Assembly: GCA_017499595.2 (NCBI GenBank)
Contig: CM039001.1
Coordinates: forward strand, 310,001-374,000
Direction of reading: 5' to 3'
Length of the DNA: 64,000 nucleotides
From: Psilocybe cubensis
Lineage: Eukaryota
Made by a program: the position numbers and the translations under genes. Below, one piece after another: positions 1 to 64,000 of this stretch; position 1 is the first letter of the stretch, and the number at the start of each line of letters is the position of its first letter. Under the pieces are notes generated by a model. The model saw only the letters and a list, made by a program, of their open reading frames with translations, was not told the DNA's origin and did not search any database.

Positions 1-941
1 GCAGAGGCGAGTGGAGGAAAGACGGCGTTGATGAATGGAGGTCCGATGGGCTCAATAGCGACGATGGCTTTGACTAGTGATGGTCTAGCGTCTGCCAAGA
101 TCCATCCAAACTGACCCGACTGGGAGTGAGTGAGAACGATGGCGGGCTAAAGGGAAATAAGTTTAAAAAATCCGGCTAGCACAAAAATCAACACGCACCC
201 CTACTCTGTCAAGCAATGCCGAACCAGCATTTTTCACTTTCGCGGAAGCTTCTGCATCTGACGCCAGTGCAGGCACAATTGACATATAGAAATTGTCAAA
301 CGTTGGGTCGCCTCTGCTCCCGTTTCCCGGCCATTGGGTATGGAGATGCGCTTGTGGCCATAATTGGAACCTCTGTGCGTCAGTAAATCTTTGCTCAACC
401 GTGAGCACATCGAATGTCATCTGCGGTCCATCAATGTTTTGTTGCCAGGGAGATCTTCCGCGTGACGGCTGGTCAACAAGATACAGCTATGCAAAATAAT
501 CAGTGCCCAAACATTCGAATCAACGTATGATTTCGAGCATACCTCGTAACCCTGAGACATAAAATAATCTGCCCAGCCTGTCCGTCCATCTGGGGTATTT
601 AGAAAATTTGTTCCCGTCATTCCTGGAAGCTCATTAACCAAATGGATTTTCAAAGCCATTACACAACACTCACCATTTCCTGGAATTATCACAATCGGTA
701 GCTTTTGGGTGACCACTGAGGGGACCAAATGTTCAACGTACATTTGTCCGCTGGACACCGTGACTTCCGATCCAGCGATAAATGTGCCAGCAGTCTGTTC
801 GTAAGCGCCTCCAACGTAGAAGTACGAGCGTTTATGTAAAACGCCATTCGCAATTGGTGGTGTTTGTCCTTTCAAATCGTTTCCCATGAGGTTGGCCCGA
901 GCCACAAGACCTGCTGTGAATGCTGAGAAAAGACCCTTCAT
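1..941 (-). CDS. Alpha/beta-hydrolase (esterase-like), multi-exon, 3' part outside window
   Basis: Spliced translation gives GQMYVEHL, GTNFLNTPDGRTGWADYF, VDQPSRGRS, the nucleophile elbow LTHSQSG and AIEPIGPPF; GT-AG introns. Confidence 0.85.
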
Positions 942-1575
942 TGTAAATGGTGGTTATGCAATCCGCTGGAGCCTGAGAGGGACAGCAAATTTATCTGTCT
1001 ATAGCCGTGGATAACGACGCTGGGAAATATGCATGTGATGCAGTAAACCGGACAGCCTGAGGGAGAATGAAGGTGCGAATAAGGTTTCTGAAACCAAGCC
1101 CAAAATGAGACTGGAATTTGGGAATGAGAAATCTGATAAATAATGTTAAGTGAGCACATTCCAACTAGTTTCCATTGAAAATGTTCTAAGGCGCAGAAAC
1201 ATGGCAAAAAGTTGGGGTTTAGGTTGGGTTTAGGCAACAAAAAGTTGGACACGGTGTACATAGATATATCACATGATTTAGTCACGAGAGACAACATCTT
1301 GGTCGCGTGACTAGAGAAAAATGCGCGTTCTTGCCCCTCACTGGCGCGTCAGATCGCGTCAGAACTTAACACATTTGGAAGTATACCTTAGACTCGACAA
1401 ATGGCGGACATTGTTAGCTTTGCAGGTACGGCTCAGTAGAAAAGAAATCATATGGATGAAAGAAAATAGTTCATTATGCTGTATCAAATATACAACGTCG
1501 TATACCAAGAAAGTCGAAAAAATTATCACGAGGCGTTACAGTAAGAGGGTATTATGTAGCCTCTCAGTTAAAGGA

Positions 1576-4131
1576 TCATGCCACCGCCTTCTCAGAGTCA
1601 TGGTCAACCTTTAACAAACATTAGCTATGGATCTGGTTGGATAAGGACAATAATGAAGCTTACAGTTTCCTTTTCATTGTGATAGGTGTTTGAGAATGTC
1701 TTGTTTTGGGAGAGAATCTCGTGGCGTTTGGCATTCGATCCAAGGACTGAGCAGGAAAAATTAGAGTAAAGTTAAGAACATGAGCTATATTACTTACTGG
1801 TCGATTCTCTGTAGAGGATATCGATCTGCTCCAAGGATAGGCCTCTCGTCTCAGGGATGAAGAAGTAACTACGGATGCAATCATAATCAGTCCCGTGGAT
1901 TTGGATAGATATATCTATCAGTCATAGCACTTACGTGAAGACGAAGCATCCCACACAGGTTCCACCCCAGATGAAGAACACTTTGACTCCCAGATTTGCT
2001 GCTCTTACACCGTTCACACCGAAGGTAGATGCGTTAACAAGGTAGGGAGTAGCATAGCCGATTCCAAAATTCCACAACCAGTTGCTGGCAACAGCGAGGG
2101 ACATGCTCTTAGCACGAACACCGAGGGGCTGCGAGATAGACAGTAAAATTAGATGTGTGTGATAGAATCTAGCATAGAAGTCACGTACGAAGAGCTCTCC
2201 AGTCAAAACCCAGATAACAGGTCCCCATGAGGTGGCAAAGAAGGCAATGTAGCTGAGTTCAAAGTTAATATTAATCCTTCCATCATCACAAATGATAAAG
2301 TACGCACAAGCAAGTGAATGCAATCAAAACTCGTTGAGCGGCAATGTTGACTTCCGCTGTTTCCCCGTTCACACGACCCGCCGTAACACCCACGATGGCA
2401 ACAATGAATTCGCAGAAGCACATGCCAGCAGCACCGATGAGGAGCAGCCTTCTGCGACCAACACGGTCGATAAGTTGGATACCAAACAGGGTCATGACGG
2501 TATTCACAACGTCACAAACAATCCTGCAGAAAGTCAACCATTGAGATACACATATCATACAGAAATGTGGCATGTACTGACTGGATAACAAAAGCGTTCT
2601 TAATTCCTGCTTGTTGGAAGAAGGTCGTTCCATAGTAGACTGTTACCGAGAAGGGGAATTAGTATACTTCACGTAAAAAACTTTAATTTACTTACAAATG
2701 AAATTGATGCCAGTCAGTTGTTGCCACTACCATCGAGGTTAGTCTTTATTAAATAATGACAGCATCATTAATGGTATCGCACTCACTCCCTGCATCATGA
2801 TACCGGTCCATGTTCTGAGGCCATTCCTATCTTCGTTATTTCTGAAACAAGCGAGGTAACCACCCTGGCTAGCCTCTTTTTCAACGGCCAATGCGGTGGA
2901 GATTTCAATAGCTTCAGCCTCGACCTCTGGTGAGTCGGGGGATGCAGTCATCAATCTTCCAAGGGCAACACGTGCATCAGCTTGGCGATTCTTCAAGAGG
3001 AGATAACGTGGGCTCTCGGGCAACAAAATCTATTTTTAGAACAGAAAGGTTAACGCTGATGGCAACACCCCATTGGACTGGCACATACCATTCCACCAGC
3101 TAGAATGGCAGCCCATGCAAATTGCACGGCAATGGGGATCTGCGGATGTATGTGAGTATACAAATCACATCAATCACAATCCATTGTGACCAAGATAAAG
3201 ATCACATCGTGGATCGATGAGAAATATGTACGTACCCTCCAGGAGGAGTGGTTTGGTCGATCTTTAGTAGCATTCAGTACGACTGCAGCAAGGAGTGCAC
3301 CGATAGTGACTGGAAAATTTTAATTCAGACATCTTATCGTATATCACAACAACGTGAACTTACTGGCCAATTGGTAAAGTCCGACAATTAGACCACGAAT
3401 GGATTTGGGCGCGCACTGTCGGAGAAAGTCAGCATGAGAAACGGATACCGTGGGTGGATCTGTGGATTACCTCTGACTGGTACATGGGAACCAAACAAGA
3501 CACAAGACCCTATGACGATTTTTTAACATCGGCTTTATTCGTCACTTGGTGAACATACCACTCCGAATCCGGCGATAACTCTGCCAACAATGAAAACTGC
3601 CCACGAAGTGTCGAGCTGGAGACCAACACCCAAGCAGAACACCATGCAGGATGCCACAAGACCCCATTTACGACCGAGAGTGTCTCCCACTGGCGATGCC
3701 AAAAGTGCGCCAAAGAATGTTCCAGCAGAAAGAATAGATACCTGTAGTATGCAGCGTCAAAGATAGTATCAATGGCCCACAGACCAGGCTAACGTACAAC
3801 CAGGGATTTGTCATTTGTGGGGATGTACCAATTCAGTGTTGGATCGAATTTTCCGAAGAGGTGAAGCCAGTCGTCCATCGCAATGACTCCTCCAATGGTT
3901 CCCGTGTCATACCTGAATGATGAACGATGAGCAATTGAACTCTTAATGGCACTAAATCTCGCTCGCACCCGAATAAAATTCCTCCAAAACCTGTCGGCGT
4001 AGTCTGTGTTAGAGCCTTTGACCAACTGAACTGTGAATAAAAAGCATACCTGCGAATGCCGACATGATGATAGCCCACAAAAGGGACGTCGAGGACACGC
4101 CTCCTCCGGTACCACCTGCACCTCCAGCCAT
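1576..4131 (-). CDS. MFS sugar porter (monosaccharide/glucose transporter), ~16 introns
   Basis: FGGILFGYDTGTIGG, VPMYQSECAPKSIRG, LPESPRYL, WQQLTGINFI, SWGPVIWVLTGE, SNWLWNFGIG, IPETRGLSLEQID; ATG 4131, stop 1576. Confidence 0.95.
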
Positions 4132-6646
4132 AGTTACTTAGTATTGACGAGTTTGAAGGTGATGAGATATGGGTAGGCGCTAAACGCGAGCAAGGGGGAA
4201 CAATGGTAGGAACCAACCAAAGAACCACAACAATTCGAAGCACCCTTTTTAAAGTCCCGATGGAATGCAAGTCCATTTGGGCGATAAAAATAGATTGTTT
4301 GGACAGTTGGCCTCGGTTAGCATATGTAACCCACGCGGTTCTCGAAACACATTGCGGGGCTGGGAAAGCATACGTGAATAGAATTCATCTGGATCTGGCA
4401 CGGAGGCGAAAGTACCGGCATCCACCAGGATCATCTATTTGCATGACCATAGACATCAGAAATATGCAAGACGCCGTTAAAAGTGTTACTGAAGTGACAC
4501 TAGGCTATGGGAGGCTTTTGGCCCTCCGGCAAAAATTTACCACATTCCGACCTTTTCTTTGAATATCATCTGGGTCGTCATCCGCTTTAGTCGCAAATTT
4601 GGCAGCCTATACAGAAAGCTACTGTACTCTGCTGTAAGCCTGTAAGTCCTTAACGCCCGAGTGTAGTGCAAGTGAGGGATGCGCATCATTCCGGTGGTGA
4701 TAGGGTTGAATTTCTCTAAACTAGCATGTTGATGAGCACAGGACATACCTATAACCTTTCCCAAGCTAGGAATGTTCCACCAAGATTGAAACATTGCAGG
4801 ATGGAGCCGACATCGGGTTTGAGTTCCGGTTGTCAACGAAAGGGTGGGGATTGCTTGACTGTTCTGTATGTATGCAATGTATACGGAGTCGTTCAGACAC
4901 TGAGAAATACATGGTGAACCACATCCGTTACTGCGCAGTTTGCCGTCTGGTCCCTGTCATCCATATGCTTCAGCGATGGTATGTCCCCATCGATGCACCT
5001 CCCACGGGGTAGTGGAATTATTTTTACCACATTTCTCCATATCGTATCCATCAAACATGGGGTGGAGCAATGTTGCAATCCAAATATGTTGGCGTGAAGA
5101 CGATTTTTGTCTTTGAAAGACTGATATAGAATTTAGCTTGACTCGGTGTTGAGAGTCAATTAATCGATATATACGATAGCATGGGTTAAAGTAGTGATTG
5201 TGCACATTAGAAAACATTGGACAAAATACAAGCCTCCAGTTAATGAATCAATGTAACTCGAATTCCCGGGTATAACGCAACATTGCTTGCGTTCAGATAA
5301 TGAAAATAGTACAGAATTAAAATATTTCGATGCTTCTTCAGATTCCCCTGGTTTTACTAATCAGTGCTGTGCAATTTCTGGTGCTTCTCCCAATCAACGT
5401 AGCTTGTTTTGGTGTTTCTGGTGCTCGAGACTCGAATAATCCACTAGGAACCACGTTTCGACGGAAAAACCTCTCCTACATACCTCGGATCGTATCCCGA
5501 CAATGAACGGCGGGTGCGGATCTTAACACATCGCCTCCGAAGACTGACAAAAACCGCCCGATGTCTGATGTCAAAGTTTTTTTCAGAATGTTAAGGGCTA
5601 CAAATAATACGTCGAGCCCACCCGATTGCGTCGACTGGGTGTTTTTGATTGCCAATGATTGGTCCAACATTGCCTTCAATTGCAAACAGAGATAGTCACG
5701 CTGTTCTATAACTGAAAGTGAACGATTATAGTAAATACCTTTATAATTTTATAACTTGATGGAGTGCATCGAGGTTCATGTACAAGAAAAGGCAACCCAG
5801 ACCATCTACGTTAGCGGGTCGCGACAGAGTCGCAGACCGCTTCTACGTTGAGAACAGTGGTTCCAGGCTAAGATTCTTCTTGGCCGTGGCCAGCCGTGGC
5901 GTCGCCGGTCTATTTTTAGAGCATATGTGTGTTCACGAGACTTGGCAAGCACATTGCCTAGAGAGGTAATGGATCATTGAGCAGACATTTCACCCATGTA
6001 GGTATGATTAAATCCAGCTAAGTACTATATGTGATACTTAACTGGTTGCTAGATACGGTGAATGTTCCATGAACCCCGAAACTCAAAGCATTTTGAATGG
6101 CAGCCGGACCATTTCCACACATTTTTTTTTTGCTTGGATGACCTGTACTTCCTCAATCTAAGCCTCTAAATCGAAGGTGGCGATCATTATTTTGCAATGA
6201 TAGAAATTCAAGAGTGTTAGAGTACCTAGAACTTTCTGGTCAATATTTTCAAACTACCCCCTTCGCAATCCCGCTGTCGACGTTCGCCAGAAGCAAATAT
6301 GGATTCAATTCATTGACTTCGCAAAGAATAAAACCTTGATTTTGGGAGCGTTCAGAAATTTTGCATTATCACGTAAGTTCTGGGAGTACTGTAAATGCGA
6401 CGACCTGAGGATCATTTTATATCACCTTGAAATGGACCCGGTTAAACTGTCAGTTGCGGCTCATACCGCTCGTCCCTGAATAGCAGCAGTCTGCAAGTGA
6501 AGCCAAAAGACCGGCCAATGTTCTCCATGGAATAACTTAGCTATAAACGTCATCCCAGTACAGACATATGTAAACCAAATAGCATTATAACAGCAAATCC
6601 CAACGTTGCAGAATAAATAGGACACGTACAACTGTCAGCAGCCCTG

Positions 6647-8937
6647 TCAGCAGTGCGAGTTACGTTTACGCAACAATATCTTCGCGGACATGTTTGGAAT
6701 GCAATGGGCTTCCACGATCATTTTTCGTGGGTATTCATCGTGCTCAAGCTTGATGTCGTAGTTTGTTACGATATGCGCCAGCATTGTCTTGAGTTCTGTG
6801 ACCGCGAAGAAGCGACCAGGGCTAATTTTTGCTTTGTATCAGCATCAAGAAGTAAACTTATGATTTGACAACGTACCAAGTCGAGCGACCGTGACCGAAC
6901 CCATGATACTCCAGAGTTGGAGTAGCCACTAACGGTTGTGTCGCGCCCGATCCGGGTTTAGGGACAAATCGAAAGCCTTCAAACATGTGTGCGTCGGAAT
7001 ATAAGCTTTCGTCTCTGTGCCTTGCGTACACATTCACAGAGATACCGGCCACCTGTCTGGGCATGACAGTCCCATCGGAGAACGTAAAGTCTTGGACCAC
7101 TGCACGACCCATATTCACTGTGGTTAAAGTTTAATAGCCAGATAAAAATGGATGAAACGAGGCATCGTGAATATCAAAGCGCAAAACCTACACAGAGACA
7201 TGAAATGCAATCGTTGTGACTCGCGTAAGTAGCTGTCCATCTTGTACATCTTCCCGATTGAGGCTTTTGACCATCCTTCTGTTTTGACGACGTGCTGTAC
7301 TTCTCGTCGGATCTCGCCTGCATCCTGTGGATTTTGGCAGAGCTGAAATAACGCAGCGGTAAACGTCTGAGGATAATATAATTAGAAAGATTTTGTAATA
7401 CATACAAAGCAAAAAAGCATACCGCAGAAGACGTATGGATCGCGCCGAAGCTGATGAAAAGCAATCTAGTGCTTAGATCCTCCACTGTAACTTCCTCTCC
7501 AGAAGCAAGAGCCGCGTCTATGAGCCACGAGATGAGATCATTCTTGAAATTCCAGGAACATCAGAGCCAGTTCTAAAATTATCGACAATATGTACGTCAA
7601 AAATGTAAATGAAATGGACTGACAGGTTTGTCCGGCCAATCAATACCGTGAAGCTTTTGTTGCTCCAGCCTGAATTCCACAACCGGGCGAATGTAGCTCT
7701 CCATCTTTCTGCGCAGTCCGTGTATACCGGTCACAAGTCGTGCACCAAGTCTGGATAGATAGATTTACAGGCCGGTAAATCAGAAAAGATGCAGGTGTCA
7801 ACGAGAATCCGGGATTCAACGTACGGTCGTAGGAGAGGAGGGAAAAGTCGAATGAATCTCCCTTTGTAGATCTCCTTGGTTGCACTTTCGCACAGACTAC
7901 GAAATTCGGGGTCGTCGGCTAGAAAACGCAAGATTTGTCAACAGTTTCGACCATGAGTTAAGAATACAGTGGCGTACATAAAGGCTTTCCAAATAGGTAG
8001 CGACAGGACACCCTTGTTATCACCTCAACTTGAAGTTTGTACGCCACCACCGAAGACCATCCTAAACAGAAGACAATCAAGATTTGAGATCAGTTTGATG
8101 AGGGCTAGAAAAAATCCACCTTTCTCGTCAGTGGGAAGTGGTATACTGGCTGCGTATGCGCGTTGGACTTCGTCGTGAATTTCATGAAATCGCGCAGCGA
8201 TGTTTCTCGTCAAAGCGGACCGAACGACATCGATATGAAAGGGGTTGTCCAAAAAGCGTACACCCAAAGTGTATCTAAATCCGAGATACTATCGGAAAAA
8301 GGAAATTCAGTCTCAACTTTTGCAACGACATTTTTTCCAGCCTGGGTGGAGATTGGGCGGCGGTGGAGGAGCATGGAAAGGAAAAGGAGGCTGAAGCGGA
8401 ATAAATTGCCACTTACACTAGCAACGGAAGACATAGAGTGAAGCTGCTCTCCCGTTGAACGGCGTATATCGTCAATGAGTTGTGTCCCGTTCACAACTAC
8501 AGACCAACCGTCGAAGGTCGAGAATTTGAAGATGCCATTCGGATACTGTTGAGCCATTTGTAAGTCATTTATGTTTACGTGGAACAGAAAAGAGCTGTTT
8601 GTCAAACATCTGCCCCTTGGAGCAAGTTGAGGTGATAAACAACAGTAGAAACGATGGCGTACCAGCTTATACCCCTCCAAAAGTAAGTCGGGTGCATCAT
8701 AGATATATTTTATCGATGTCAAAAACGACAAAAACGGGTTTGAGTAACCGACTGTTGGTATATGGTCTAGCTGGATCACAGAAACAGAAACAGAAATGGG
8801 TAAGCTTGAAGGATGCGGAACATTATGTGACATGTAATAGAGCAGAGAGCAGCACTTACATCGTCTTTCGACAAGAAAATCTTGTACAGTGCCACCAGTA
8901 CTGCAATACAAAGAGGTGCTAGGATAAGGTCGGACAT
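6647..8937 (-). CDS. Cytochrome P450 (CYP512-like)
   Basis: N-terminal membrane anchor MSDLILAPLCIAVLVALY; I-helix FGAIHTSS; ExxR (MDSYLRESQR); FEGFRF; heme motif FGHGRSTC|PGRFFA across an intron. Family assignment from motif resemblance. Confidence 0.92.
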
Positions 8938-9490
8938 AATGTACAGGAAGAGCCTCAAGAGACGCGAATAACTTCAATTGATCTATATAAACTAGCTGGA
9001 ACTCAGCTGAATACATGTGAGAGAGCCGTGATATCAATTGACTAGACCCTTACGTGGTTAGTTAATGACCTCGCTCTTAAGTAGTCCTAGCGCAATCAAA
9101 AAAGCTGAGACCGCCCAAATCCGGCTGATGTTCGATACAAACCGTCGGCGATGATGTGGCAACGCGTCGCGTTATAGAAAAAAATCTCCAATGAAAAGGG
9201 TATTGAAGAACCTTTCATTTCAAAAGGGCGAGACATGGATTAATAAATTGCCAAGGAAGCCGCATCTGTCGACTCCAAAAACAAAACTGGGGGACATCGA
9301 TGTTGACGTTGTTCCCTTGGCCGAGTTGTGACATGGATTCACTTCGTAGGAATCACCGCAAAAAGGTGTAGTCGAAATGAAACTTTTTTTTCACATCATG
9401 ACAGCATGTATTTCGAACCCTTTGATGATTGATCCAAGAGACCCCACTGCTCACTCGCACCCTCATATCGCCCTGAAGTCCCTTTCCCAT

Positions 9491-11163
9491 TTACGCCACA
9501 TCCCTATCCACAGGAAGGCGTGAGCGTCGTGCTAGCGCGACGACCTTCGACAGCTGTCTTTCCAGTAACGCCGCTGTCTCCATCCCTTTTAGGATAATGT
9601 CATACGTTTCCGCGTCGACATCCTCCGATAAACCATCATCTTCCAACTGGAGCGACTCGATAAAGTGCTTTAATTCGTGCATCTTCGGTGTGGATTCCTG
9701 CACAGCGCGTGCGATATCTTTCATGACTGCAGGTCGGTTTCCGGTATCCATATTCCGCTGCGTTGTGCCAACTGGTGGTATTGACAGGTGATGAGAAGGC
9801 TCTGGATATGCACGCGGTGTCTGCGGACGCGTTCCGGTAATATTTGGCATTCCTGCAGTATGGCTGCTTTCATTTGGTAGTAGCCCTGGACCTGTAGGGG
9901 AAAATTGGCCATCTTCAGAATCAAAACTGTTCGGCCAATGGTTGTAACCAGATTCAGTTGCATTCAGTGCATCTTGCAGGGAGCTTGAGGAAGGTTGAGG
10001 GAGGGTGGTGCTTATTTGCAATAACTGCTGTGAGTGTAGAACTTGCTGCCCATCTGAAGTTGACGAATTCGCTACTTGAGCATTGTAACTCGAGGGGTAC
10101 GCTGATCTCGAATGAAAGGTATGTAAAGTTTGTGAGGTTGAGGAGAGGGGGTTCCCAGAAGGTATTCCCGGCTCGTTTCGCGTGTATGATTGCGGCGGAG
10201 AACTGGTGGAGGCAGCGGCGTCAGAAGGGGCAACAGCTGTAGGTAATGACGAAGCTTCTGTCGCCCTTGCTCGAGAGCGCCTAGGGGCACGAACGCGAGG
10301 AGTACTTGATTGTTGATTGGCGTCAACCGCATTGGAACCTTGACTCTGCCCCTGAGCCCCGCTAGGTATGATGGTAGCATTTGACGATTGTACGAGATTT
10401 GAGGTAATCGTGTTGGATGGTACTGATGTTGACGTAGATGTCGACGCATTTTCCGACACTGCTGGCCGCTGCAGTCGCTTTGAAAGAATATGAGAGGGTC
10501 CACGAGCAGCATGTGCTACGGGATCTACCCTCCTCATCTCAGCGCGGATATAATCCCTGTAAAATACATTGAAACATAAGTGGGGGAATCCTATCGACAG
10601 AGGATCTGAGAACGCACCGAGTCAAATGCAACCCTGTATCCTCAAACACACGCTGCTTTACAAGTCTAGCACCTAATTTTCCGGTGGGGTCTTTCGCCAT
10701 CTGAGCAGCGACGAGCTGGCGCTTCACAGCTTCACTGAGTTCCTTCGTCGTATGCTTGCTTGCCCATAGCCCAAGCATCTTCTTCCGACGATAGACACTC
10801 CTCTCCCTATATAAATGGGCGCACAATTCAGCAAGGCGTCGGGCGCATCTTAAGGATAAAACACACCCTAGGGTGACTCCATGTTCCTCCAAAAGAAGGT
10901 TGCTGATGAGTCTGTTATCTGTTATCCCTTTGAGATGATAAGCATTCAGCAACTCTGCAACGTGTGGGTCATCCAGCAGAGCTATGGAACGGACAATACG
11001 GTCCAGTCAAACCATCAGCAAATCAAGAAAGCACAGTTCGAGCTCACTGACGCCGATCCTTGTACTGGTTTTTGCCTGATATGTTATGCGGTGGGCGTTT
11101 TGGTTTAGGTGCAGCGGGGGCAGAGGGTTGTTTGGACGAAGATGCCACCGCGTTTGTCGTCAT
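9491..11163 (-). CDS. Protein with a Clr5/HTH-like transposase-type N-terminus and a long Ser/Pro/Gln-rich tail, no DDE core
   Basis: 4 exons: ...NISGKNQYKDR|..LLNAYHLKGITDNRLISNLLLEEHGVTLG|ERSVYRRKKMLGL...DPTGKLGARLVKQRVFEDTGLHLTR|DYIRAEMRRVDP, followed by ~340 aa of low-complexity sequence. Confidence 0.6.
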
Positions 11164-11594
11164 AATTGTTGCAGGTCAAATTTCCAATCAGCTCAGCAAA
11201 GAGAAAATAGAAGATTCAGCAAAGATTACGGATTGGATGAAAGCAATTCAACAAAGGGACAAGATGGTTGTAGTTTGAGTAGTTTATCCATTTGCCGAGT
11301 CGAAAAAAGCGTACACAATTACAATATATCACGTGAACATAGGGGGGACAGGAGAAAATAATGCAGCAGTCAAGAAATGTGACGGGATGAAAAAGCAGAT
11401 ATGTGTATGGAATGAAAACGCAGTTATTTTGATGACTGGTGACAATATTTTGGGCAAGTCCACAGAAAATACACGATGTAGTGATGACGAGAATTAAAGA
11501 ATAATGCTACAGGTTGAGATGGAGTAGAAATCAGTGAAAGAACTCATGACTTAGATCATTATGTTCATAAATAATCAGGACGTTTCCGTTGGTT

Positions 11595-13631
11595 TCAATT
11601 AGTGCTTGATTTTTCCGAGTCTGCAAGTTTCTCGTGTTCGACGTGCTGGATGTCCTGCTAAACGAGAAAAAACAATTGTCAGGCCCTGAAGAATATGGAC
11701 AATAAAATTGTGGACGTACAACTTCTTTCTGCTGTAATCCAAAAGAGTGGTCAAGGTTATTGTCAGAATCGATGATCTTCTGGCGGTAGGAAGTGGAGTT
11801 GACGATGGATGACTCCTTGTACAGCCTGTCAATCTGTTCAAGCGAAAGACCACGGGTTTCGGGGATGAAGAAGTATGTGAAGATGAACGAGCCAGCGCAT
11901 GTTCCACCCCAGATGAAGAAGACCTTGACACCGAGATTGGCGGCCTTCTCACCGTTGATACCATATGTGGTGGGGTTGACAAGGTAAGGAGTGGCATATC
12001 CGATGGCGAAGTTCCAAAGCCAGTTAGAGGCGACGGAGAGCGACATGGCTTTGGCACGAATAGCCAGAGGAGATACCTCTGAGGTGACGACCCATCCGAC
12101 GGGACCCCATGAAATAGCAAAGAATGCGATATAACTGAAGAAAGGAGAATTAATATGTCTAACGATGGAGTCATGTTGATAAATGACATACATGCAAACA
12201 AAGGCGATGAGAACACGCTGAGCGGCCAAATTGACAGATCCATCGGGCTGGACGTCTCCAGCAGTGACACCGACAATAGCGACAATGAACTCGCAGAAAC
12301 ACATTCCAGCGGCACCAATGAGAAGCAATTTTCTTCGTCCAAGGCGATCAATGAAGGGGAGGCCAATCAATGTCATGGCAGTGTTAACTACATCGGCAAT
12401 GATACTAAATCATGATCAGAATTTAAAATCAAAAGTAACAACAACATTCCACATACGTGATGATGAAAGGGTTTTTGATACCGGCTTGCATGAAGAAAGT
12501 AGTTCCGTAATAGAAGATGAAGTTGATACCGGTAAGTTGCTGCCATGCCTGGAGCCAGATACCGGTCCATGTGCGAAGTCCGTAGTGCGCTTCGTTGTTC
12601 TTGAAGCAATCCAAGTAGCTCGCAGCGGTCTCAGACTGCTCAAGAGTAAGAGCGGCTGTAATAGCAAGGCATTCCTCCTCGACGTCAGGGGAATCAGCGG
12701 GTGCACTCATCAAGCGTCCAAGAGCCTTGCGAGCAGCCGCTTGCTTGCCTTTGAGCAGGAGGAAACGAGGAGACTCGGGAAGGAAAATCATCCCACCACC
12801 GAGGATGGCACCCCAGGCAAATTGGACTCCAATAGGAGTTCTCCAAGAGCTATGGCTTTGTTCATCCTTGGTCGCGTTCAAAACAATGGCAGCAAGAAGA
12901 GCACCGATGGTGACTAAGAAGAATGTTGAAAATTTTCGCTGGCCCAAAAAATGTAACTGACTTACTGGCAAGTTGGTAAGCACCGACAATAAGACCACGG
13001 ATGCTTTTTGGGGCACATTCAGATTGGTACATAGGAACCAAACACGACACGATGCCGACACCGAAACCAGCGACGACCCGCCCAATGACGAAAGCGACCC
13101 AAGCGGTGTCAAGTTGCAGACCAGTACCGACGAAGAACACCAAGCATCCGACCATTATGCCGAGTTTTCGCCCAAGCCTATCACCGAGAGGATAAGCAAG
13201 AAGAGCTCCAAAGAAGGTACCAGCAGAAAGAATCGACACCTGGAGCAACCCAAGTAAGAACCCATAATAATTCCACCACAAAACTGATACATACAACGAG
13301 GGACTTGTCCTTAGTGGGCAGATAGAATCCCAATGATTCGTCAAATTTTCCGAAAGTGTGCAACCAATCATCCATGGCGATGATACCAGAGATTGTTCCT
13401 GTATCATAACTGTCGAGAGTGGTGAGGATGCGATGGCTGACATCTTTTTAGTAAACGATGACATACCCAAACAGGATACCACCAAATGCTTTGCAGAGAC
13501 AAAAAACATGTCAGCGTCTTCGAGTACGCAAACAAAAGATTGGACGTACCAGCAAAGAGGGACATCACAACCGACCAGAACACCGAGTTGGACTGAATGC
13601 CTCCACCATCTCCTCCAGGTCCTCCAGCCAT
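11595..13631 (-). CDS. MFS sugar porter, paralog of 1576-4131, ~7 introns
   Basis: Same motifs (YDTGTISG, VPMYQSECAPKSIRG, PESPRFL, WQQLTGINFIFYYG, PETRGLSLEQID); shares the distinctive AANLGVKVFFIWGGTC segment. Confidence 0.95.
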
Positions 13632-15546
13632 TGTAAGTTTAGTGAGGGTGTGAGGGTTAATGCGCAAGGGGAGGATCTACGACGCTGTGAGCGTGTCGAT
13701 GGTCGTAACGATATGGATGGGGAGGAAGAACAACCGATAGGCAAACGGGGTATGCAAGCGGGGTATTATGGGGTTGTTGGGGTTTTTTAGAAAGGGCGGG
13801 GGACAGGTTTTTATAGGATTTTCCTCTACGGAAAAGGAAGAACTGGACCACCTAGACCACGCTTGAAAGCAGGCAAACCAAACGCGTCGGGGCTCGGTTT
13901 ACATCATAGAGGTTTGACGGATCGATGGACATCATGGATCTCGGGTACTCAGAGCCCAACGAACCAGCTGCAAGGGCCTAATGGGAAAAGAGTACACGCA
14001 GGTGCCGCGGTTTCCAATTCGTTTTTCTTTCTTCATAAATCGCAATGAACCGCAATCGTCCATGCGTTGCTGCTTAATCCCCTTCCCGATGCACGACCGG
14101 GAGGTAGCCATTTCGGCTCGGATTTACTTGTACCCTGTCCCATCCCACAATACATCTTGGTCCTTATGAGAAGCCAGTTCATATCTTGATGAGAGTGAAT
14201 CCATTTCTGAACTATGCACCTGTATAATCATGACTGAATGTAAAAAAAGGAGTATTGAAGTATGATTGAAGTTCGAGGAAGGCTGGTAAAAGCGGATTGA
14301 ATGCATGCCAAGACTAAGACAACGCATATGTCATCTCTTCCCACGAGTTTAACCTCCGCCAATCGTCTTACGCCGCCCGAGGAGTCACAGCTACTTCTCC
14401 CTACTTCTCCTCGTGGTTAGCAGATTTTGCTGTTATGCAAATACAAGCATGTAAAGAGAATCTCTATAAGCCAATGTTTTATAGCTACACTCCCAGTTCT
14501 GGTGGTGAAGGTTAATGAATGACTGGTAAGCGCAAAACGGGGATAATCTACCTTAATTCCAAATACGAGGGTCCCGCTTCGGAAGCTCGAATGGATTTTG
14601 CGCGCTTTATAATTAGCCCTGAGCCACACGTATCATGTATTGTAAATCAAATTCTACTGGAGGACAAAAATAATGACTGAGGTGTGAAACGACTCAGGAC
14701 GACTCCGTCCTTCGAGAACCGTTGAGACGACGAATAGAATGTTCGACTTCGAATGGCGGAGGAAGCCTAGCGTACCATCGGAGTAAAAAGAGCCAGTCAC
14801 AATGCCGTTATATATAGTCCCATTTTACTACATCGCAATAAAAAATCAGATGGCCAACGAACAACGAGTTTATCGATGATATCGCTATGAATATAACCCC
14901 TTCAAAATTTCGTCAACCGCGCTGAATTTTTTGACGACGCGATAGAGGGCTCCTTACTTGCTTTCGTGTTCCTGATCGCGACTTCCGAGGAACGGTCAAC
15001 TGGAATGAACCGGTTCTCATTAATCTACTTCGCTCCACGAATTTATGCATATGTGCCCCTGCTAGATAAGCCTTGCTAGACCGGTGCCTTGTAAGCAGGT
15101 TGGAGTCATCTGTAACCAAAATTTAATATCAATTAACCATGACGCTCCTAACTCTCTGACACTTCGAAGTTCCAATGCATCGATTCTAAAAAATATTCAT
15201 TTTACATTCCATTCTCTCCTGCCCATCACCCACTGGGAGGGTAACGAGCAAAGCGACAATGCGGACCAACTCTCGCACAAATAAACAAGGATCTACAATA
15301 GCGCGCCCGACCCGCTCCCGCACCTCGGTTGCAACAACGTGGCTCCAGGTCTATAATGTCCGCAAAGTCCGGGTGCGGGTAACAACTCACACCAAACGCC
15401 TAAACGCGTTGCGTCTACACGGGTTCGGAAGAACCGAACCGTATTCCGCATAATGCTCTATACCGCTCCAGAGCGTGTATTACGCGTTCGTTGGGCGGGA
15501 CCCTCCAGGCACTACCAGCTCTACCTCTCCCAGTGTGAATCACAGG

Positions 15547-16630
15547 TTAAAAAGACGATGAGACCGCGGGCGATAATGGTAATTGTAACTCGGACTCCGC
15601 GCATTCATTGCGTCCCATGGCACATAACACTTGGCACCTGGCATGGTGTAACCTAGCCCCGAATGCACATCCTGACGATTCCATGAGAAGATATGTTCTC
15701 TGATTCTTCCACGTTTTAAAATTACATTGCAAGCGATTCATGATATTCTCCATAAAACGAAACCAACTGTCAGGGAATCAATAGGTATTAAGTGTGGAGT
15801 GGAGTTTATCGATGGTAACCTGGAGAAGCATTTCGGCATTCAACCATCATTGCCTTACATAGGCTACCTATAGCCCAATATTGGGCCCACACTCTGTATA
15901 AGGCAATAGTGTTTTATCATATGCCTCCTACACTCGAGCAAAAAGTACAAAAATATAATTGATATTCCCAAATGATACACGCGAGACAAAATTATCTAGA
16001 GCAGCCTGGAAGAACATCCCTTCACCCACGATTGTACGCCCAGGGCTGCTCACGGGCACTAGATTAAAAGCCAATGACATCAGGGCCATAGAGTAATGAC
16101 GGGGGTTTTCTCCGCAAACCACATTCCTAATCAACCAGGCGATAAAATACACATCATATACATGACCTTCTCTGACACTATCGCATCAATCATGACTGGT
16201 TTTATCGGCCGACAGATTGTAAACATCCTGAGGACAGAAGAAAAGAAAAGGATCTTTACCCTTCCAACAGGTCCGCCAAAGTCGGTGGTTCGACGCCTCC
16301 CATGTTGCATACATCTTTGAAGTCGGGAAGCAGCTGTAAACGAAACGAACCTAGCCCGAGTAGCTAGCACAAACAGAACATTCCATCCAATCCCGACACA
16401 AAAGAACAGACGGATCTTTTCCGCCACATACCCATCCTGTTTTGAAACTGCGGTCGAGATTTCCCAAACCCCGAAGCGTGTCGATTCGCAGCCATATGCA
16501 AACACATTGGGGGTGGAGCATGGAATAAGCCCTGCTTCTGTCTGGGGGAATTTTGAGAGTTTCGCATTTATCGATAAGCCCCAGCAGCAAGAGGATTTGA
16601 AATGCTGGCGTAAGCAACTGTGACATCACT
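15547..16630 (-). pseudogene. Probable decayed multi-exon gene of unknown function
   Basis: Intron-like signals join protein-like frames (MYATWEASNHRLWRTCWK|DVYNLSADKTSHD*CDSVREGHVYDVYFIAWLIRN...|EAYDKTLLPY...*...*) interrupted by several in-frame stops. No family recognised. Confidence 0.35.
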
Positions 16631-17633
16631 TTCTTTTCCCCACACTTACCTCTTCCCCTCCCCCTACCTCTAGCATTTTACACCACCCTGCAGCGCAACG
16701 TCAACTTTCAGTCGCTTTAACCGCCCATTCTACACCAAGTCGAGCGCTTATAAGCGCCCGTATCACGTGTGGTAACGTTATTCTCCTTGGATTCTCCGTG
16801 ACAGGAGCCATCGTTCCGTGATATACCTTACAAGGTGAATGAGGCGTACACCCAAGCGCTGGGCACAGCACCGAGAGGACGCTAAGGATTTCTTGACCAA
16901 GCCATGTGATATACATTCGTCGTCGCGGAATCAGATCAACTAGTCTGTTTGAGTGAATCGAGTAACTTACGGGACATATGACCCTTCCTGTTGAGGTACG
17001 TCGAACAAGAATGGAAATAGTCAAGCTCACTCTATTTCCTCAAGACTGTTGTGCCTGGATTGGCGTTGAGACTTGATCAGACAACGTCTGAGGTCGCTGG
17101 GGCTTGGGTGACGGAACAGAAACGCGATTGATTCAGAGGCCTCCGGATTCGGAACTTGGCTGAGTGTTTGCAGGACTGGAAGCCAAGACGCGCTGCCAAG
17201 CTTCGAGACCTGACCCTCAGACTTCACAACAACCTCAGAAAACAGTTACATGGACGCAAAGACTCTGTTCGTCCAGTCGAAGATTCCTACATGATCGAGC
17301 CATGGAAAGTGCGTACTTTAAAATCTCCACCGCATCAACCCTTGTACATGCTGTCCTGCGAGGAGTGTCATTCTAATCACAGTATCATCTTCCGCAAGTT
17401 CAACTATACCGCGTACGGGTATCGATTACACTGCAAGTGCTTGAGTGGAGGATCGCCAAAGGTACTCTTTAGCAAGCGGTAAACGATAAAACAAGAAATA
17501 TATATGCAAAAATAACACCTTGGACATTATCACAGTGATGTCATGGCACGAACATACTATTACAAGCATTGCATGGCATGTCATCGACCCCTGTCTAGAT
17601 TATAGCTGCCACTGGCAAACGCGCCAAAATTCT

Positions 17634-19292
17634 TCATGAATTTCTAAGACTTTCAACCAGATCAAGGGTCTCCTTCATCCCCTCGACAAAGCATCGCAGC
17701 ATATCTGTGTGATCTCCATCACGAGCCTGTTCGATTGTGAAGGAAATCCATTGAGTTGTGCACGTCATAGAAGTAACAAAACAAATACTCACTTTCACAA
17801 TCCCTTTATAATACTCAGCTCTCTGCGCCATTGTTATTGAGATAGGAGGGAATTTATGCTGCAGTAGCGGGAGCGATGCAATGATACGCACGAGTCGCCC
17901 ATTTCCATCCTACGGATTGAAATTAGAATTTTTTAGAAATATGGTATCGCACATTCGACGGATCCACATACATCAAATGGATGACAGCTAACTAACGTGA
18001 GGTGCGTCCAGCTAGCACTAGCGAACGGATTCCTCCACGTCCTGATCCATTGCTACAACAAAACATAAAATTTCAACACAAATCAGTCTTGAAAATTCGG
18101 AAAACTCACCTTGGCCATTCTGCATATATACTCAAACTCCTTGTCGACCTCTGGGTATGGGCACATTTGAACATTGTAGCTGCCTGATATCACGACTGTT
18201 TTCCATGTCTCTGCACGTGTAGCCCCGGGTGCGATGTAGCGGCTCTCCAGAAATCGACTAGTCTTCATGAGGGTAGCGTGAATTGCGCATGCTGCGGACA
18301 TGGAGAGGGGAGCGGTGTTGTTGACGAGGGGGGTTAATTGCTGATAGGCCTGTCGTCATTATGAGTAAATTTTTATAATATATTTGAATATGAGGATAGA
18401 AGTACATACAGTGACTGTATCTCTCAAGATAGATCGAATCTTGTCTGGATGGGATAGCGGGCTATGCGGTTCTGTTGAAATTACACCTTCATCTAGTCCA
18501 CGCCTGATAAGGTCTTGCATAGACTGTTATATTTCCTTCAGTTTACCGCATAACCGCTGAGAGACTATAGCTTACCTTCTCCTTCAGCAAGAATGTACTT
18601 TCTACGTGATTCGTTTCAATGGCCAATTTGACAAGGTACGATGCGTAAAAGGTTGGATCTTGGTTCAATGTGTTCCATCGCTCTTTGAGCTCAGAAGCAC
18701 CGGGAGGCAGCTGCGGTTGATCTGTCGGAAATTTGTATTCCTTCGTCGGCTTCCAAGGGCGATAATAGGTCACTAAAATAGTCCAAATCAGTGAGCGGTA
18801 AAGTATTATGACCAACAGCAAACGACATTACCTTGACACGATTTCTCCAACAGCGCGTTCGCCAACCGCTCAGTTCTCTCTGAAATTGCCTGCAAAAACA
18901 CATCCAGCTTTTCATCGCAAACGCTCAAGCGGCACAAAATGTCCTGCGCCTGTAGGGAAACGGGTAAGGGATACGTAGCAATGCGGAAGAACTGGTAAGA
19001 TCTTCACTTTCCTGTAAAGACCAAGTGCAATCGCATCTCCTCCAAGCCGAAGAACCAGATTAGCTTTCCTGACTAAGAAATAAGGGTGGGCGCGTTCTGG
19101 GTATTTCTCGAGCAATTCTTCATATAATGATACTGTGTCAGCTAGTTCGTTTGTTTGTATCAGTCGTTCTCTGTCCTCCTGGGATATAAGGTCGGGTATT
19201 TCCTGTCAAAGTAAATGTCAGAGCCTGAAAAGCATATCGGAGGTACAGGAGCCCGAGTATACCTGCAGGGCTTCTGAAGCGTATGACTCCAT
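17634..19292 (-). CDS. Fic-domain protein (AMPylase-like) with N-terminal TPR-like helices
   Basis: Spliced catalytic motif CHPFD|DGNGRLVR matches HPFx(D/E)GNGRxxR; upstream LAIETNHVES resembles the (S/T)xxxE(G/N) inhibitory helix; YEELLEKYPERAHPYFLVRKANLVLRLG is TPR-like. Start codon uncertain. Confidence 0.88.
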
Positions 19293-19484
19293 CGTGGTTT
19301 GACTCCAAGTGGAACCATCGCGGGAAGAGCCAACAGTTGCCAAATGATTACGTACTAACCATTTATCTAATAAAAGATTGGCTTCGCCAATTCGGGCCTT
19401 GCTGGTGTTGGGACGTCGAACAACGGTCCGGCGCACACCGGAACCCAGCCAATATGCAATTTATTTCTACTACTAATTATGTCT

Positions 19485-20368
19485 CTACATTATGCAAAGC
19501 CCCTTTCCATTATATGTACCTGTGTCGACTGGTTAGGAGATGGACCTTATAGTGACAATAGAAAACTTACATATGTTCTTCGATGGCACATCAATTACTG
19601 TGGCAATCCGTGCATGGTCATCACAACATTGTCCACCAAGCCTCCAAATCACGTCGGTCACTCCGAAAGCGTTGTGGCATGGCGCGGCCGACTCGCCGTC
19701 CGCTGAGAAAGGGATAAAGAGTACGTTGTTACCAGTCAGCGATTTTGGTGACTTCATGCAATAGTGATCCCGTGAAGAGCCCTGATGGCGCAAGTTGAAT
19801 CCGTAAGATCGGTACGACGAGATGAGAGGCTCATCATCACGTTGCGCAAATTGAATAACTGCCGATTTGTTGTTGAGTAGGTCTGGATACAGGCAGACAG
19901 CTCCCTCATGGCTAATGAAGTTCATGTGGAGAGTTGATGCTGCTGAGAAGATTGGAAGGAAATTTAATGATGATGCCGAGACTGTGATGATTATAGACAC
20001 CGTTGACGTTGGATGGCGGAACACAGAGACGCGCTGGATGTAAGAACTTGGTCTATTGTCATCCGTTCTATCCACCAAAACATAACCGTGGTTGTAGCAG
20101 AACGCATCGACTCGGTACTCGTTAGCCTCAGAAACGCTAATATTGATGTCGTTGTTTGGCAGGTCCAGATGCGTGAAAAACATTAGAGCCCCATTATCAA
20201 TCAAAACACTGTTAGACCACTTTAAAAAGCGCAAGAAACCAGGTACGGTGCCGACGTCGTATGGACTAAGCAGGTCTGCTAGTCTTGAAATAGCTGGCAA
20301 AGTGTTATAAGACGCCTATTACAATAAAACCCAAACTTACCTTCATATGACGATGGGAAGTCAGCCAT
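19485..20368 (-). CDS. Cargo paralog A: nucleotidyltransferase-fold-like protein, degenerate catalytic motif
   Basis: 3 exons; SVLIDNGALMFF...NDINISV, STLHMNFISHEGAVCLYP, HYC...VIWRLGGQCC; short first exon and last intron shared with paralogs B, D, E. Confidence 0.75.
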
Positions 20369-20581
20369 AGGTAGTCAACGTTAAGACTCGGAGACAAGGA
20401 CCTTCCTCAACATCACCGTCATGACGCCTCGCCAGTCCGAGACACAAAAACCAATTGGAATAGATTGAACATCTGATTAGATTATAGGTATCTGATTACG
20501 TCAGTCTTGACCAGATTACCACTTATATAATTGATATGTCTCTGCAGTGAAACTACTCGAGCACCCCACATCCTCTCTTCT

Positions 20582-21470
20582 ATGATGGCGACACAGTCCG
20601 CTCGCACAGGTACATGCATTTTCCATATGTACTTTTCAATGACGCGGTTTTCTCAAGCACGTTTTTATTCACAGCAAGGCAAAAAGTTCACGACATCATA
20701 CGACCCTTCGGCGTAGGTAGTGTGGACGACTTCCTATATTTCTTGAAGTGGTCCAGCTCTGTTATTACAGGGGCATCCGCGCTCGCATTTTTCACGGGTG
20801 AAGATATTACTCCTCATAACCTCTCTCTGTCTGTTAGTCAGACTGGTCGTTCTCGTGTGCACGTCTTTTGTGTGCGACACGGATATGAATATTTGCAAAC
20901 CTTCCACTCAGACAACGAGCAATCAGTTTGGACCGAACACAGCTACTACTGTAACTTTGAATCCGGACGCCAGATTACGGTTACAATATCCAGAAATCAT
21001 GTCCCATTTTTGCCTGTGTTCAATTTCAGCACGACGTTTGGCATGAACTTCATAACACCCCAGGGCGCGGTATGCTTGTATCCGGAGTATTTGCCGAGAA
21101 ACCAAGGCGTCATTCTTTATAGGAGATCGGACAATGAAGTCATTGGGGAACTCCTTCACCGTCACAATTTCATTCTGCAACCCTCATGCGATAACACTGT
21201 TCGCTCCTTCCTGGAGCACCCCCGAGGAATGTCATTGGACACCATATTATTCATTCCTTTGGACAACTCATATGTTGGCGCGTCCCCTATGCAACAGTAT
21301 GATATTGTTTGGCGTCTCGCGGGCCAGTCTGGGTCCCCGAATGGCGCTGTGATTGACTTACAAAGTGACCAAATTCGTGGGTTCTCTAAGACTTTCCGTC
21401 GAGCAATAACGATCTAAAACTTTGCAAACATCCAGATGTACTTGAGGATTACGGTATTTTTGAAATATAA
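20582..21470 (+). CDS. Cargo paralog B: nucleotidyltransferase-fold-like protein, degenerate; head-to-head with A
   Basis: 3 exons; FLKWSSSVITGASALAFF...HNLSLSV, STTFGMNFITPQGAVCLYP, DIVWRLAGQ; closely similar to A (FLKWS.SV). Confidence 0.75.
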
Positions 21471-21653
21471 CGTGTTCACCAGCTTGTATTGAACATGTAC
21501 TTTACACTGATATAATTAATATTGCAACCTAATGTGCCCATAATCTTTGTGGGCGAACGCTGAACTTTTTAACAACCTTAAGCACATTGGCGTCTCGCTT
21601 ACTGGTATCTAAGCGTCAGCTAACTTCATTACAATTAAAACAGAGCACTATGC

Positions 21654-22941
21654 TTACGGTCCGTTCCTTCTCCACACAGTACCCTCGCACCTTTCGTTGA
21701 TGATTCTCCAAAGAACCTCCGATTGGGTTGTGTAGCAAAATTTGAGGCCTTCCCCTCGCAGTGTTGTAAACTCCAACATAACACGCCTGTACCTGTCATA
21801 CCAGAAATACCACGTATTCGCTTCAAACACAGATGGGCCTGTGGGGAAATTTGTTTTTTCGAGTGTGTAAGTCCAACATAATGCATCGCCAACCCGACGG
21901 CCCCCCATTGGGAACATACGAGTCCCTCTCGTTATATATCGCACCGGAATTGTTTCCTCGCCTCCTTCTTCCCGTGGATAACTAATGATAAGGTCGTCAA
22001 TTTTCTCGATCAATTTGTCTTGCATTGTTGGACTGAGCATCATCCACGTTGCTGGATCCGGAATTGAAAAAGCAATACCATAACCCCTGTGGTGATATTT
22101 TATGACTGCATTCTGGGTTCGACGAGCCATCATGTTTGACTTCAACAACGAGAGTCTCCTAGCCAAAGTGGCCAGTGGATAGAGACAGTACGCCTTTTCA
22201 TATGTAATGACGTTCATGACCGCGGCTGCATGTAAGTGTATTATATCAATGAGATCAGTCGGTAGAAGCCACGGGTCAATACTCACTGCTGTGGAAAGGC
22301 ACAATGCATTCCATTACACTACCTAGTGCCGTAATCAACTGCACTTTTGACGAACCACGCACGAATAACAAAATGGACCCTAGGGTATCGTAACCGCCAT
22401 GAGGAAAATGGACATATTGATTATCCAGAGCCACCTCTGGAGAGGTCAACTCAGGCAATACATCCATTATGCGATATTCGAATCCACGGGTTTGGAGCCA
22501 GTGGACTACTTGCCATGCATAGCGGTGTTCAACATATGTATCCAGGTCGTCCGGAACCCAATGTTTATCCCGTGACAAAAAATGGAGGGCCGCCGAACCC
22601 GATATGACAAGGCCTGTGTCGTATTGAAGACGACGAAAATCGTCATATTCACAGGGCATAAAGAAACGACACAATAATTTTTCAACAGACAGCGCCCTGC
22701 CCATATATCTGTTGACCCTTTCATGTAGTTCTAAGCAAGTCCATGACAGCCGGTACAGGGACCTTTGATCCAAGTGGTCCATGAGAGAGTCATCGTACTC
22801 GGTGGAAAAACTCCTGCAAACCAGTCAGCCACCAAAGCAAAAACAGCAGAAAGAGAATACATGCGCAAAAAAATCCATTTTCAACAGATGAAACAATTCC
22901 TTGTGCTCGGGGGCAGTGGTCACCTTTCCAGGCTCACTCAT
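21654..22941 (-). CDS. Cargo paralog C: F-box-like N-terminus plus nucleotidyltransferase-like domain with intact GS..DxD
   Basis: MDHLDQRSLYRLSWTCLELHERV (F-box-like); TGLVISGSAALHFL...PDDLDTYV; KVQLI; FHS|TAVMNVITYEKAYCLYP; KYHHRGY; RRVGD. Exact start and end uncertain. Confidence 0.78.
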
Positions 22942-23087
22942 TGCTTTTATATCGAAGTCCATTGAGTCAACTTTAATCAGGAGTAAATATTTGGAACAAA
23001 TACAATTAAAACACGGAATAGCTATACTACGCAAGTGCAATGATTTGGGAGGGCATGGCAAATTACTTTCCCAATACCGATAATATT

Positions 23088-25015
23088 TTACTTGGTTTTC
23101 TTGGTAGGACTTCCTTCCCCATCTCCTTGGTCCGTAACTTCTCCTGGGCAAACCAATTAAACAGTATTCCACGTTAAGACAGCGAGGTACTTACTTGAAC
23201 GACGTAAGCTTGACCGTCTGGTTTCCGGTTGAGACACCACAGGTACCGGTGCCACAGGAGCTGAAGATGTCGCAGGGTCACTCTGTTGCGAACCACCATC
23301 GGACGAAGATCCTACGAGCCCCGAGGCCACACCTCCGCTTGTGACCGTGACGTTAGGTGCGACAGACGCTTGCGCGGGCGGAGGAAGGACAGTCCCAGGC
23401 GCAGGTGCCGGAGTGTCACGCACTGGCGCAGGCGCAGGAGGGACGGACACAGGCGTAGAGGCAGGCGGGACAGACCCAGCCGGAGGAGGGATATACACAG
23501 GTTCCGGGGCCGGTGGAACAGACACAGGCGTAGGCATCGGTGGGACAGACACGGGAGCAGGCGGCGGTGGGACAGACACAGGCGCAGGCGTCGGCGGGAC
23601 AGACACGGGTGCCACAGGGGGAGCCACAGGCACAGGTGCGGAAGGGATCGACGTCGAAGCAATAAGTGGCGGCGCCTGCGCAGAAGCAGACGCTGCTGCT
23701 GCGGGTCGCATAAGCGTCGGAGGCGGGGACACCCCCATTACCGGTGTCGTTGGACCACCAGCGATATCATGGGACGCCGGAAAAGAGGCGTGTCCTGGTG
23801 CCCCAGTGGCGCTGAGGGCCGTATCTACTGTGAAAGATGTAGCGGATGAGGTACCTAGAGAAACATTAGTGCTATGAAAGAAGATATATAGGTGAAGTTT
23901 GGCATACTGGTTTGGTATGCTGCTTGTGGTCCTACAGCACTACTCATTGGCAAAGCCAGATGAACCGTCATAGGGTTGGCGGTGAAAGACGGTTGCTTGA
24001 CCTGACTAAAGTCATGGCGAGTAGGAGTCTGAGCCTGACGGGGCGGTTTACGGGGCGAGATCATGCGAATAGGGCTCTGCAGAACAGGTGGGGGTGGACA
24101 TAAGACACTCACACTTTCAACTCTCGCCGAGAAAGTATCGGATGCATCTGTGCGAGTGGATGTGACGGCCATGTGGTAGTGGCGGAGAGTGAAAGTCACT
24201 TCCACCACGGAACCTATCAGCAACAAGGCGAACAAGTCTGGGCGCGTAATTAGTGTTTCCTCCACGTCGTACACAGGCATCAGTCGGATATGGTGAGAAT
24301 TTTTTGCACTGTTGAACCAAGGGGTGCAAGCGGGGTTGACTGTATATCCGTATGTGGCACTGTCGCGCGCGGGAGCTGTACATATAGCATTAGAACTGTG
24401 TAATCTCGCCAAGAAGAAAAGAGGCTTACTCGTATTTTCAACACTCTGAGAGAAAACGGCGATGGTCAGATAAGGGGAAAAGGAATAGATCCAAATGGCA
24501 TTACACACCCTTGGTTCCCAAAGCGGAAAACTGAACCGCATAGTGCGCGTTTCCTTGTTCAGGAAATGGTTGTGCTTGTTCGTCTTCGCAATCGACGTTT
24601 GACACTCGGACAGGTTATCAAAACTCGTATCATAGTCTCCGCCCAATGTGAGAACCTGGAGAGGCTTCCCAACATCGAACACCAGCTTCGCCCCAATGGC
24701 ATTTCGCAAAGGATCTTGCCACATTGGATTGAAGTTCCCTTGGGGCTCGAGGTACGCGCGTGTGGTGACTTGACCAACCACAATCAACTGGACAGGTTCT
24801 ATGGCGTCTGTGGGCCTGCCTGGCAGGGCTAACACCTCCTGCCCGGCACCACGCCACTGCACGTATTCCTTAAATCCAGGAGATGCAGTGAATTGCGGCA
24901 AGGTCAGAAGTTGTTGACGAACATAGGCCTCGTTGAAAGGCATGGTGGCGCTAGGGCTAAGTCAGTAAAAGATTTATAACAGGAACAAGTCAGATACATA
25001 CGAAGAAGTGTTCAT
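23088..25015 (-). CDS. Cargo gene: putative OB-fold/SSB-like domain plus Pro/Ala/Ser-rich tail
   Basis: Multi-exon; beta-rich pattern LIVVGQV..YLEPQGNF, MPVYD, LIGSVVEVTFTLRHY...FSARVESVSVL; C-terminal PAPVSVPP repeats and terminal SPTKKTK. The fold is inferred. Confidence 0.65.
23430..23640 (-). repeat. Coding minisatellite, ~27-bp unit (PAPVSVPPx)
   Basis: Recurrent gggacagacac(a/g)gg units encoding APVSVPPT/PAPVSVPPP/PAPVSVPPM/PTPVSVPPA. Confidence 0.85.
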
Positions 25016-25807
25016 GGCGACAGACAGCAGCACTTGTGAAGCGGAAACTGAGGGATGGTGGTCGTTGAAAACCAAGCTAATTATGTCTTAACGCCAAACC
25101 TGCCGCTTTTATGTCTACGAGTGATCCTTGGTGACGTAGTCAAACAGATACGCACCCGCCAAATTTTACGCCAAGGTTAAAGGTTTGGCCAATGAAAGAA
25201 GGGAGGGTGGTCGCAACAAATTTGAGGCAAGATGGCTGCATTCTGGGGACTTCCAATCCGATTTTGAGAACGTGGGCCCGCTCCTTTGGTCAACAAAAAC
25301 GACGGGACAAGTTGACCAGGTCGGAACCTAGTCGCGTGTCCACATGGTTAAGTAAAACCCCTCTTCAAACATGGCCCAAAAACTCACTTTGGTACCGCAT
25401 GAAATTCATAGAAAAATGTTCCCCCCCCCGAAAAAAAAATTGTGTCGGTTGTGATCGCTGTCGGGCTCCCTTCATGGCAGGGTCCCTGGCGGGTACAAGT
25501 GAAACCGATACAATGAGCCACACATACTATGTGCTTACTTGCAACGCCATCCACTGCGATTATGAGACAGGTGTTCGTGCCAATTGGACAAACTGAGGTG
25601 AAGCAGTTGAGGTTAGAGAAGTAAGAGAACCAAACCCCTTTGGGGCTGTCATACAACGGCAGACCATCCGCGATCAACACACACAAACACAGCCATCGGA
25701 CCAATGTCCGATTTTCACGTCAGCAGAAGTTCCCTCACCGCCAGAAAGGGTAAAATAAACTGCGTAAATTCAATGACAGTACATGAACCGAGCGTTGGCC
25801 TGTGAAT

Positions 25808-26747
25808 TTAGTCGACTATTCTAATTTCTAACACCAGTGTATGCAACTGGTAATTGGAGTCGTGAAATAAAATAAATTCGACACGAACCAAGTGTCCAAT
25901 CAACTCCTTTGAAAAGTTTTCCACCGGTAATGAATCATTTCTGTCCCCTTTGCAAACTGTCATATACCCCATCGTATGATCCTCTCTCAACAGGCGGAGG
26001 TCACGTTGATATTCCACGGGTATTGGATAGTCAACATCAATATCACGATCCCTGTGGACTAAGTGATCATTCAGTATACAACAACCACATGCGTAGACAG
26101 GATTTCGGACCTTCGCCTCCAAGTGTCTAAGGTACATGGAAGGTTTGAGCAGTGTATACCACACGTCAGAGATTCACATTGCAACGTACGGATAACTTGA
26201 ACAACGGCGCCGTAAATGTTATGCACGGTTCGCCGTGAGCGGAAGAGAGCATCGGATCTGTTACTGAGTGTGCAGGCAATGCTTCTAGAAGGAAGCGTAG
26301 ATTCCCCATTGCTTTGGAAAAATCGACGTCGTAGCCTTTTGTTCCTCGAGGGCAGACCAGGTTAAAGATATGTTTGGCGTCGCTCAAGTTATTTCCAGAG
26401 TTTTTGTCCAAATTACCTAAAGGGCCCAACCATGCACCATCGTCGCTGATCACACCTACCACCACACATCGCTTTTGATGCGAAGCAGGCAGGCTATGTA
26501 GGCGAGAATATCCGTTGTTTAACATATACCAGGTTGACGTGCGGAGAAAGCTATCGCTGGCCAGATAGTCGTGGCACTTTTCCAAATGGAACCGTTGCTC
26601 CTCGATACTTTCTGCGGCCAGTATGTTCAATACCACCGTTAGTGGTCCATGACAGGGAATGCAAAGTAGTATGTTTAGCTCACCGTAGTTACCGTGGTAC
26701 ACTCTGCATCGGCGCAGTTGACTAGAGCAAAGGTAATTGAGATACAT
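25808..26747 (-). CDS. Cargo gene: second putative OB-fold/SSB-like paralog, without the Pro-rich tail
   Basis: Aligns by eye with 23088-25015: VVVGVI...WLGPLGNL, AKHIFNL..P, DFSKAMGNL, ITFTAPLF, LIGHLVRVEFILFH...LVLEIRIV. Start uncertain. Confidence 0.62.
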
Positions 26748-26993
26748 GGCCAGATCGTTGACTCGTGGTTGAAACAGTAATGAGTTAAGGTGGATGTAAA
26801 AGCTCCAAGATAAATTAAAACTGATTAGATCACTCTCATAGACTATCTTATCTCTATCTCTATACATGACGTCAAGATGATGTCACCCATTAAAGATACA
26901 TGGTGCCATATGAAGGCGGAGATGGTCAGGTTCGAGGTTTGAACAAAACTTTAGCATTAGTAATACAAAAGCAATGGGGTGACATGTAGTAAA

Positions 26994-27846
26994 TTAGGGA
27001 CCGATATCAGAGGATGAATGAATTTCCACTTGGAAGAAATGAGCGAAAGGAAGATACACAATGTAAGTCAACGCACCAACGTCATGAGAATAGGCGTCGA
27101 TGAATAAACCTGACCTGAGCTGACTGTCGCAACACTTTCCCCGCAGCCGCCATATGACATCCAGGTTACGCATGGCCAGTCGAGTCTGGTCGGGGTTGTA
27201 GAAGCCAACAATCATGGTGACCGGTGAGCGCAGGCTACGCGGTTGTGAAGCACAGAAGTGACCAACAGCATTTTGTTGTGGAAGAAAAGTGTAGCCCCGT
27301 TCGAGATATTTGTGGAGAAATAAACCATCCTCGTCTTCATCAAATTGTACAAGGCCTTTGCATTGTAGCGTAAGTTCAGGATACAGACAAACCGCCCCGT
27401 ACCAGGCAACGAAGTTCATCTGCAACGTCGAAGGGGATTGAAACAGGGGGGTCAAAGACGATTTGTTCCTAGAAACAATGATGGAGATGTATGAGGCATG
27501 GGACGGGTGTGAGTAAGAGCAGATCTGTGAGACAGTGGAACCAGTGTTGTCGTTGGAAAATGAGTTTAGGCGGTAGCGGTGTTTTAAGAGAAACTTGTGG
27601 AGGTCACGTCGCCCATCGCAAGGCACTTGTAGGTCTAGGTTAGAGGGTGTAAAAGCGATGGGTCGAACCATGGCGAGGGCCACAGAACCAACAACAACGA
27701 CATCGCAGGACCGCATTATTGCCAAAAACTCGTTAGGAGGGAGGAATGGGCGAATGAGGGATGTGAATGTTTCTTTATCTACAAGGCAAGTCAGGTCATT
27801 TAAAGAAAAGGTAAAGGGAGTACGCACGTTGAACAAAAGTAGACAT
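26994..27846 (-). CDS. Cargo paralog D: nucleotidyltransferase-fold-like (NxD)
   Basis: 3 exons; VVVVGSVALAMV...PSNLDLQV, STLQMNFVAWYGAVCLYP, KYLERGY, HFC...WRLRGKCC. Confidence 0.78.
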
Positions 27847-28098
27847 GGCAAGACTGAACAAAGAGAAGGGGTTTTCCGTATATGCAGGGAAACCAAACAA
27901 AAATGAAGAAGACAGTTTCACATTAAGGACGACGCCAACGGGTTTCATTAAACGGGTTGGAACAGTAGCAAGATAAATTTAGCAGATTAGGTCATAGTTA
28001 TAAATGCGTATACATGACGGCAACATGGTGTCGCCTGCTAGGATTATACTTTCCCCTAGTAATGATTGCATGCCAGGAAATGAAGGATGGGACTGCCA

Positions 28099-28974
28099 TT
28101 ACAAACTCTCGTCAGCAGGCGTGTGCACTTCGACTACAAATTATGGACGTTAACATATCAAAAAATATGGTATTAACTCACAAAGGCTTACCAACTTCGT
28201 AATTCCTCACGTCTACGAAGACAGCACATCTGGCAAAATCTTCACAACATTTACCATTAAGCCTCCACATTATGTCTGTGCTCTTTATAGCCGTCCGTGT
28301 TTCATCAAGTGGTAAAAAAGGGACGACATGAACAGCAGGGCTTTGAATACTTCGTGGCTGAGCCGTGCAGAAGTGGCCCAAATGATTGCCTTGATAAGTG
28401 ATACGATAACCCCGTTGCTCATACCGGTCCAGGAGTAACCCATCTTCATTTTCGCTGAAGTGTACTAAGCCTTTGTTTTGTAAAGTCTGCTCCGGGTACA
28501 GGCAGACTGCTCCATACCAAGAAACGAAGTTCATTTGAAGCGTAGAAGGTGCTTGAATCAGAGGAGCTAGAGTGGAATGTGCCCGAGAGACCGTCAGGGT
28601 AATCTGCCTGTGTGTCACTTTGTGGGAATAGGTTGTCAAGCACGACACCGTTGACCCCATATTACCCGTTTGTTCTTGAACCAGCCTATAACCATGATTC
28701 TGAATGTAACGTTCGATAGACCGACGGCCCTGGCACCCCACCAAGAGGTTGAGATCATGCGGCTCGAATAATAGATCTTGTATAACGCCCAATGCCATCG
28801 ATCCGAACACCACACCTCGTGAATGTCGCAGTAAGCTCAAGACATTGTCAACAGGCCCCAGATTGTATTCGGATAATAAGTGGTCAAACTTCGATTTTTC
28901 TGCTTGCGATTGTCAGAGGCACCATCACAAACTCACGAAACTCAGCGTGACGTACCCCGCGATGAGTAGGGCAT
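28099..28974 (-). CDS. Cargo paralog E: nucleotidyltransferase-fold-like (DxN), tandem duplicate of D
   Basis: 3 exons; GVVFGSMALGVI...PHDLNLLV, STLQMNFVSWYGAVCLYP, HFC...WRLNGKCC. Confidence 0.78.
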
Positions 28975-29084
28975 TTAATGCTAATGTCTGCTCTAGGTGG
29001 ATGGAAAACAACCTTGGACGTGATCACACACATCAACATATAGGGGGAACAGGATGACGTCACATAGGAAGGCCAAGTGCACCC

Positions 29085-30104
29085 TTAATACAATGTGTAC
29101 TCTAAATTAATAAAACGACGGAAGTGTTGGCAATGGACATTGTCGCAACGGTTTTTCCGAGCGGAACGCCACCTTATATGTTGACCAGATTGTACAAAAT
29201 AATCAGGTGGTGAGACGTGCTTGCCATAGTCCTTGTCCCCATGAAATCCTCCCCAACGCATAATCGCCACACCACCTCCAGCGGTGATCCTCCTCCATAG
29301 AACGGGGCATGTTTCGCCGCAAGGTTCCGACAAAACCAAGCCATCTCTGTTCCAAAGGCCGAAGTTGAACTCCTCGTACGGTGGCATGATAATATCGTCC
29401 ACATCATTCCGAATATACAAAAATTGTCTTTTGGCGAACAACTGCGGGTAGAAGCAGTATAGCCGCGTGTGTGACAACGCAAACATTTGCGACGACGACG
29501 GCGCAGAGAGGAGGCCAGGTAACGTTTTATCATCAGTTGCTAAAAGCAAACAGACTTTCATTACGCCATTCCACTTATTCAGAAATCTCAGCATATTATT
29601 GCTAAGCATAGAAGGCATTACATACCGAGAGATATGTATGAAATCTTTTCAAGCCCTTACGCAGTGACATTTCCACGTTTCCAGTGTTTTCTCCATGATA
29701 TCCTTGGGAACGGACAAAGGAATCAAAAGAACCGAAAGCGTAACGCCTTGGTAGAATGATGTCGAGCTGGATAGGGTACACCTGTGTGTATATGGGATTG
29801 TCCACAGACATGATGCATCGGACGAGCGGCCCCGTGATCAAGGCGTTGTTACTGCCCAGCAGGTGGAAAAAAATTTCCAGGGCGTCAGCGAAAAAAAGTC
29901 CAACAAAGTGTTTGATGCGACGACGGACGGATTCTTGCACCAGCCTCCTCAGGCGCATGTTGGTGTAGTTTAAAGCCATCCACGCGGACCAAGAGGAATC
30001 ATTGATGACGAGACCCAGAATTTCGTCGGGAAGTAGTTTAAAGAAATCTAAAGGGCGTTAAGTTATTGACAATCAAAGTCCAACCACTGCAACAAACCTT
30101 GCAT
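29085..30104 (-). CDS. Cargo paralog F: F-box plus degenerate nucleotidyltransferase-like domain with Cys-rich C-terminus
   Basis: MQ|DFFKLLPDEILGLVI...MALNYTNMRLRRLV (F-box LPxEI pattern); ALITGPLV...QLDIIL; SSSQMFALSHTRLYCFYP; CGETC...CDNVHC. Confidence 0.7.
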
Positions 30105-30262
30105 GTATGTTGAGGTTGCGAGTAGGTAGGAAGAATTGACAAAATTTTAACGGTCACGTAGTACACAAGTGTCAATAGCAAACTATATATAGAAATTGGG
30201 TGGCATCAGGAAATTGCGCCTTTGGTCTACTGAAATAAGTACAGACAGGGCTTGATACTCAT

Positions 30263-31048
30263 TCAAATAGTCTCAAAACGTTCTACGAGGCTACCATAGG
30301 CTACATCAATCAAAAGTTAGGTAGACAAAAAAGACACACGAACTGTTGAATTAACTCCGGAACCAAAGCGAGGTCGCGTCGTGTAAAATCCACGACAGTG
30401 CCTTCCAGCGTACATTTGGCAATGAGAATTTCCCCATACCAAGGAAGCAAGCGAGTAATGCCCCGTTGACGTAGGAGCGTTCTTACAAAATTGTTGTCGG
30501 CATCCGCTATACCACGGATTGTTGACTACAAAACATAATGAGAAATTTTGAAAGGGCAAGACTATGGAACGCCAACCTGGGAATAGTGGAATAAAACATA
30601 TTGAAAAGTGATGGAGGTTCCGGGCAAACTACGTTCGTAGGTTTGACAAAACTGTGCGTCAAACGCAGCAACATGATCCCACATAAATGGCCAGTGAGGC
30701 ATCCACATGGTGACGTCTAGATCCTCATAATCCTTGATATCTTCTTTACCTGCAGCGGCGGGGACATTCACAATATAAATTTTGGTAGTGGCACCGCCCA
30801 AGAACGCGCAGGAACGACGGGGAACATCCTATAAAGACAATGAGTTACACAGGTAGTGACTTTACTGCAAACACGTACATGCATGCATTGGCCCACAAAC
30901 GACGCCTGTTTCAAATTCTTCTTCATAGCTTCTACAGCCCGGTTGGTTACCAATACCCAGTGCTCCTGATTTAACATGAGGAAAAGAGGTCAAATTTATT
31001 TCAAGCGAAACAGGACAATAACGCGTGACAGAAATGTAAGACCCACAT
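30263..31048 (-). CDS. Small multi-exon cargo gene of unknown function, head-to-head with RepHel
   Basis: Canonical introns join ...KIYIVNVP...DLDVTMWMP...YVLFHYSQ|...NNFVRTLL...PWYGEILIAKCTLEGTVVDFTRRDLALVPELI. Ends approximate. Confidence 0.6.
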
Positions 31049-31057
31049 TGAAGCAAA

Positions 31058-34000
31058 ATGCAAATTGTATCCGCAAGTTGTCCAGCAGCATTTGTCGACC
31101 AGAACATCATTAAACGTGGTCTATTCAACCCGCACCCCATGGAAGCACTGTCCGATATTACTGTTTCTAAACTAAAAGAAATCATCCTTGAACATTCTCC
31201 CGAGAGGCTCACGCACGCTTCGCTCAAGACTCGCAGTCTTATGCTTGAAAAGATCGCCACCTTCCCACCCAATGTTGTGGAAGCAATTACTAGCGCTGCC
31301 AGGACAGTGATAATGGCAGGGCAAGGCCGTTACGCAAATTACGGTACGCGAAGGAAAGCTGCAGATTATGTTTGTGGAATGCGGCGCAAACGAATCAGGC
31401 GCCAGCCACCCAAGGTTGCCAGAGAAGACCCACAACCCACGGCCGCCGAGAGGCTAAATTTCTATGAAGTCTCCGATGAGAGACTCCAAGAGATTATTGA
31501 AGGCGATTTCCTGATGCCCCCGTCCATAGACCTATGCAAAGAACGACTTGCGAAGTTCATTGATGCGTCTTCGAATGAAGCATTGCGCCATCGGGTCTGC
31601 GCGTCATGCGCCAGGGAGATGTTAGAGGAAGAAATGAATGTGCTCAAACTGAGTGACATACCACATCGCCATCTTTTGAACCCGTATACCCCTCATCCCG
31701 CTCATGTACTAACTGAGGGGATGCTTCTCCATACTGGCTCTCTGCTGGACGGCAACAACGCTATACTGTGTTCCGAATGCCTCAGTTCCTTGAAGAAATG
31801 TAAACGACCGAAATTCAGCTTGGGCAACAACATGTGGGTAGGTGACGTACCACGAGAACTCGCCGATCTCACTCTCCCGGAAAAGATGCTAATCGCCATG
31901 TATTTCCCTGCGGCGTACATCATCAAATTGTTTCCCAAACAGAAAGGTGCACAACACTGGGATCGGTCACAAATGCATAGCGGCCTACGGGGAAACGTCT
32001 CAACGTACAAGCTTGATCCAAACCAAGTAGCCTCCATGTTAAAAGGGGGCAAAAACGTGTTCCCCCGCCCGTCGAAAATTTTACCTGCCACTATCGGAGT
32101 GACCTTTGTTGGGCCCAAAGGATTGCCGGAGTCGACCATGCCAGCAATGTTCAAAGTTCGCAGAAAACGTGTGCATGCCGCCCTAGTCTGGTTGAAAGCG
32201 AACAACCCACTGTATGAAAACATTGATATCAGCGATGAAAACTTGCAAATGTTGCCGGAAGATGGTATACCTTTGGAACTACTGGCCACCACCAAATACT
32301 CGTCTGACTTGCAAGCAGTTGAAAAGGAACATGCCGGGTACGTGCCAGAGGACGCGGCGGAAGAAGAAGGTAAGTTTATTCTTCGTGGGAAGTTGCGAGT
32401 TGCATGAACACCTTTCTTCTCAAGCATTTCAAGATGCGTTGAACGAAGCTGGACTCACGGAGATTGACGAGCACGACAATAGCCATGTTGAAGAAGGTAA
32501 ATAACCCGTTACTTTGTCTTGCAATCCTGGCACTGACCGTATTCTGACCATGACTTCAGGGGAAGTTCTACCGTCCGTTATCCCCCTTCTATCCCACGGC
32601 GTTGTCGATGTCCAGGGTGGAGATATCACCACGTCAGAACTGCTGGCTCATGCCCTTAACAACATGTGTACTGGCACAGACACGTCTCATCAAGTTCCTG
32701 AAGACTTCACAGTTCGTTGTGGAAACACCTTCGTAAACGAATACCCTCGCAGGAACCAGCAAAATGGGCGACTTCACCACGGGGGTCCAAGCAACCCCAA
32801 CCATCTCTTGGGAAGCTTTCCCGCTCTGTTCCCGTATGGCGCCGGAGGAATAGAAACAGATCGGCCTGTTCAGGTGCCCTACGAGACTCACGTTAGGTGG
32901 ACCATGGAATATCACGATCACAGGTTTCGCAAAGACCCGCACTATCCTTTCCAAGTTTTTGGTGTCATGCAGAAGCGGGAAGTCTGCAGATCGGCTGTTC
33001 TTCAAATGAAGAAATCCACCTTTATGCGCAACATGAGGCTAATATCAACATTGAAACCAAGGGACCTACTTCAAGCGAGCCAGGAAGAAAAGCGGGGAAT
33101 CACGTTTACCAACCCAGCGGTTCGAGCGTTACGGACAGAATTGAGGGCAGTCAGAAAGGCGGTTAAAGGAACAGATGAATCTCGGAGCTCAGTACGATCG
33201 AAAGTTTGGGGCACCAACCTGCTGTTCAACCCTCCATCCATTTGGATGACCATCAACCCGGCCGATACCCAAGATCCAATTGCACAGGTGTTTGCGGGAG
33301 AGGAGATTGACCTCGATGCGTTTTGCAATACCGCAGGGCCAGACCACACTCGTCGAGCCACGAACATGGCATCGGATCCGTACGCCTCGGCACAATATTT
33401 TCACTTCATTGTGAAATTGGTGTTGGAAGAGCTTTTGGGCATTAAAAAGTATCCACAGGGACGGTTGGAACGTGAATACGGCGTGCTGGGGAAAGTGCAA
33501 TGCTATATCGGCACGGTAGAGGCTCAGGGTCGAGGAACTCTTCATTTGCACACACTTATATGGCTGAAGGATGCGCCCAATGCAGACGAGATGAAACGAG
33601 CGCTATTATCAGAAAGGTTTCGAGAGAAAATGCGGAGGTATATCGAAACGGTGATTCAAGCGGATATTGGTGGAAAGACGAAAGAGCAAGTGCTGGCTAT
33701 TCCTAAAGTCGCAGGTGTTGGGTACTCTAGACCGGTGGATCCTCGCCATGCCACTGATCAAGAGTTGCTGGAGCAGCTGGAAAAGTTAGTGAGGGCCATG
33801 CAATATCATAAATGCACCGCGGCCGCATGTCTAAAATTAATCAACGGACGGATGCAGTGCAAACGGCGGGCACCCTTCGAGAAGGCAGTGCATGCATGGG
33901 TGGATGAAGTGGGCCGGTGGGGTCCTAAGAGACTGTGCGAACTCCTGAACGCTTTCAATCCCTGGATTATGCACGCATTACGGGCGAATCACGACTTGAA

Positions 34001-37000
34001 ATTGATTTTGAGCGGAATGGATACTGCAACCATTACGTTCTACATCACCAATTATGCCACGAAGAAACAACAGCGAACCTCAAACTTGTCCGCTCTGTTG
34101 GCCAATGCCTTTGCCTTCTCGAAAGCAGCGGACCGGGGTGTTACCGATATGCAGCTCGTGAACAAACGACTGATCCAACGTTGTGCCAATTCCTTAACTC
34201 GTTATCGAGAGTTTAGCGGCCCAGAAATAGTTAGCTACATCATGGGATGGGGGGATGTTTACGAATCACATCACTACATACCGATTTTCTGGGATCCGGT
34301 CGCCCGTACGTTGAAAAAGATGTATCCAGAACTTTGCAAACCAAGGTATGACATAGAACCACCAACACATTGACTTTGCGAGCTGACTGTTCCTTGACAG
34401 AACTATTCCACCACAACAGAGTCACGAGGAGAAATCCCCACCCACGACAGTCGAACCAGACGGTACAACCAGCGATGATCGGGAAGGGTCTGGTGGCAGC
34501 ACGCAGGTAGGCAGAATTTTTGTGTTATTTTAAGTAGCATTGTTGACGTTGCCACCAAAATCAGGAGCAGGCCCACGATGTTACATTGGAAATGGTAGAC
34601 GGACGTGCCATGATCAAAGATCAGTTGCGCGACTACGTTTATAGGGGGGAGGAATTGGAGCATATGAGTTTTTTAGATTTCATGCTGTTCACATACGAGG
34701 GAGATCTTGGGAAGAAAGGTGGACCACGTCCTGAACACGAAGGAGATGCGGGCCACGAAGGAGTCGAAAACGGGAGCATCAACGTCGAGTCGACAGGAGG
34801 TCTAGACATGGAGGAACAGGGCGATGGGGTGGCACGAGGTCGTCCTATGAGTCAACGAGTACCATACAAAGAAGGGGCAGGCAAGGCGAGCCGTTGTCGT
34901 ATTATCCGTGGACCGGGGCACGAGAGGCTACCAAGGTTCGTTGGCCGTTGGTTTCCACGAAATGACTGTATGGAAGATCATGAAAAAGAGTTCTACTTTG
35001 CGTCAATGGTTGCATTACTTTCGCCATGGACGGAGCTGCAATCGCTGAAGGGAGAGTGCGCCACCTTTGAAGCACGATTTCAACAACTTTTGGGCGAAGG
35101 CAAAAGGAGAGTACACACCGTAATCCACAACATTCAGTACTACTATGAATGTCTTGATGGAGCGCACGCGCGAAGAGAAATGGAGAAGAATCAAGGGACT
35201 CGAGACCAACCTGTGGAGTGCGAATTGGACTTCGAAAACGAGGAGAAAGAGATGCTAGAAGAGGAGATGCGAGCGGATCCGTTTTTCGACGAATTAACGG
35301 AAGAGGATGTAGAGATAGCGCGGATGGGCAAAATACCCGCCAGGGAGACGCTTTTTGCAGCGGCAGCACTCTATGAAGGAGAACGAGTCGGATTTTTTGA
35401 GGAAGAATGCCCAGACACAGTGTGGAGAGCAGGTTGTCGCGTGGCAAGAGGAGAGGAGGAAATAGACAGGATAGCAGCGTGGGACCAGCAGTTGAAAGAA
35501 ACTGTTAGAGTGACAAACGCAATGGATGCCTCGTGCGACAACATGACGAGCGATGAGAGAGAGCCGAGGGTATTAGGGTCTATAAACCACTTACCACCCC
35601 ATGTCGAAAGACTAATGGACGAGAGCTATGCACACTTTGATATGCAAACCGATTCAGGGCGTCCAGTCCGTGGTATCGAACGACGCCTTCTAGCGTACCT
35701 TAACGAGGAGCAACGTCGTGCCCATGATATTGTTGAAAGGAAGCTGGTGGAACATCTGACAACCCGTAAGTACTCATTCAGGCTAATGAAGTTCATGATG
35801 GAACTCAATGGTAGACAACAGATGGGCACGCCAAGCAGCTTTTGATGCTGATACTTGGGCAAGGGGGTGTTGGGAAGTCAATGTTAATCGGAGCTATTAC
35901 GGAGACATTTGACTTTTACGGCCAACTCAACATCTTAGCAAAGTGCGCCACTACGGGCATTGCGGCCACTGATATCGGGGGGCAAACGCTACATTCATGG
36001 GCCGGTCTTTCAAAAAATACCCCACAAACTGATGAATGGCTGGAGAAACCCTCGGCTGAGATGCTCGCTAAGCGAAAGCGAAATATAGAGGGGAAATCAT
36101 TCTTGATTCTGGACGAGGCTTCAATGGCCGACAAAACAGCCCTTCAACTAACGTCCGCCGTGACGGGTCATGTTCATGGCAAAGCGAGAGGTGCCAACGC
36201 CGATCTACCATTTGGGGGAATGCATGTAATTCTCACCGGAGACTTTCATCAATTTCCTCCGGTGCGTAAACCTCAAGGAGCGTTGTATGTGGAGAGCGAG
36301 AAGGACTCGGTGCGCGCAATGTTAGGCAGAGAAATCTTCAAACAATTTGAGACAGTTGTCATTCTCGACAAACAAATACGGGTGAAAGACGTACAATGGA
36401 TGGAGATTCTGAATCGCCTGAGAGTCGGAGAGTGTGACTACGACGATATCGATGAAATAGAAAAGTTGGTTTTGGAAGACCAGCGCTGTGTTGTACCCGA
36501 TTTTACTCAACCACCCTGGGATGACGCTATCCTAGTAACTCCTCGGCATGTAGTCAGAGAGATGTGGAATCAAGCAGCGATCAAGAAACATTGTCATCGC
36601 AGTGGAAACATCAGATACATTGTTGAAGCGGAGGATACAGTGAAAAGCACCGGAGAGAGGGCATCGATTGCTCAGCGATGCGAAATCGCAGCGATGAAAG
36701 AAGATCTCACAGGAAACCTGACGGATGTCATTGAAATTGCGGTTGGCATGAAAGCCATGATCAAGATAAACATTGCTACAGAAGCTGATATCGCGAACGG
36801 CACCAGGGGTATCATTCACGACATAATATTAGACGAGAGAGAAGGAAGACATCCAGTAATTGAAAATGGTGTGGCGAAACTGAAATATCCTCCGGCCATG
36901 TTGCTTTTCAAACCCAACAAACCAACTCATCTACGTTTTGAAGGCATTGAACCGGGGCTGATACCTTTGACCCCCTCTGAAGCAAAAATATCAGTCAAAC

Positions 37001-37344
37001 TGGAGGGCGAGAAGAAAGCGACGACCATTATGCGGCGACAATATGCCATCACGGCTGGCTACGCGTTCACGGATTACAAGTCACAGGGGCAAACCATTGA
37101 GTATGTCATTATTGACCTAGCACCCCCTCCCAGCGGCAGTTTATCACCATTTGGGGCGTACGTGGCCCTGTCAAGGAGTCGGGGTAGAGATACAATCCGT
37201 CTGCTCAGAAAGTTTGACCACAAACTTTTTCAGCACCATCCATCGGAAGATCTTCGAGCGGATATGAAGAGGCTGGAGGAGTTGAATAAACAGACGAAAG
37301 TACGATGGGAATTCGATCAACAACAGAGAATCGGATTATATTAG
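31058..37344 (+). CDS. Helitron-type Rep/PIF1 helicase (RepHel), 6 exons, apparently intact
   Basis: N-terminal Zn/DUF6570-like region (CASC..CSEC, LRGNVSTY, VRRKRVHAALVWLKANNPLY); HUH Rep motifs IWMTINP, VEAQGRGTLHLHTLIW, YITNYATK; SF1B helicase GQGGVGKS, ILDEASM, GDFHQFPP, TDYKSQGQT, YVALSRSR. Five GT-AG introns restore one frame. True start may be 31139. Confidence 0.95.
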
Positions 37345-37743
37345 ATTAGAATACATTTTTTAGTAACAAAAGAAGGATTTGTTAATTTTGTGTACGAGGC
37401 TGAACGACATGGTTAGTGAAGATAGAAATAGGTATGATGAAGACTCACATTGGTAGGACGGTCCATTGTCAGATCGTCAGAGTTGATGGTAAGCCACATC
37501 GAAGGGGGGCTGGTTACTGCATTGTTGGATTGGGGTGCAGACATGACGGTGGTCTTTGACTTCGTCAAACAGACGTGATGACAGTGGACTTCGACTTCTT
37601 AGGAATATATGCGGAGAGTTGAGCCTGTAGGATAAGGAGTGAGTTAGACAAGTCAAAGAGAAGTGAAAATTTAAATGGACAACCAGGTAGATGGCGTCGG
37701 TCATGAGTGTACAACGTTCAGGGAGAGGAGTACACAGTGCGAC

Positions 37744-37930
37744 AAGGTTTGGTACAGTCGTTAGAACCAAACAATGTCTCAACATTCGTCCTAGTCCAAA
37801 TGGCAGGGTAAGGTTTGGCAAACACATTAGAACCAAACAATGTCTCAACATTCGAGTGCAAGTCCCAATGGCAGGGTAAGGTTTGGCAAAGACGTTAAAA
37901 ATAGCTGTGACAAACAACGTCTAAACATTC
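37744..37930 (+). repeat. Tandem repeat, 66-68 bp unit, ~2.7 copies, with internal inverted repeats
   Basis: Units start at 37744, 37810 and 37878 (AAGGTTTGG...TTAGAACCAAACAATGTCTCAACATTCG...AATGGCAGGGT); the first two contain GTTTGG..CCAAAC and AATGT..ACATT stems. Confidence 0.9.
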
Positions 37931-38703
37931 ATCTTTTCAATAGTGGGGAGCCTTAGCTTTACAGCAAGGCCATCATCGACAATCAGCCTAATCAAGCTGC
38001 ATCAGCAGTGAATATTGACTTTTCATCCACCACCACTATTGGGCGCTAAGCTCCCAAGCCAACAACACCGTGGTCATCATGTACCAAAGTTATCTATTTT
38101 TCATGCAAACCGAAAGAGGTTTTGGCATGTCGGCATGATCCATTTAGTGCGAGCTTATTGAAGCCACTTTAACCTCGAGTCACGACTTTTTCAAAACGGC
38201 TGACCTTCTAGTGCCTATGGAGCAAAGTATAGGTCACCCATACCTTCTTCGTCGTTTTAGCTTCTAAATACACTGGAATGTAAATCTTCCAAGAGCAACT
38301 AGGACCAGACTTGTGTCAATGCATTGAACGACATCGGACTATATATATTTCAAAGCTAGTATTTAGCACATACAAAGCCCTCTAACTGGCTTAACAAGTC
38401 GTTATATGGTTTATAAGTTGTCGCGGATAGCCATTCAGCTACTCGCTCGGCCTATAGTGTCCACCAAAGAGTGTGCTAAAAATAACGCTGCCGCGCTATG
38501 GTATTTAACCTCTCGATGTTCCACTTGACCCACAGAGTATGACTTGCACTCATCGTCGTTGATCGACCTCTTGTCCACTTCTGTTTTATCAATCCATCAC
38601 CATCACCCGCAAATATTACTTCATAAAAATTATATCACTCTCGGCGAGTCTCAAAGATCTGCATATTACGCCTCACGATTCACCAATACACGAAAAAGAC
38701 ACT

Positions 38704-39039
38704 ATGACGCGAAGCATATTCACCCCGCTACTATCCGTTCTTTTCCTACTACTTCTAGCCAATTTTGAAATTGCCTTTGCTCAAGGCGTCGCCGACATTC
38801 CGCTCACGGTGGTTACAACGACGCCCACACCTCCAAACCGCCAAGCCGGTTCATTCAGCGGGGGTCGTCCGGGATGGGACCCGCGCTGGGGAATCGGGCC
38901 CGTTATTCCACCGCCTGGCGTACTGGATGAACTAAAGGTAGACGATAGCGACCCGCCGTCGTTTTCTGATCCTGAAACGGGAGACGGGAATGCAGGAGAC
39001 ACCTCAGGGGATAAAGTCGATCCGCCGTCTGATGAGTAG
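38704..39039 (+). CDS. Small secreted protein (111 aa), Pro/Gly/Asp-rich
   Basis: Signal peptide MTRSIFTPLLSVLFLLLLANFEIAFA; single exon; GRPGWDPRWG core and acidic tail. Confidence 0.65.
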   Translation: MTRSIFTPLLSVLFLLLLANFEIAFAQGVADIPLTVVTTTPTPPNRQAGSFSGGRPGWDPRWGIGPVIPPPGVLDELKVDDSDPPSFSDPETGDGNAGDTSGDKVDPPSDE

Positions 39040-39445
39040 AGGGACCAGTCGTTGTGAGAGCAATCTGCTCATTCGTAGGTCATCATTTATCCCTCCATTA
39101 ACTTCAACTCACTCTTATACGCACTTATTCAGGGTGAATAATTCGCACCTTGTTTACGCTTGTCAGGTTTCGACTTTCGAGGAGATTACAGAAGCATTTT
39201 ACTACGATAGCGTCAATAGCAATAGATTATGTTCATGATGTAAACAATCCGAAACTGTAAGAGATGTCCGTGTTAGTAGCTAGTATGTAAAAAAAATAAA
39301 AGAAAGGAATGAAAGCATCAGTCCACATGCCAGGGTTATGTCTGGTATAAAAACAAAATCAAGAAAGCACAGCTATCGAAACCATTAACACCACCCATAA
39401 TGCATCTCCACCCACCAACTCAATTCAAGCCATCACATCCACACC

Positions 39446-42027
39446 CTACCGATATCCTCCTTGCTGTTGATACGAATTCAACTGCGTCGTGGACGTCGCG
39501 TACTCATGTCCATGCGCATGTGCCATGGGTGGCTGCCCCGAATATGGATCATAGGCATCATTCCCAAACACCTGGCTCCTACTTCCAAACGAGTTGGTGC
39601 CACGCCCCATATCATCCTTATACGGCGCATGTATGCTGCTCCCCGTCTCATCCGCGTAGCCCGCACCGCCCTTAGCGAGCGGCACAAACACGCTCGACGA
39701 GTCATCGTGCGTCGTCCACCCACTGACGGCGGGCTTGCCACCGACCGCACCCGCACCAGCAGCCATACCCGCGCCGAACTCTTTAGACGGCGGCATACGC
39801 GCTGCGCTGCGCGCCCGCCGCTTCATGCACACCGCGATCAGCGCGCCGAGCACACCCACGACCACAACACCACCGACGATGCACCCGATGATCACCGGCA
39901 AATTGCTCTTCTCCTCCTCACCCGCCGCGTTCGCGTTCGCGTTCGAGTTCGAATTTGTCTTGTCACCTGCGCCGGAGACGCTGTCGAGGCGGACGCTCGC
40001 AGGGAGCACGCTGGCAGGCTGCGTAGGCTGCACGCCGATGTTGCCTGAGCCAACAATGAGATACGTGCCGTTGCTCGGGATGCCGTCGACGACGACGTAG
40101 AGGAATGCAGGGCCGGGCTGGAACAGGTTCGGGTTCGGTGGAGGCTGCGCGACGTGCAGCGTAATCGAGCCGTCTTTGTTGACAGTGAACGAGGTCGCGA
40201 GCTCCATGTGCCTTTGCCCCATGTTCATGGCATGGGTGGTCACCCCGCCGCGCATAATCACAACCTTGGTCTTCTCCGCCGCGGCGTTCGCAGCGCCGGT
40301 GTACGAGCTCGCCGAGAGCGTGATGTCGAAAGCGGGCCCACCGTACGATAGCCTGTTTGGAACGCCAGTTGGTGCGGGGCGCACCTTCGCGTTGAAGTAA
40401 GGCGGGTAGAAGATCTCAGAACGGTACTCGGTCGGGTACATGACGTCCATATTTACATCCGCATTGGGGTTCGAACCTGCGACGAACACCGACGCATCGG
40501 GGAGGAGGATCGCAACGGAGTGGTACATCCTGGGGATCGTCGACGGAGCAAGACCCTTGTTTGACCAGCGGCTTCCCCGCGGGGCGTTGGGGTTGTAAAT
40601 CGCAGGTGTGAAGACGGGGTCGGATGCCAGAGATGGTCCAAACGGCATCAGCGGGCCAGGCGTATCGTTTGTCTTGTCGGCGTAACCAGCGGTGCCGTTG
40701 CGTCCACCGTTGATCATGAGAAGTGTTCCATCAGGCAGATTGATGAACTGGCCCATCGTCCGCCGGTCAATCATATCGTCGTCCTGTTCGTATGCAACGG
40801 GCTTTGTCTTATCTGCGGGTTCGGGTGTCAAGCGCTGGCAGTCGGCCGAGGCGGGGAATAGCCAGGGGTCGACGTTGGGGCCGCCGTAGTCTCCCCAGTT
40901 ATCATCTGGCATGTCGGAACCACCGCAGAAGAGTAGCGTTGGTGTGTAGTTGTTCTCCGGGGTGAGGGGGAGCATGGCGACACCACCAGAGGCGGGGTAG
41001 ACACGAATGACGCCCTTGGGCATATCGGGTAGAGGATATTCTTTATTGAGACTGTGGTCCCACAACACTATTAATAGCAGTGGGAATGAGATGAAATATG
41101 TAACCGAAAGGAAAATGTGTACACGCACTTGTAGAATGGTTGGCTTGCACAAGCATCAAGCCAGAGGGCATCAGGTAGGTGTGCGCATAAGAGTTCAGAC
41201 CGGAAGTCTTGACCAAGAAGTCGACGACCTCCGCATCCTTAGCCTTTGCGGGGAAATATTCGTAGCTGTTCTCCGCAAGCCCAGCCTGAGTGATAGCGTC
41301 GACATTGGGTCTGTCCGGTTTCCAGCGATTTATGTATCCACCACTGACAAATCCGCCAAGGATGACCACGGTACCATCGCCGAGCGGCTCAGCTGCAGCG
41401 TACCAGCGATTTCTCTTCATAGAGAGGTGCTCAATCTCGTCGTACCATGTGCACTTGGGGGACAAGAAGTTCTCGTTCGAGCTACAGGGGTTGAGGATAC
41501 GAATCGCCTTCCTGCCGTCGAAATCTTGGTAGATGCTGTCCCAATGTCCCGTTCCGTCTGGGTTCTTCTGAGAACCGACTTTGCCGCCGATTGTGATTCC
41601 GTCGTTTCCGCCGAAGGTGACGAAGGAGCCGTTGGGAAGATGCATCCCTGAGGAACAGAAAGAATTGCTTTTGACATCCATAACATCGACATTGTGTGTC
41701 GCAATATCCCTATGACACAAAAGATCAGATGATTCCCAATGACGAGCTGTGAAGCGGCGCACCAACGAGAACCCCAGGCAGGGTGTCCTGCAACCTGAGC
41801 GGCGTTTCCTTCTGCTTTGTCCAAAATGTATACGCCCTCATTATCACCAAGGAACATCTGGCGCGGGAGTCAGAAGACGAAAGAGGTGTGATATAATCGT
41901 AACTACGTACCAGCAAAGCGCTAACTTTCGTATGACCTGCTTCCACGAACGAGCCACCAGTGGCCGCCTGGACAGAGTTTACGAACGCTCCTAGGCATAG
42001 CGCCACAACGTGGAGTCGTGACAACAT
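39446..42027 (-). CDS. Copper radical oxidase (AA5_1, glyoxal oxidase family) with C-terminal TM anchor
   Basis: Signal peptide; LDKAEGN, SNSFCSSG (Cys), RWY, RMYHS (Tyr-His), THAMNMGQR (His); TM IIGCIVGGVVVVGVLGALIAV followed by KRR. Confidence 0.95.
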
Positions 42028-44459
42028 TTGGGGAACCCAATGGGCGGGGGCAAAGGGAGGGGGGCAAGTAGTAGGAGGAAAAGGGAAAAGATTATGATGG
42101 AAACAAGGGCACTGCCCTGAGGGGGGTTAATAGCGACAAGTAGAATCTTGGCTGGGCCTCGAGCTGGAGGACAAGTGGCGATCACCAAGGGCATCACCGC
42201 ATTCTTCCTCAAAAAGTCCCAAAAGGACCACTCTTGGTGAGCATTTCGTGGCATTACGGTCCACAACCGATGCCGTTATCAGCTAGAAAATGGGAAAATA
42301 TGCCCACTTGGCAAGGTCCGGTGTGTATGGACCGACGAACAAATCAAGGGAGCTCCGTCGTAGCTTTACGTTCATTATAGATTCTAGTCTACTTGAAGCC
42401 TTGCATTTAGGATGGGGACAAAGTAGAGGCCGAGTTTGCTGCCATGAAGACTTGAAGTCATAGGCTACCATAAGAAACGTGGCTAAGAAAACTGAGTGAG
42501 ATTTTCAGGAGGAGAGGCGTTTCCTTGGCGTGATTTATTGGCGTGATGCCGTTACGTCAATAATCCTACGAAAATAAACCAACTTCCATTTTCGCACGCA
42601 AACTGAACGCTTTTCCACATCCTGTCTGCAACTTTGCGTGAAGATCAAGACAAACATGGTATGAAGCCTCGAGCACTGAACAGCGTCTGCGTATGGGCGT
42701 TAACACCGTTGCACCCGACCGTACAGTACAGCCACACAGCAAGCATTCGTGTTGCTGCCCATGAGGCGCAATACGGTGTACGCTAGCCATCCCAAATGGT
42801 AAGATGGTAGGTTTACATATACAACGCCACCAACTCCCACAGCATCTCGGAAATATCTCTTTTTTCCAGCAAGATAAATCATCACCGCAATACACGAAAA
42901 TATAAACCGCGATTGTTAATGTATGGGCGTCGGGTCTGAATATTGACTTCAAATCAGCTAACTAAGGCGTTTCAAACTGGATCTGCAAGATTATGTTCAT
43001 TAAATTTGACAGCCCTAGGAAGATACTAATAAAGAAAAATCAAGGTATTTCGTGCACTTGGGCATTCAATACATTTCCTATATGTCAACTGTGAAGTTTG
43101 GCTGACTATTGATCGACCTCAGGATCTAAGCGCCCATGATTTGTGACACGAGCTCACTATAATTAGTTCAACTGGTAAGAAGAGTGGAGTTCAGGATAGT
43201 TTATCTTAGTTTAGATATCTGATCCAAAGAGGCGCGCGTCAATCTCCCGTGGAATCTTGTCTCCGTCTCGTGTAGTAAGAACTGGCCTCTTCGGTTTGTA
43301 TCCGTCAGCCCATTTTGACGGACATTGATCGCCCCACAGAGGTTTTCCTTTGAAGAGTTAGAAAACAATAAAGTAGCCAGTGGATTCAAAATCGGTCAGG
43401 CTCAACGGAAAAATTGACACAATCCAACTATACACACGCCAAGCCTGTTGCCTTCGCTATATCTGACACGCTCTTTCAGCTCTACGCTGTTCTACGCTAG
43501 GCCGGATTTGGGCTAGAGCCGTCGTTACTTCGAAAAGTGTGGTCTCGGTCAAACTCAATTACTTTATTAGCTAGAAATTTGGGTGCATAGAAATTCAGGG
43601 CAAGTGTTGAATGACTTGCCTCAGGAGTGCAATGATGCATGATATGTAGCAGCAGGAATGTGGAGAGAGCGACGAAGAATAAGCTGAGAACTGAATTCAG
43701 GGATGGGGTACCAATAATGATTGATTGACGCGCTGTGATCCATAGCGGGCGTCCAGACAACGCCGACTCCCAAATATGAGCAGATTCAAGCCGCAACTGT
43801 TGATGCCACTGGATGGCACATTCTTTACTGATAGCCCTGATTGTAAGTTCATCATGTGATGATTCCCATAGTCCACATGACCTTCTCCTAAACAGGACGC
43901 GGTGGGAACGCGAAGGGTTGGTTCACGGGAAAGCATCAAAATATATCCTATTGCGTTGTATAAATGCATTATACATATATCATGTATGTTGAAGAAAATT
44001 TTCTAAACATTCAAGCTTGTACTAAATGAAGGGGAATGCAATTGCTCTCTCTCATTAAGGTCCACGCGGTCGCGTGACTCTTGTTCAGGGGAGGCTTAAC
44101 GGCTCGGGAAGCTGTGGAATGAATTTTAATCTACTTTCGTCATTTCGACTCCTGCTACTGCCGCACTGAAGTATTTTCAGACGTGTACATTGTCAATCTA
44201 TTCTCTTGATATGTTCTCAGGCTTTGGATTCTGTCTCAGGAACCTTCAACATTCTGTGGATAAGCTTACAACCAGCGACAGATGTCACTACACCGTCGTG
44301 CAACACTGCCTACTAGCTTGACGTCGTGGTTCCGTAGTTCAGCGAGCGGTGTCGATATGCTGTATCACTGTTGATATTCATATTTTACACTTTTCAGCAC
44401 TCTATCCTCCATCTCCCTCTCTCTTTTCCCTCAATCTTCTTTCGCTTACTGGCACAAGA

Positions 44460-45504
44460 ATGAAATCCGGTATCAAAGGTGAGAAACGCCGTATCACATG
44501 TACGCCTTGATTCAACGATGCTTACAATTGTCGTCAGTGATGGTTCTTGGAGACTCTCGTGTAGGGAAGGTATGCATTTCACGTAATGCCCTTGACCTGC
44601 TATCATTTATGTTTCATTGCGTGCATGAATAGACATCCCTCCTCGTCTATGTTACAGAGAATCAATTTCGAGTAGGCTAAATCTCAGCATTTTAAAGATG
44701 GATCATAGCCTCGGAGCTAACACATACACCTGATTTGAGATTCATTTTGACCCCACCGGTATGTACCGTTACTTGACCTTTGTCTTTGTATCCAAATTCT
44801 AGCGATTAATTTTAGATGTTCAGTAGAGGAATTCTATGGAATGAAATACAAAGCAGGTGACGGGAACGAGTATCTGCTAGCAATGTACGACACAGGGGGC
44901 GAATACGAGCTCGATCACTTCCGCTCTCTATATTATCCGAGGACGGACGTCTTTTTGCTGTGTTTTTCTGTTCTGGATCCTGCCAGTTTTGACAATATAC
45001 GGACGCTGGTATGGATATATCCACGTTCAATCTTCTTAATGTGGTTTTAAGCAAGGTTGTCATCGAACAGTGGGCCCCTGAGGTCGCCGATTATCTTCCT
45101 TCTGCTGCAACGCTGGTGGTGGGCACGAAGGTTGATTTGCGGCATGACGCGACGGTGATTGACGCGCTGCGAGATAGGTGTGTGGTGAAAGTCCGAAATG
45201 AAATTGCACCTTTCAACAAATTCCATTATTTAACCGTGCTTGCCAGGCGTTCAGCGCCAATTCAATATGAGCAGGGAGTTTCGATGTGTAAGGATGTAGG
45301 AGCAGCGGGCTATGTTGAGTGTTCTTCCCTCACTGGGTATGGAATCAACGTTGTCTTCGACGAGGTGGTGAGAATCGGGAGTGAGTAATATTTCCCTCAA
45401 AATAACTTGTCTGGTTCAACAAAGTCGTACTGATTAAACTCAATTTAGGAGAACTCCCTGTCAAACAACCGCGTCGACCACCCCGAGCATGCATCATTGC
45501 ATAA
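44460..45504 (+). CDS. Atypical Rho/Rac-family small GTPase 1
   Basis: Spliced: MKSGIKVMVLGDSRVGKTSLL...FDPTVEE...YDTGGEYELDHFRSLYYP...GTKVDLR...ECSS...RACIIA* (CAAX). Confidence 0.9.
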
Positions 45505-45544
45505 TAAAAAATAAGTGTTTATTAACCATCAACAGAAAAAGCAA

Positions 45545-47101
45545 TTATGTATGTGGAGTGAAGGCAAGCTGTTGGCCTTTCGCTGCTATCTTCGCTAGAT
45601 AAATGTTCGTGCGGCCTAGAAGAACCAGCCGCCCGTCCCCGGCAAACGCCATGTTGGATACGGTTCCACCCGTGAAAAACTTGCCTAGCAGAATGCCGTC
45701 GGGAGACCAAACGTTTACGCCATCTCCGCATGCAGCGTAGACGTTTCCGGCGGAATCCAGCTCTATGCCATCTGGAATCCCGGTGTCTGCGTATGCGAAT
45801 ATCCGTCTGTTGGTGAACACCTGAGATCTCGGGTCCACATCAAATTGGAATCTATGCAAAAATGAGAGAGATTGGCAAGGCTCGTAAAGCGTGATGCTAG
45901 ATGCCAGCAAGAAAGACGAACATTGTAGCGGTTCTGGTCTGATCGTTTATGTCGGGACCATTGATGGCCCCTGTATCTGTGCTATTGCGATTTTCATTGA
46001 ATGCTGGTGGAGAATCGCAACGAAGGACGATGGACGCACACATAGGCTCTTGTTCCGTCGTGGCTGAAAGCTATACCGTTGCATTGTTGGAAGTCAGTGG
46101 CAACCACTCGCGCTGTGCCCGTCGTCGTATCGAATCGGTATACCTGGTTCGGAATCATAGCTGGCGGGCGTAGTTGAAATAAGGCGCCGAAACTATGAAG
46201 TAACTCGTTATCAGTGGTATATTTTAACTTGCTTGATGAGGGCATAAATTTGAAATGGGACTTACGAGACATCAGTGAAGAAAATAGCCTTTGAGATGGG
46301 GTGTATTTTGATGTCATCCAGCGAGTTGAACTGCCGTCCATAGAAATTGTCCAGAAGGACAGTTGCGTTGTATGGCTCCTTCGAGTGTACGAGAACTACG
46401 GATGGCGGAAGTGGTCCTATTCCATCCGTTACAAATAATAGTGACGATCCAATTGGACCTGTCCCGCCATTAATTTGTTGAAGTGAAAATGGCACATTTA
46501 CCTAGTACTCCGTGTAACCGTCAGCTGTATTGGAGGATTTTTTTGGCAATTTGTGGGGTAAGAATGAGCGCACCTGGGTAGCTGGAACGTTGACTGCAGT
46601 CGCGTTTAAAGGACCTTGTAGGGTCTTTAATGCGGTTTCCACTGTACCCATGCTGATCTTATTTACGACATTCTGGTTCTCAAAAAAGCCTACGAAAAAT
46701 AGTTCGTCCGTGTCTTGAACATAGATGGGAGCTTCGTGAGTTATTGACGGAATGGTAGTATTTGACGATATCGATTGGAAGATTGGATTGGGTCCAAGGA
46801 CGTCAAAGAATGCATGATCGAACACCTGTATAAATGGAGGACTGGATTGCGTTGGGTTGAAGAACTGGGTGAAGGACGAGTTTCGAAAATTGCTTGATTG
46901 GGATCCTAGTACGGTATAATTCTTGGAGTCTATGACCTGCAATTCTTTTGTCAATTGGAGGGTTAACTAGAAAATTGGGACGGTACCTACCACTATTTGT
47001 GCAGATGTACTCGATGCAGAGGGCATGCTGATATGGGCAGAAATGCGCAAAACATAGATCGTTAAACCGAAGAATAGGTTTGGTATAGATTTTTGCATCA
47101 T
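45545..47101 (-). CDS. Secreted SMP-30/gluconolactonase (lactonohydrolase-like)
   Basis: HEAPIY, NGGT, LDNFYGRQFNSLDD, IFFTD, CNGIAFS, GIPDGIELDSAGNVY; signal-like N-terminus. Confidence 0.92.
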
Positions 47102-48779
47102 GGAAGGTCAAAATACTGCACTGAACAGGTCTGTAGAGATATGCTACGCAGATTTTATTTAAACCCTGCTTCTGAGGCTCATTTGGGGATATGGGGCCCA
47201 TGAAGAGATAGTATTTCTGTCGTTGCTTATAATTTGTGTCTCCAGCAAAAACCTGAAACTTCTCCAATTTCCCATCCAAGATTGAAATAGTCTATGCACA
47301 TCCAATAAATCCACACCTGGGCGTTTGTTTGCGATGCGAGTCGCGTCACTCCTGTCAGTCTGTGGTCCGGAATAATGCAAACGCTATTATCTTTTGCTAC
47401 AGCCTGAGATACCTGTTGAATTGTCATTATTATTTGTGAAAAAATGGTCATGAAAGCACTATATTTAAATCGTCAAATGGAGCAAGTTTAGCAACAATGA
47501 TATCTAGGTATGAAGATACACAGAGTCCCGAATAGGTTCGGCCAGGGCGGTAATGATCCAAGTTTGTACTACTGACAAAAATTCTTGAGAGAATAGCATG
47601 GTGAATGGCGTTAACGGTTGTAGAAATAGATCATTGGATTCACCAATCCCAATTTCTATACTTCCACAATGCAACCTGGGGCGCATCTGGCATTCACTAA
47701 CCTACTTAAATAATATCAAGGAGCGCTCAATTGCGGCGCTTTGGCGCTCCATGATGTTTCGACACTATTTCTGGGGGTACCAAGTTTGGTGCTAGATAAA
47801 TATCATACTACTATTTCTACGTGGATACGAATGACTATGCGCAACGCGTGTATTAGCACCAGTACTGCGTCAACATCAAGAACAAGTATCAAAGATAGGG
47901 GTTAAAACAGCTGATCGCGTGATCGCGACTTTTTGTTCAGGGCCGGTAAGCCAGGAAGAGGAGCAATTTACGCACCACGAAGTGCGTTAAACTTTCAACT
48001 GACAACATGTCGCCCATGGTCTAGGGAGTTTCTTGGCTCTCTGTGGTCAGTACCTTGATTTCTCCCTTAAAATACACCTCCGTTCCTCCATTATTCGGCC
48101 ACAACGCAAATAGTTCTCACCGGCAACCCCGCGAAGTGACATGTCGGGCGTCAAGCTCACTTTCGTTCCGACAAGTAGATTGTAAATGAATCTAGTCAAT
48201 GTTGTCTCTTTTCCCAGGTGAATATACATTCTACTACTAAGTCCGCGTTCACTTACAATGATATCCTGTCGATGATCGCCTTTATTTATTAACACAGCCC
48301 CAATTCGAACATTAACAGGGCTGAACAGCCTTTTCTACTTATTTTTGGGCGCCGCTTCGCGTGTACAGGGACTACTTTTGACGAGAATGTGGGGAAGCAA
48401 CTCGAATAGCACGTAAGTTGCATATATGATCTCTTTTAAATAATATTTTGAACTCATACCGTATACAAACTGGTTCAGACGATCCGCCTCCCAGACACAA
48501 TGAGGAGTTCGGAAGTGGTAAACTAATGCTATCATGAACTGCTTGATAATCAACAAGTACACATTCATTTCTGTATAGAGGGATATCGCCACGTTTTCGG
48601 AATGCAGGCGTCATATGCGAAAGCAGAAGGCCACAGTGTTGTGTTCGGCATAATGCCGTGGCAGCTGTGCTGTGTTCTTACTTCATTCTCTCCGGGCAGC
48701 AAAACACTTTTCACTTTGTCTATTATCCTGCCCTCATTACCGTTCCTTTTTTATTTCCTCTATTGCCTATTCGTTGACC

Positions 48780-49784
48780 ATGTTCTCTGCAATTAAATGT
48801 AAGGAATGGTCATTGTATCAATGATATTAATAATCTCATGATCAACGTCAGTGGTGGTACTTGGAGATGGCGCTGTGGGCAAGGTACGTATATCTGTGAA
48901 ATACTTTATGTCGTTATACAACTAATCGCACACTGCAGACATCCCTTCTCATTACCTACACGACCAATACATTTCCAGTGCGCCTGCCCTGTTTGTCATA
49001 AATCAAGTTCATGTCTAATTCGGTTTCGCTATTTAGACTGATTATGTCCCCACCGGTACGTTGCTTCTGAAGGTAGTCTCCAGGTCGCTCAACCTATCCT
49101 GTCTCTCAGTGTTCGACTGTTATACAGAGCGGCATATAGTTGATAATACCGACGAATTCCTTATCGGCCTGTTTGACACGGGGGGCGGCGAAGATTACGA
49201 CCGCCTTCGGCCATTGTCGTACCCATCGACGGACGTATTCCTGCTTTGCTTTTCTGTGGTTGAGCCAATCAGCTTCGAAAACATCCGGTCAAAGGTGTGT
49301 CGACCTATTTTATTGGCGCAACGCTGAATATTATGCTCACATCTTGCGATCATCTCGCAGTGGGCGCCTGAGGTGGCCCACCATCTTCCTTCTGCCGCTG
49401 TCCTGGTCGTTGGAACCAAGATCGATTTGCGGAATGACGCAACAATTGTTGATATGTTGCATGACAAGTAAGCGTGCAGTCATCAAGACTCCGACCTCTG
49501 TTCGTTGACGTTGACTGTCCAATTTAGACGCACAGCGCCCATCCAACGTCAACAAGGAGTGGCTTTGTGCAAGGACATAGGGGCAGGGGGCTATATCGAG
49601 TGTTCTTCGCGCACTGGATCCGGAATTAGAGCTGTATTTGACGAAGCAGTCAAACTTGTAGGTGAGGATTTTCCCATCTATCTTGTGATGCAATATACCA
49701 GGACGCTGATGACAGGCGTTGAAAACAGTGAATTCAGCATCTAGAAGAGTACCGGAATCTTCCAGGAGGTGTGTGATTGCCTAG
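48780..49784 (+). CDS. Atypical Rho/Rac-family small GTPase 2
   Basis: Spliced: [39 protein letters not shown]...[18 protein letters not shown]...GTKIDLR...ECSS...RRCVIA*. Confidence 0.92.
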
Positions 49785-50061
49785 AGTCAGAAAACCCCTG
49801 CAAGACTCGGATAATGAGGGTTGGGTGTGACCTGTGCGGGGCTGTTCGTCATATAGGTACTGCTTTTATTTATAACCCAATCAATCAATCGAGAAATGTC
49901 CAACAAAAGCAAAGCATTGGGGACATGACAATGTGTCATCTTTACTCATGGTATCGTTACATATGCGCGAGGGGATTGCCTTGATGTTCTTCCTTCTTGG
50001 CCCTCTTGGAGGTTTGAGCAGTGAGTTTACGTTTCCCACCTAGCTATCGTGTGTTTCAGAC

Positions 50062-51038
50062 ATGCGTAATCCCCCCATTCTTAAATGTGAGCGTTGTATC
50101 ACGTCAGTTCGACCTCAACTTACAGTTGATGGTTAGTGGTTCTCGTCGGGGATTCTACAGTTGGAAAGGTGCATATAATATATCTAGTAATATTGGGCTA
50201 TCTAACCTGACGCTTGATAGACATCCATGCTCATTGTCTACACATCAAATAAGTTTCCCGTACGTTAGACCAGGTATTCTGACAGGTTTTCGCAACCGAA
50301 TGATATTTTACAAAGGACAATTATCTTCCAACAGGTGCGTATGGACGCCATTGCACACCATATGTATTGAAATCATTTGCATTTAGTATTTGATGGTTAC
50401 TGTGCCAGACGCATAATCGATGGCAATGAATACAGCGTATCATTGTTTGATACTGCAGGCGGGGATGAATACGACCGCCTCCGCCCACTCGCTTACCCAC
50501 AGACTGACATTTTTGTAATGTGTTTCTCTGTTGTCGATCGGACGAGCTATGAAAATATCAGTTTGAAGGTACACAGTCCCTTTCTATTTTTCTTTCCCTT
50601 TGCATTCTTATTTTCATCTTGCCGTTTATACTTTTAGTGGGCCCCTGAGATTGAACATCACAATCCATCTGTACCCATTCTTCTCGTTGGAACAAAGGTC
50701 GATTTACGAAATGATTCTATGCGAGACAGGTACGTAGGTCAAATGATTAATGATTATAATAGCGAATTCATAATCTTTCTGGTACAACAGACATAATTCC
50801 ATACTGGAACACCATCATGGGATGACGATGTGTAAGGACATCGGCGCTGCATACTATGTTGAATGCTCTTCATACACCGGATGCGGTGTCAAAAGTGTCT
50901 TTGAAGAGGCCATGAGGCTAGCAGGTGCGTTCGAAGTATACTTTGATTTGATAAATCTCTGTCAACACATTACTATTTACAGCAAATCCTCCTCCTAAAC
51001 TCGTACCAGCTAGACGTAGAAAGTGTGTTGTTACATAA
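50062..51038 (+). CDS. Atypical Rho/Rac-family small GTPase 3
   Basis: Spliced: [23 protein letters not shown]...DNYLPTVFD...[18 protein letters not shown]...GTKVDLR...ECSS...RRRKCVVT*. Confidence 0.92.
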
Positions 51039-51477
51039 TTTAATCTTTCTTTAGTCAAGAAGTAGCATCTATGAATCATAATTTACTTAGTATGCGAATT
51101 ATGTGCTCGTTCATATTTTGAAAAGAGACTAAGTATTCTGAGCTGAGTCCCAACCACAACGTGACTGTTTCTATGTTGAATTCATTCGCACGCTTCGAGC
51201 TTCACGAACAAAATCTTACATTGATCCAATCCGAAAAACATATCCTCTCCTGCGCCTAGAGCTGATGCAATATCTTGCCACACATACCGATATGCTTTCA
51301 ACGTCAAAAGACATCACCAAATTACGACACACACACGACTTGGACATGCATAGCCTTGACGTGACTCGATTCTTGAGGCCCCTCCCTAGCTAACCTCCCA
51401 CCATTCACACCAGAGAAAGCAAGCTGAGAATTATTGGCATTTTCTTGTAAAGAGGTGCATCTGGCAAGGCAGACATT

Positions 51478-52550
51478 ATGATGCACAGTATCAAATGTGA
51501 GTTCATTGATCGTCAATTTCATACCTCCTGTGTTTCAATGGGCTCAACAGCGATTTTTTGAAGGTGTAATCGTCGGAGATGACACAGTCGGAAAGGTTGT
51601 CGCCTACATAGTACTCAGAAGTATTCAGTGTTTCTGATAGACAACATGGTACACAGACATGTATAATCACAAGACGTGCAGAACATGGGTTTCCCGCCGT
51701 GAGTGGCAGAGTCACCAGTCAGATTCCTCAAGCTTCCTCCTCATCCTGCTTTCTTATGAATCTCAGACCGAATATGTGCCATCTAGTGCGTTGAATCTGA
51801 TAATTTTCCCACTTTTAACACAAATCTGACATAATATTTGCTCAGTATATGGTGGATATGCAGAGAACCGCAGAGTAGACGGGAAAACATACAGTTTCGG
51901 ATTTTGGGATACCTCGGGGGACCCGAGGTATGATGATCTTCGGCCCTTGTCTTACCCAGACACGGATGTATTCTTGATATGCTTTTCAATTGTCAATCCA
52001 AGAAGTTATGAACATGTAAGGACAAAAGTGGGTCCATTTTTTGTTTTCCATTTTGTCGTGTATACCTAATGCTAAAATTTCTGCGTTCTATTAGTGGAGT
52101 CCGGAAATCACTTTTCACAATTCGCGTACCCCAGTCATGCTGATCGGTACGAAGAGCGACTTGCGGAACAATCTTGTCATAGTCGATCATTTGCGTAATC
52201 AGTAAGTCACACAATTCAGTCTGTGTTGGATTCCTAACGCTACCTTCATTCGTCATATTACTTACACCCTAGTCAATTTTGTTTCTTCAGGAATACAGCT
52301 CCTATACAAACGCATCAAGGAATAGCAATGTGTAGGGAAATTGGGGCAGCTGCTTATCATGAGTGCTCTGCTTTTACCGGCGAAGGCATCAACGAGGTCA
52401 TTGATGAGGCATTTCGAATTGCATGTACGCTGCAATTTCCACTAATGCGAATATTTTTGAAAGTGCTGACCTTCATTAATCATCGTCGGCTCAGTAAGCT
52501 CTCCTGGTGGAAAGAAAAGAACGAGGAGTGGCTCTTGTATTATTGTCTAG
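51478..52550 (+). CDS. Atypical Rho/Rac-family small GTPase 4
   Basis: Spliced: MMHSIKCVIVGDDTVGKTCII...TEYVPSIYG...WDTSGDPRYDDLRPLSYP...GTKSDLR...ECSA...SGSCIIV*. Confidence 0.9.
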
Positions 52551-53103
52551 CGAAATCAGCATTTCCATCAGCATCTGTCCAGAATTCACCCAGGGCTGGC
52601 ACAGCCTTCCAGTGCTTTTCGTTGCAGTTACTTTTCAAGTTGTTTTGATAGAACGGGTTGTCCAACTATCATGAATTTATGCCCTATGGCCCGGCCCTTG
52701 AACACGCTGGGTGTACATTTTATCTTCTGCCGAAATGCCGACACAACCAGATTCTCGCGCCGAGTCTACCCGCCAAATCTAAATAATCAAATTCTTGTTA
52801 ATATTTTTGCAACATGCTCTACCCGCAGTATTTCTGAATTACCCATAATTCTTCTCTTAACTATCGAGTTAGAAAAGAGATGTTGGTGATGTTCAGTCAC
52901 GGGATCGCGTAGCGGCCGTAGCCTCTCAGACGAATCAAGCGGAGTGTGGCGGACCTCCAATATATCTCAAGTGTGCTTGATCCAAGTTGAACCTTGATGA
53001 TCGTGCCAATGATCAGATAGTAAGTCTATGTCATATGCTTGCTGCATGCTTTCGGATACTTGGTTGTTCTTCTGGTACCATTGAAATCGATTCGAATAGT
53101 GCA

Positions 53104-55339
53104 ATGCTACCTCAAGACGGCCTGGGTGATGTCAGAATCCCCCCTCTTTCCCCTGTTCCTTCCGGGCTGGCAAAACCGGACGATCGTCTATGTGACACCT
53201 GTAGCCAACTCGGCTTGACTGTTGAAAGTTTTACTTACATCCCTGGGAATGAGGACGCTTATAAAGAACAGATTTACTTAGGGCTCGTCAAGGACATTAA
53301 AGAAAAAATGCGCTGCCCTCTTTGCCGTCTCATTCTCGCGAGCATTGGATCCGAGCTTCCGTGCACGGAGGATGGACAACCATTATCTATATCATTCCGC
53401 TGGGAGACAGATCCTAGATCTTCCTCATGTGCCATGGCCCCTTATGCCTGGAAGCCAGGAGGAAGATATGCAAATCCTAAACGGTTGAATGCCTTCCCCA
53501 GGATTACAGTTCTTGCCAATGACACCACCAATCCGTGTTTAATAAATTACGTCCGTCCAATTGAAGACACGATCAATTTTAACATGGTGAGCAACTGGCT
53601 CTACATGTGCGAGGACTGGCACGGGGATGTTTGCGAGAAGTCAAAATATCTTGATGGAGTGGTGGACAACCCCACGGCTTTGATACCTACCTTCCGTCTT
53701 ATCGATGTCGTCGAAAATTGCATTTTGTTTGCTCCAGCAAACGTCACGTACGTAGCACTCAGTTATGTCTGGGGAAAAATAGATCCAACAAAGATATTGA
53801 GATTGACCAAAGGAACTATCAACGACCTCGCAGTCCCTGGCGCTCTCTTACAACAGCAGAACTACGACATCACCCCGATAACAATACGAGATGCTATTCA
53901 GGTTACACGCGAAATTGGTATACGCTACCTATGGGTTGACAGCTTGTGTATTGTACAGGATGACGTCGGACCCGGTGGAAGCAAGATGGATGCAATATCA
54001 AAAATGGATCTCATTTATGGGGCCGCATATTTGACAATTATCGCAGCCACAGGAGGTGACGCCAATGCCGGTCTTCCTGGGGTTAGACCTGGCACTCGAA
54101 AGATCCCCCAACTTATAGAGGAAATCTATCCAGGACTTCGGCTGGCAAATCGGCCGAGTGACCTGGCTCATATACCAAACATCCATCGAACTAGGGCGTG
54201 GACGTAAGCACCATCCGTCAAATGCACGTATGCTTTTGCACTGAGCTTGTTCTAGATACCAAGAGCTGAGGTTCGCTAAAAGAAGCCTCAGCTTTATCGG
54301 AGGGCAGGCGGTTTTCCAATGCTGCAGCTACAATTGGCGCGAGGATGTCGTTTTTGAAGACCGAAGTTGGTATCTCACCTCCAACCGGAGCCGTACCGTC
54401 GAACTCCCGAACAAGATATTCGAACTCGAAAGCATGATCTACGGATACTCTGGGCTTTCGTTGACCAATGAGGAAGATATCTACGATGCATTTGCTGGTC
54501 TTGCCCGTTTCTTCAGAACAAAGCTGGGTTCAAATCTTTGTCACGGTATTCCGGACACAGATTTTGACTGGTTCTTGCTGTGGACGGCCCAGGATCCTCC
54601 TAAACGTAGACCACATGCGCCTAGTTGGTCGTGGTCGGGATGGCAGGGTGAGATGCGACCGATGAGCTGGTGGAGGAATCGACCTAGCACCGAAGAAATT
54701 CGCGAAATACAAAAGGAGCGGACGTGGATTGTATGGTACGAGCGAAAGGCGCATCACCTGGAAGAGTGCCAACGCGTCAGTAATCCTGAGAATAGCAGTC
54801 AGTCTTCCTCTAGGTTGCCACCCAATCCAGAAACACGGTTACAATCTCGTTTTCCATTTGATTGCAGCCAGACGCTCCCAACACCGCGGAAGCTAGTCAA
54901 TGCGCCGAAATATATTCAAAGTGGACACTCCGAAGCCGGCTCAGGCTTTCTCCAGTTCTGGACCGTATCTGTAACATTCCGGTTGGCTGAACCAGAAAGC
55001 AGGGAGAACCCCAGCTTTGGTCCCCGAAATACTCACTCTCGGATTGGTATTTTTGGTCGAAACGGTCAAGAGATTAGTATCGTCTATGTGAATCCTGACT
55101 GGCGACACAGGAATCTTCAGCCGCAGAGAACCCACGAATTTATTTTGCTGAGCGAAGGGGTAGACCATGATTTGAGGCTGGATGCCTCTGAGAAAGACTT
55201 GAAATATATGGTGATGCTAATAGATTGGCAAGAGGATGGGCAATGGGCGGAACGTGTTGCTGTGACATCGATGGAGAAGACAGCATTAGACCAGGCGTTT
55301 GGGCAAGGGCCGATATGGAAAGAGATTATTTTAGGATAA
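53104..55339 (+). CDS. HET-domain (heterokaryon incompatibility, TIR-like) protein
   Basis: CxxC..CPLC, W...C...H..C, FRLIDV, YVALSYVWG, TIRDAI, RYLWVDSLCIVQDD, MDLIYGAAYLTIIAA, RAWT|YQE (intron 54204-54255), PSWSWSGW. Start may be 53035. Confidence 0.93.
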
Positions 55340-55681
55340 AATTAAAAAATGGTGCCATGGTTGAAATGTTGGAGGTTCGTTGGTAGTTCAGCCTAGAAAT
55401 TGCTTGGCCTTGATTAAATTCGGACGGTTCTGAGTGGGATAGACGAAACACCGTGAGTTGATGGAGAACTTTTGCAAGAAAGAAGAGATTCAAAGTCAGA
55501 CACATCAATTCAACATCAGCCAATTTTAGCCACGCCTTTGAACATTCGGTGATAATTAGTTGGCGCTGTCAAGAAAGTGATATTTGATGCCTGCCCTGCA
55601 CCGCCGCTATCTTCCGTCTTAAATTAAGTAACGACATGCGCAAGCTAGCCGCTCTGCGTCGACGTTTGCACAGTCACCACC

Positions 55682-57025
55682 ATGGCTCCTCTCCCCCTCA
55701 TTAACCCTCCCTTAGAAAACTCGAGCTTCAACCTAGACATATTCAGTATCGCTGGTTTCTTTGGTGGAGATGAAGTTCTCGAATCAATGTCGACGATACA
55801 TCTGACCAATGGCCGAAGGTGGAGGGGATGGTACAATTCTCCAGGCGCTTACACCGTTGCAAAATCAATCGGCCGCATTGCAAACTCCCAGTTCTGGAGG
55901 GGTATTTTTCCCGGATCGTGGAAGGATCCAGCTTCGAGTTTCGGCTTGGATGGAAAGAAAGGGCCTCAATATGTAGCCGTTCTTTCTGGAACGAAGATGA
56001 CTTCGGGGTATATGGGCCATTTGCTCGCACAGTATGTGAAGCAACTCCCAGACGACGTCAATCTGGTTGAAGAATCACGAAAGACCAGAAGTACAGCAGT
56101 AACCATCATCGATATCAAGAATGTCGAACAATTAGACCACCTATCGAGCCGAAGTTCAACATTGCATCTCCTACTATCATACTTCACCATGATTAGCAGC
56201 GTCGCGTGTGCTATATTCTCCCTTATTCTGTTTAACGACCGGTTCTGTTTCTCTGCCATTCTTTTGGGCACAATAATTGGAGGGTTGTCAACTTGGGTAG
56301 TCGGAACAGGCAAGCTGACTCTGCAGACCGTATTCAAACCCGCTCCTGGATCTCCTCCAGGTGACGGCGTCCTAATTGGCGAAGAATTTACTGTTCTGCG
56401 CGGCACAGAAGGTCACGTCAACGCAATTACCAAAGGCAAATTCAACCTAGAACTAAGAGGCGGGCCAAATTATCATATAGTCGGAATATGCTCCCTGCTC
56501 TACTTGCTCCAATTCATTGCACAACTTTTCCTCATCCCGCAAGGTCATCTCGCTGGGCAAATCATGTTTCTTTGCTCGTTTGCTATCTCTTGGATCTACA
56601 ATGGTGCAATCGCTTCCATCGACAAGGAGGCAATGCAAACAAACTTGCTTCGTCAATCCGTGACGATGGACATAAAAAAATATACTTTACCCAACCGGAC
56701 GAGGGCGGTAGTCTTCACATGCCTTTCCCTGCGACGCTCGTTGGAAGAAATAGAGGAGAATCCAGTTTACTCCGATTTTAATCCAGAGACCCTTCTTGTA
56801 ACAATGCTCCCAAACGATACAAGAGTTTGGCGAAAATGGAGACAAGTGGTCAAAGACATTCTTCTTCGAAAACAACCACCGGAGTATTTTGACGACGCCT
56901 TAGACGAAGCTGACGTAGCCGATCTCCGAGAGGATCAGCGTAACCTCTTACAAACACTTCTAAAAGACGCAAAGATTGCACATAAAATGTACAACAATCC
57001 TGACGGTAAGTGTACCTCCAATTGA
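55682..57025 (+). CDS. Uncharacterised multi-pass membrane protein (447 aa ORF)
   Basis: Long uninterrupted ORF; IAGFFGGDE, RRWRGWYNSPG; about four hydrophobic helices in two hairpins. Confidence 0.8.
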   Translation: MAPLPLINPPLENSSFNLDIFSIAGFFGGDEVLESMSTIHLTNGRRWRGWYNSPGAYTVAKSIGRIANSQFWRGIFPGSWKDPASSFGLDGKKGPQYVAVLSGTKMTSGYMGHLLAQYVKQLPDDVNLVEESRKTRSTAVTIIDIKNVEQLDHLSSRSSTLHLLLSYFTMISSVACAIFSLILFNDRFCFSAILLGTIIGGLSTWVVGTGKLTLQTVFKPAPGSPPGDGVLIGEEFTVLRGTEGHVNAITKGKFNLELRGGPNYHIVGICSLLYLLQFIAQLFLIPQGHLAGQIMFLCSFAISWIYNGAIASIDKEAMQTNLLRQSVTMDIKKYTLPNRTRAVVFTCLSLRRSLEEIEENPVYSDFNPETLLVTMLPNDTRVWRKWRQVVKDILLRKQPPEYFDDALDEADVADLREDQRNLLQTLLKDAKIAHKMYNNPDGKCTSN

Positions 57026-57654
57026 CATTTTTTTCTGGGGTCGACAGTGATATGGTCCATATACAGATTATAGACCTCTAAAGCCTTCCTAAATCGGGCA
57101 ATCATAACCATTGACTGGTCTTTGATTCATGCTTTTTCTTCAAAAAGCGTTTATTCTTTAGCTCCGCTCATAGTAACACGTCGGATTGGCATCCCTCCTG
57201 TACATTTTCTATAGTTTTGTAGTCTTGTGCTTTCAAGCAAGCCGTCGGAGATGGTAATCACCATGCACATCCCCGCTCGTTTGACACATTCTTTCCAGAA
57301 AAGATTTTATTAGAACGGCCCTGGGCGCTTGTGGAGCAGTGAATAGGTTTGTAAGTAATAGCCTCGTTACTCATGTCAGCGGTAGCCTGTCGTCGGAGTC
57401 ATGGCTGTCCCGACATCATAAATAAAAAACATGTACGCAGCAAATGGCTGAGCAGATATGAATAGCTTCACCGCAATAACATCCATCTTTCTGATGCAAA
57501 GCAAAAATAAAACTTGGTTTATAATAGAGCATATCAACAATCGATTCTTGCCGCACTGCAGTGGCCAATTGAACCTCCTAAGAATCAGAGAGGTAGATGC
57601 TTTTCATTGCTTCGGCCAGGTTATCAACTTATGTAGGTATATGGATTTCATAGT

Positions 57655-59164
57655 TTAGCATTCAGTGTCTGCAAAAATGGAGGTAACGAAGCACTAAAAA
57701 CAAATTTCAGCATTCTGTTTGGACTTCGTCAAGATGCTCCAGTGTTAATTGTACTCACATTAAAGTTGTCAGCGTTGAGGACCTTGTCTTGGTCTGTCAG
57801 TTCCTGATCGGCATCACATCCATATGCAATGTCTACTGTGTTTCCCACAGCGTGTGTCAACTTGAAAGCGGTATTAATTGCCTATACTCGAAAGAATAAA
57901 ATTTGGATCGTTACCTCGTGAAGAAGAGTACCTCCACGCACATTGCGTGCAGTGACATTAGTTTGGCCGGTACATAGATCGTTGGAGGGCACTTGATCGA
58001 AGAAAATGGGGCAGAGGTATATCTGAAGAAGGAATGTTACCCGCTCATTGACCAGATATCAACTTGACGCGATGGAGGGTAGGACATACATCAGTGGTAG
58101 CAATGACCGTATAAGCGACCAGACCGCTCGTCGTGCACGCATCATAGGTATCGACACAGCTCAGGCTACAAATTTTACATTCGTAAATCTTCATCCGTTG
58201 CTGATAATTGTACACATACGTTCGATTGGTAGAGTCCTCAGCCGCGACAGCATCCAAGGTAGTAACGACTTCGGTAACAGGTGTGGCTCCAAAATAGGAC
58301 GTGTAGAGGGTATCGTTGGCGCCTGTACTATTCACGTACGCTGATGCCATGCTGGCCAGAGCCTTAGCCTCGATGTAGCTGATACATCAATTCATTTCAA
58401 TTATTTCCCAAGGATGATAATGCCAGCTGAACGAACCTGGAGTTGATGAAAGACTTGTCGGGCTCGGTGGTGCAGATATCCACAGCACGGGTGTTTAGGG
58501 CCATGATCTCGCGCGCCATTTCGCCTTGAAGCTCGACATCGACAGAGTTAACTGAGGTGACCTGTGCTTTGAGGTAGCGGGAAGCGGTCGAAAACGTTTC
58601 CTTGTCCGCTGAATTGTCGAAGAGGAATTTGGTGACAGGAGTAAATGTATATTTGCCAGCACCAGCACCGACAAAATCGTAAAGAGCGCCGACTAACGTG
58701 GATAAGCATAAAAATTCAGATAGCTGTGAACAGACAGTAAATTAACCTTTGTGAGAGACTGTCACATTTTTGCCTGGAACAAGAGTAGCGAATGCACTGT
58801 CGTCAATTTGATTTAAGGCAATCGATAACTATAGCATATATTAACTATCATTCGTCGACGTCGATAGAAAACCGAAACAAAATTAGCCCACCTTGATTCC
58901 GATGAAAGGAACCTCATTGCCATCTTTTGTTACAATGAAGGACCTGGTCGGGAGTTGGCCATCGAGGATCGTACCATATTTCAGTACCTTCACAGTTTCC
59001 GCCCCATTATTAGTGACTGTCGCAACGAGCTCGAGGTCTTTGGAAGAAGCCAGTGTTGTAGAAGTGGTCTGGATATCGACACTGATCGCTACATCCTGCT
59101 TGACTGGCGTTGCCAAAGCAAATCCTATGAGAGAGATGAAGGAAAAGTAGGCTTTAAACAACAT
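57655..59164 (-). CDS. Deuterolysin-type M35 metalloprotease (secreted, with propeptide)
   Basis: Signal peptide; propeptide KVLKYGTILD; GGTLLHE|LTHA (HExxH), DIAYG, NADNF. Confidence 0.92.
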
Positions 59165-60740
59165 CGTGAAAGAAAGACCAAGGCCAAGTACTCGTAAACT
59201 GAGCTGGAGAATTAGGTTATCGCTTGGAGTGCTTTTATACCTTTTTTACTGTCAGGTTTAAGCACAGATGGAACAAAGTGTCTGGTACTCATTGCGCTCA
59301 CCATTGCCAAACTTGGCTTTCACGGAGATAAACAACGGTAGCTCATTCATGTTGGAGCTTGGTTGCTAGATGACCGCTCCGAGAAAATATCTAATGGAGA
59401 AGAACCTGAGAGGTGAAAGCAAGAAGTAACTTTGCTCAACTTCGGAACTTAGCTTGGAGAAGCGGTGACAATAACGGTCAGTCTTGCTCGCATGGCGGTA
59501 AACATAATGCTCACTTTTATTGCGCAACTGTACTGCCATTGAACAGAACCAAATTTTATAATCCCTAGGTTTCCAGAGTATGTGAAGCAAAATGTGTCTC
59601 ACCCCTAGCAAATTAGATAACGAATCGCCCTCCTTTAGTGCTTCTAATCGGTCTGACAATGCAGATCGGAGAAATTGGAGATGGTTAAGTTGGTTATGAG
59701 CGAGGTATACATCACACGCAAGCGCTTCCTATTTGAGATATAGAGGAGCATTGGAGTATAGAATGGCGAGCATATACCGAAGTGGGCGAGCGTCAGTATC
59801 CTCGGAAAGTACGTTGCGAGAAATGGGGCGTCCGTGGGGTGGGGAAGCATCCAGAAGACTGCTAGGATAGACGATTCGGACGCTGTATCTCTACTGAGTT
59901 GTTAATTATAGATAATGAGTTCTGGATTGTGGAAAATGATCTGTTCGAGTTAAGTATAACGACACCGAAATTGCAGTACGAAGCGGTCTGAGGAAAGGTA
60001 TATATATCAATGACGCTCTCGTAGCAACGTATAATTAGGGGCTCACCTATATGTGGGTTTTAACGTAGAGTGCGCTCCATGAAGGAGGAAAAAGACCGTC
60101 GAGTCCCACAAAAGAACCATTGGAAGGCTATATCTTTGTCGGGGACACGTATTGAAAGCGACCACGCGCTCAGAATAGGGGTATCTAATGATACCGACCA
60201 CTTTTCCGTTCCATGTATCTGTAATATTATGCAGTCATTGTACTGTCGAGACACGCGCTTAGATAGCGCAATCCCCATTTCTGACGTGACACGGAGAAGG
60301 GAGGTTCAAACTACTACAACGTGGTAGCATTCTGGAAGATTCTGGCAGGTCAAAAGGGAACCTGAAGGCATACATTTTTCATGGACTATGAAGCCATTCT
60401 GATATTATGTTGCTCGATGTTCATGAGATTGTGCAACAAAAAAAGTGTAGATGGTGGTAAGAGAATGAAATTGGAAAAAGGTTTTCTTTGTTTTCGGCGG
60501 GTAATTTATCAGATAAGATTAGCAGTCGTCATCATTTTCCGCGACGAAGAGAATTGTTAACCTTGTTCTGTCATGGCTGTACACGCGGTTCACAATTCCA
60601 CGGTCCCCCCCTCACCGAAGTCTTCTACAGCCAGCGTGGACTCCATGCATTGCTGGGTTTTTGGACATTTTGGAGACGCGCTCAAGGCCTGAAACGGAGG
60701 ACAACCTATCCTATTCTAATACAGATTCTATCCCCGGAAG

Positions 60741-62196
60741 ATGTTGCGGAGCATACGTCCCACCACATTAAGCCTTGGTGCACTTTTCAGGCAACAGCTC
60801 AATGGCCGCCGAGCAAGCGTCGCTCGTTGGATGTCGACTGATCCTGTAGAGGATCATGAAGAAGTCCAGGACTTTGGGGACTACAGTGTCATTCTACCTG
60901 AAGAACCATTCGTTTTCGGAGTGTCGCATATTCCACAGCGACCAGTACCAGAGTATATACCGAAACCACCATATGCACTTACATCGGATGGAAGTATTCC
61001 AGGAGACGGTCCCAGGAAAGATTCAGGGAAAATCAAACTAGGAGGGAAAGAGGAGTCTCTTTTACGCCAGGCGGCGAAGTTAGCCAAGAAAGTGAGAGAC
61101 TTTGCAGGTTCCCAAGTCAAAGTGCGTCTTAAATAGGCCCATGTGCCCTGGAATTCGAACCATTTTTAACAAAGCAATACCTAGGTTGGCGTTACGACGG
61201 ATACCATTGATTCTGCCATACATAATTTCATTCTCGCCCATTCCGCATATCCATCCCCCCTGCGTTATCAAGGCTACCCCAAGTCGTGTTGTACGAGGTT
61301 TGCTGTCTCTGCGCATTTCTCATAGCAAAATTTCTTATTACACCAACAGTATCAACAACGTCATAGTTCACGGTATTCCTGATAAGTGAGCCTTCATCTT
61401 CCAGGATATCATACCGCTGGGTCTCGAGAGCTAACAAGGTATTGAAGGCGTCCACTGGAAAACGGTGACATCATTAACATCGACATTACCATCTTCCTCA
61501 ATGGGTACCACGGTGATACATCCCAGACTTTTCTCGTTGGAGACGTAGTAAGCTATGCATCGTCCTCATAGTTTGTGCATATTCTGATCTATTTCTTCAC
61601 CTCTAGGATGGCCCTGGCAGAGAACTAGTACAAGTCACAAATGAGGCGCTAGAACTAGCCATTGCCGTCTGTGGACCAGGGAAACCTTTCAAACTAATCG
61701 GCAAGGCTATTCACGACTTCCTCCACAACAAAGACTATTCTGTATCGCCACAATTCACAGGACACGGAATAGGCACTGTATTCCATCGGACGCCATGGAT
61801 CATGCACCATTGTATGTGCTTTTCTCTCCAACAGGTTTAGAGGGTTCTCACGAGGCTATGTATTCTGCTGCTATTTACTAGTAAACGACGAACCGGGAAT
61901 AATGGAACCAGGCCACTGTTTTACGATAGAGGTAACCTGTAGCCTTTTATTCTCAGTCGTGTCCATGGGTGCTGATAAACTGTGTTCTCTCGATGTACAG
62001 CCTGCTATCATACAGGGCACCAATCCACGAGGGTGGATTTTTCCCGATGGATGGACGGCATCTACCGAGGCGAGTTGGTCGCTCTTGACACGTTCCTCTG
62101 GGCTTACTAGTATTGCAACAGAACTGTGCCCGAAGTGCACAGGCTGAACATATGATCCTTATTACTGAGACAGGCGCAGATGTTCTCACTCGGTAA
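60741..62196 (+). CDS. Methionine aminopeptidase type 1 (M24A), probably mitochondrial
   Basis: Arg/Ser-rich presequence; [54 protein letters not shown]. Confidence 0.93.
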
Positions 62197-62410
62197 CATA
62201 TCAAGCTGAGGAATGATCATACGATATTATACACATTCTAAAAATGAAACTACTTTTATATGAAAAGGCTACAAACTCCCGCAGGTAGTCAACAAAGCAC
62301 AAAACAGCATGGAAAAATTTAGAAAAGAAGAAATGGAAGACGGAGAAAATGACGACATGAACAGAAAGAAAGGAGTGCGATAAATGCAGAAAATAACATG
62401 AAAAAAAGTG

Positions 62411-64000
62411 TCATGAAGAACCACCTATCCGTTCATGGAGGAAGTTGAGTAGGACCTGTGTAAGGTCCGTCGAATTTTCACCAATAATGGTGTCACTAGC
62501 TACTAGGATCGGTTTGGATTTTGTCAAGAGCGATTGAAGGTCGCCTGCCATCTCCCCTGTTATACCCCTCCGCAGTCGCTCGGCCATCGTCATAGACCTC
62601 GGTCGTCGTTCCTTTCCACCGTCCGGTCGAGAAACGTCCATTCCTTGATTTTCATCCATATCAGAGTCAGCAGGTGCAGCGTCAAATCCTGGTTTGGAGA
62701 GCCACATGGCAAGCTGAGTTACTGAATATAGCAAAATTTCTTCAAGATTTTGTCTGATGATAATGACTCCTTGCTTTACTTCAAGAGCAGTAGCATACGA
62801 TCCTGGAAGAGCTGACGGGTCTGTGGCACCCTGTCCAGGAGGCCGCTGAACAAGGGTCCGTAAGAGATCCAGAGATCGATTGCCCAACTCAAGGAGTGTG
62901 CCCAGTGACGCGGGTTCTCCTAGAACAACTTTTGAATGCTGAAGGAAGAGAGTTGGGTAAGTCATCGTCTTAAATGTGTGCTAGAAAAGATACGTACCGG
63001 AACGATCAAAGCTTCGCTGGTTGGCCAATCTTCTACTCCTCGAGAAAGAACAGAATCAGCCCGACTGATTGTGACCAGTGTTCCCACCAGATTTGTTGAT
63101 ATTTGGTACAAACGATGGATTAAGTTGGTCACGAAAGACCGTTTCGTTGGGTCTGGTTGAGATTGGGCCTTCTCGAATCGAATTCGTTCATCTTGGGTTA
63201 CTGGTTCGTACAATGTAGCAAGATGATTAGGGTGGGTGATGGCGTAATTGACTTGCTGGAGCAAATGCAAAGCTCGAGTAGTGAAAACTCGCAGAACCTT
63301 CTCTACCACAGGATCTGATTTAGCAGAGGCAGGTACACTCGTGGCGATAGCATAGAAAAGGTTGATGACTTGATCAATCTCTTCTAATAGTGGCAGGGTT
63401 ATAGGGTCCCCTATCGTCCACGAAAGTGTCCGCGAGATTTGGTCTCCATAGAGTTGAACGAATCCGCAGGCATCAGCGTCAAAGTAATGATTTGTCCTGC
63501 CAAGAGCCGATATGACAGTAGCCACAATTGAGATCATCGAGCAATAGGCAATATGCGCTGGACTCCGCTGGCCAGGCAATTCAGGCAGCACAACATCAAT
63601 CATACCGGAGCTGATGGCAGAACTAATGAAATTGTTGCTATATGCCGATAGGACACCCTCGCTGGCAAATCGCTCAGCGGCCACTCTATGCGACACCAGC
63701 GACATATGGAAGAGAAGTATATGAGGAGAGTAAAGGGGCTCTTTTCGAGATAGCAGCAGAGGAAGATCGGAAAGACCTACAAGGTCGATATGGACAAAAA
63801 GTTCCAAACTGGCCTTGATAACGTCGGTCTCCTGGCATTTTGAAAGCCAAAACACAGAAGGGGCGTCAATATCAGGGCGAGTGCACTGGTGGAATACAGC
63901 AACCAAAAGTTCCATGTCTCTATCCAAGTCAATGTCTGCCCTGCTCCGAGCAGCGATAAAGACAACGCGGAGAGATTCAATAACAAAGGACAAAATTGCT
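62411..64000 (-). CDS. NUP188: Nucleoporin Nup188-like, C-terminal part
   Basis: Long helical-repeat ORFs joined by an intron (~62938-62996); segments ERFASEGVLSAYSNN, LPGQRSPAH, GEPASLGTLLELGN resemble basidiomycete Nup188 as I recall it; not verified by search. Confidence 0.7.

Follow-up and report, generated by a model that had tools for sequence, protein, structure and literature searches.

The window analysed here, a 64,000-nt stretch of the Psilocybe cubensis genome (assembly GCA_017499595.2, contig CM039001.1, positions 310,001 to 374,000), contains a Helitron transposase gene (RepHel) preceded by a dense block of other genes. This locus raises the question of whether these genes are part of the transposon and what they would do for it. 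Cargo-carrying fungal Helitrons as such have already been described, and Helitron accessory genes are generally poorly understood. Our analyses indicate that the region 19371-37972 is probably a single, recently mobile and potentially autonomous Helitron, within which accessory genes of one family (hereafter family A) were multiplied in situ.

In window coordinates, the whole Helitron spans 19371..37972 on the + strand (18,602 bp) as a single insertion. An empty site was looked for in other strains and was found, to the base, in sequencing run X5 from one public strain, which contained the filled form as well as a precise joint of 19371 to 37974. The joint is carried by a 222-nt contig in which 19371 and 37982 are separated by seven letters equal to window positions 37974-37980. 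With a T at both 19371 and 37973, the ends are ambiguous by 1 nt, and 19372-37973 fits equally well; the ends given in the first-pass annotation (19466 and 37930) were corrected accordingly to 19371/2 and 37972/3. The depths of the filled form (21.6) and of the empty form (18.2) in X5 sum to near that of the shared flank (38-42), which makes this strain heterozygous for the Helitron. No target-site duplication and no microhomology beyond one T were seen at the X5 joint. With ends at 19371/37972, insertion took place between an A (19370) and a T (37973), the other register being T|C; the insertion site is not TTTT|T. Cargo genes kept in synteny at a site without RepHel were not what we saw: in the empty allele, RepHel and the cargo are both missing. 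The Helitron begins approximately 450 nt upstream of the start of a Fic-motif host gene (17634..18915, - strand), for which the expected spliced model containing HPFDDGNGR was recovered; its single exons gave no Pfam match. On the right, a small ORF (38704..39039, + strand) with a hydrophobic N-terminus resembling, by eye, a signal peptide lies outside the Helitron.

The filled form was also present in runs X6, X7, and X11. Raw-read depth in X11 was even (36-60, both columns summed) over all 30 bins, which indicates that the strain has no second copy of the Helitron at ≥90% identity. In one annotated strain, identical cargo proteins occur on two contigs (4.15 and 3.13 Mb) with colinear locus tags (4218-4219-4220 and 10267-10266-10265). 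This record points to a second copy, though the contigs could in principle be two haplotigs instead of two loci. No joint besides the empty site was found in three contig runs and approximately 26% of the raw-read run X11, which is no evidence against circles. Low divergence between strains was considered as a sign of youth and dropped, the immediate flanks being equally identical in X6 and X7.

Both ends of the Helitron coincide with short sequences common to other elements. Within the 5' terminus (19371..19405, + strand), ATTGGC-TTC-GCCAAT (19377-19391) is a hairpin, and GGCCTTGCTG (19394-19403) is the left of the two 10-nt arms of a terminal inverted repeat. Each of the four runs had loose ends on both sides, on the left before 19369-70 and on the right behind 19403-05, and the terminus alone (~35 nt) was found in three other contigs each of X6 and X7. 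The fold of this hairpin (-4.9 kcal/mol) was weak against shuffles (z -1.3). The 3' terminus (37942..37972, + strand; ~31 nt), bounded by loose ends on the left (before 37942) and on the right (behind 37972/3), occurs at about tenfold depth: at position 37955, the figures are 215 against 22 for X5 and 829 against 81 for X7. Its hairpin, GCCTTAGCT-TTAC-AGCAAGGC (37950-37970), ends 2 nt short of the Helitron end, takes in the repeat's right arm (37961-37970) and folds weakly better than shuffles (-6.1 kcal/mol, z -2.2). A subterminal tandem repeat (37744..37897, + strand) comprises 2.3 copies of a ~66-nt unit. A motif of ~20 nt is part of every unit; it is found one further time immediately ahead of the 3' terminus, and the loose-end consensus of other copies before 37942 resembles it. 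No internal copy of either terminus at ≤3 mismatches was found within the Helitron. The proposal that the cargo block lies inside the element was borne out: an allele with the empty site exists, and the two ends are exactly where the multi-copy termini are found.

The element has the general hallmarks of a Helitron, with a Rep+PIF1 protein, no target-site duplication, shared termini and a 3' hairpin. It starts with TAAAAG (or AAAAG) and finishes with AAGGCCA (or GGCCAT), so that the 5'-TC and 3'-CTRR ends of a canonical Helitron1 are absent, and an A|T insertion holds only within the 1-nt ambiguity. The Helitron2 variant is defined, in Chellapan 2016 (PMC5148889), by a terminal inverted repeat that is asymmetric and by a hairpin at each end. 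An asymmetric inverted repeat with a hairpin at each terminus is what we observed, with weak statistical support. Judged by sequence, the termini are of the Helitron2 style and not of the TC...CTRR style.

RepHel (31058..37344, + strand) encodes a protein of ~1,990 aa in six exons. As the first-pass annotation had claimed, the gene is uninterrupted once spliced: four colinear ORF blocks (31052-32407, 32505-34373, 34547-35845, and 35815-37344) are joined by five GT..AG introns of 55-63 nt. The protein matched the Pfam families DUF6570 (7e-43, N-terminus), Helitron_like_N (1e-33), and PIF1 (1e-20). The Rep-domain motifs were identified in the translation, with TLHLHTLIW as the HUH motif and FYITNYATKK as the two-tyrosine (YxxxY) motif, while the PIF1-type helicase has the Walker A motif GQGGVGKS and helicase motifs that align to PIF1 structures. 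The match to Helraiser (7lcc) was weak, and the Rep exon had no match among PDB sequences at E ≤ 0.01. Full-length homologs of 1905-1923 aa aligned colinearly over residues ~67-1917.

The 11.6 kb upstream of RepHel, which make up the 5' two-thirds of the Helitron, hold eight or nine further genes. Their models are our own splice models or public predictions, the latter fusing neighbours, and "intact" refers here to open, spliceable frames. An earlier count of at least nine intact genes therefore held for the tight packing and the open frames and less so for the number, the ninth gene being fused to A6 in the public model. The orientation stood as described, every cargo gene but A2 being antisense to RepHel. 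Of the three families into which the cargo had been divided, the six nucleotidyltransferase (NTase)-like genes were upheld, the single-stranded DNA-binding (SSB)-like pair was not, and the "unknown" ninth gene corresponds to the N-terminal part of A6 in the public model. Family A, B1, B2, and this part (U) had no match above cut-off among the curated families of Pfam, NCBIfam, and PHROGs.

The six NTase-like genes constitute family A. A1 (19533..20368, - strand; ~262 aa, one intron) has lost the GS and the second Asp of the catalytic motif, and A2 (20585..21417, + strand; 255 aa), which is public protein P0002 (residues 8-255 100% identical to 20671-21414), has lost both Asp. A3 (21516..22782, - strand; ~381 aa, own model) is longer, keeps GS...DDLD and is the only one of the six window copies with GS...DxD; it sits in a clade of RepHel-linked relatives. 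The tags JR316_0004218 (A2) and JR316_0004219 (B1) are consecutive, and A3 thus appears to be unannotated, as inferred from tag numbering. The first Asp is lost in A4 (26997..27846, - strand; public P0154, 251 aa) and the second in A5 (28178..28974, - strand; ~247 aa), the copy used for structure modelling. The last, A6 with U (29085..30977, - strand), is a divergent NTase-like gene preceded by the N-terminal part U (30977-30565), and its start codon and the ATG of RepHel are 80 nt apart in a head-to-head arrangement. Public models P0001/P0153/P0155 fuse U and A6 into one gene, together with A5 and A4. A word-seeded protein search with A5 returned no match, the public models being fused and too long.

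Pairwise identity among four of the copies was 24-46%, and the two distant copies were assigned through the tree and shared motifs. That all six are paralogs of one family was confirmed by these identities, the tree and the shared motifs, and the NTase-like label was supported by fold and motif. Support in the tree was 99 for A4+A5, 89 for A1+A2, and 99 for the six-row group. This clustering as local duplicates fits amplification in situ, a claim of the first-pass annotation. In the tree, A1, A2, A4, and A5 are far removed from even their closest database relatives (path length >3.3), which leaves no recent host parent in view for these copies. Five of the six window copies lack at least one catalytic Asp, and the degenerate copies could, from their sequences, be decaying passengers.

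The remaining cargo genes did not behave as the proposed SSB-like pair. B1 (23091..24943, - strand; 553-577 aa, with a long Pro-rich tail) corresponds to public P0151/P0157 and to a family found only in Basidiomycota and devoid of a Pfam domain, and B2 (25808..26867, - strand) is a putative gene of ~326 aa known from our own splice model only. BLASTP found no similarity between the two, and hhalign gave a probability of 10.8% over 43 columns. Neither had a Pfam match, Pfam gave no sign of an RPA or OB-fold domain in any cargo gene, and the AF2 model of B1 was unusable (pLDDT 31). The ssDNA-binding part of the earlier proposal thus found no support.

A profile built from four window copies of family A matched 354 cluster representatives at E ≤ 1e-10, a number that rose to 1529 with the limit set at E ≤ 1e-3. 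From these sequence searches, family A is a Basidiomycota-specific family without annotation. Among ten relatives looked up by cluster, most were metagenome proteins and two came from Pisolithus. In the literature library searched, no description of family A or of this Helitron was found.

The AF2 model of A5 was of high quality (pLDDT 90.1). Compared with the PDB using Foldseek, it had no match at E ≤ 1e-3, and all matches listed were NTase folds (E from 2e-3, query TM ≤ 0.47). Against viral models (BFVD), 59 matches were obtained at E ≤ 1e-3 (best 8e-9), including proteins annotated as tRNA NTase/poly(A) polymerase. The best structural matches were giant-virus F-box/BTB/ankyrin NTase-like proteins and phage "nucleotidyltransferase"/Gad2-like proteins. 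The giant-virus proteins combine the NTase-like fold with a substrate-adaptor domain in one chain, as happens with the F-box in fungal relatives. Sequence identity to these viral and phage proteins was 8-15%, with no PHROG, NCBIfam or Pfam sequence match, and the viral functions are mostly obscure. The family A profile found nothing meaningful among PDB sequences (best E 0.13). Pol-beta-type NTases have the catalytic signature hG[GS] x9-14 DxD. The family A consensus reads GS...DxD, with G and S each in 58/61 sequences and the two D in 52/61 and 55/61; the third carboxylate column is N in 30/61 and D in 14/61. The motif was also intact in the RepHel-linked metagenome ORFs of the family, and one metagenome protein (L017) had a sub-threshold match to NTP_transf_5 (E 0.01). 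Based on modelling, family A has a predicted Pol-beta-type nucleotidyltransferase fold.

An F-box was detected by Pfam on a RepHel-linked protein (L019; 22.3 bits vs a cut-off of 20.5) and on two of ten long database relatives, and in none of the window's own family A copies. An ESM feature search gave a weak lead from family A to a Gad2-annotated cluster (score 0.87). The giant-virus matches and the F-box on one Helitron-linked relative are hints at host manipulation.

We then considered whether the cargo families accompany RepHel elsewhere, as had been suggested. A metagenome scan queried with the window copies gave 120 pattern matches, none of which was confirmed. Using consensus-like relatives as query, 24 family A loci were gathered by the unbiased motif FHSTxVMNF. 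In raw counts, RepHel was present at eight of the 24 and at seven of the ten with ≥3 kb upstream, or six of nine after merging one 90%-identical pair. It was absent upstream at the other three evaluable loci (L003, L011, and L022). In RepHel-free loci, Pfam analysis of the ORFs flanking the A gene gave one F-box-like match only (L018). Where RepHel was present, it lay upstream of the family A gene on the opposite strand (head to head) in 8/8 loci, with 24-42% identity to the RepHel described here. In the tree, the linked family A relatives are spread over two clades or more, and the phylogenetic breadth of the linkage is limited, since most linked loci come from few related metagenome records. 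Loci L012 and L013 share sequence until ~230 nt past the A-gene stop and then diverge; because the shared sequence reaches past the stop, the A gene of this pair lies inside the 5' boundary of the element. Linkage thus held for family A, and not for B1, B2, and U, of which no relatives were found in any of the 24 loci. On this comparative evidence, family A members appear to sit within several unrelated Agaricomycete Helitrons, opposed head to head to RepHel, and the family appears to be a recurrent Helitron accessory gene that was expanded in situ in the Helitron of P. cubensis.

Several known elements resemble this Helitron in part. HELPO1 of Pleurotus ostreatus is described in Castanera 2014 (PMC4289320) as carrying RepHel and complete, domain-less "cap" genes confined to Helitrons, as varying in presence/absence between dikaryon haplotypes and as inserting at AT dinucleotides; capB is conserved beside RepHel in several basidiomycetes. 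Both are autonomous RepHel elements with extra genes in Agaricomycete hosts, with AT insertion and presence/absence variation. HELPO1, however, has one to four cap genes downstream of RepHel, a length of ≤13.7 kb, T[C/G] 5' and CTRR 3' ends and a RepHel of ~1400 aa, compared with eight to nine upstream antisense genes, 18.6 kb, TA... / ...GGCCA ends with an inverted repeat and a RepHel of ~1990 aa in our element. The cargo of our element consists mainly of a single multi-copy family to which a fold can be assigned. FoHeli3, a Helitron2-type element of Fusarium oxysporum, shares non-canonical termini, an asymmetric inverted repeat and hairpins with our Helitron. According to Chellapan 2016 (PMC5148889), it differs in its ascomycete host, its size (9-11 kb), its one extra ORF instead of an array and its ends (TGCCT...CTCCTGT), and its group has no established insertion preference.

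Accessory genes are also found in other Helitron groups. Plant Helitrons encode RPA-like ssDNA-binding proteins, and Helentrons have endonuclease or OTU domains as accessory functions. The Helitron of P. cubensis resembles those of plants in being potentially autonomous and in having an accessory gene besides RepHel, and differs in that its accessory family has a predicted NTase fold and that Pfam detected no RPA/OB-fold signal in the cargo. To our knowledge, the "cap" genes of fungal Helitrons have no assigned fold or family.

In the reading that we favour, RepHel would nick the 5' end, unwind and stop at the 3' hairpin, the whole 18.6 kb moving with its cargo. The ancestral accessory gene would have resembled A3, keeping GS...DxD intact and frequently being preceded by an F-box. 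Duplicated inside the Helitron, it would have given rise to a diversifying array in which catalytic aspartates decayed. B1, B2, and U may be lineage-specific passengers or accessory genes. Family A would most likely serve the Helitron by acting on host factors, either as an SCF-type substrate adaptor or as a nucleotidyltransferase blunting host silencing or repair; a role in DNA breakage and joining seems less likely. Host manipulation and a virus-like nature of the Helitron, both put forward earlier, would at most be hinted at by the structural matches and by the F-box on one Helitron-linked relative.

Alternatively, the Helitron could be real and its cargo a tandem cluster of host F-box/NTase-like genes, captured by end-bypass or chimeric capture and without a role in the element. 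Gene capture by Helitrons is known from Castanera 2014 (PMC4289320) and Chellapan 2016 (PMC5148889). Family A is very large (1529 representatives), some members have an F-box, like host genes, its catalytic motifs are degenerate in most window copies, and B1, B2, and U are without RepHel linkage. We nevertheless regard this explanation as unlikely. Family A recurs upstream and antisense of RepHel at seven of ten evaluable loci whose RepHel proteins are only 24-42% identical to the one described here, the linkage extends to at least two clades with the A gene within the boundary in L012/L013, and no recent host parent is visible for A1, A2, A4, and A5.

Far less probable is that the 18.6-kb presence/absence reflects a deletion allele, or two adjacent elements (a RepHel Helitron and an unrelated upstream block) that co-segregate. 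The empty form was indeed seen in one 222-nt contig of one run only, the termini are non-canonical in lacking TC and CTRR, and the hairpin statistics are weak. Yet the joint matches, to the base and at both ends, the positions where the likeness of other copies starts or stops in four runs; there is no duplication or microhomology past one T and no internal terminus copy at ≤3 mismatches, and the X5 depths of the two forms sum to near that of the flank. Least probable of all, and in our view very improbable indeed, is that family A comprises host genes beside which Helitrons preferentially insert. Adjacency alone cannot separate inside from beside at most metagenome loci, but all six window copies lie between the termini and are missing from the empty allele, homology between L012 and L013 runs past the A gene, and the orientation was constant in all RepHel-containing loci.

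A more specific and tentative idea, which we hold to be rather unlikely, is that this NTase-fold family, often F-box-tagged, is a Helitron-encoded counter-defence arsenal. If true, the family would be to this transposon what the F-box/BTB/ankyrin NTase-like proteins are to giant viruses and what anti-defence proteins of the Gad2 type are to phages. Host ubiquitin ligases would be redirected, or host RNAs or proteins nucleotidylated, and the rolling-circle intermediate would be shielded from silencing or repair. The family would diversify by tandem duplication within the Helitron in an arms race, and much of the 1500-cluster Basidiomycota family would be Helitron-borne and not host genes.

Apart from this idea, the locus yields an intact, potentially autonomous Helitron of 18.6 kb whose segregating insertion is mapped to the base, a predicted nucleotidyltransferase-like fold for its dominant cargo family, and evidence that, in other Agaricomycete Helitrons as well, family A accompanies RepHel in a constant head-to-head arrangement. 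Instead of being set aside as captured genes of unknown origin, the cargo can thereby be framed as a hypothesis, open to testing, that transposons have a conserved accessory function here. A large unannotated Basidiomycota family would possibly be transposon-borne, which bears on gene counts and annotation in mushrooms.

Contigs of three strains (X5, X6, and X7) and raw reads of a fourth (X11), from public sequencing runs chosen by the flanking host DNA, were aligned to window positions 18801-38800. This search yielded an empty site: in X5, a 222-nt contig with a depth of 18.2 links 19371 straight to sequence equal to the window from 37974 on, with the whole block missing. In the same run, the depth of the filled form was 21.6 and that of the shared flank approximately 38-42, so this strain has one filled and one empty haplotype. 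Many flank differences separate the two (12/155 positions at 37982-38137). In all four runs, other contigs or reads were alike only at 19369/71-19405 and 37942-37972/3, followed by unrelated sequence, and position 37955 was covered about ten times as deeply as the element body (215 vs. 22 in X5, 829 vs. 81 in X7). Such end-only likeness and a deep 3' terminus are hallmarks of Helitron families, whose members have only their termini in common. From the empty-site joint and the limits of terminal likeness, the element spans 19371-37972 (+ strand, 18,602 bp), with a one-base ambiguity because 19371 and 37973 are both T. It inserted without target duplication, and its flanks are A and T in the preferred register. 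The first-pass annotation, largely right in its observations, had regarded the cargo genes as part of the element rather than random capture, which is supported by an empty site dropping the whole block and by the family-wide termini. Read depth in X11 was flat (36-60) over all 30 bins, so this strain lacks a second copy at ≥90% identity. Two contigs of the annotated strain (4.15 and 3.13 Mb) carry records of identical cargo proteins under colinear tags, pointing to a possible second insertion. No circular-junction reads were found among the joints listed for the X5, X6, and X7 contigs and approximately 26% of the X11 raw reads.

The element starts with TAAAAG and ends with AAGGCCA, and not with TC...CTRR. 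The 5' end carries a hairpin (ATTGGC-TTC-GCCAAT), as does the 3' end (GCCTTAGCT-TTAC-AGCAAGGC), where it closes 2 nt short of the element end, and a 10-nt inverted repeat is shared between the ends (19394-19403 and 37961-37970). These hairpins and the inverted repeat fit the Helitron2 variant as described by Chellapan et al. (2016, PMC5148889). The terminal folds were no more than modestly better than shuffles (z of -1.3 and -2.2). A nested or composite element is disfavored, since neither terminus recurred at ≤3 mismatches anywhere else in the window, the element interior included. A tandem repeat of approximately 66 nt (2.3 copies, 86% identity) lies shortly before the 3' end (37744-37929). 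A motif of approximately 20 nt, AAACAAYGTCTMAACATTC, is present in every unit and directly before the terminal hairpin, and the consensus of the other family members' loose ends before 37942 is similar to it. These subterminal motifs may be transposase-binding repeats.

The region is eukaryotic and rich in introns. Four long ORF blocks on the + strand (31052-32407, 32505-34373, 34547-35845, and 35815-37344) are joined by five GT..AG introns of 55-63 nt each into one reading frame of approximately 1,990 aa (start 31058, stop 37344), which corresponds to RepHel, the Rep and helicase transposase gene. Its translation matched the Pfam families DUF6570 (7e-43), Helitron_like_N (1e-33), and PIF1 (1e-20), and contains the HUH motif TLHLHTLIW and the two-tyrosine motif FYITNYATKK. 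PIF1 structures aligned with the helicase part, in which Walker A reads GQGGVGKS. RepHel also aligned colinearly and almost end to end with full-length relatives (1905 and 1923 aa), the introns being the only breaks. Because of these domains, motifs, and unbroken alignments, we consider the gene intact, bearing out the initial view that it was uninterrupted. The element is mobile as a unit of 18.6 kb, with an intact transposase and termini common to a family of about ten elements.

Translated self-comparison and alignment revealed a paralogous family (family A) upstream of RepHel, between 19.5 and 31.0 kb. Four close copies, A1 (20368..19533, - strand), A2 (20585..21417, +), A4 (27846..26997, -), and A5 (28974..28178, -), share 24-46% identity among themselves, while A3 (22782..21516, -) and A6 (29979..29085, -) are longer and more distant members. 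The same block holds the predicted gene B1 (24943..23091, -) with its long proline-rich tail, the putative gene B2 (26867..25808, -), for which the sole basis is a splice model made in this analysis, and U (30977..30565, -), an N-terminal piece joined to A6 in public models. Public P. cubensis hypothetical proteins are letter-identical to the window over their exons. In the public annotation, U, A6, A5, and A4 are merged into a single model of 872-914 aa, and A3 and B2 appear to be missing, judging by consecutive tag numbers. Searches of Pfam, NCBIfam, and PHROGs assigned no cargo piece to a family. The RepHel ATG and the U/A6 start codon are 80 nt apart, a spacing that suggests a shared bidirectional promoter.

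A profile built from the four close family-A copies retrieved 1529 cluster representatives at E≤1e-3, of which 354 passed E≤1e-10. An ESM feature search placed the family among unnamed clusters confined to Basidiomycota, with weak leads to one cluster that bears an F-box and to one, annotated Gad2, in which viruses predominate. The AlphaFold model of A5, based on a 61-sequence alignment, was confident (pLDDT 90.1, pTM 0.89). Compared with the PDB, it had nothing at E≤1e-3, and the matches listed (E from 2e-3, query TM-score ≤0.47) were all Pol-beta-type nucleotidyltransferases, including CCA-adding enzymes, TUT7, TENT5/FAM46, MenT, URT1, and OAS3. Predicted viral structures gave 59 matches at E≤1e-3 (best 8e-9), among them a pithovirus 'tRNA nucleotidyltransferase/poly(A) polymerase' and a phage 'nucleotidyltransferase' as well as giant-virus F-box, BTB, and ankyrin proteins. 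The family consensus contains GS (G 58/61, S 58/61) and, 14 residues on, DxD (D 52/61, D 55/61). The label 'NTase-like' given to these genes at first pass thus holds for fold and motif. Within the window, only A3 has the full GS...DxD signature, at least one aspartate being lost in each of A1, A2, A4, A5, and A6. We infer that the array in this element is diversifying and largely catalytically dead.

The link between family A and RepHel was examined in metagenome contigs scanned with FHSTxVMNF, a motif taken from consensus-like relatives and holding no Helitron information. The scan gave 24 loci (144 kb in total). Using tblastn with window proteins, RepHel was detected in 8/24 loci, and in 7 of the 10 where the sequence upstream of the A gene extended for 3 kb or more (absent in L003, L011, and L022), or 6/9 when one 90%-identical pair was merged. 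Wherever present, RepHel lay on the upstream side of the family-A gene and on the other strand; it was found downstream in none of the five loci having more than 3 kb on that side. Each RepHel-linked A gene is a single ORF (261-371 aa) in which the VISGS...DLD motif is intact, and one (L019) had a Pfam F-box match above threshold. Loci L012 and L013 form a pair of 90% copies that differ in their flanks. Their likeness starts approximately 230 nt past the stop codon of the A gene, at a palindrome rich in GC, which places the A gene just inside the 5' end of that element. Five loci of one metagenome (L007, L008, L009, L010, and L014) carry a family-A gene and its flanks in copies that are 91-97% identical; the A reading frame is split into short ORFs in several of them, and the set resembles a multi-copy Helitron lineage in decay. 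In L023 (340-752, -), a piece of the RepHel PIF1 region directly adjoins the family-A gene start, where DUF6570 is usually the nearest end; this locus is a truncated or rearranged copy.

In a family-A tree of 79 rows (quick search, SH-aLRT support only), A3 fell within a 33-row clade (support 97) alongside five RepHel-linked loci, and L004, a sixth linked locus, was in a different clade. A4 paired with A5 (99) and A1 with A2 (89), and these four formed a six-row group (99) with A6 and one database protein. A3 and A6 have long branches, and their exact positions are uncertain. In our reading, this Helitron lineage would have an A3-type gene as its conserved accessory gene, and duplication in the element lineage would have produced the remaining five copies. 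That family A is a conserved Helitron accessory gene is probable.

B1 and B2 had been called SSB-like, a label that we found unsupported: they had no BLASTP match to each other, their hhalign probability was 10.8%, and neither gave an RPA or OB signal. B1 belongs to another unnamed family confined to Basidiomycota, and its structure model was unusable (pLDDT 31). Its proline-rich C-terminal half contains reiterated PAPVSVPP units, which are encoded by short direct repeats in the tail (23300-23700). No relatives of B1, B2, or U were found among the 24 metagenome loci.

Further genes lie in the window outside the element. The Helitron is situated approximately 450 nt upstream of the start of a host gene with a Fic signature (17634-18915, -; HPFDDGNGR, interrupted by an intron) and could affect its promoter. 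Further upstream is a pair of multi-exon sugar-transporter genes (1780-4140 and 11790-13640, both -), approximately 10 kb apart and diverged (about 60-80% aa identity in blocks), with Sugar_tr/MFS_1 Pfam matches in the second copy. On the other side, a glyoxal-oxidase/galactose-oxidase-like gene (39446-41155, -; GO-like_E_set 2e-22) sits within a locally GC-rich stretch (GC 0.56, 40-42 kb), followed by a tandem family with four paralogous segments (44820-45400, 49105-49670, 50385-50930, and 51845-52440; 45-70% aa identity by tblastx).

During transposition, RepHel would nick the 5' end, peel one strand off, and stop at the 3' hairpin, the antisense cargo going along. The most likely role of family A would be to act on host factors to the benefit of the element, as an F-box substrate adaptor or a nucleotidyltransferase; counter-defense specifically seems rather unlikely. 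Pleurotus HELPO1 elements are described as reaching 13.7 kb, with canonical ends and one to four domain-less 'cap' genes, exclusive to Helitrons, downstream of RepHel (Castanera et al., 2014, PMC4289320). Among Fusarium Helitrons with Helitron2-type ends, the FoHeli3 subgroup is described as carrying one domain-less ORF, which lies on the upstream side of the transposase and is antisense to it (Chellapan et al., 2016, PMC5148889). Compared through these descriptions rather than sequences, the P. cubensis element unites HELPO1 and FoHeli3 traits at a larger scale. In the literature searched, we found no account of P. cubensis Helitrons or of a fungal NTase-like Helitron gene. What the P. cubensis element adds is a fold assignment and a cross-lineage linkage to RepHel for an accessory family.

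Follow-up and report, generated by a model that had tools for sequence, protein, structure and literature searches.

A Rac1-related clade of Psilocybe cubensis Rho GTPases without Gln61 and with predicted slow GTP hydrolysis

Rho proteins that are deficient in GTP hydrolysis are textbook cases in animals, namely Rnd and RhoH; in Rnd proteins, position 59 is altered as well. In an excerpt of PMC8305018, Gly12 and Gln61 are described as critical for hydrolysis, and Rnd and RhoH, which are without them, are regarded as GTPase-deficient and permanently GTP-bound. This agrees with the premise of an earlier, sequence-only reading of the present DNA, i.e., that substitutions at these two residues impair GTP hydrolysis. 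In the literature that we searched, no description of a fungal counterpart of Rnd or RhoH was found; for Laccaria, Volvariella and Lentinula, the papers merely count expanded Rho genes. Part of PMC8146680 describes how the Rho GTPases of Laccaria bicolor have expanded in a lineage-specific manner, some motifs being kept and others acquired or lost, and a second paper reports '19 homologs of Rho1' (PMC13101504). By this description, the Psilocybe cubensis genes resemble the Laccaria case as a lineage-specific expansion in an agaric; no Laccaria proteins appeared in the hit lists of the homologue searches.

Like Rnd1-3 and RhoH, the four Psilocybe proteins considered here (g1 to g4) retain nucleotide binding together with a CAAX tail. 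All four are substituted at position 61, and three of them at position 12. Unlike Rnd, the Psilocybe proteins have no N- and C-terminal extensions, and GTPase deficiency, which has been measured for Rnd and RhoH, is predicted for g1-g4. Since the Psilocybe clade lies inside fungal Rac1, these proteins would be analogues of Rnd and RhoH and not orthologues, as judged from this nesting in a tree of Rac1, Cdc42 and RhoA-type rows.

Gene models, layout and transcription

Within the window, i.e., the whole 64-kb stretch of DNA that was analyzed, hand-built spliced models define four intact plus-strand genes, each with eight exons and seven introns. Together with an unrelated neighbor, they are as follows (window positions):

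44460..45504, plus strand: g1, Rac-like GTPase, 196 aa (spliced model; Pfam Ras on exon ORFs). Exons 44460-44478, 44538-44569, 44633-44671, 44740-44758, 44824-45008, 45071-45177, 45247-45380, 45449-45504. Position 12 Ser (TCT, 44555-44557); position 61 Glu (GAA, 44901-44903); CAAX box CIIA.
45548..47100 (end approximate), minus strand: SMP-30/gluconolactonase/LRE-like gene, unrelated to the GTPases (Pfam SGL, E 2.3e-08, ORF 45548-45946, minus strand).
48780..49784, plus strand: g2, Rac-like GTPase, 196 aa (spliced model). Exons 48780-48798, 48852-48883, 48939-48977, 49037-49055, 49110-49294, 49361-49467, 49528-49661, 49729-49784. Position 12 Gly (canonical); position 61 Gly (GGC, 49187-49189); CAAX box CVIA.
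50062..51038, plus strand: g3, Rac-like GTPase, 192 aa (spliced model). Exons 50062-50086, 50137-50168, 50221-50259, 50316-50334, 50387-50568, 50638-50729, 50791-50924, 50983-51038. Position 12 Ser (TCT, 50154-50156); position 61 Gly (GGG, 50461-50463); CAAX box CVVT.
51478..52550, plus strand: g4, Rac-like GTPase, 196 aa (spliced model). Exons 51478-51496, 51564-51595, 51657-51698, 51767-51785, 51846-52027, 52095-52201, 52291-52424, 52495-52550. Position 12 Asp (GAC, 51581-51583); position 61 Asp (GAC, 51920-51922); CAAX box CIIV.

Internal stops are absent from all four reading frames. The introns measure 50-89 nt, all 28 are bounded by GT..AG, and the seven of each gene lie at the same codons and in the same phases (1,0,0,1,0,2,1); the earlier reading had noticed the matching positions. 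Between g1 and g2, all eight exon lengths are equal (19/32/39/19/185/107/134/56 nt). The genes had been taken for four in tandem. This description holds for g2, g3 and g4, which are arranged head-to-tail with gaps of 277 nt (g2-g3) and 439 nt (g3-g4), and fails for g1, which is cut off from g2 by 3275 nt holding the minus-strand SMP-30/gluconolactonase-like gene. That is, the array is one plus three, not four in a row. A tblastn search of the window found no further Rho-like genes. Residues 1-134 of g2 are identical (100%) to P0001, annotated as 'Rho GTPase protein rac1 [Psilocybe cubensis]', which is a truncated, 134-aa model of g2; this public annotation conceals both the full-length gene and its atypical active site.

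Splicing was assessed with the contigs of run X1, which skip predicted introns with GT..AG ends; in g2, in g3 and over a portion of g4, the joints coincide exactly with the model borders. None of the listed runs is recorded as RNA; the splicing of its contigs shows X1 to be RNA-derived. The DNA runs X2 and X3 have no such joints, and X5 gave no contigs here. For g2, joints are found at introns 1, 2, 5, 6 and 7, and the lengths of the pieces are those expected once introns 3 and 4 have been removed. For g3, they are found at introns 1, 2, 3 and 4 (with the letters of exon 4 between), 5 and 7, intron 6 not being among the joints shown, and for g4 at introns 6 and 7. Transcription is therefore shown for three of the four genes, namely g2, g3 and, in its 3′ portion, g4. 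In this one public run no contig lies over g1, nor over the exons at the 5′ end of g4, which is no evidence of silence; the g1 model is thus based on sequence and on exons of the same lengths as those of g2.

Age, constraint and descent

Among g1-g4, pairwise pS is 0.72-0.79, i.e., saturated, as compared with a pN of 0.26-0.39, and dN/dS is 0.14 and 0.16 in the two pairs with a computable dS. Intron identity between paralogues is 0.38-0.42, versus 0.36-0.42 for shuffled introns. Synonymous sites are thus saturated and introns are like shuffled sequence, while pN stays at 0.26-0.39; we therefore regard these as old, maintained genes and not as decaying copies. The suggestion that they look maintained is borne out by open frames, intact splice sites and a pN well below the saturated pS.

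It is very improbable that the genes are recent or degenerating duplicates, on their way to becoming pseudogenes, whose motif changes are neutral damage. Such decay has a precedent in Laccaria bicolor, for which lineage-specific Rho expansions are reported to include pseudogenes and losses of motifs (part of PMC8146680, summarizing Rajashekar et al. 2009). In addition, the strain differences in g1 and g3 are mainly non-synonymous among the differences listed (3 of 3 and 6 of 8 change an amino acid, respectively), which could mean relaxed constraint on these two genes. Nonetheless, all four frames are open and every intron is bounded by GT..AG, although synonymous sites are saturated and introns randomized; pN is far below pS; g2, g3 and g4 have spliced transcripts; and the nucleotide-binding residues are intact in all four. 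On the same grounds, a processed or decaying pseudogene was rejected for this locus. None of the 12 strain indels listed falls in the GTPase exons.

To place the genes within the family, a maximum-likelihood tree was built from 46 rows and 195 columns, including Rac1, Cdc42 and RhoA-type rows (the last as sole outgroup) and without Rho2-4, Rnd and RhoH rows. In this tree g1-g4 form one clade with two further proteins, P0124 and P0003 (support 99/98), in accordance with the distinct Rho subfamily proposed earlier, and this clade is nested in the basidiomycete Rac1 clade (support 96/97). P0124 is a fifth P. cubensis paralogue, which brings the clade to five members or more in this species; its database model is mis-modelled at the N-terminus. 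The earliest branch of the clade is g4. The terminal branches are long (0.78-1.02), except that of g2, which is the shortest (0.047). All four proteins carry the Rac-type TKxD and not the Cdc42-type TQxD; among solved structures, the best matches are to Rac3, Rac2 and Rac1 (E about 3e-53), and a protein atlas returns generic Rho/Rac neighbors, with Rac1 as the nearest model (TM 0.90). Taken together, sequence comparisons indicate that g1-g4 descend from Rac1 rather than from Cdc42 or Rho1-4, the latter being represented in the tree by RhoA-type rows.

Position 61 is not Gln in any of the six clade members, being Gly in g2, g3, P0124 and P0003, Glu in g1 and Asp in g4. This pattern fits a single loss before the duplications rather than four events, and is thus most simply explained by one inherited loss of Gln61 in the ancestor of the clade. 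Outside P. cubensis, P0003 is the single member found in database searches, so conservation across species is barely sampled. A profile search in which the 8000 candidates sharing most words were scored yielded, besides P0124 and P0001, nothing closer than canonical Rac1, which points weakly to a narrow clade. A search of representatives with P0001 returned 803 proteins with E up to 1e-30, the best being multi-domain fusions and canonical Rac/Cdc42, with non-Gln variants sporadic among the matches. In a metagenome scan, DNA encoding DTGGGEDYD gave no matches, and the scan with P0124 gave a single weak match, locus L001, which is 49% identical across 41 residues.

Active site and predicted biochemistry

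The spliced models reproduce exactly each motif quoted in the sequence-only reading. In the order g1 to g4, G1 is GDSRVGKT, GDGAVGKT, GDSTVGKT and GDDTVGKT; G3 is DTGGE, DTGGG, DTAGG and DTSGD; G4 is TKVD, TKID, TKVD and TKSD; and G5 is ECSS, ECSS, ECSS and ECSA. All of the G1-G5 nucleotide-binding motifs are present in the four genes, and Pfam Ras (PF00071) is detected on the exon ORFs of each. The Rho insert of g1, g2 and g4 aligns with Rac1 residues of about 121-135, and that of g3 is 5 residues shorter. The CAAX boxes, likewise as claimed, are retained in all four, preceded by Arg/Lys. With these motifs, the insert and a polybasic CAAX tail, the proteins belong to the Rho family. Alignment to Rac1 also bears out that Gln61 is absent from all four and Gly12 substituted in three: position 12 is S/G/S/D and position 61 is E/G/G/D. 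The pair Gly12 and Gln61 that marks canonical Rac1, a classical GAP-driven switch, is thus absent, and g1-g4 are therefore Rac1-derived paralogues, not Rac1. Position 59 (G/G/A/S) is altered in three of the four, and in g4 Ser replaces Thr35. Switch I/II is most divergent in g1. The residues F37, D38 and Y40, which form the Rac effector face and GEF contacts, are retained by g2 and g3, while g1 and g4 are without F37 and D38.

We propose, with moderate confidence, that g1-g4 are prenylated, nucleotide-binding, Rac1-derived Rho proteins whose GTP hydrolysis would be slow and GAP-insensitive, in analogy with Rnd and RhoH. Binding of nucleotide and Mg2+ would be preserved by GxxxxGKT, Thr/Ser35, DxxG, TKxD and ECS[SA]; the Rho insert, shortened in g3, is kept, and the polybasic CAAX tail would provide prenyl-dependent membrane anchoring. 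After the presumed ancestral loss of Gln61, later copies would have changed Gly12 (to S, S and D) and Ala59 (to G, G and S). Intrinsic hydrolysis would then be slow and catalysis by the RhoGAP arginine finger would fail, leaving a mainly GTP-bound resting form that may, like Rnd and RhoH in animals, be controlled by abundance, location or modification instead of a GEF/GAP cycle. Because they keep F37, D38 and Y40, g2 and g3 could engage Rac/Cdc42 effectors; other partners are probable for g1 and g4, as their effector face has diverged.

Two observations speak against a protein locked in the GTP form. The slowest-evolving copy, g2, retains Gly12, and the carboxylates of Glu61 (g1) and Asp61 (g4) could still orient or activate water. 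It is conceivable, although we consider it unlikely, that the proteins are switches that still cycle, with Glu/Asp61 acting as the base in g1 and g4, or with a dedicated GAP that contributes the catalytic residue in trans. In that case, the absence of Gln61 would alter the choice of GAP, rather than lock the protein on. RapGAP supplies a catalytic residue in trans to Rap, which is naturally without Gln61. The whole nucleotide-binding machinery and the greater part of switch II (11 residues in g2) are conserved, as expected if switch conformations still matter, and Gly12 in g2 leaves space for an arginine finger; by contrast, three of the four copies have replaced Gly12 by Ser or Asp, substitutions of the kind that prevent GAP catalysis in Ras, and no candidate special GAP was found in the 64-kb window. 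Concerning position 61, increased intrinsic GTPase activity is cited for p21 Q61E in a passage of PMC2987813, whereas Der et al., as reported in a section of PMC6813200, found HRAS Q61G and Q61E to be about one-eighth as fast as the wild type. Glu61, as in g1, is thus not clearly disabling in Ras; the value for Q61G argues against cycling in g2, g3, P0124 and P0003, in which Gly61 has no side chain.

The conservation of F37, D38, Y40 and most of switch II in g2 and g3 bears also on a role to which we give little credence, namely that of decoys or buffers: membrane-bound Rac look-alikes that would sequester Rac/Cdc42 GEFs, GDI or effectors and thereby attenuate or modulate signalling by canonical Rac1. 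Descent from Rac1 would suit this role, and several copies with differing switch I could target different partners. F37 and D38 are, however, lost in g1 and g4, and sequestration is compatible with a permanently GTP-bound state, of which it may be one form.

Comparison with Rho proteins of other agarics

Fungal Rac1 proteins (e.g., P0405 of Fistulina and P0054 of Mycena) share fold and family with g1-g4, which are 48-56% identical to Fistulina Rac1, and have the TKxD, Rho insert and polybasic CAAX in common with the Psilocybe clade. The CAAX type is not special, as canonical Fistulina Rac1 (P0405) also ends in CIIA, like g1. Relative to fungal Rac1, none of the four Psilocybe copies has Gln61, Gly12 and Ala59 are each changed in three of four, only g4 retains Trp56, and the clade has WAPE for WYPE/WFPE, ECSS, and TGxG for TQKG.

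A second group of Agaricales Rho proteins, the Cdc42-like paralogues of Mycena with DTGGGEDYD (P0046, P0055, P0069, P0074 and P0397), is present in multiple copies per genome. These have A59G and Q61G, as in Psilocybe, and two of the aligned members have Ser at position 12. In the tree they are a separate clade (99/98) within Cdc42 (100/99), and their G4 motif is the Cdc42-type TQxD, unlike the TKxD of Psilocybe. The tree thus favors independent loss of Gln61 in Mycena and Psilocybe. In an AU test, with the group named after seeing the tree, a joint clade was not rejected (lnL difference 22.9, p 0.082), and we therefore do not claim convergence as shown.

More tentatively, mushroom-forming fungi may have evolved an Rnd-like class of prenylated, permanently GTP-loaded Rho proteins, regulated by transcription and not by GAPs, for lineage-specific morphogenesis or signalling, perhaps on several occasions (in Psilocybe starting from Rac1 and in Mycena from Cdc42, both with A59G/Q61G); we regard this as possible but doubtful. 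If truly locked on, the Rac1-derived proteins would be a natural, independent replicate of the Rnd/RhoH solution, and would help to explain the continued expansion of Rho genes in agaric genomes. Some of the Mycena Cdc42-like models are fused, two-domain proteins, which suggests tandem genes.

Gene models, arrangement and transcripts

Three-frame translation followed by hand-built spliced models places four Rho-like genes on the plus strand between 44000 and 53000 of the window, which is fungal DNA with short introns:

44460..45504, +, g1, Rac-like GTPase, predicted product 196 aa
48780..49784, +, g2, Rac-like GTPase, 196 aa
50062..51038, +, g3, Rac-like GTPase, 192 aa
51478..52550, +, g4, Rac-like GTPase, 196 aa

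Each gene consists of 8 exons and 7 introns (GT..AG, 50-89 nt). The codon positions and phases of the introns (1,0,0,1,0,2,1) are common to all four genes, as had been claimed earlier, and g1 and g2 agree in the length of every exon. The motifs quoted in the sequence-only reading are found letter for letter in the spliced models, and its observation of four Rac-like genes lacking Gln61 (Rac1 numbering throughout) is confirmed. Its description of the genes as tandem holds for g2, g3 and g4, which lie head-to-tail with spacers of 277 and 439 nt, but not for g1, which is located 3275 nt upstream of g2 and set apart by an unrelated minus-strand gene, SMP-30/gluconolactonase-like. No other Rho-like gene was detected in the window by tblastn with canonical Rac1 and one paralogue as queries.

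Exon 5 of g2 is 100% identical to the NCBI protein P0001 (134 aa), named 'Rho GTPase protein rac1 [Psilocybe cubensis]'. The sequence of P0001 is that of only residues 1-134 of the spliced model; that is, the public g2 model is truncated. A further P. cubensis protein of 212 aa, P0124, whose N-terminus is mis-modelled, shares 76% identity with g2; its coding sequence is absent from the window. Because strain differences at the GTPase locus amount to only about 1.5-2%, we conclude that P0124 represents a fifth paralogue rather than an allele.

Four of five public sequencing runs were compared with the locus. Contigs of run X1 skip predicted introns exactly at the model borders, with GT..AG ends. 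None of these joints occurs in the DNA runs X2 and X3, which cover the whole stretch; thus, X1 is RNA-derived. The predicted splicing is thereby supported for g2 (joints at introns 1, 2, 5, 6 and 7, with piece lengths consistent with removal of introns 3 and 4), for most introns of g3 and for introns 6 and 7 of g4. In g3, joints mark the removal of introns 1, 2 and 5, a single 124-nt skip that encloses the letters of exon 4 accounts for introns 3 and 4, and the joint for intron 7 comes from a second contig; the X1 joints listed do not include intron 6. Gene g1 has no X1 contig and run X5 has no match at all, and neither blank counts as evidence of silence. One X1 contig is continuous from 49727 to 50086, i.e., from the last g2 exon through the 277-nt spacer into g3 exon 1, and points either to UTRs that overlap or to read-through transcription of the two paralogues.

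Origin of the Gln61-less clade

The solved structures closest to P0001 are Rac3, Rac2 and Rac1 (E about 3e-53), followed by Cdc42, and the G4 motif of all four genes is TKxD, the Rac type. In the sequence searches, matches to canonical Rac and Cdc42 crowded out other relatives. A maximum-likelihood tree (195 columns) was calculated for 46 rows picked from 467 fetched proteins, namely the four spliced models, P0124, an unnamed relative (P0003), named fungal and animal Rac1 and Cdc42, the Mycena paralogues, and some unnamed non-Gln proteins, with two RhoA-type rows as outgroup. In this tree, g1-g4, P0124 and P0003 form a clade of 6 rows (bootstrap/SH-aLRT support 99/98) nested in a basidiomycete Rac1 clade of 15 rows (96/97), in agreement with the earlier proposal of a distinct Rho subfamily. 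Within the six-member clade, g4 branches first, and g2, whose branch is very short (0.047), forms the innermost pair with P0124.

Gln61 is missing in all six members, being replaced by Gly in four, by Glu in g1 and by Asp in g4; among the four genes, Gly12 is kept only in g2. Since the Gly12/Gln61 pair is incomplete throughout, the Psilocybe proteins are not canonical Rac1. The simplest history would be a single loss of Gln61 on the clade stem. From Gly61, judged by the observed codons, the steps are single-base: GGA to GAA (Glu) and GGC to GAC (Asp).

The motif DTGGGEDYD is also read in several Mycena Cdc42-like proteins (P0046, P0055, P0069, P0074, P0397), which carry the Cdc42-type TQxD and form their own clade (99/98) within Cdc42 (100/99). 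The A59G/Q61G outcome in these Cdc42-derived paralogues is the same as that in the Psilocybe clade, and their branch in the tree is a separate one. This suggests, as a lead only, a second, independent loss of Gln61 in Mycena, from Cdc42; one joint Psilocybe and Mycena clade was not rejected in an AU test (lnL difference 22.9, p 0.082, for a group named post-tree). Some of the Mycena proteins are predicted as two-domain fusions, a type of model that suggests tandem genes.

Active site, maintenance and proposed mode of action

In all four genes the nucleotide-binding motifs are intact and the catalytic Gln is absent; position 12 is changed in three of the four, and position 59 in three. Each of them also has a Rho insert and a polybasic CAAX tail. 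Fistulina Rac1 has the CAAX box CIIA too, so that of the Psilocybe proteins is not unusual. Genes g2 and g3 keep F37, D38, Y40 and nearly the whole of switch II; F37 and D38 are altered in g1 and g4, and position 35 of g4 is Ser.

Both intrinsic and GAP-assisted hydrolysis depend on Gly12 and Gln61. From the sequences we infer that the Psilocybe proteins would hydrolyze GTP slowly, would be beyond RhoGAP control, and would be mostly GTP-bound, at membranes. The earlier interpretation along these lines is plausible and partly supported, its biochemical core being a prediction. The proposed mode of action is like that of Rnd and RhoH, which are without Gly12/Gln61 and are treated as GTPase-deficient and GTP-bound in PMC8305018; the Psilocybe proteins, however, are Rac1-derived, arose within fungi, and do not belong to these groups. 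The main rival is that the proteins still cycle, either via a carboxylate at position 61 or with a catalytic residue contributed by a GAP. Increased intrinsic GTPase activity is described for p21 Q61E, as cited in PMC2987813; HRAS Q61G and Q61E are reported to reach about one-eighth of the wild-type rate (Der 1986, as cited in PMC6813200). A third possibility, which overlaps in part with the GTP-bound reading, is that the proteins act as decoys.

Pairwise pS among g1-g4 is saturated (0.72-0.79, Nei-Gojobori), and corresponding introns are no more alike than shuffled ones (38-42% versus 36-42% identity); the duplications are therefore old. Despite this age, 4 of 4 frames are open, none of the 28 splice sites has been lost, and every nucleotide-binding residue is kept. 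Neutral decay would hardly have left them intact, and this reading is accordingly disfavoured. Pairwise pN is 0.26-0.39 (Nei-Gojobori) against the saturated pS, which bears out the earlier impression that the genes are maintained; dN/dS is 0.14 and 0.16 in the only two gene pairs with computable dS.

Rho expansions in agarics are documented in the literature reached. Volvariella has 10 Rho genes, with one Rac and one Cdc42 per basidiomycete (PMC5037802). Laccaria bicolor, in which '19 homologs of Rho1' were counted (PMC13101504), ranks first in Rho gene number among the fungi covered by one review, which notes retention as well as gain or loss of motifs (PMC8146680). A Gln61-less fungal Rac clade was not found in the main texts of the literature reached; the primary Laccaria paper may describe similar motif losses. 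The Psilocybe proteins count among the atypical Rho GTPases, those whose catalytic site carries substitutions, a kind that we did not find described for fungi in the literature searched.

Strain variation and neighbouring features

Among the rows listed, at least 13 exon SNPs between strains fall in g1-g4: one each in g2 and g4, both synonymous; three in g1, all non-synonymous; and six non-synonymous plus two synonymous in g3. None of the 12 strain indels listed lies inside a GTPase exon. Faster evolution of g1 and g3 is only a hint among the SNP rows listed. Seven of the eight listed g3 SNPs, five of them amino-acid changing, lie inside 100 nt of exon 5 (50416-50515), corresponding to the beta2-beta3 hairpin directly ahead of switch II; the cluster may mark a gene-conversion tract or reflect diversifying change.

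Other features of the window are:

1934-2642, -, sugar-transporter gene (MFS, Sugar_tr), in the first quarter
11534-13638, -, second sugar-transporter gene (MFS, Sugar_tr), also in the first quarter
31052-37341, +, Helitron-type transposon, about 7 kb upstream of g1
31052-32404, +, DUF6570 ORF of the Helitron
32505-34370, +, Helitron_like_N of the Helitron, E 1.2e-33
35815-37341, +, PIF1-like helicase of the Helitron, E 1.4e-20
39449-41837, -, glyoxal oxidase / galactose oxidase-like gene (Glyoxal_oxid_N and GO-like_E_set)
52981-54204, +, HET (heterokaryon incompatibility) domain ORF, Pfam E 9.8e-25

The HET ORF begins about 430 nt past the g4 stop, on the same strand, and the gene possibly extends into two long ORFs without Pfam match (54245-55336 and 55649-57022). 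The GC content of the window peaks at 0.559 in the 40001-42000 bin, where the glyoxal oxidase-like gene lies.
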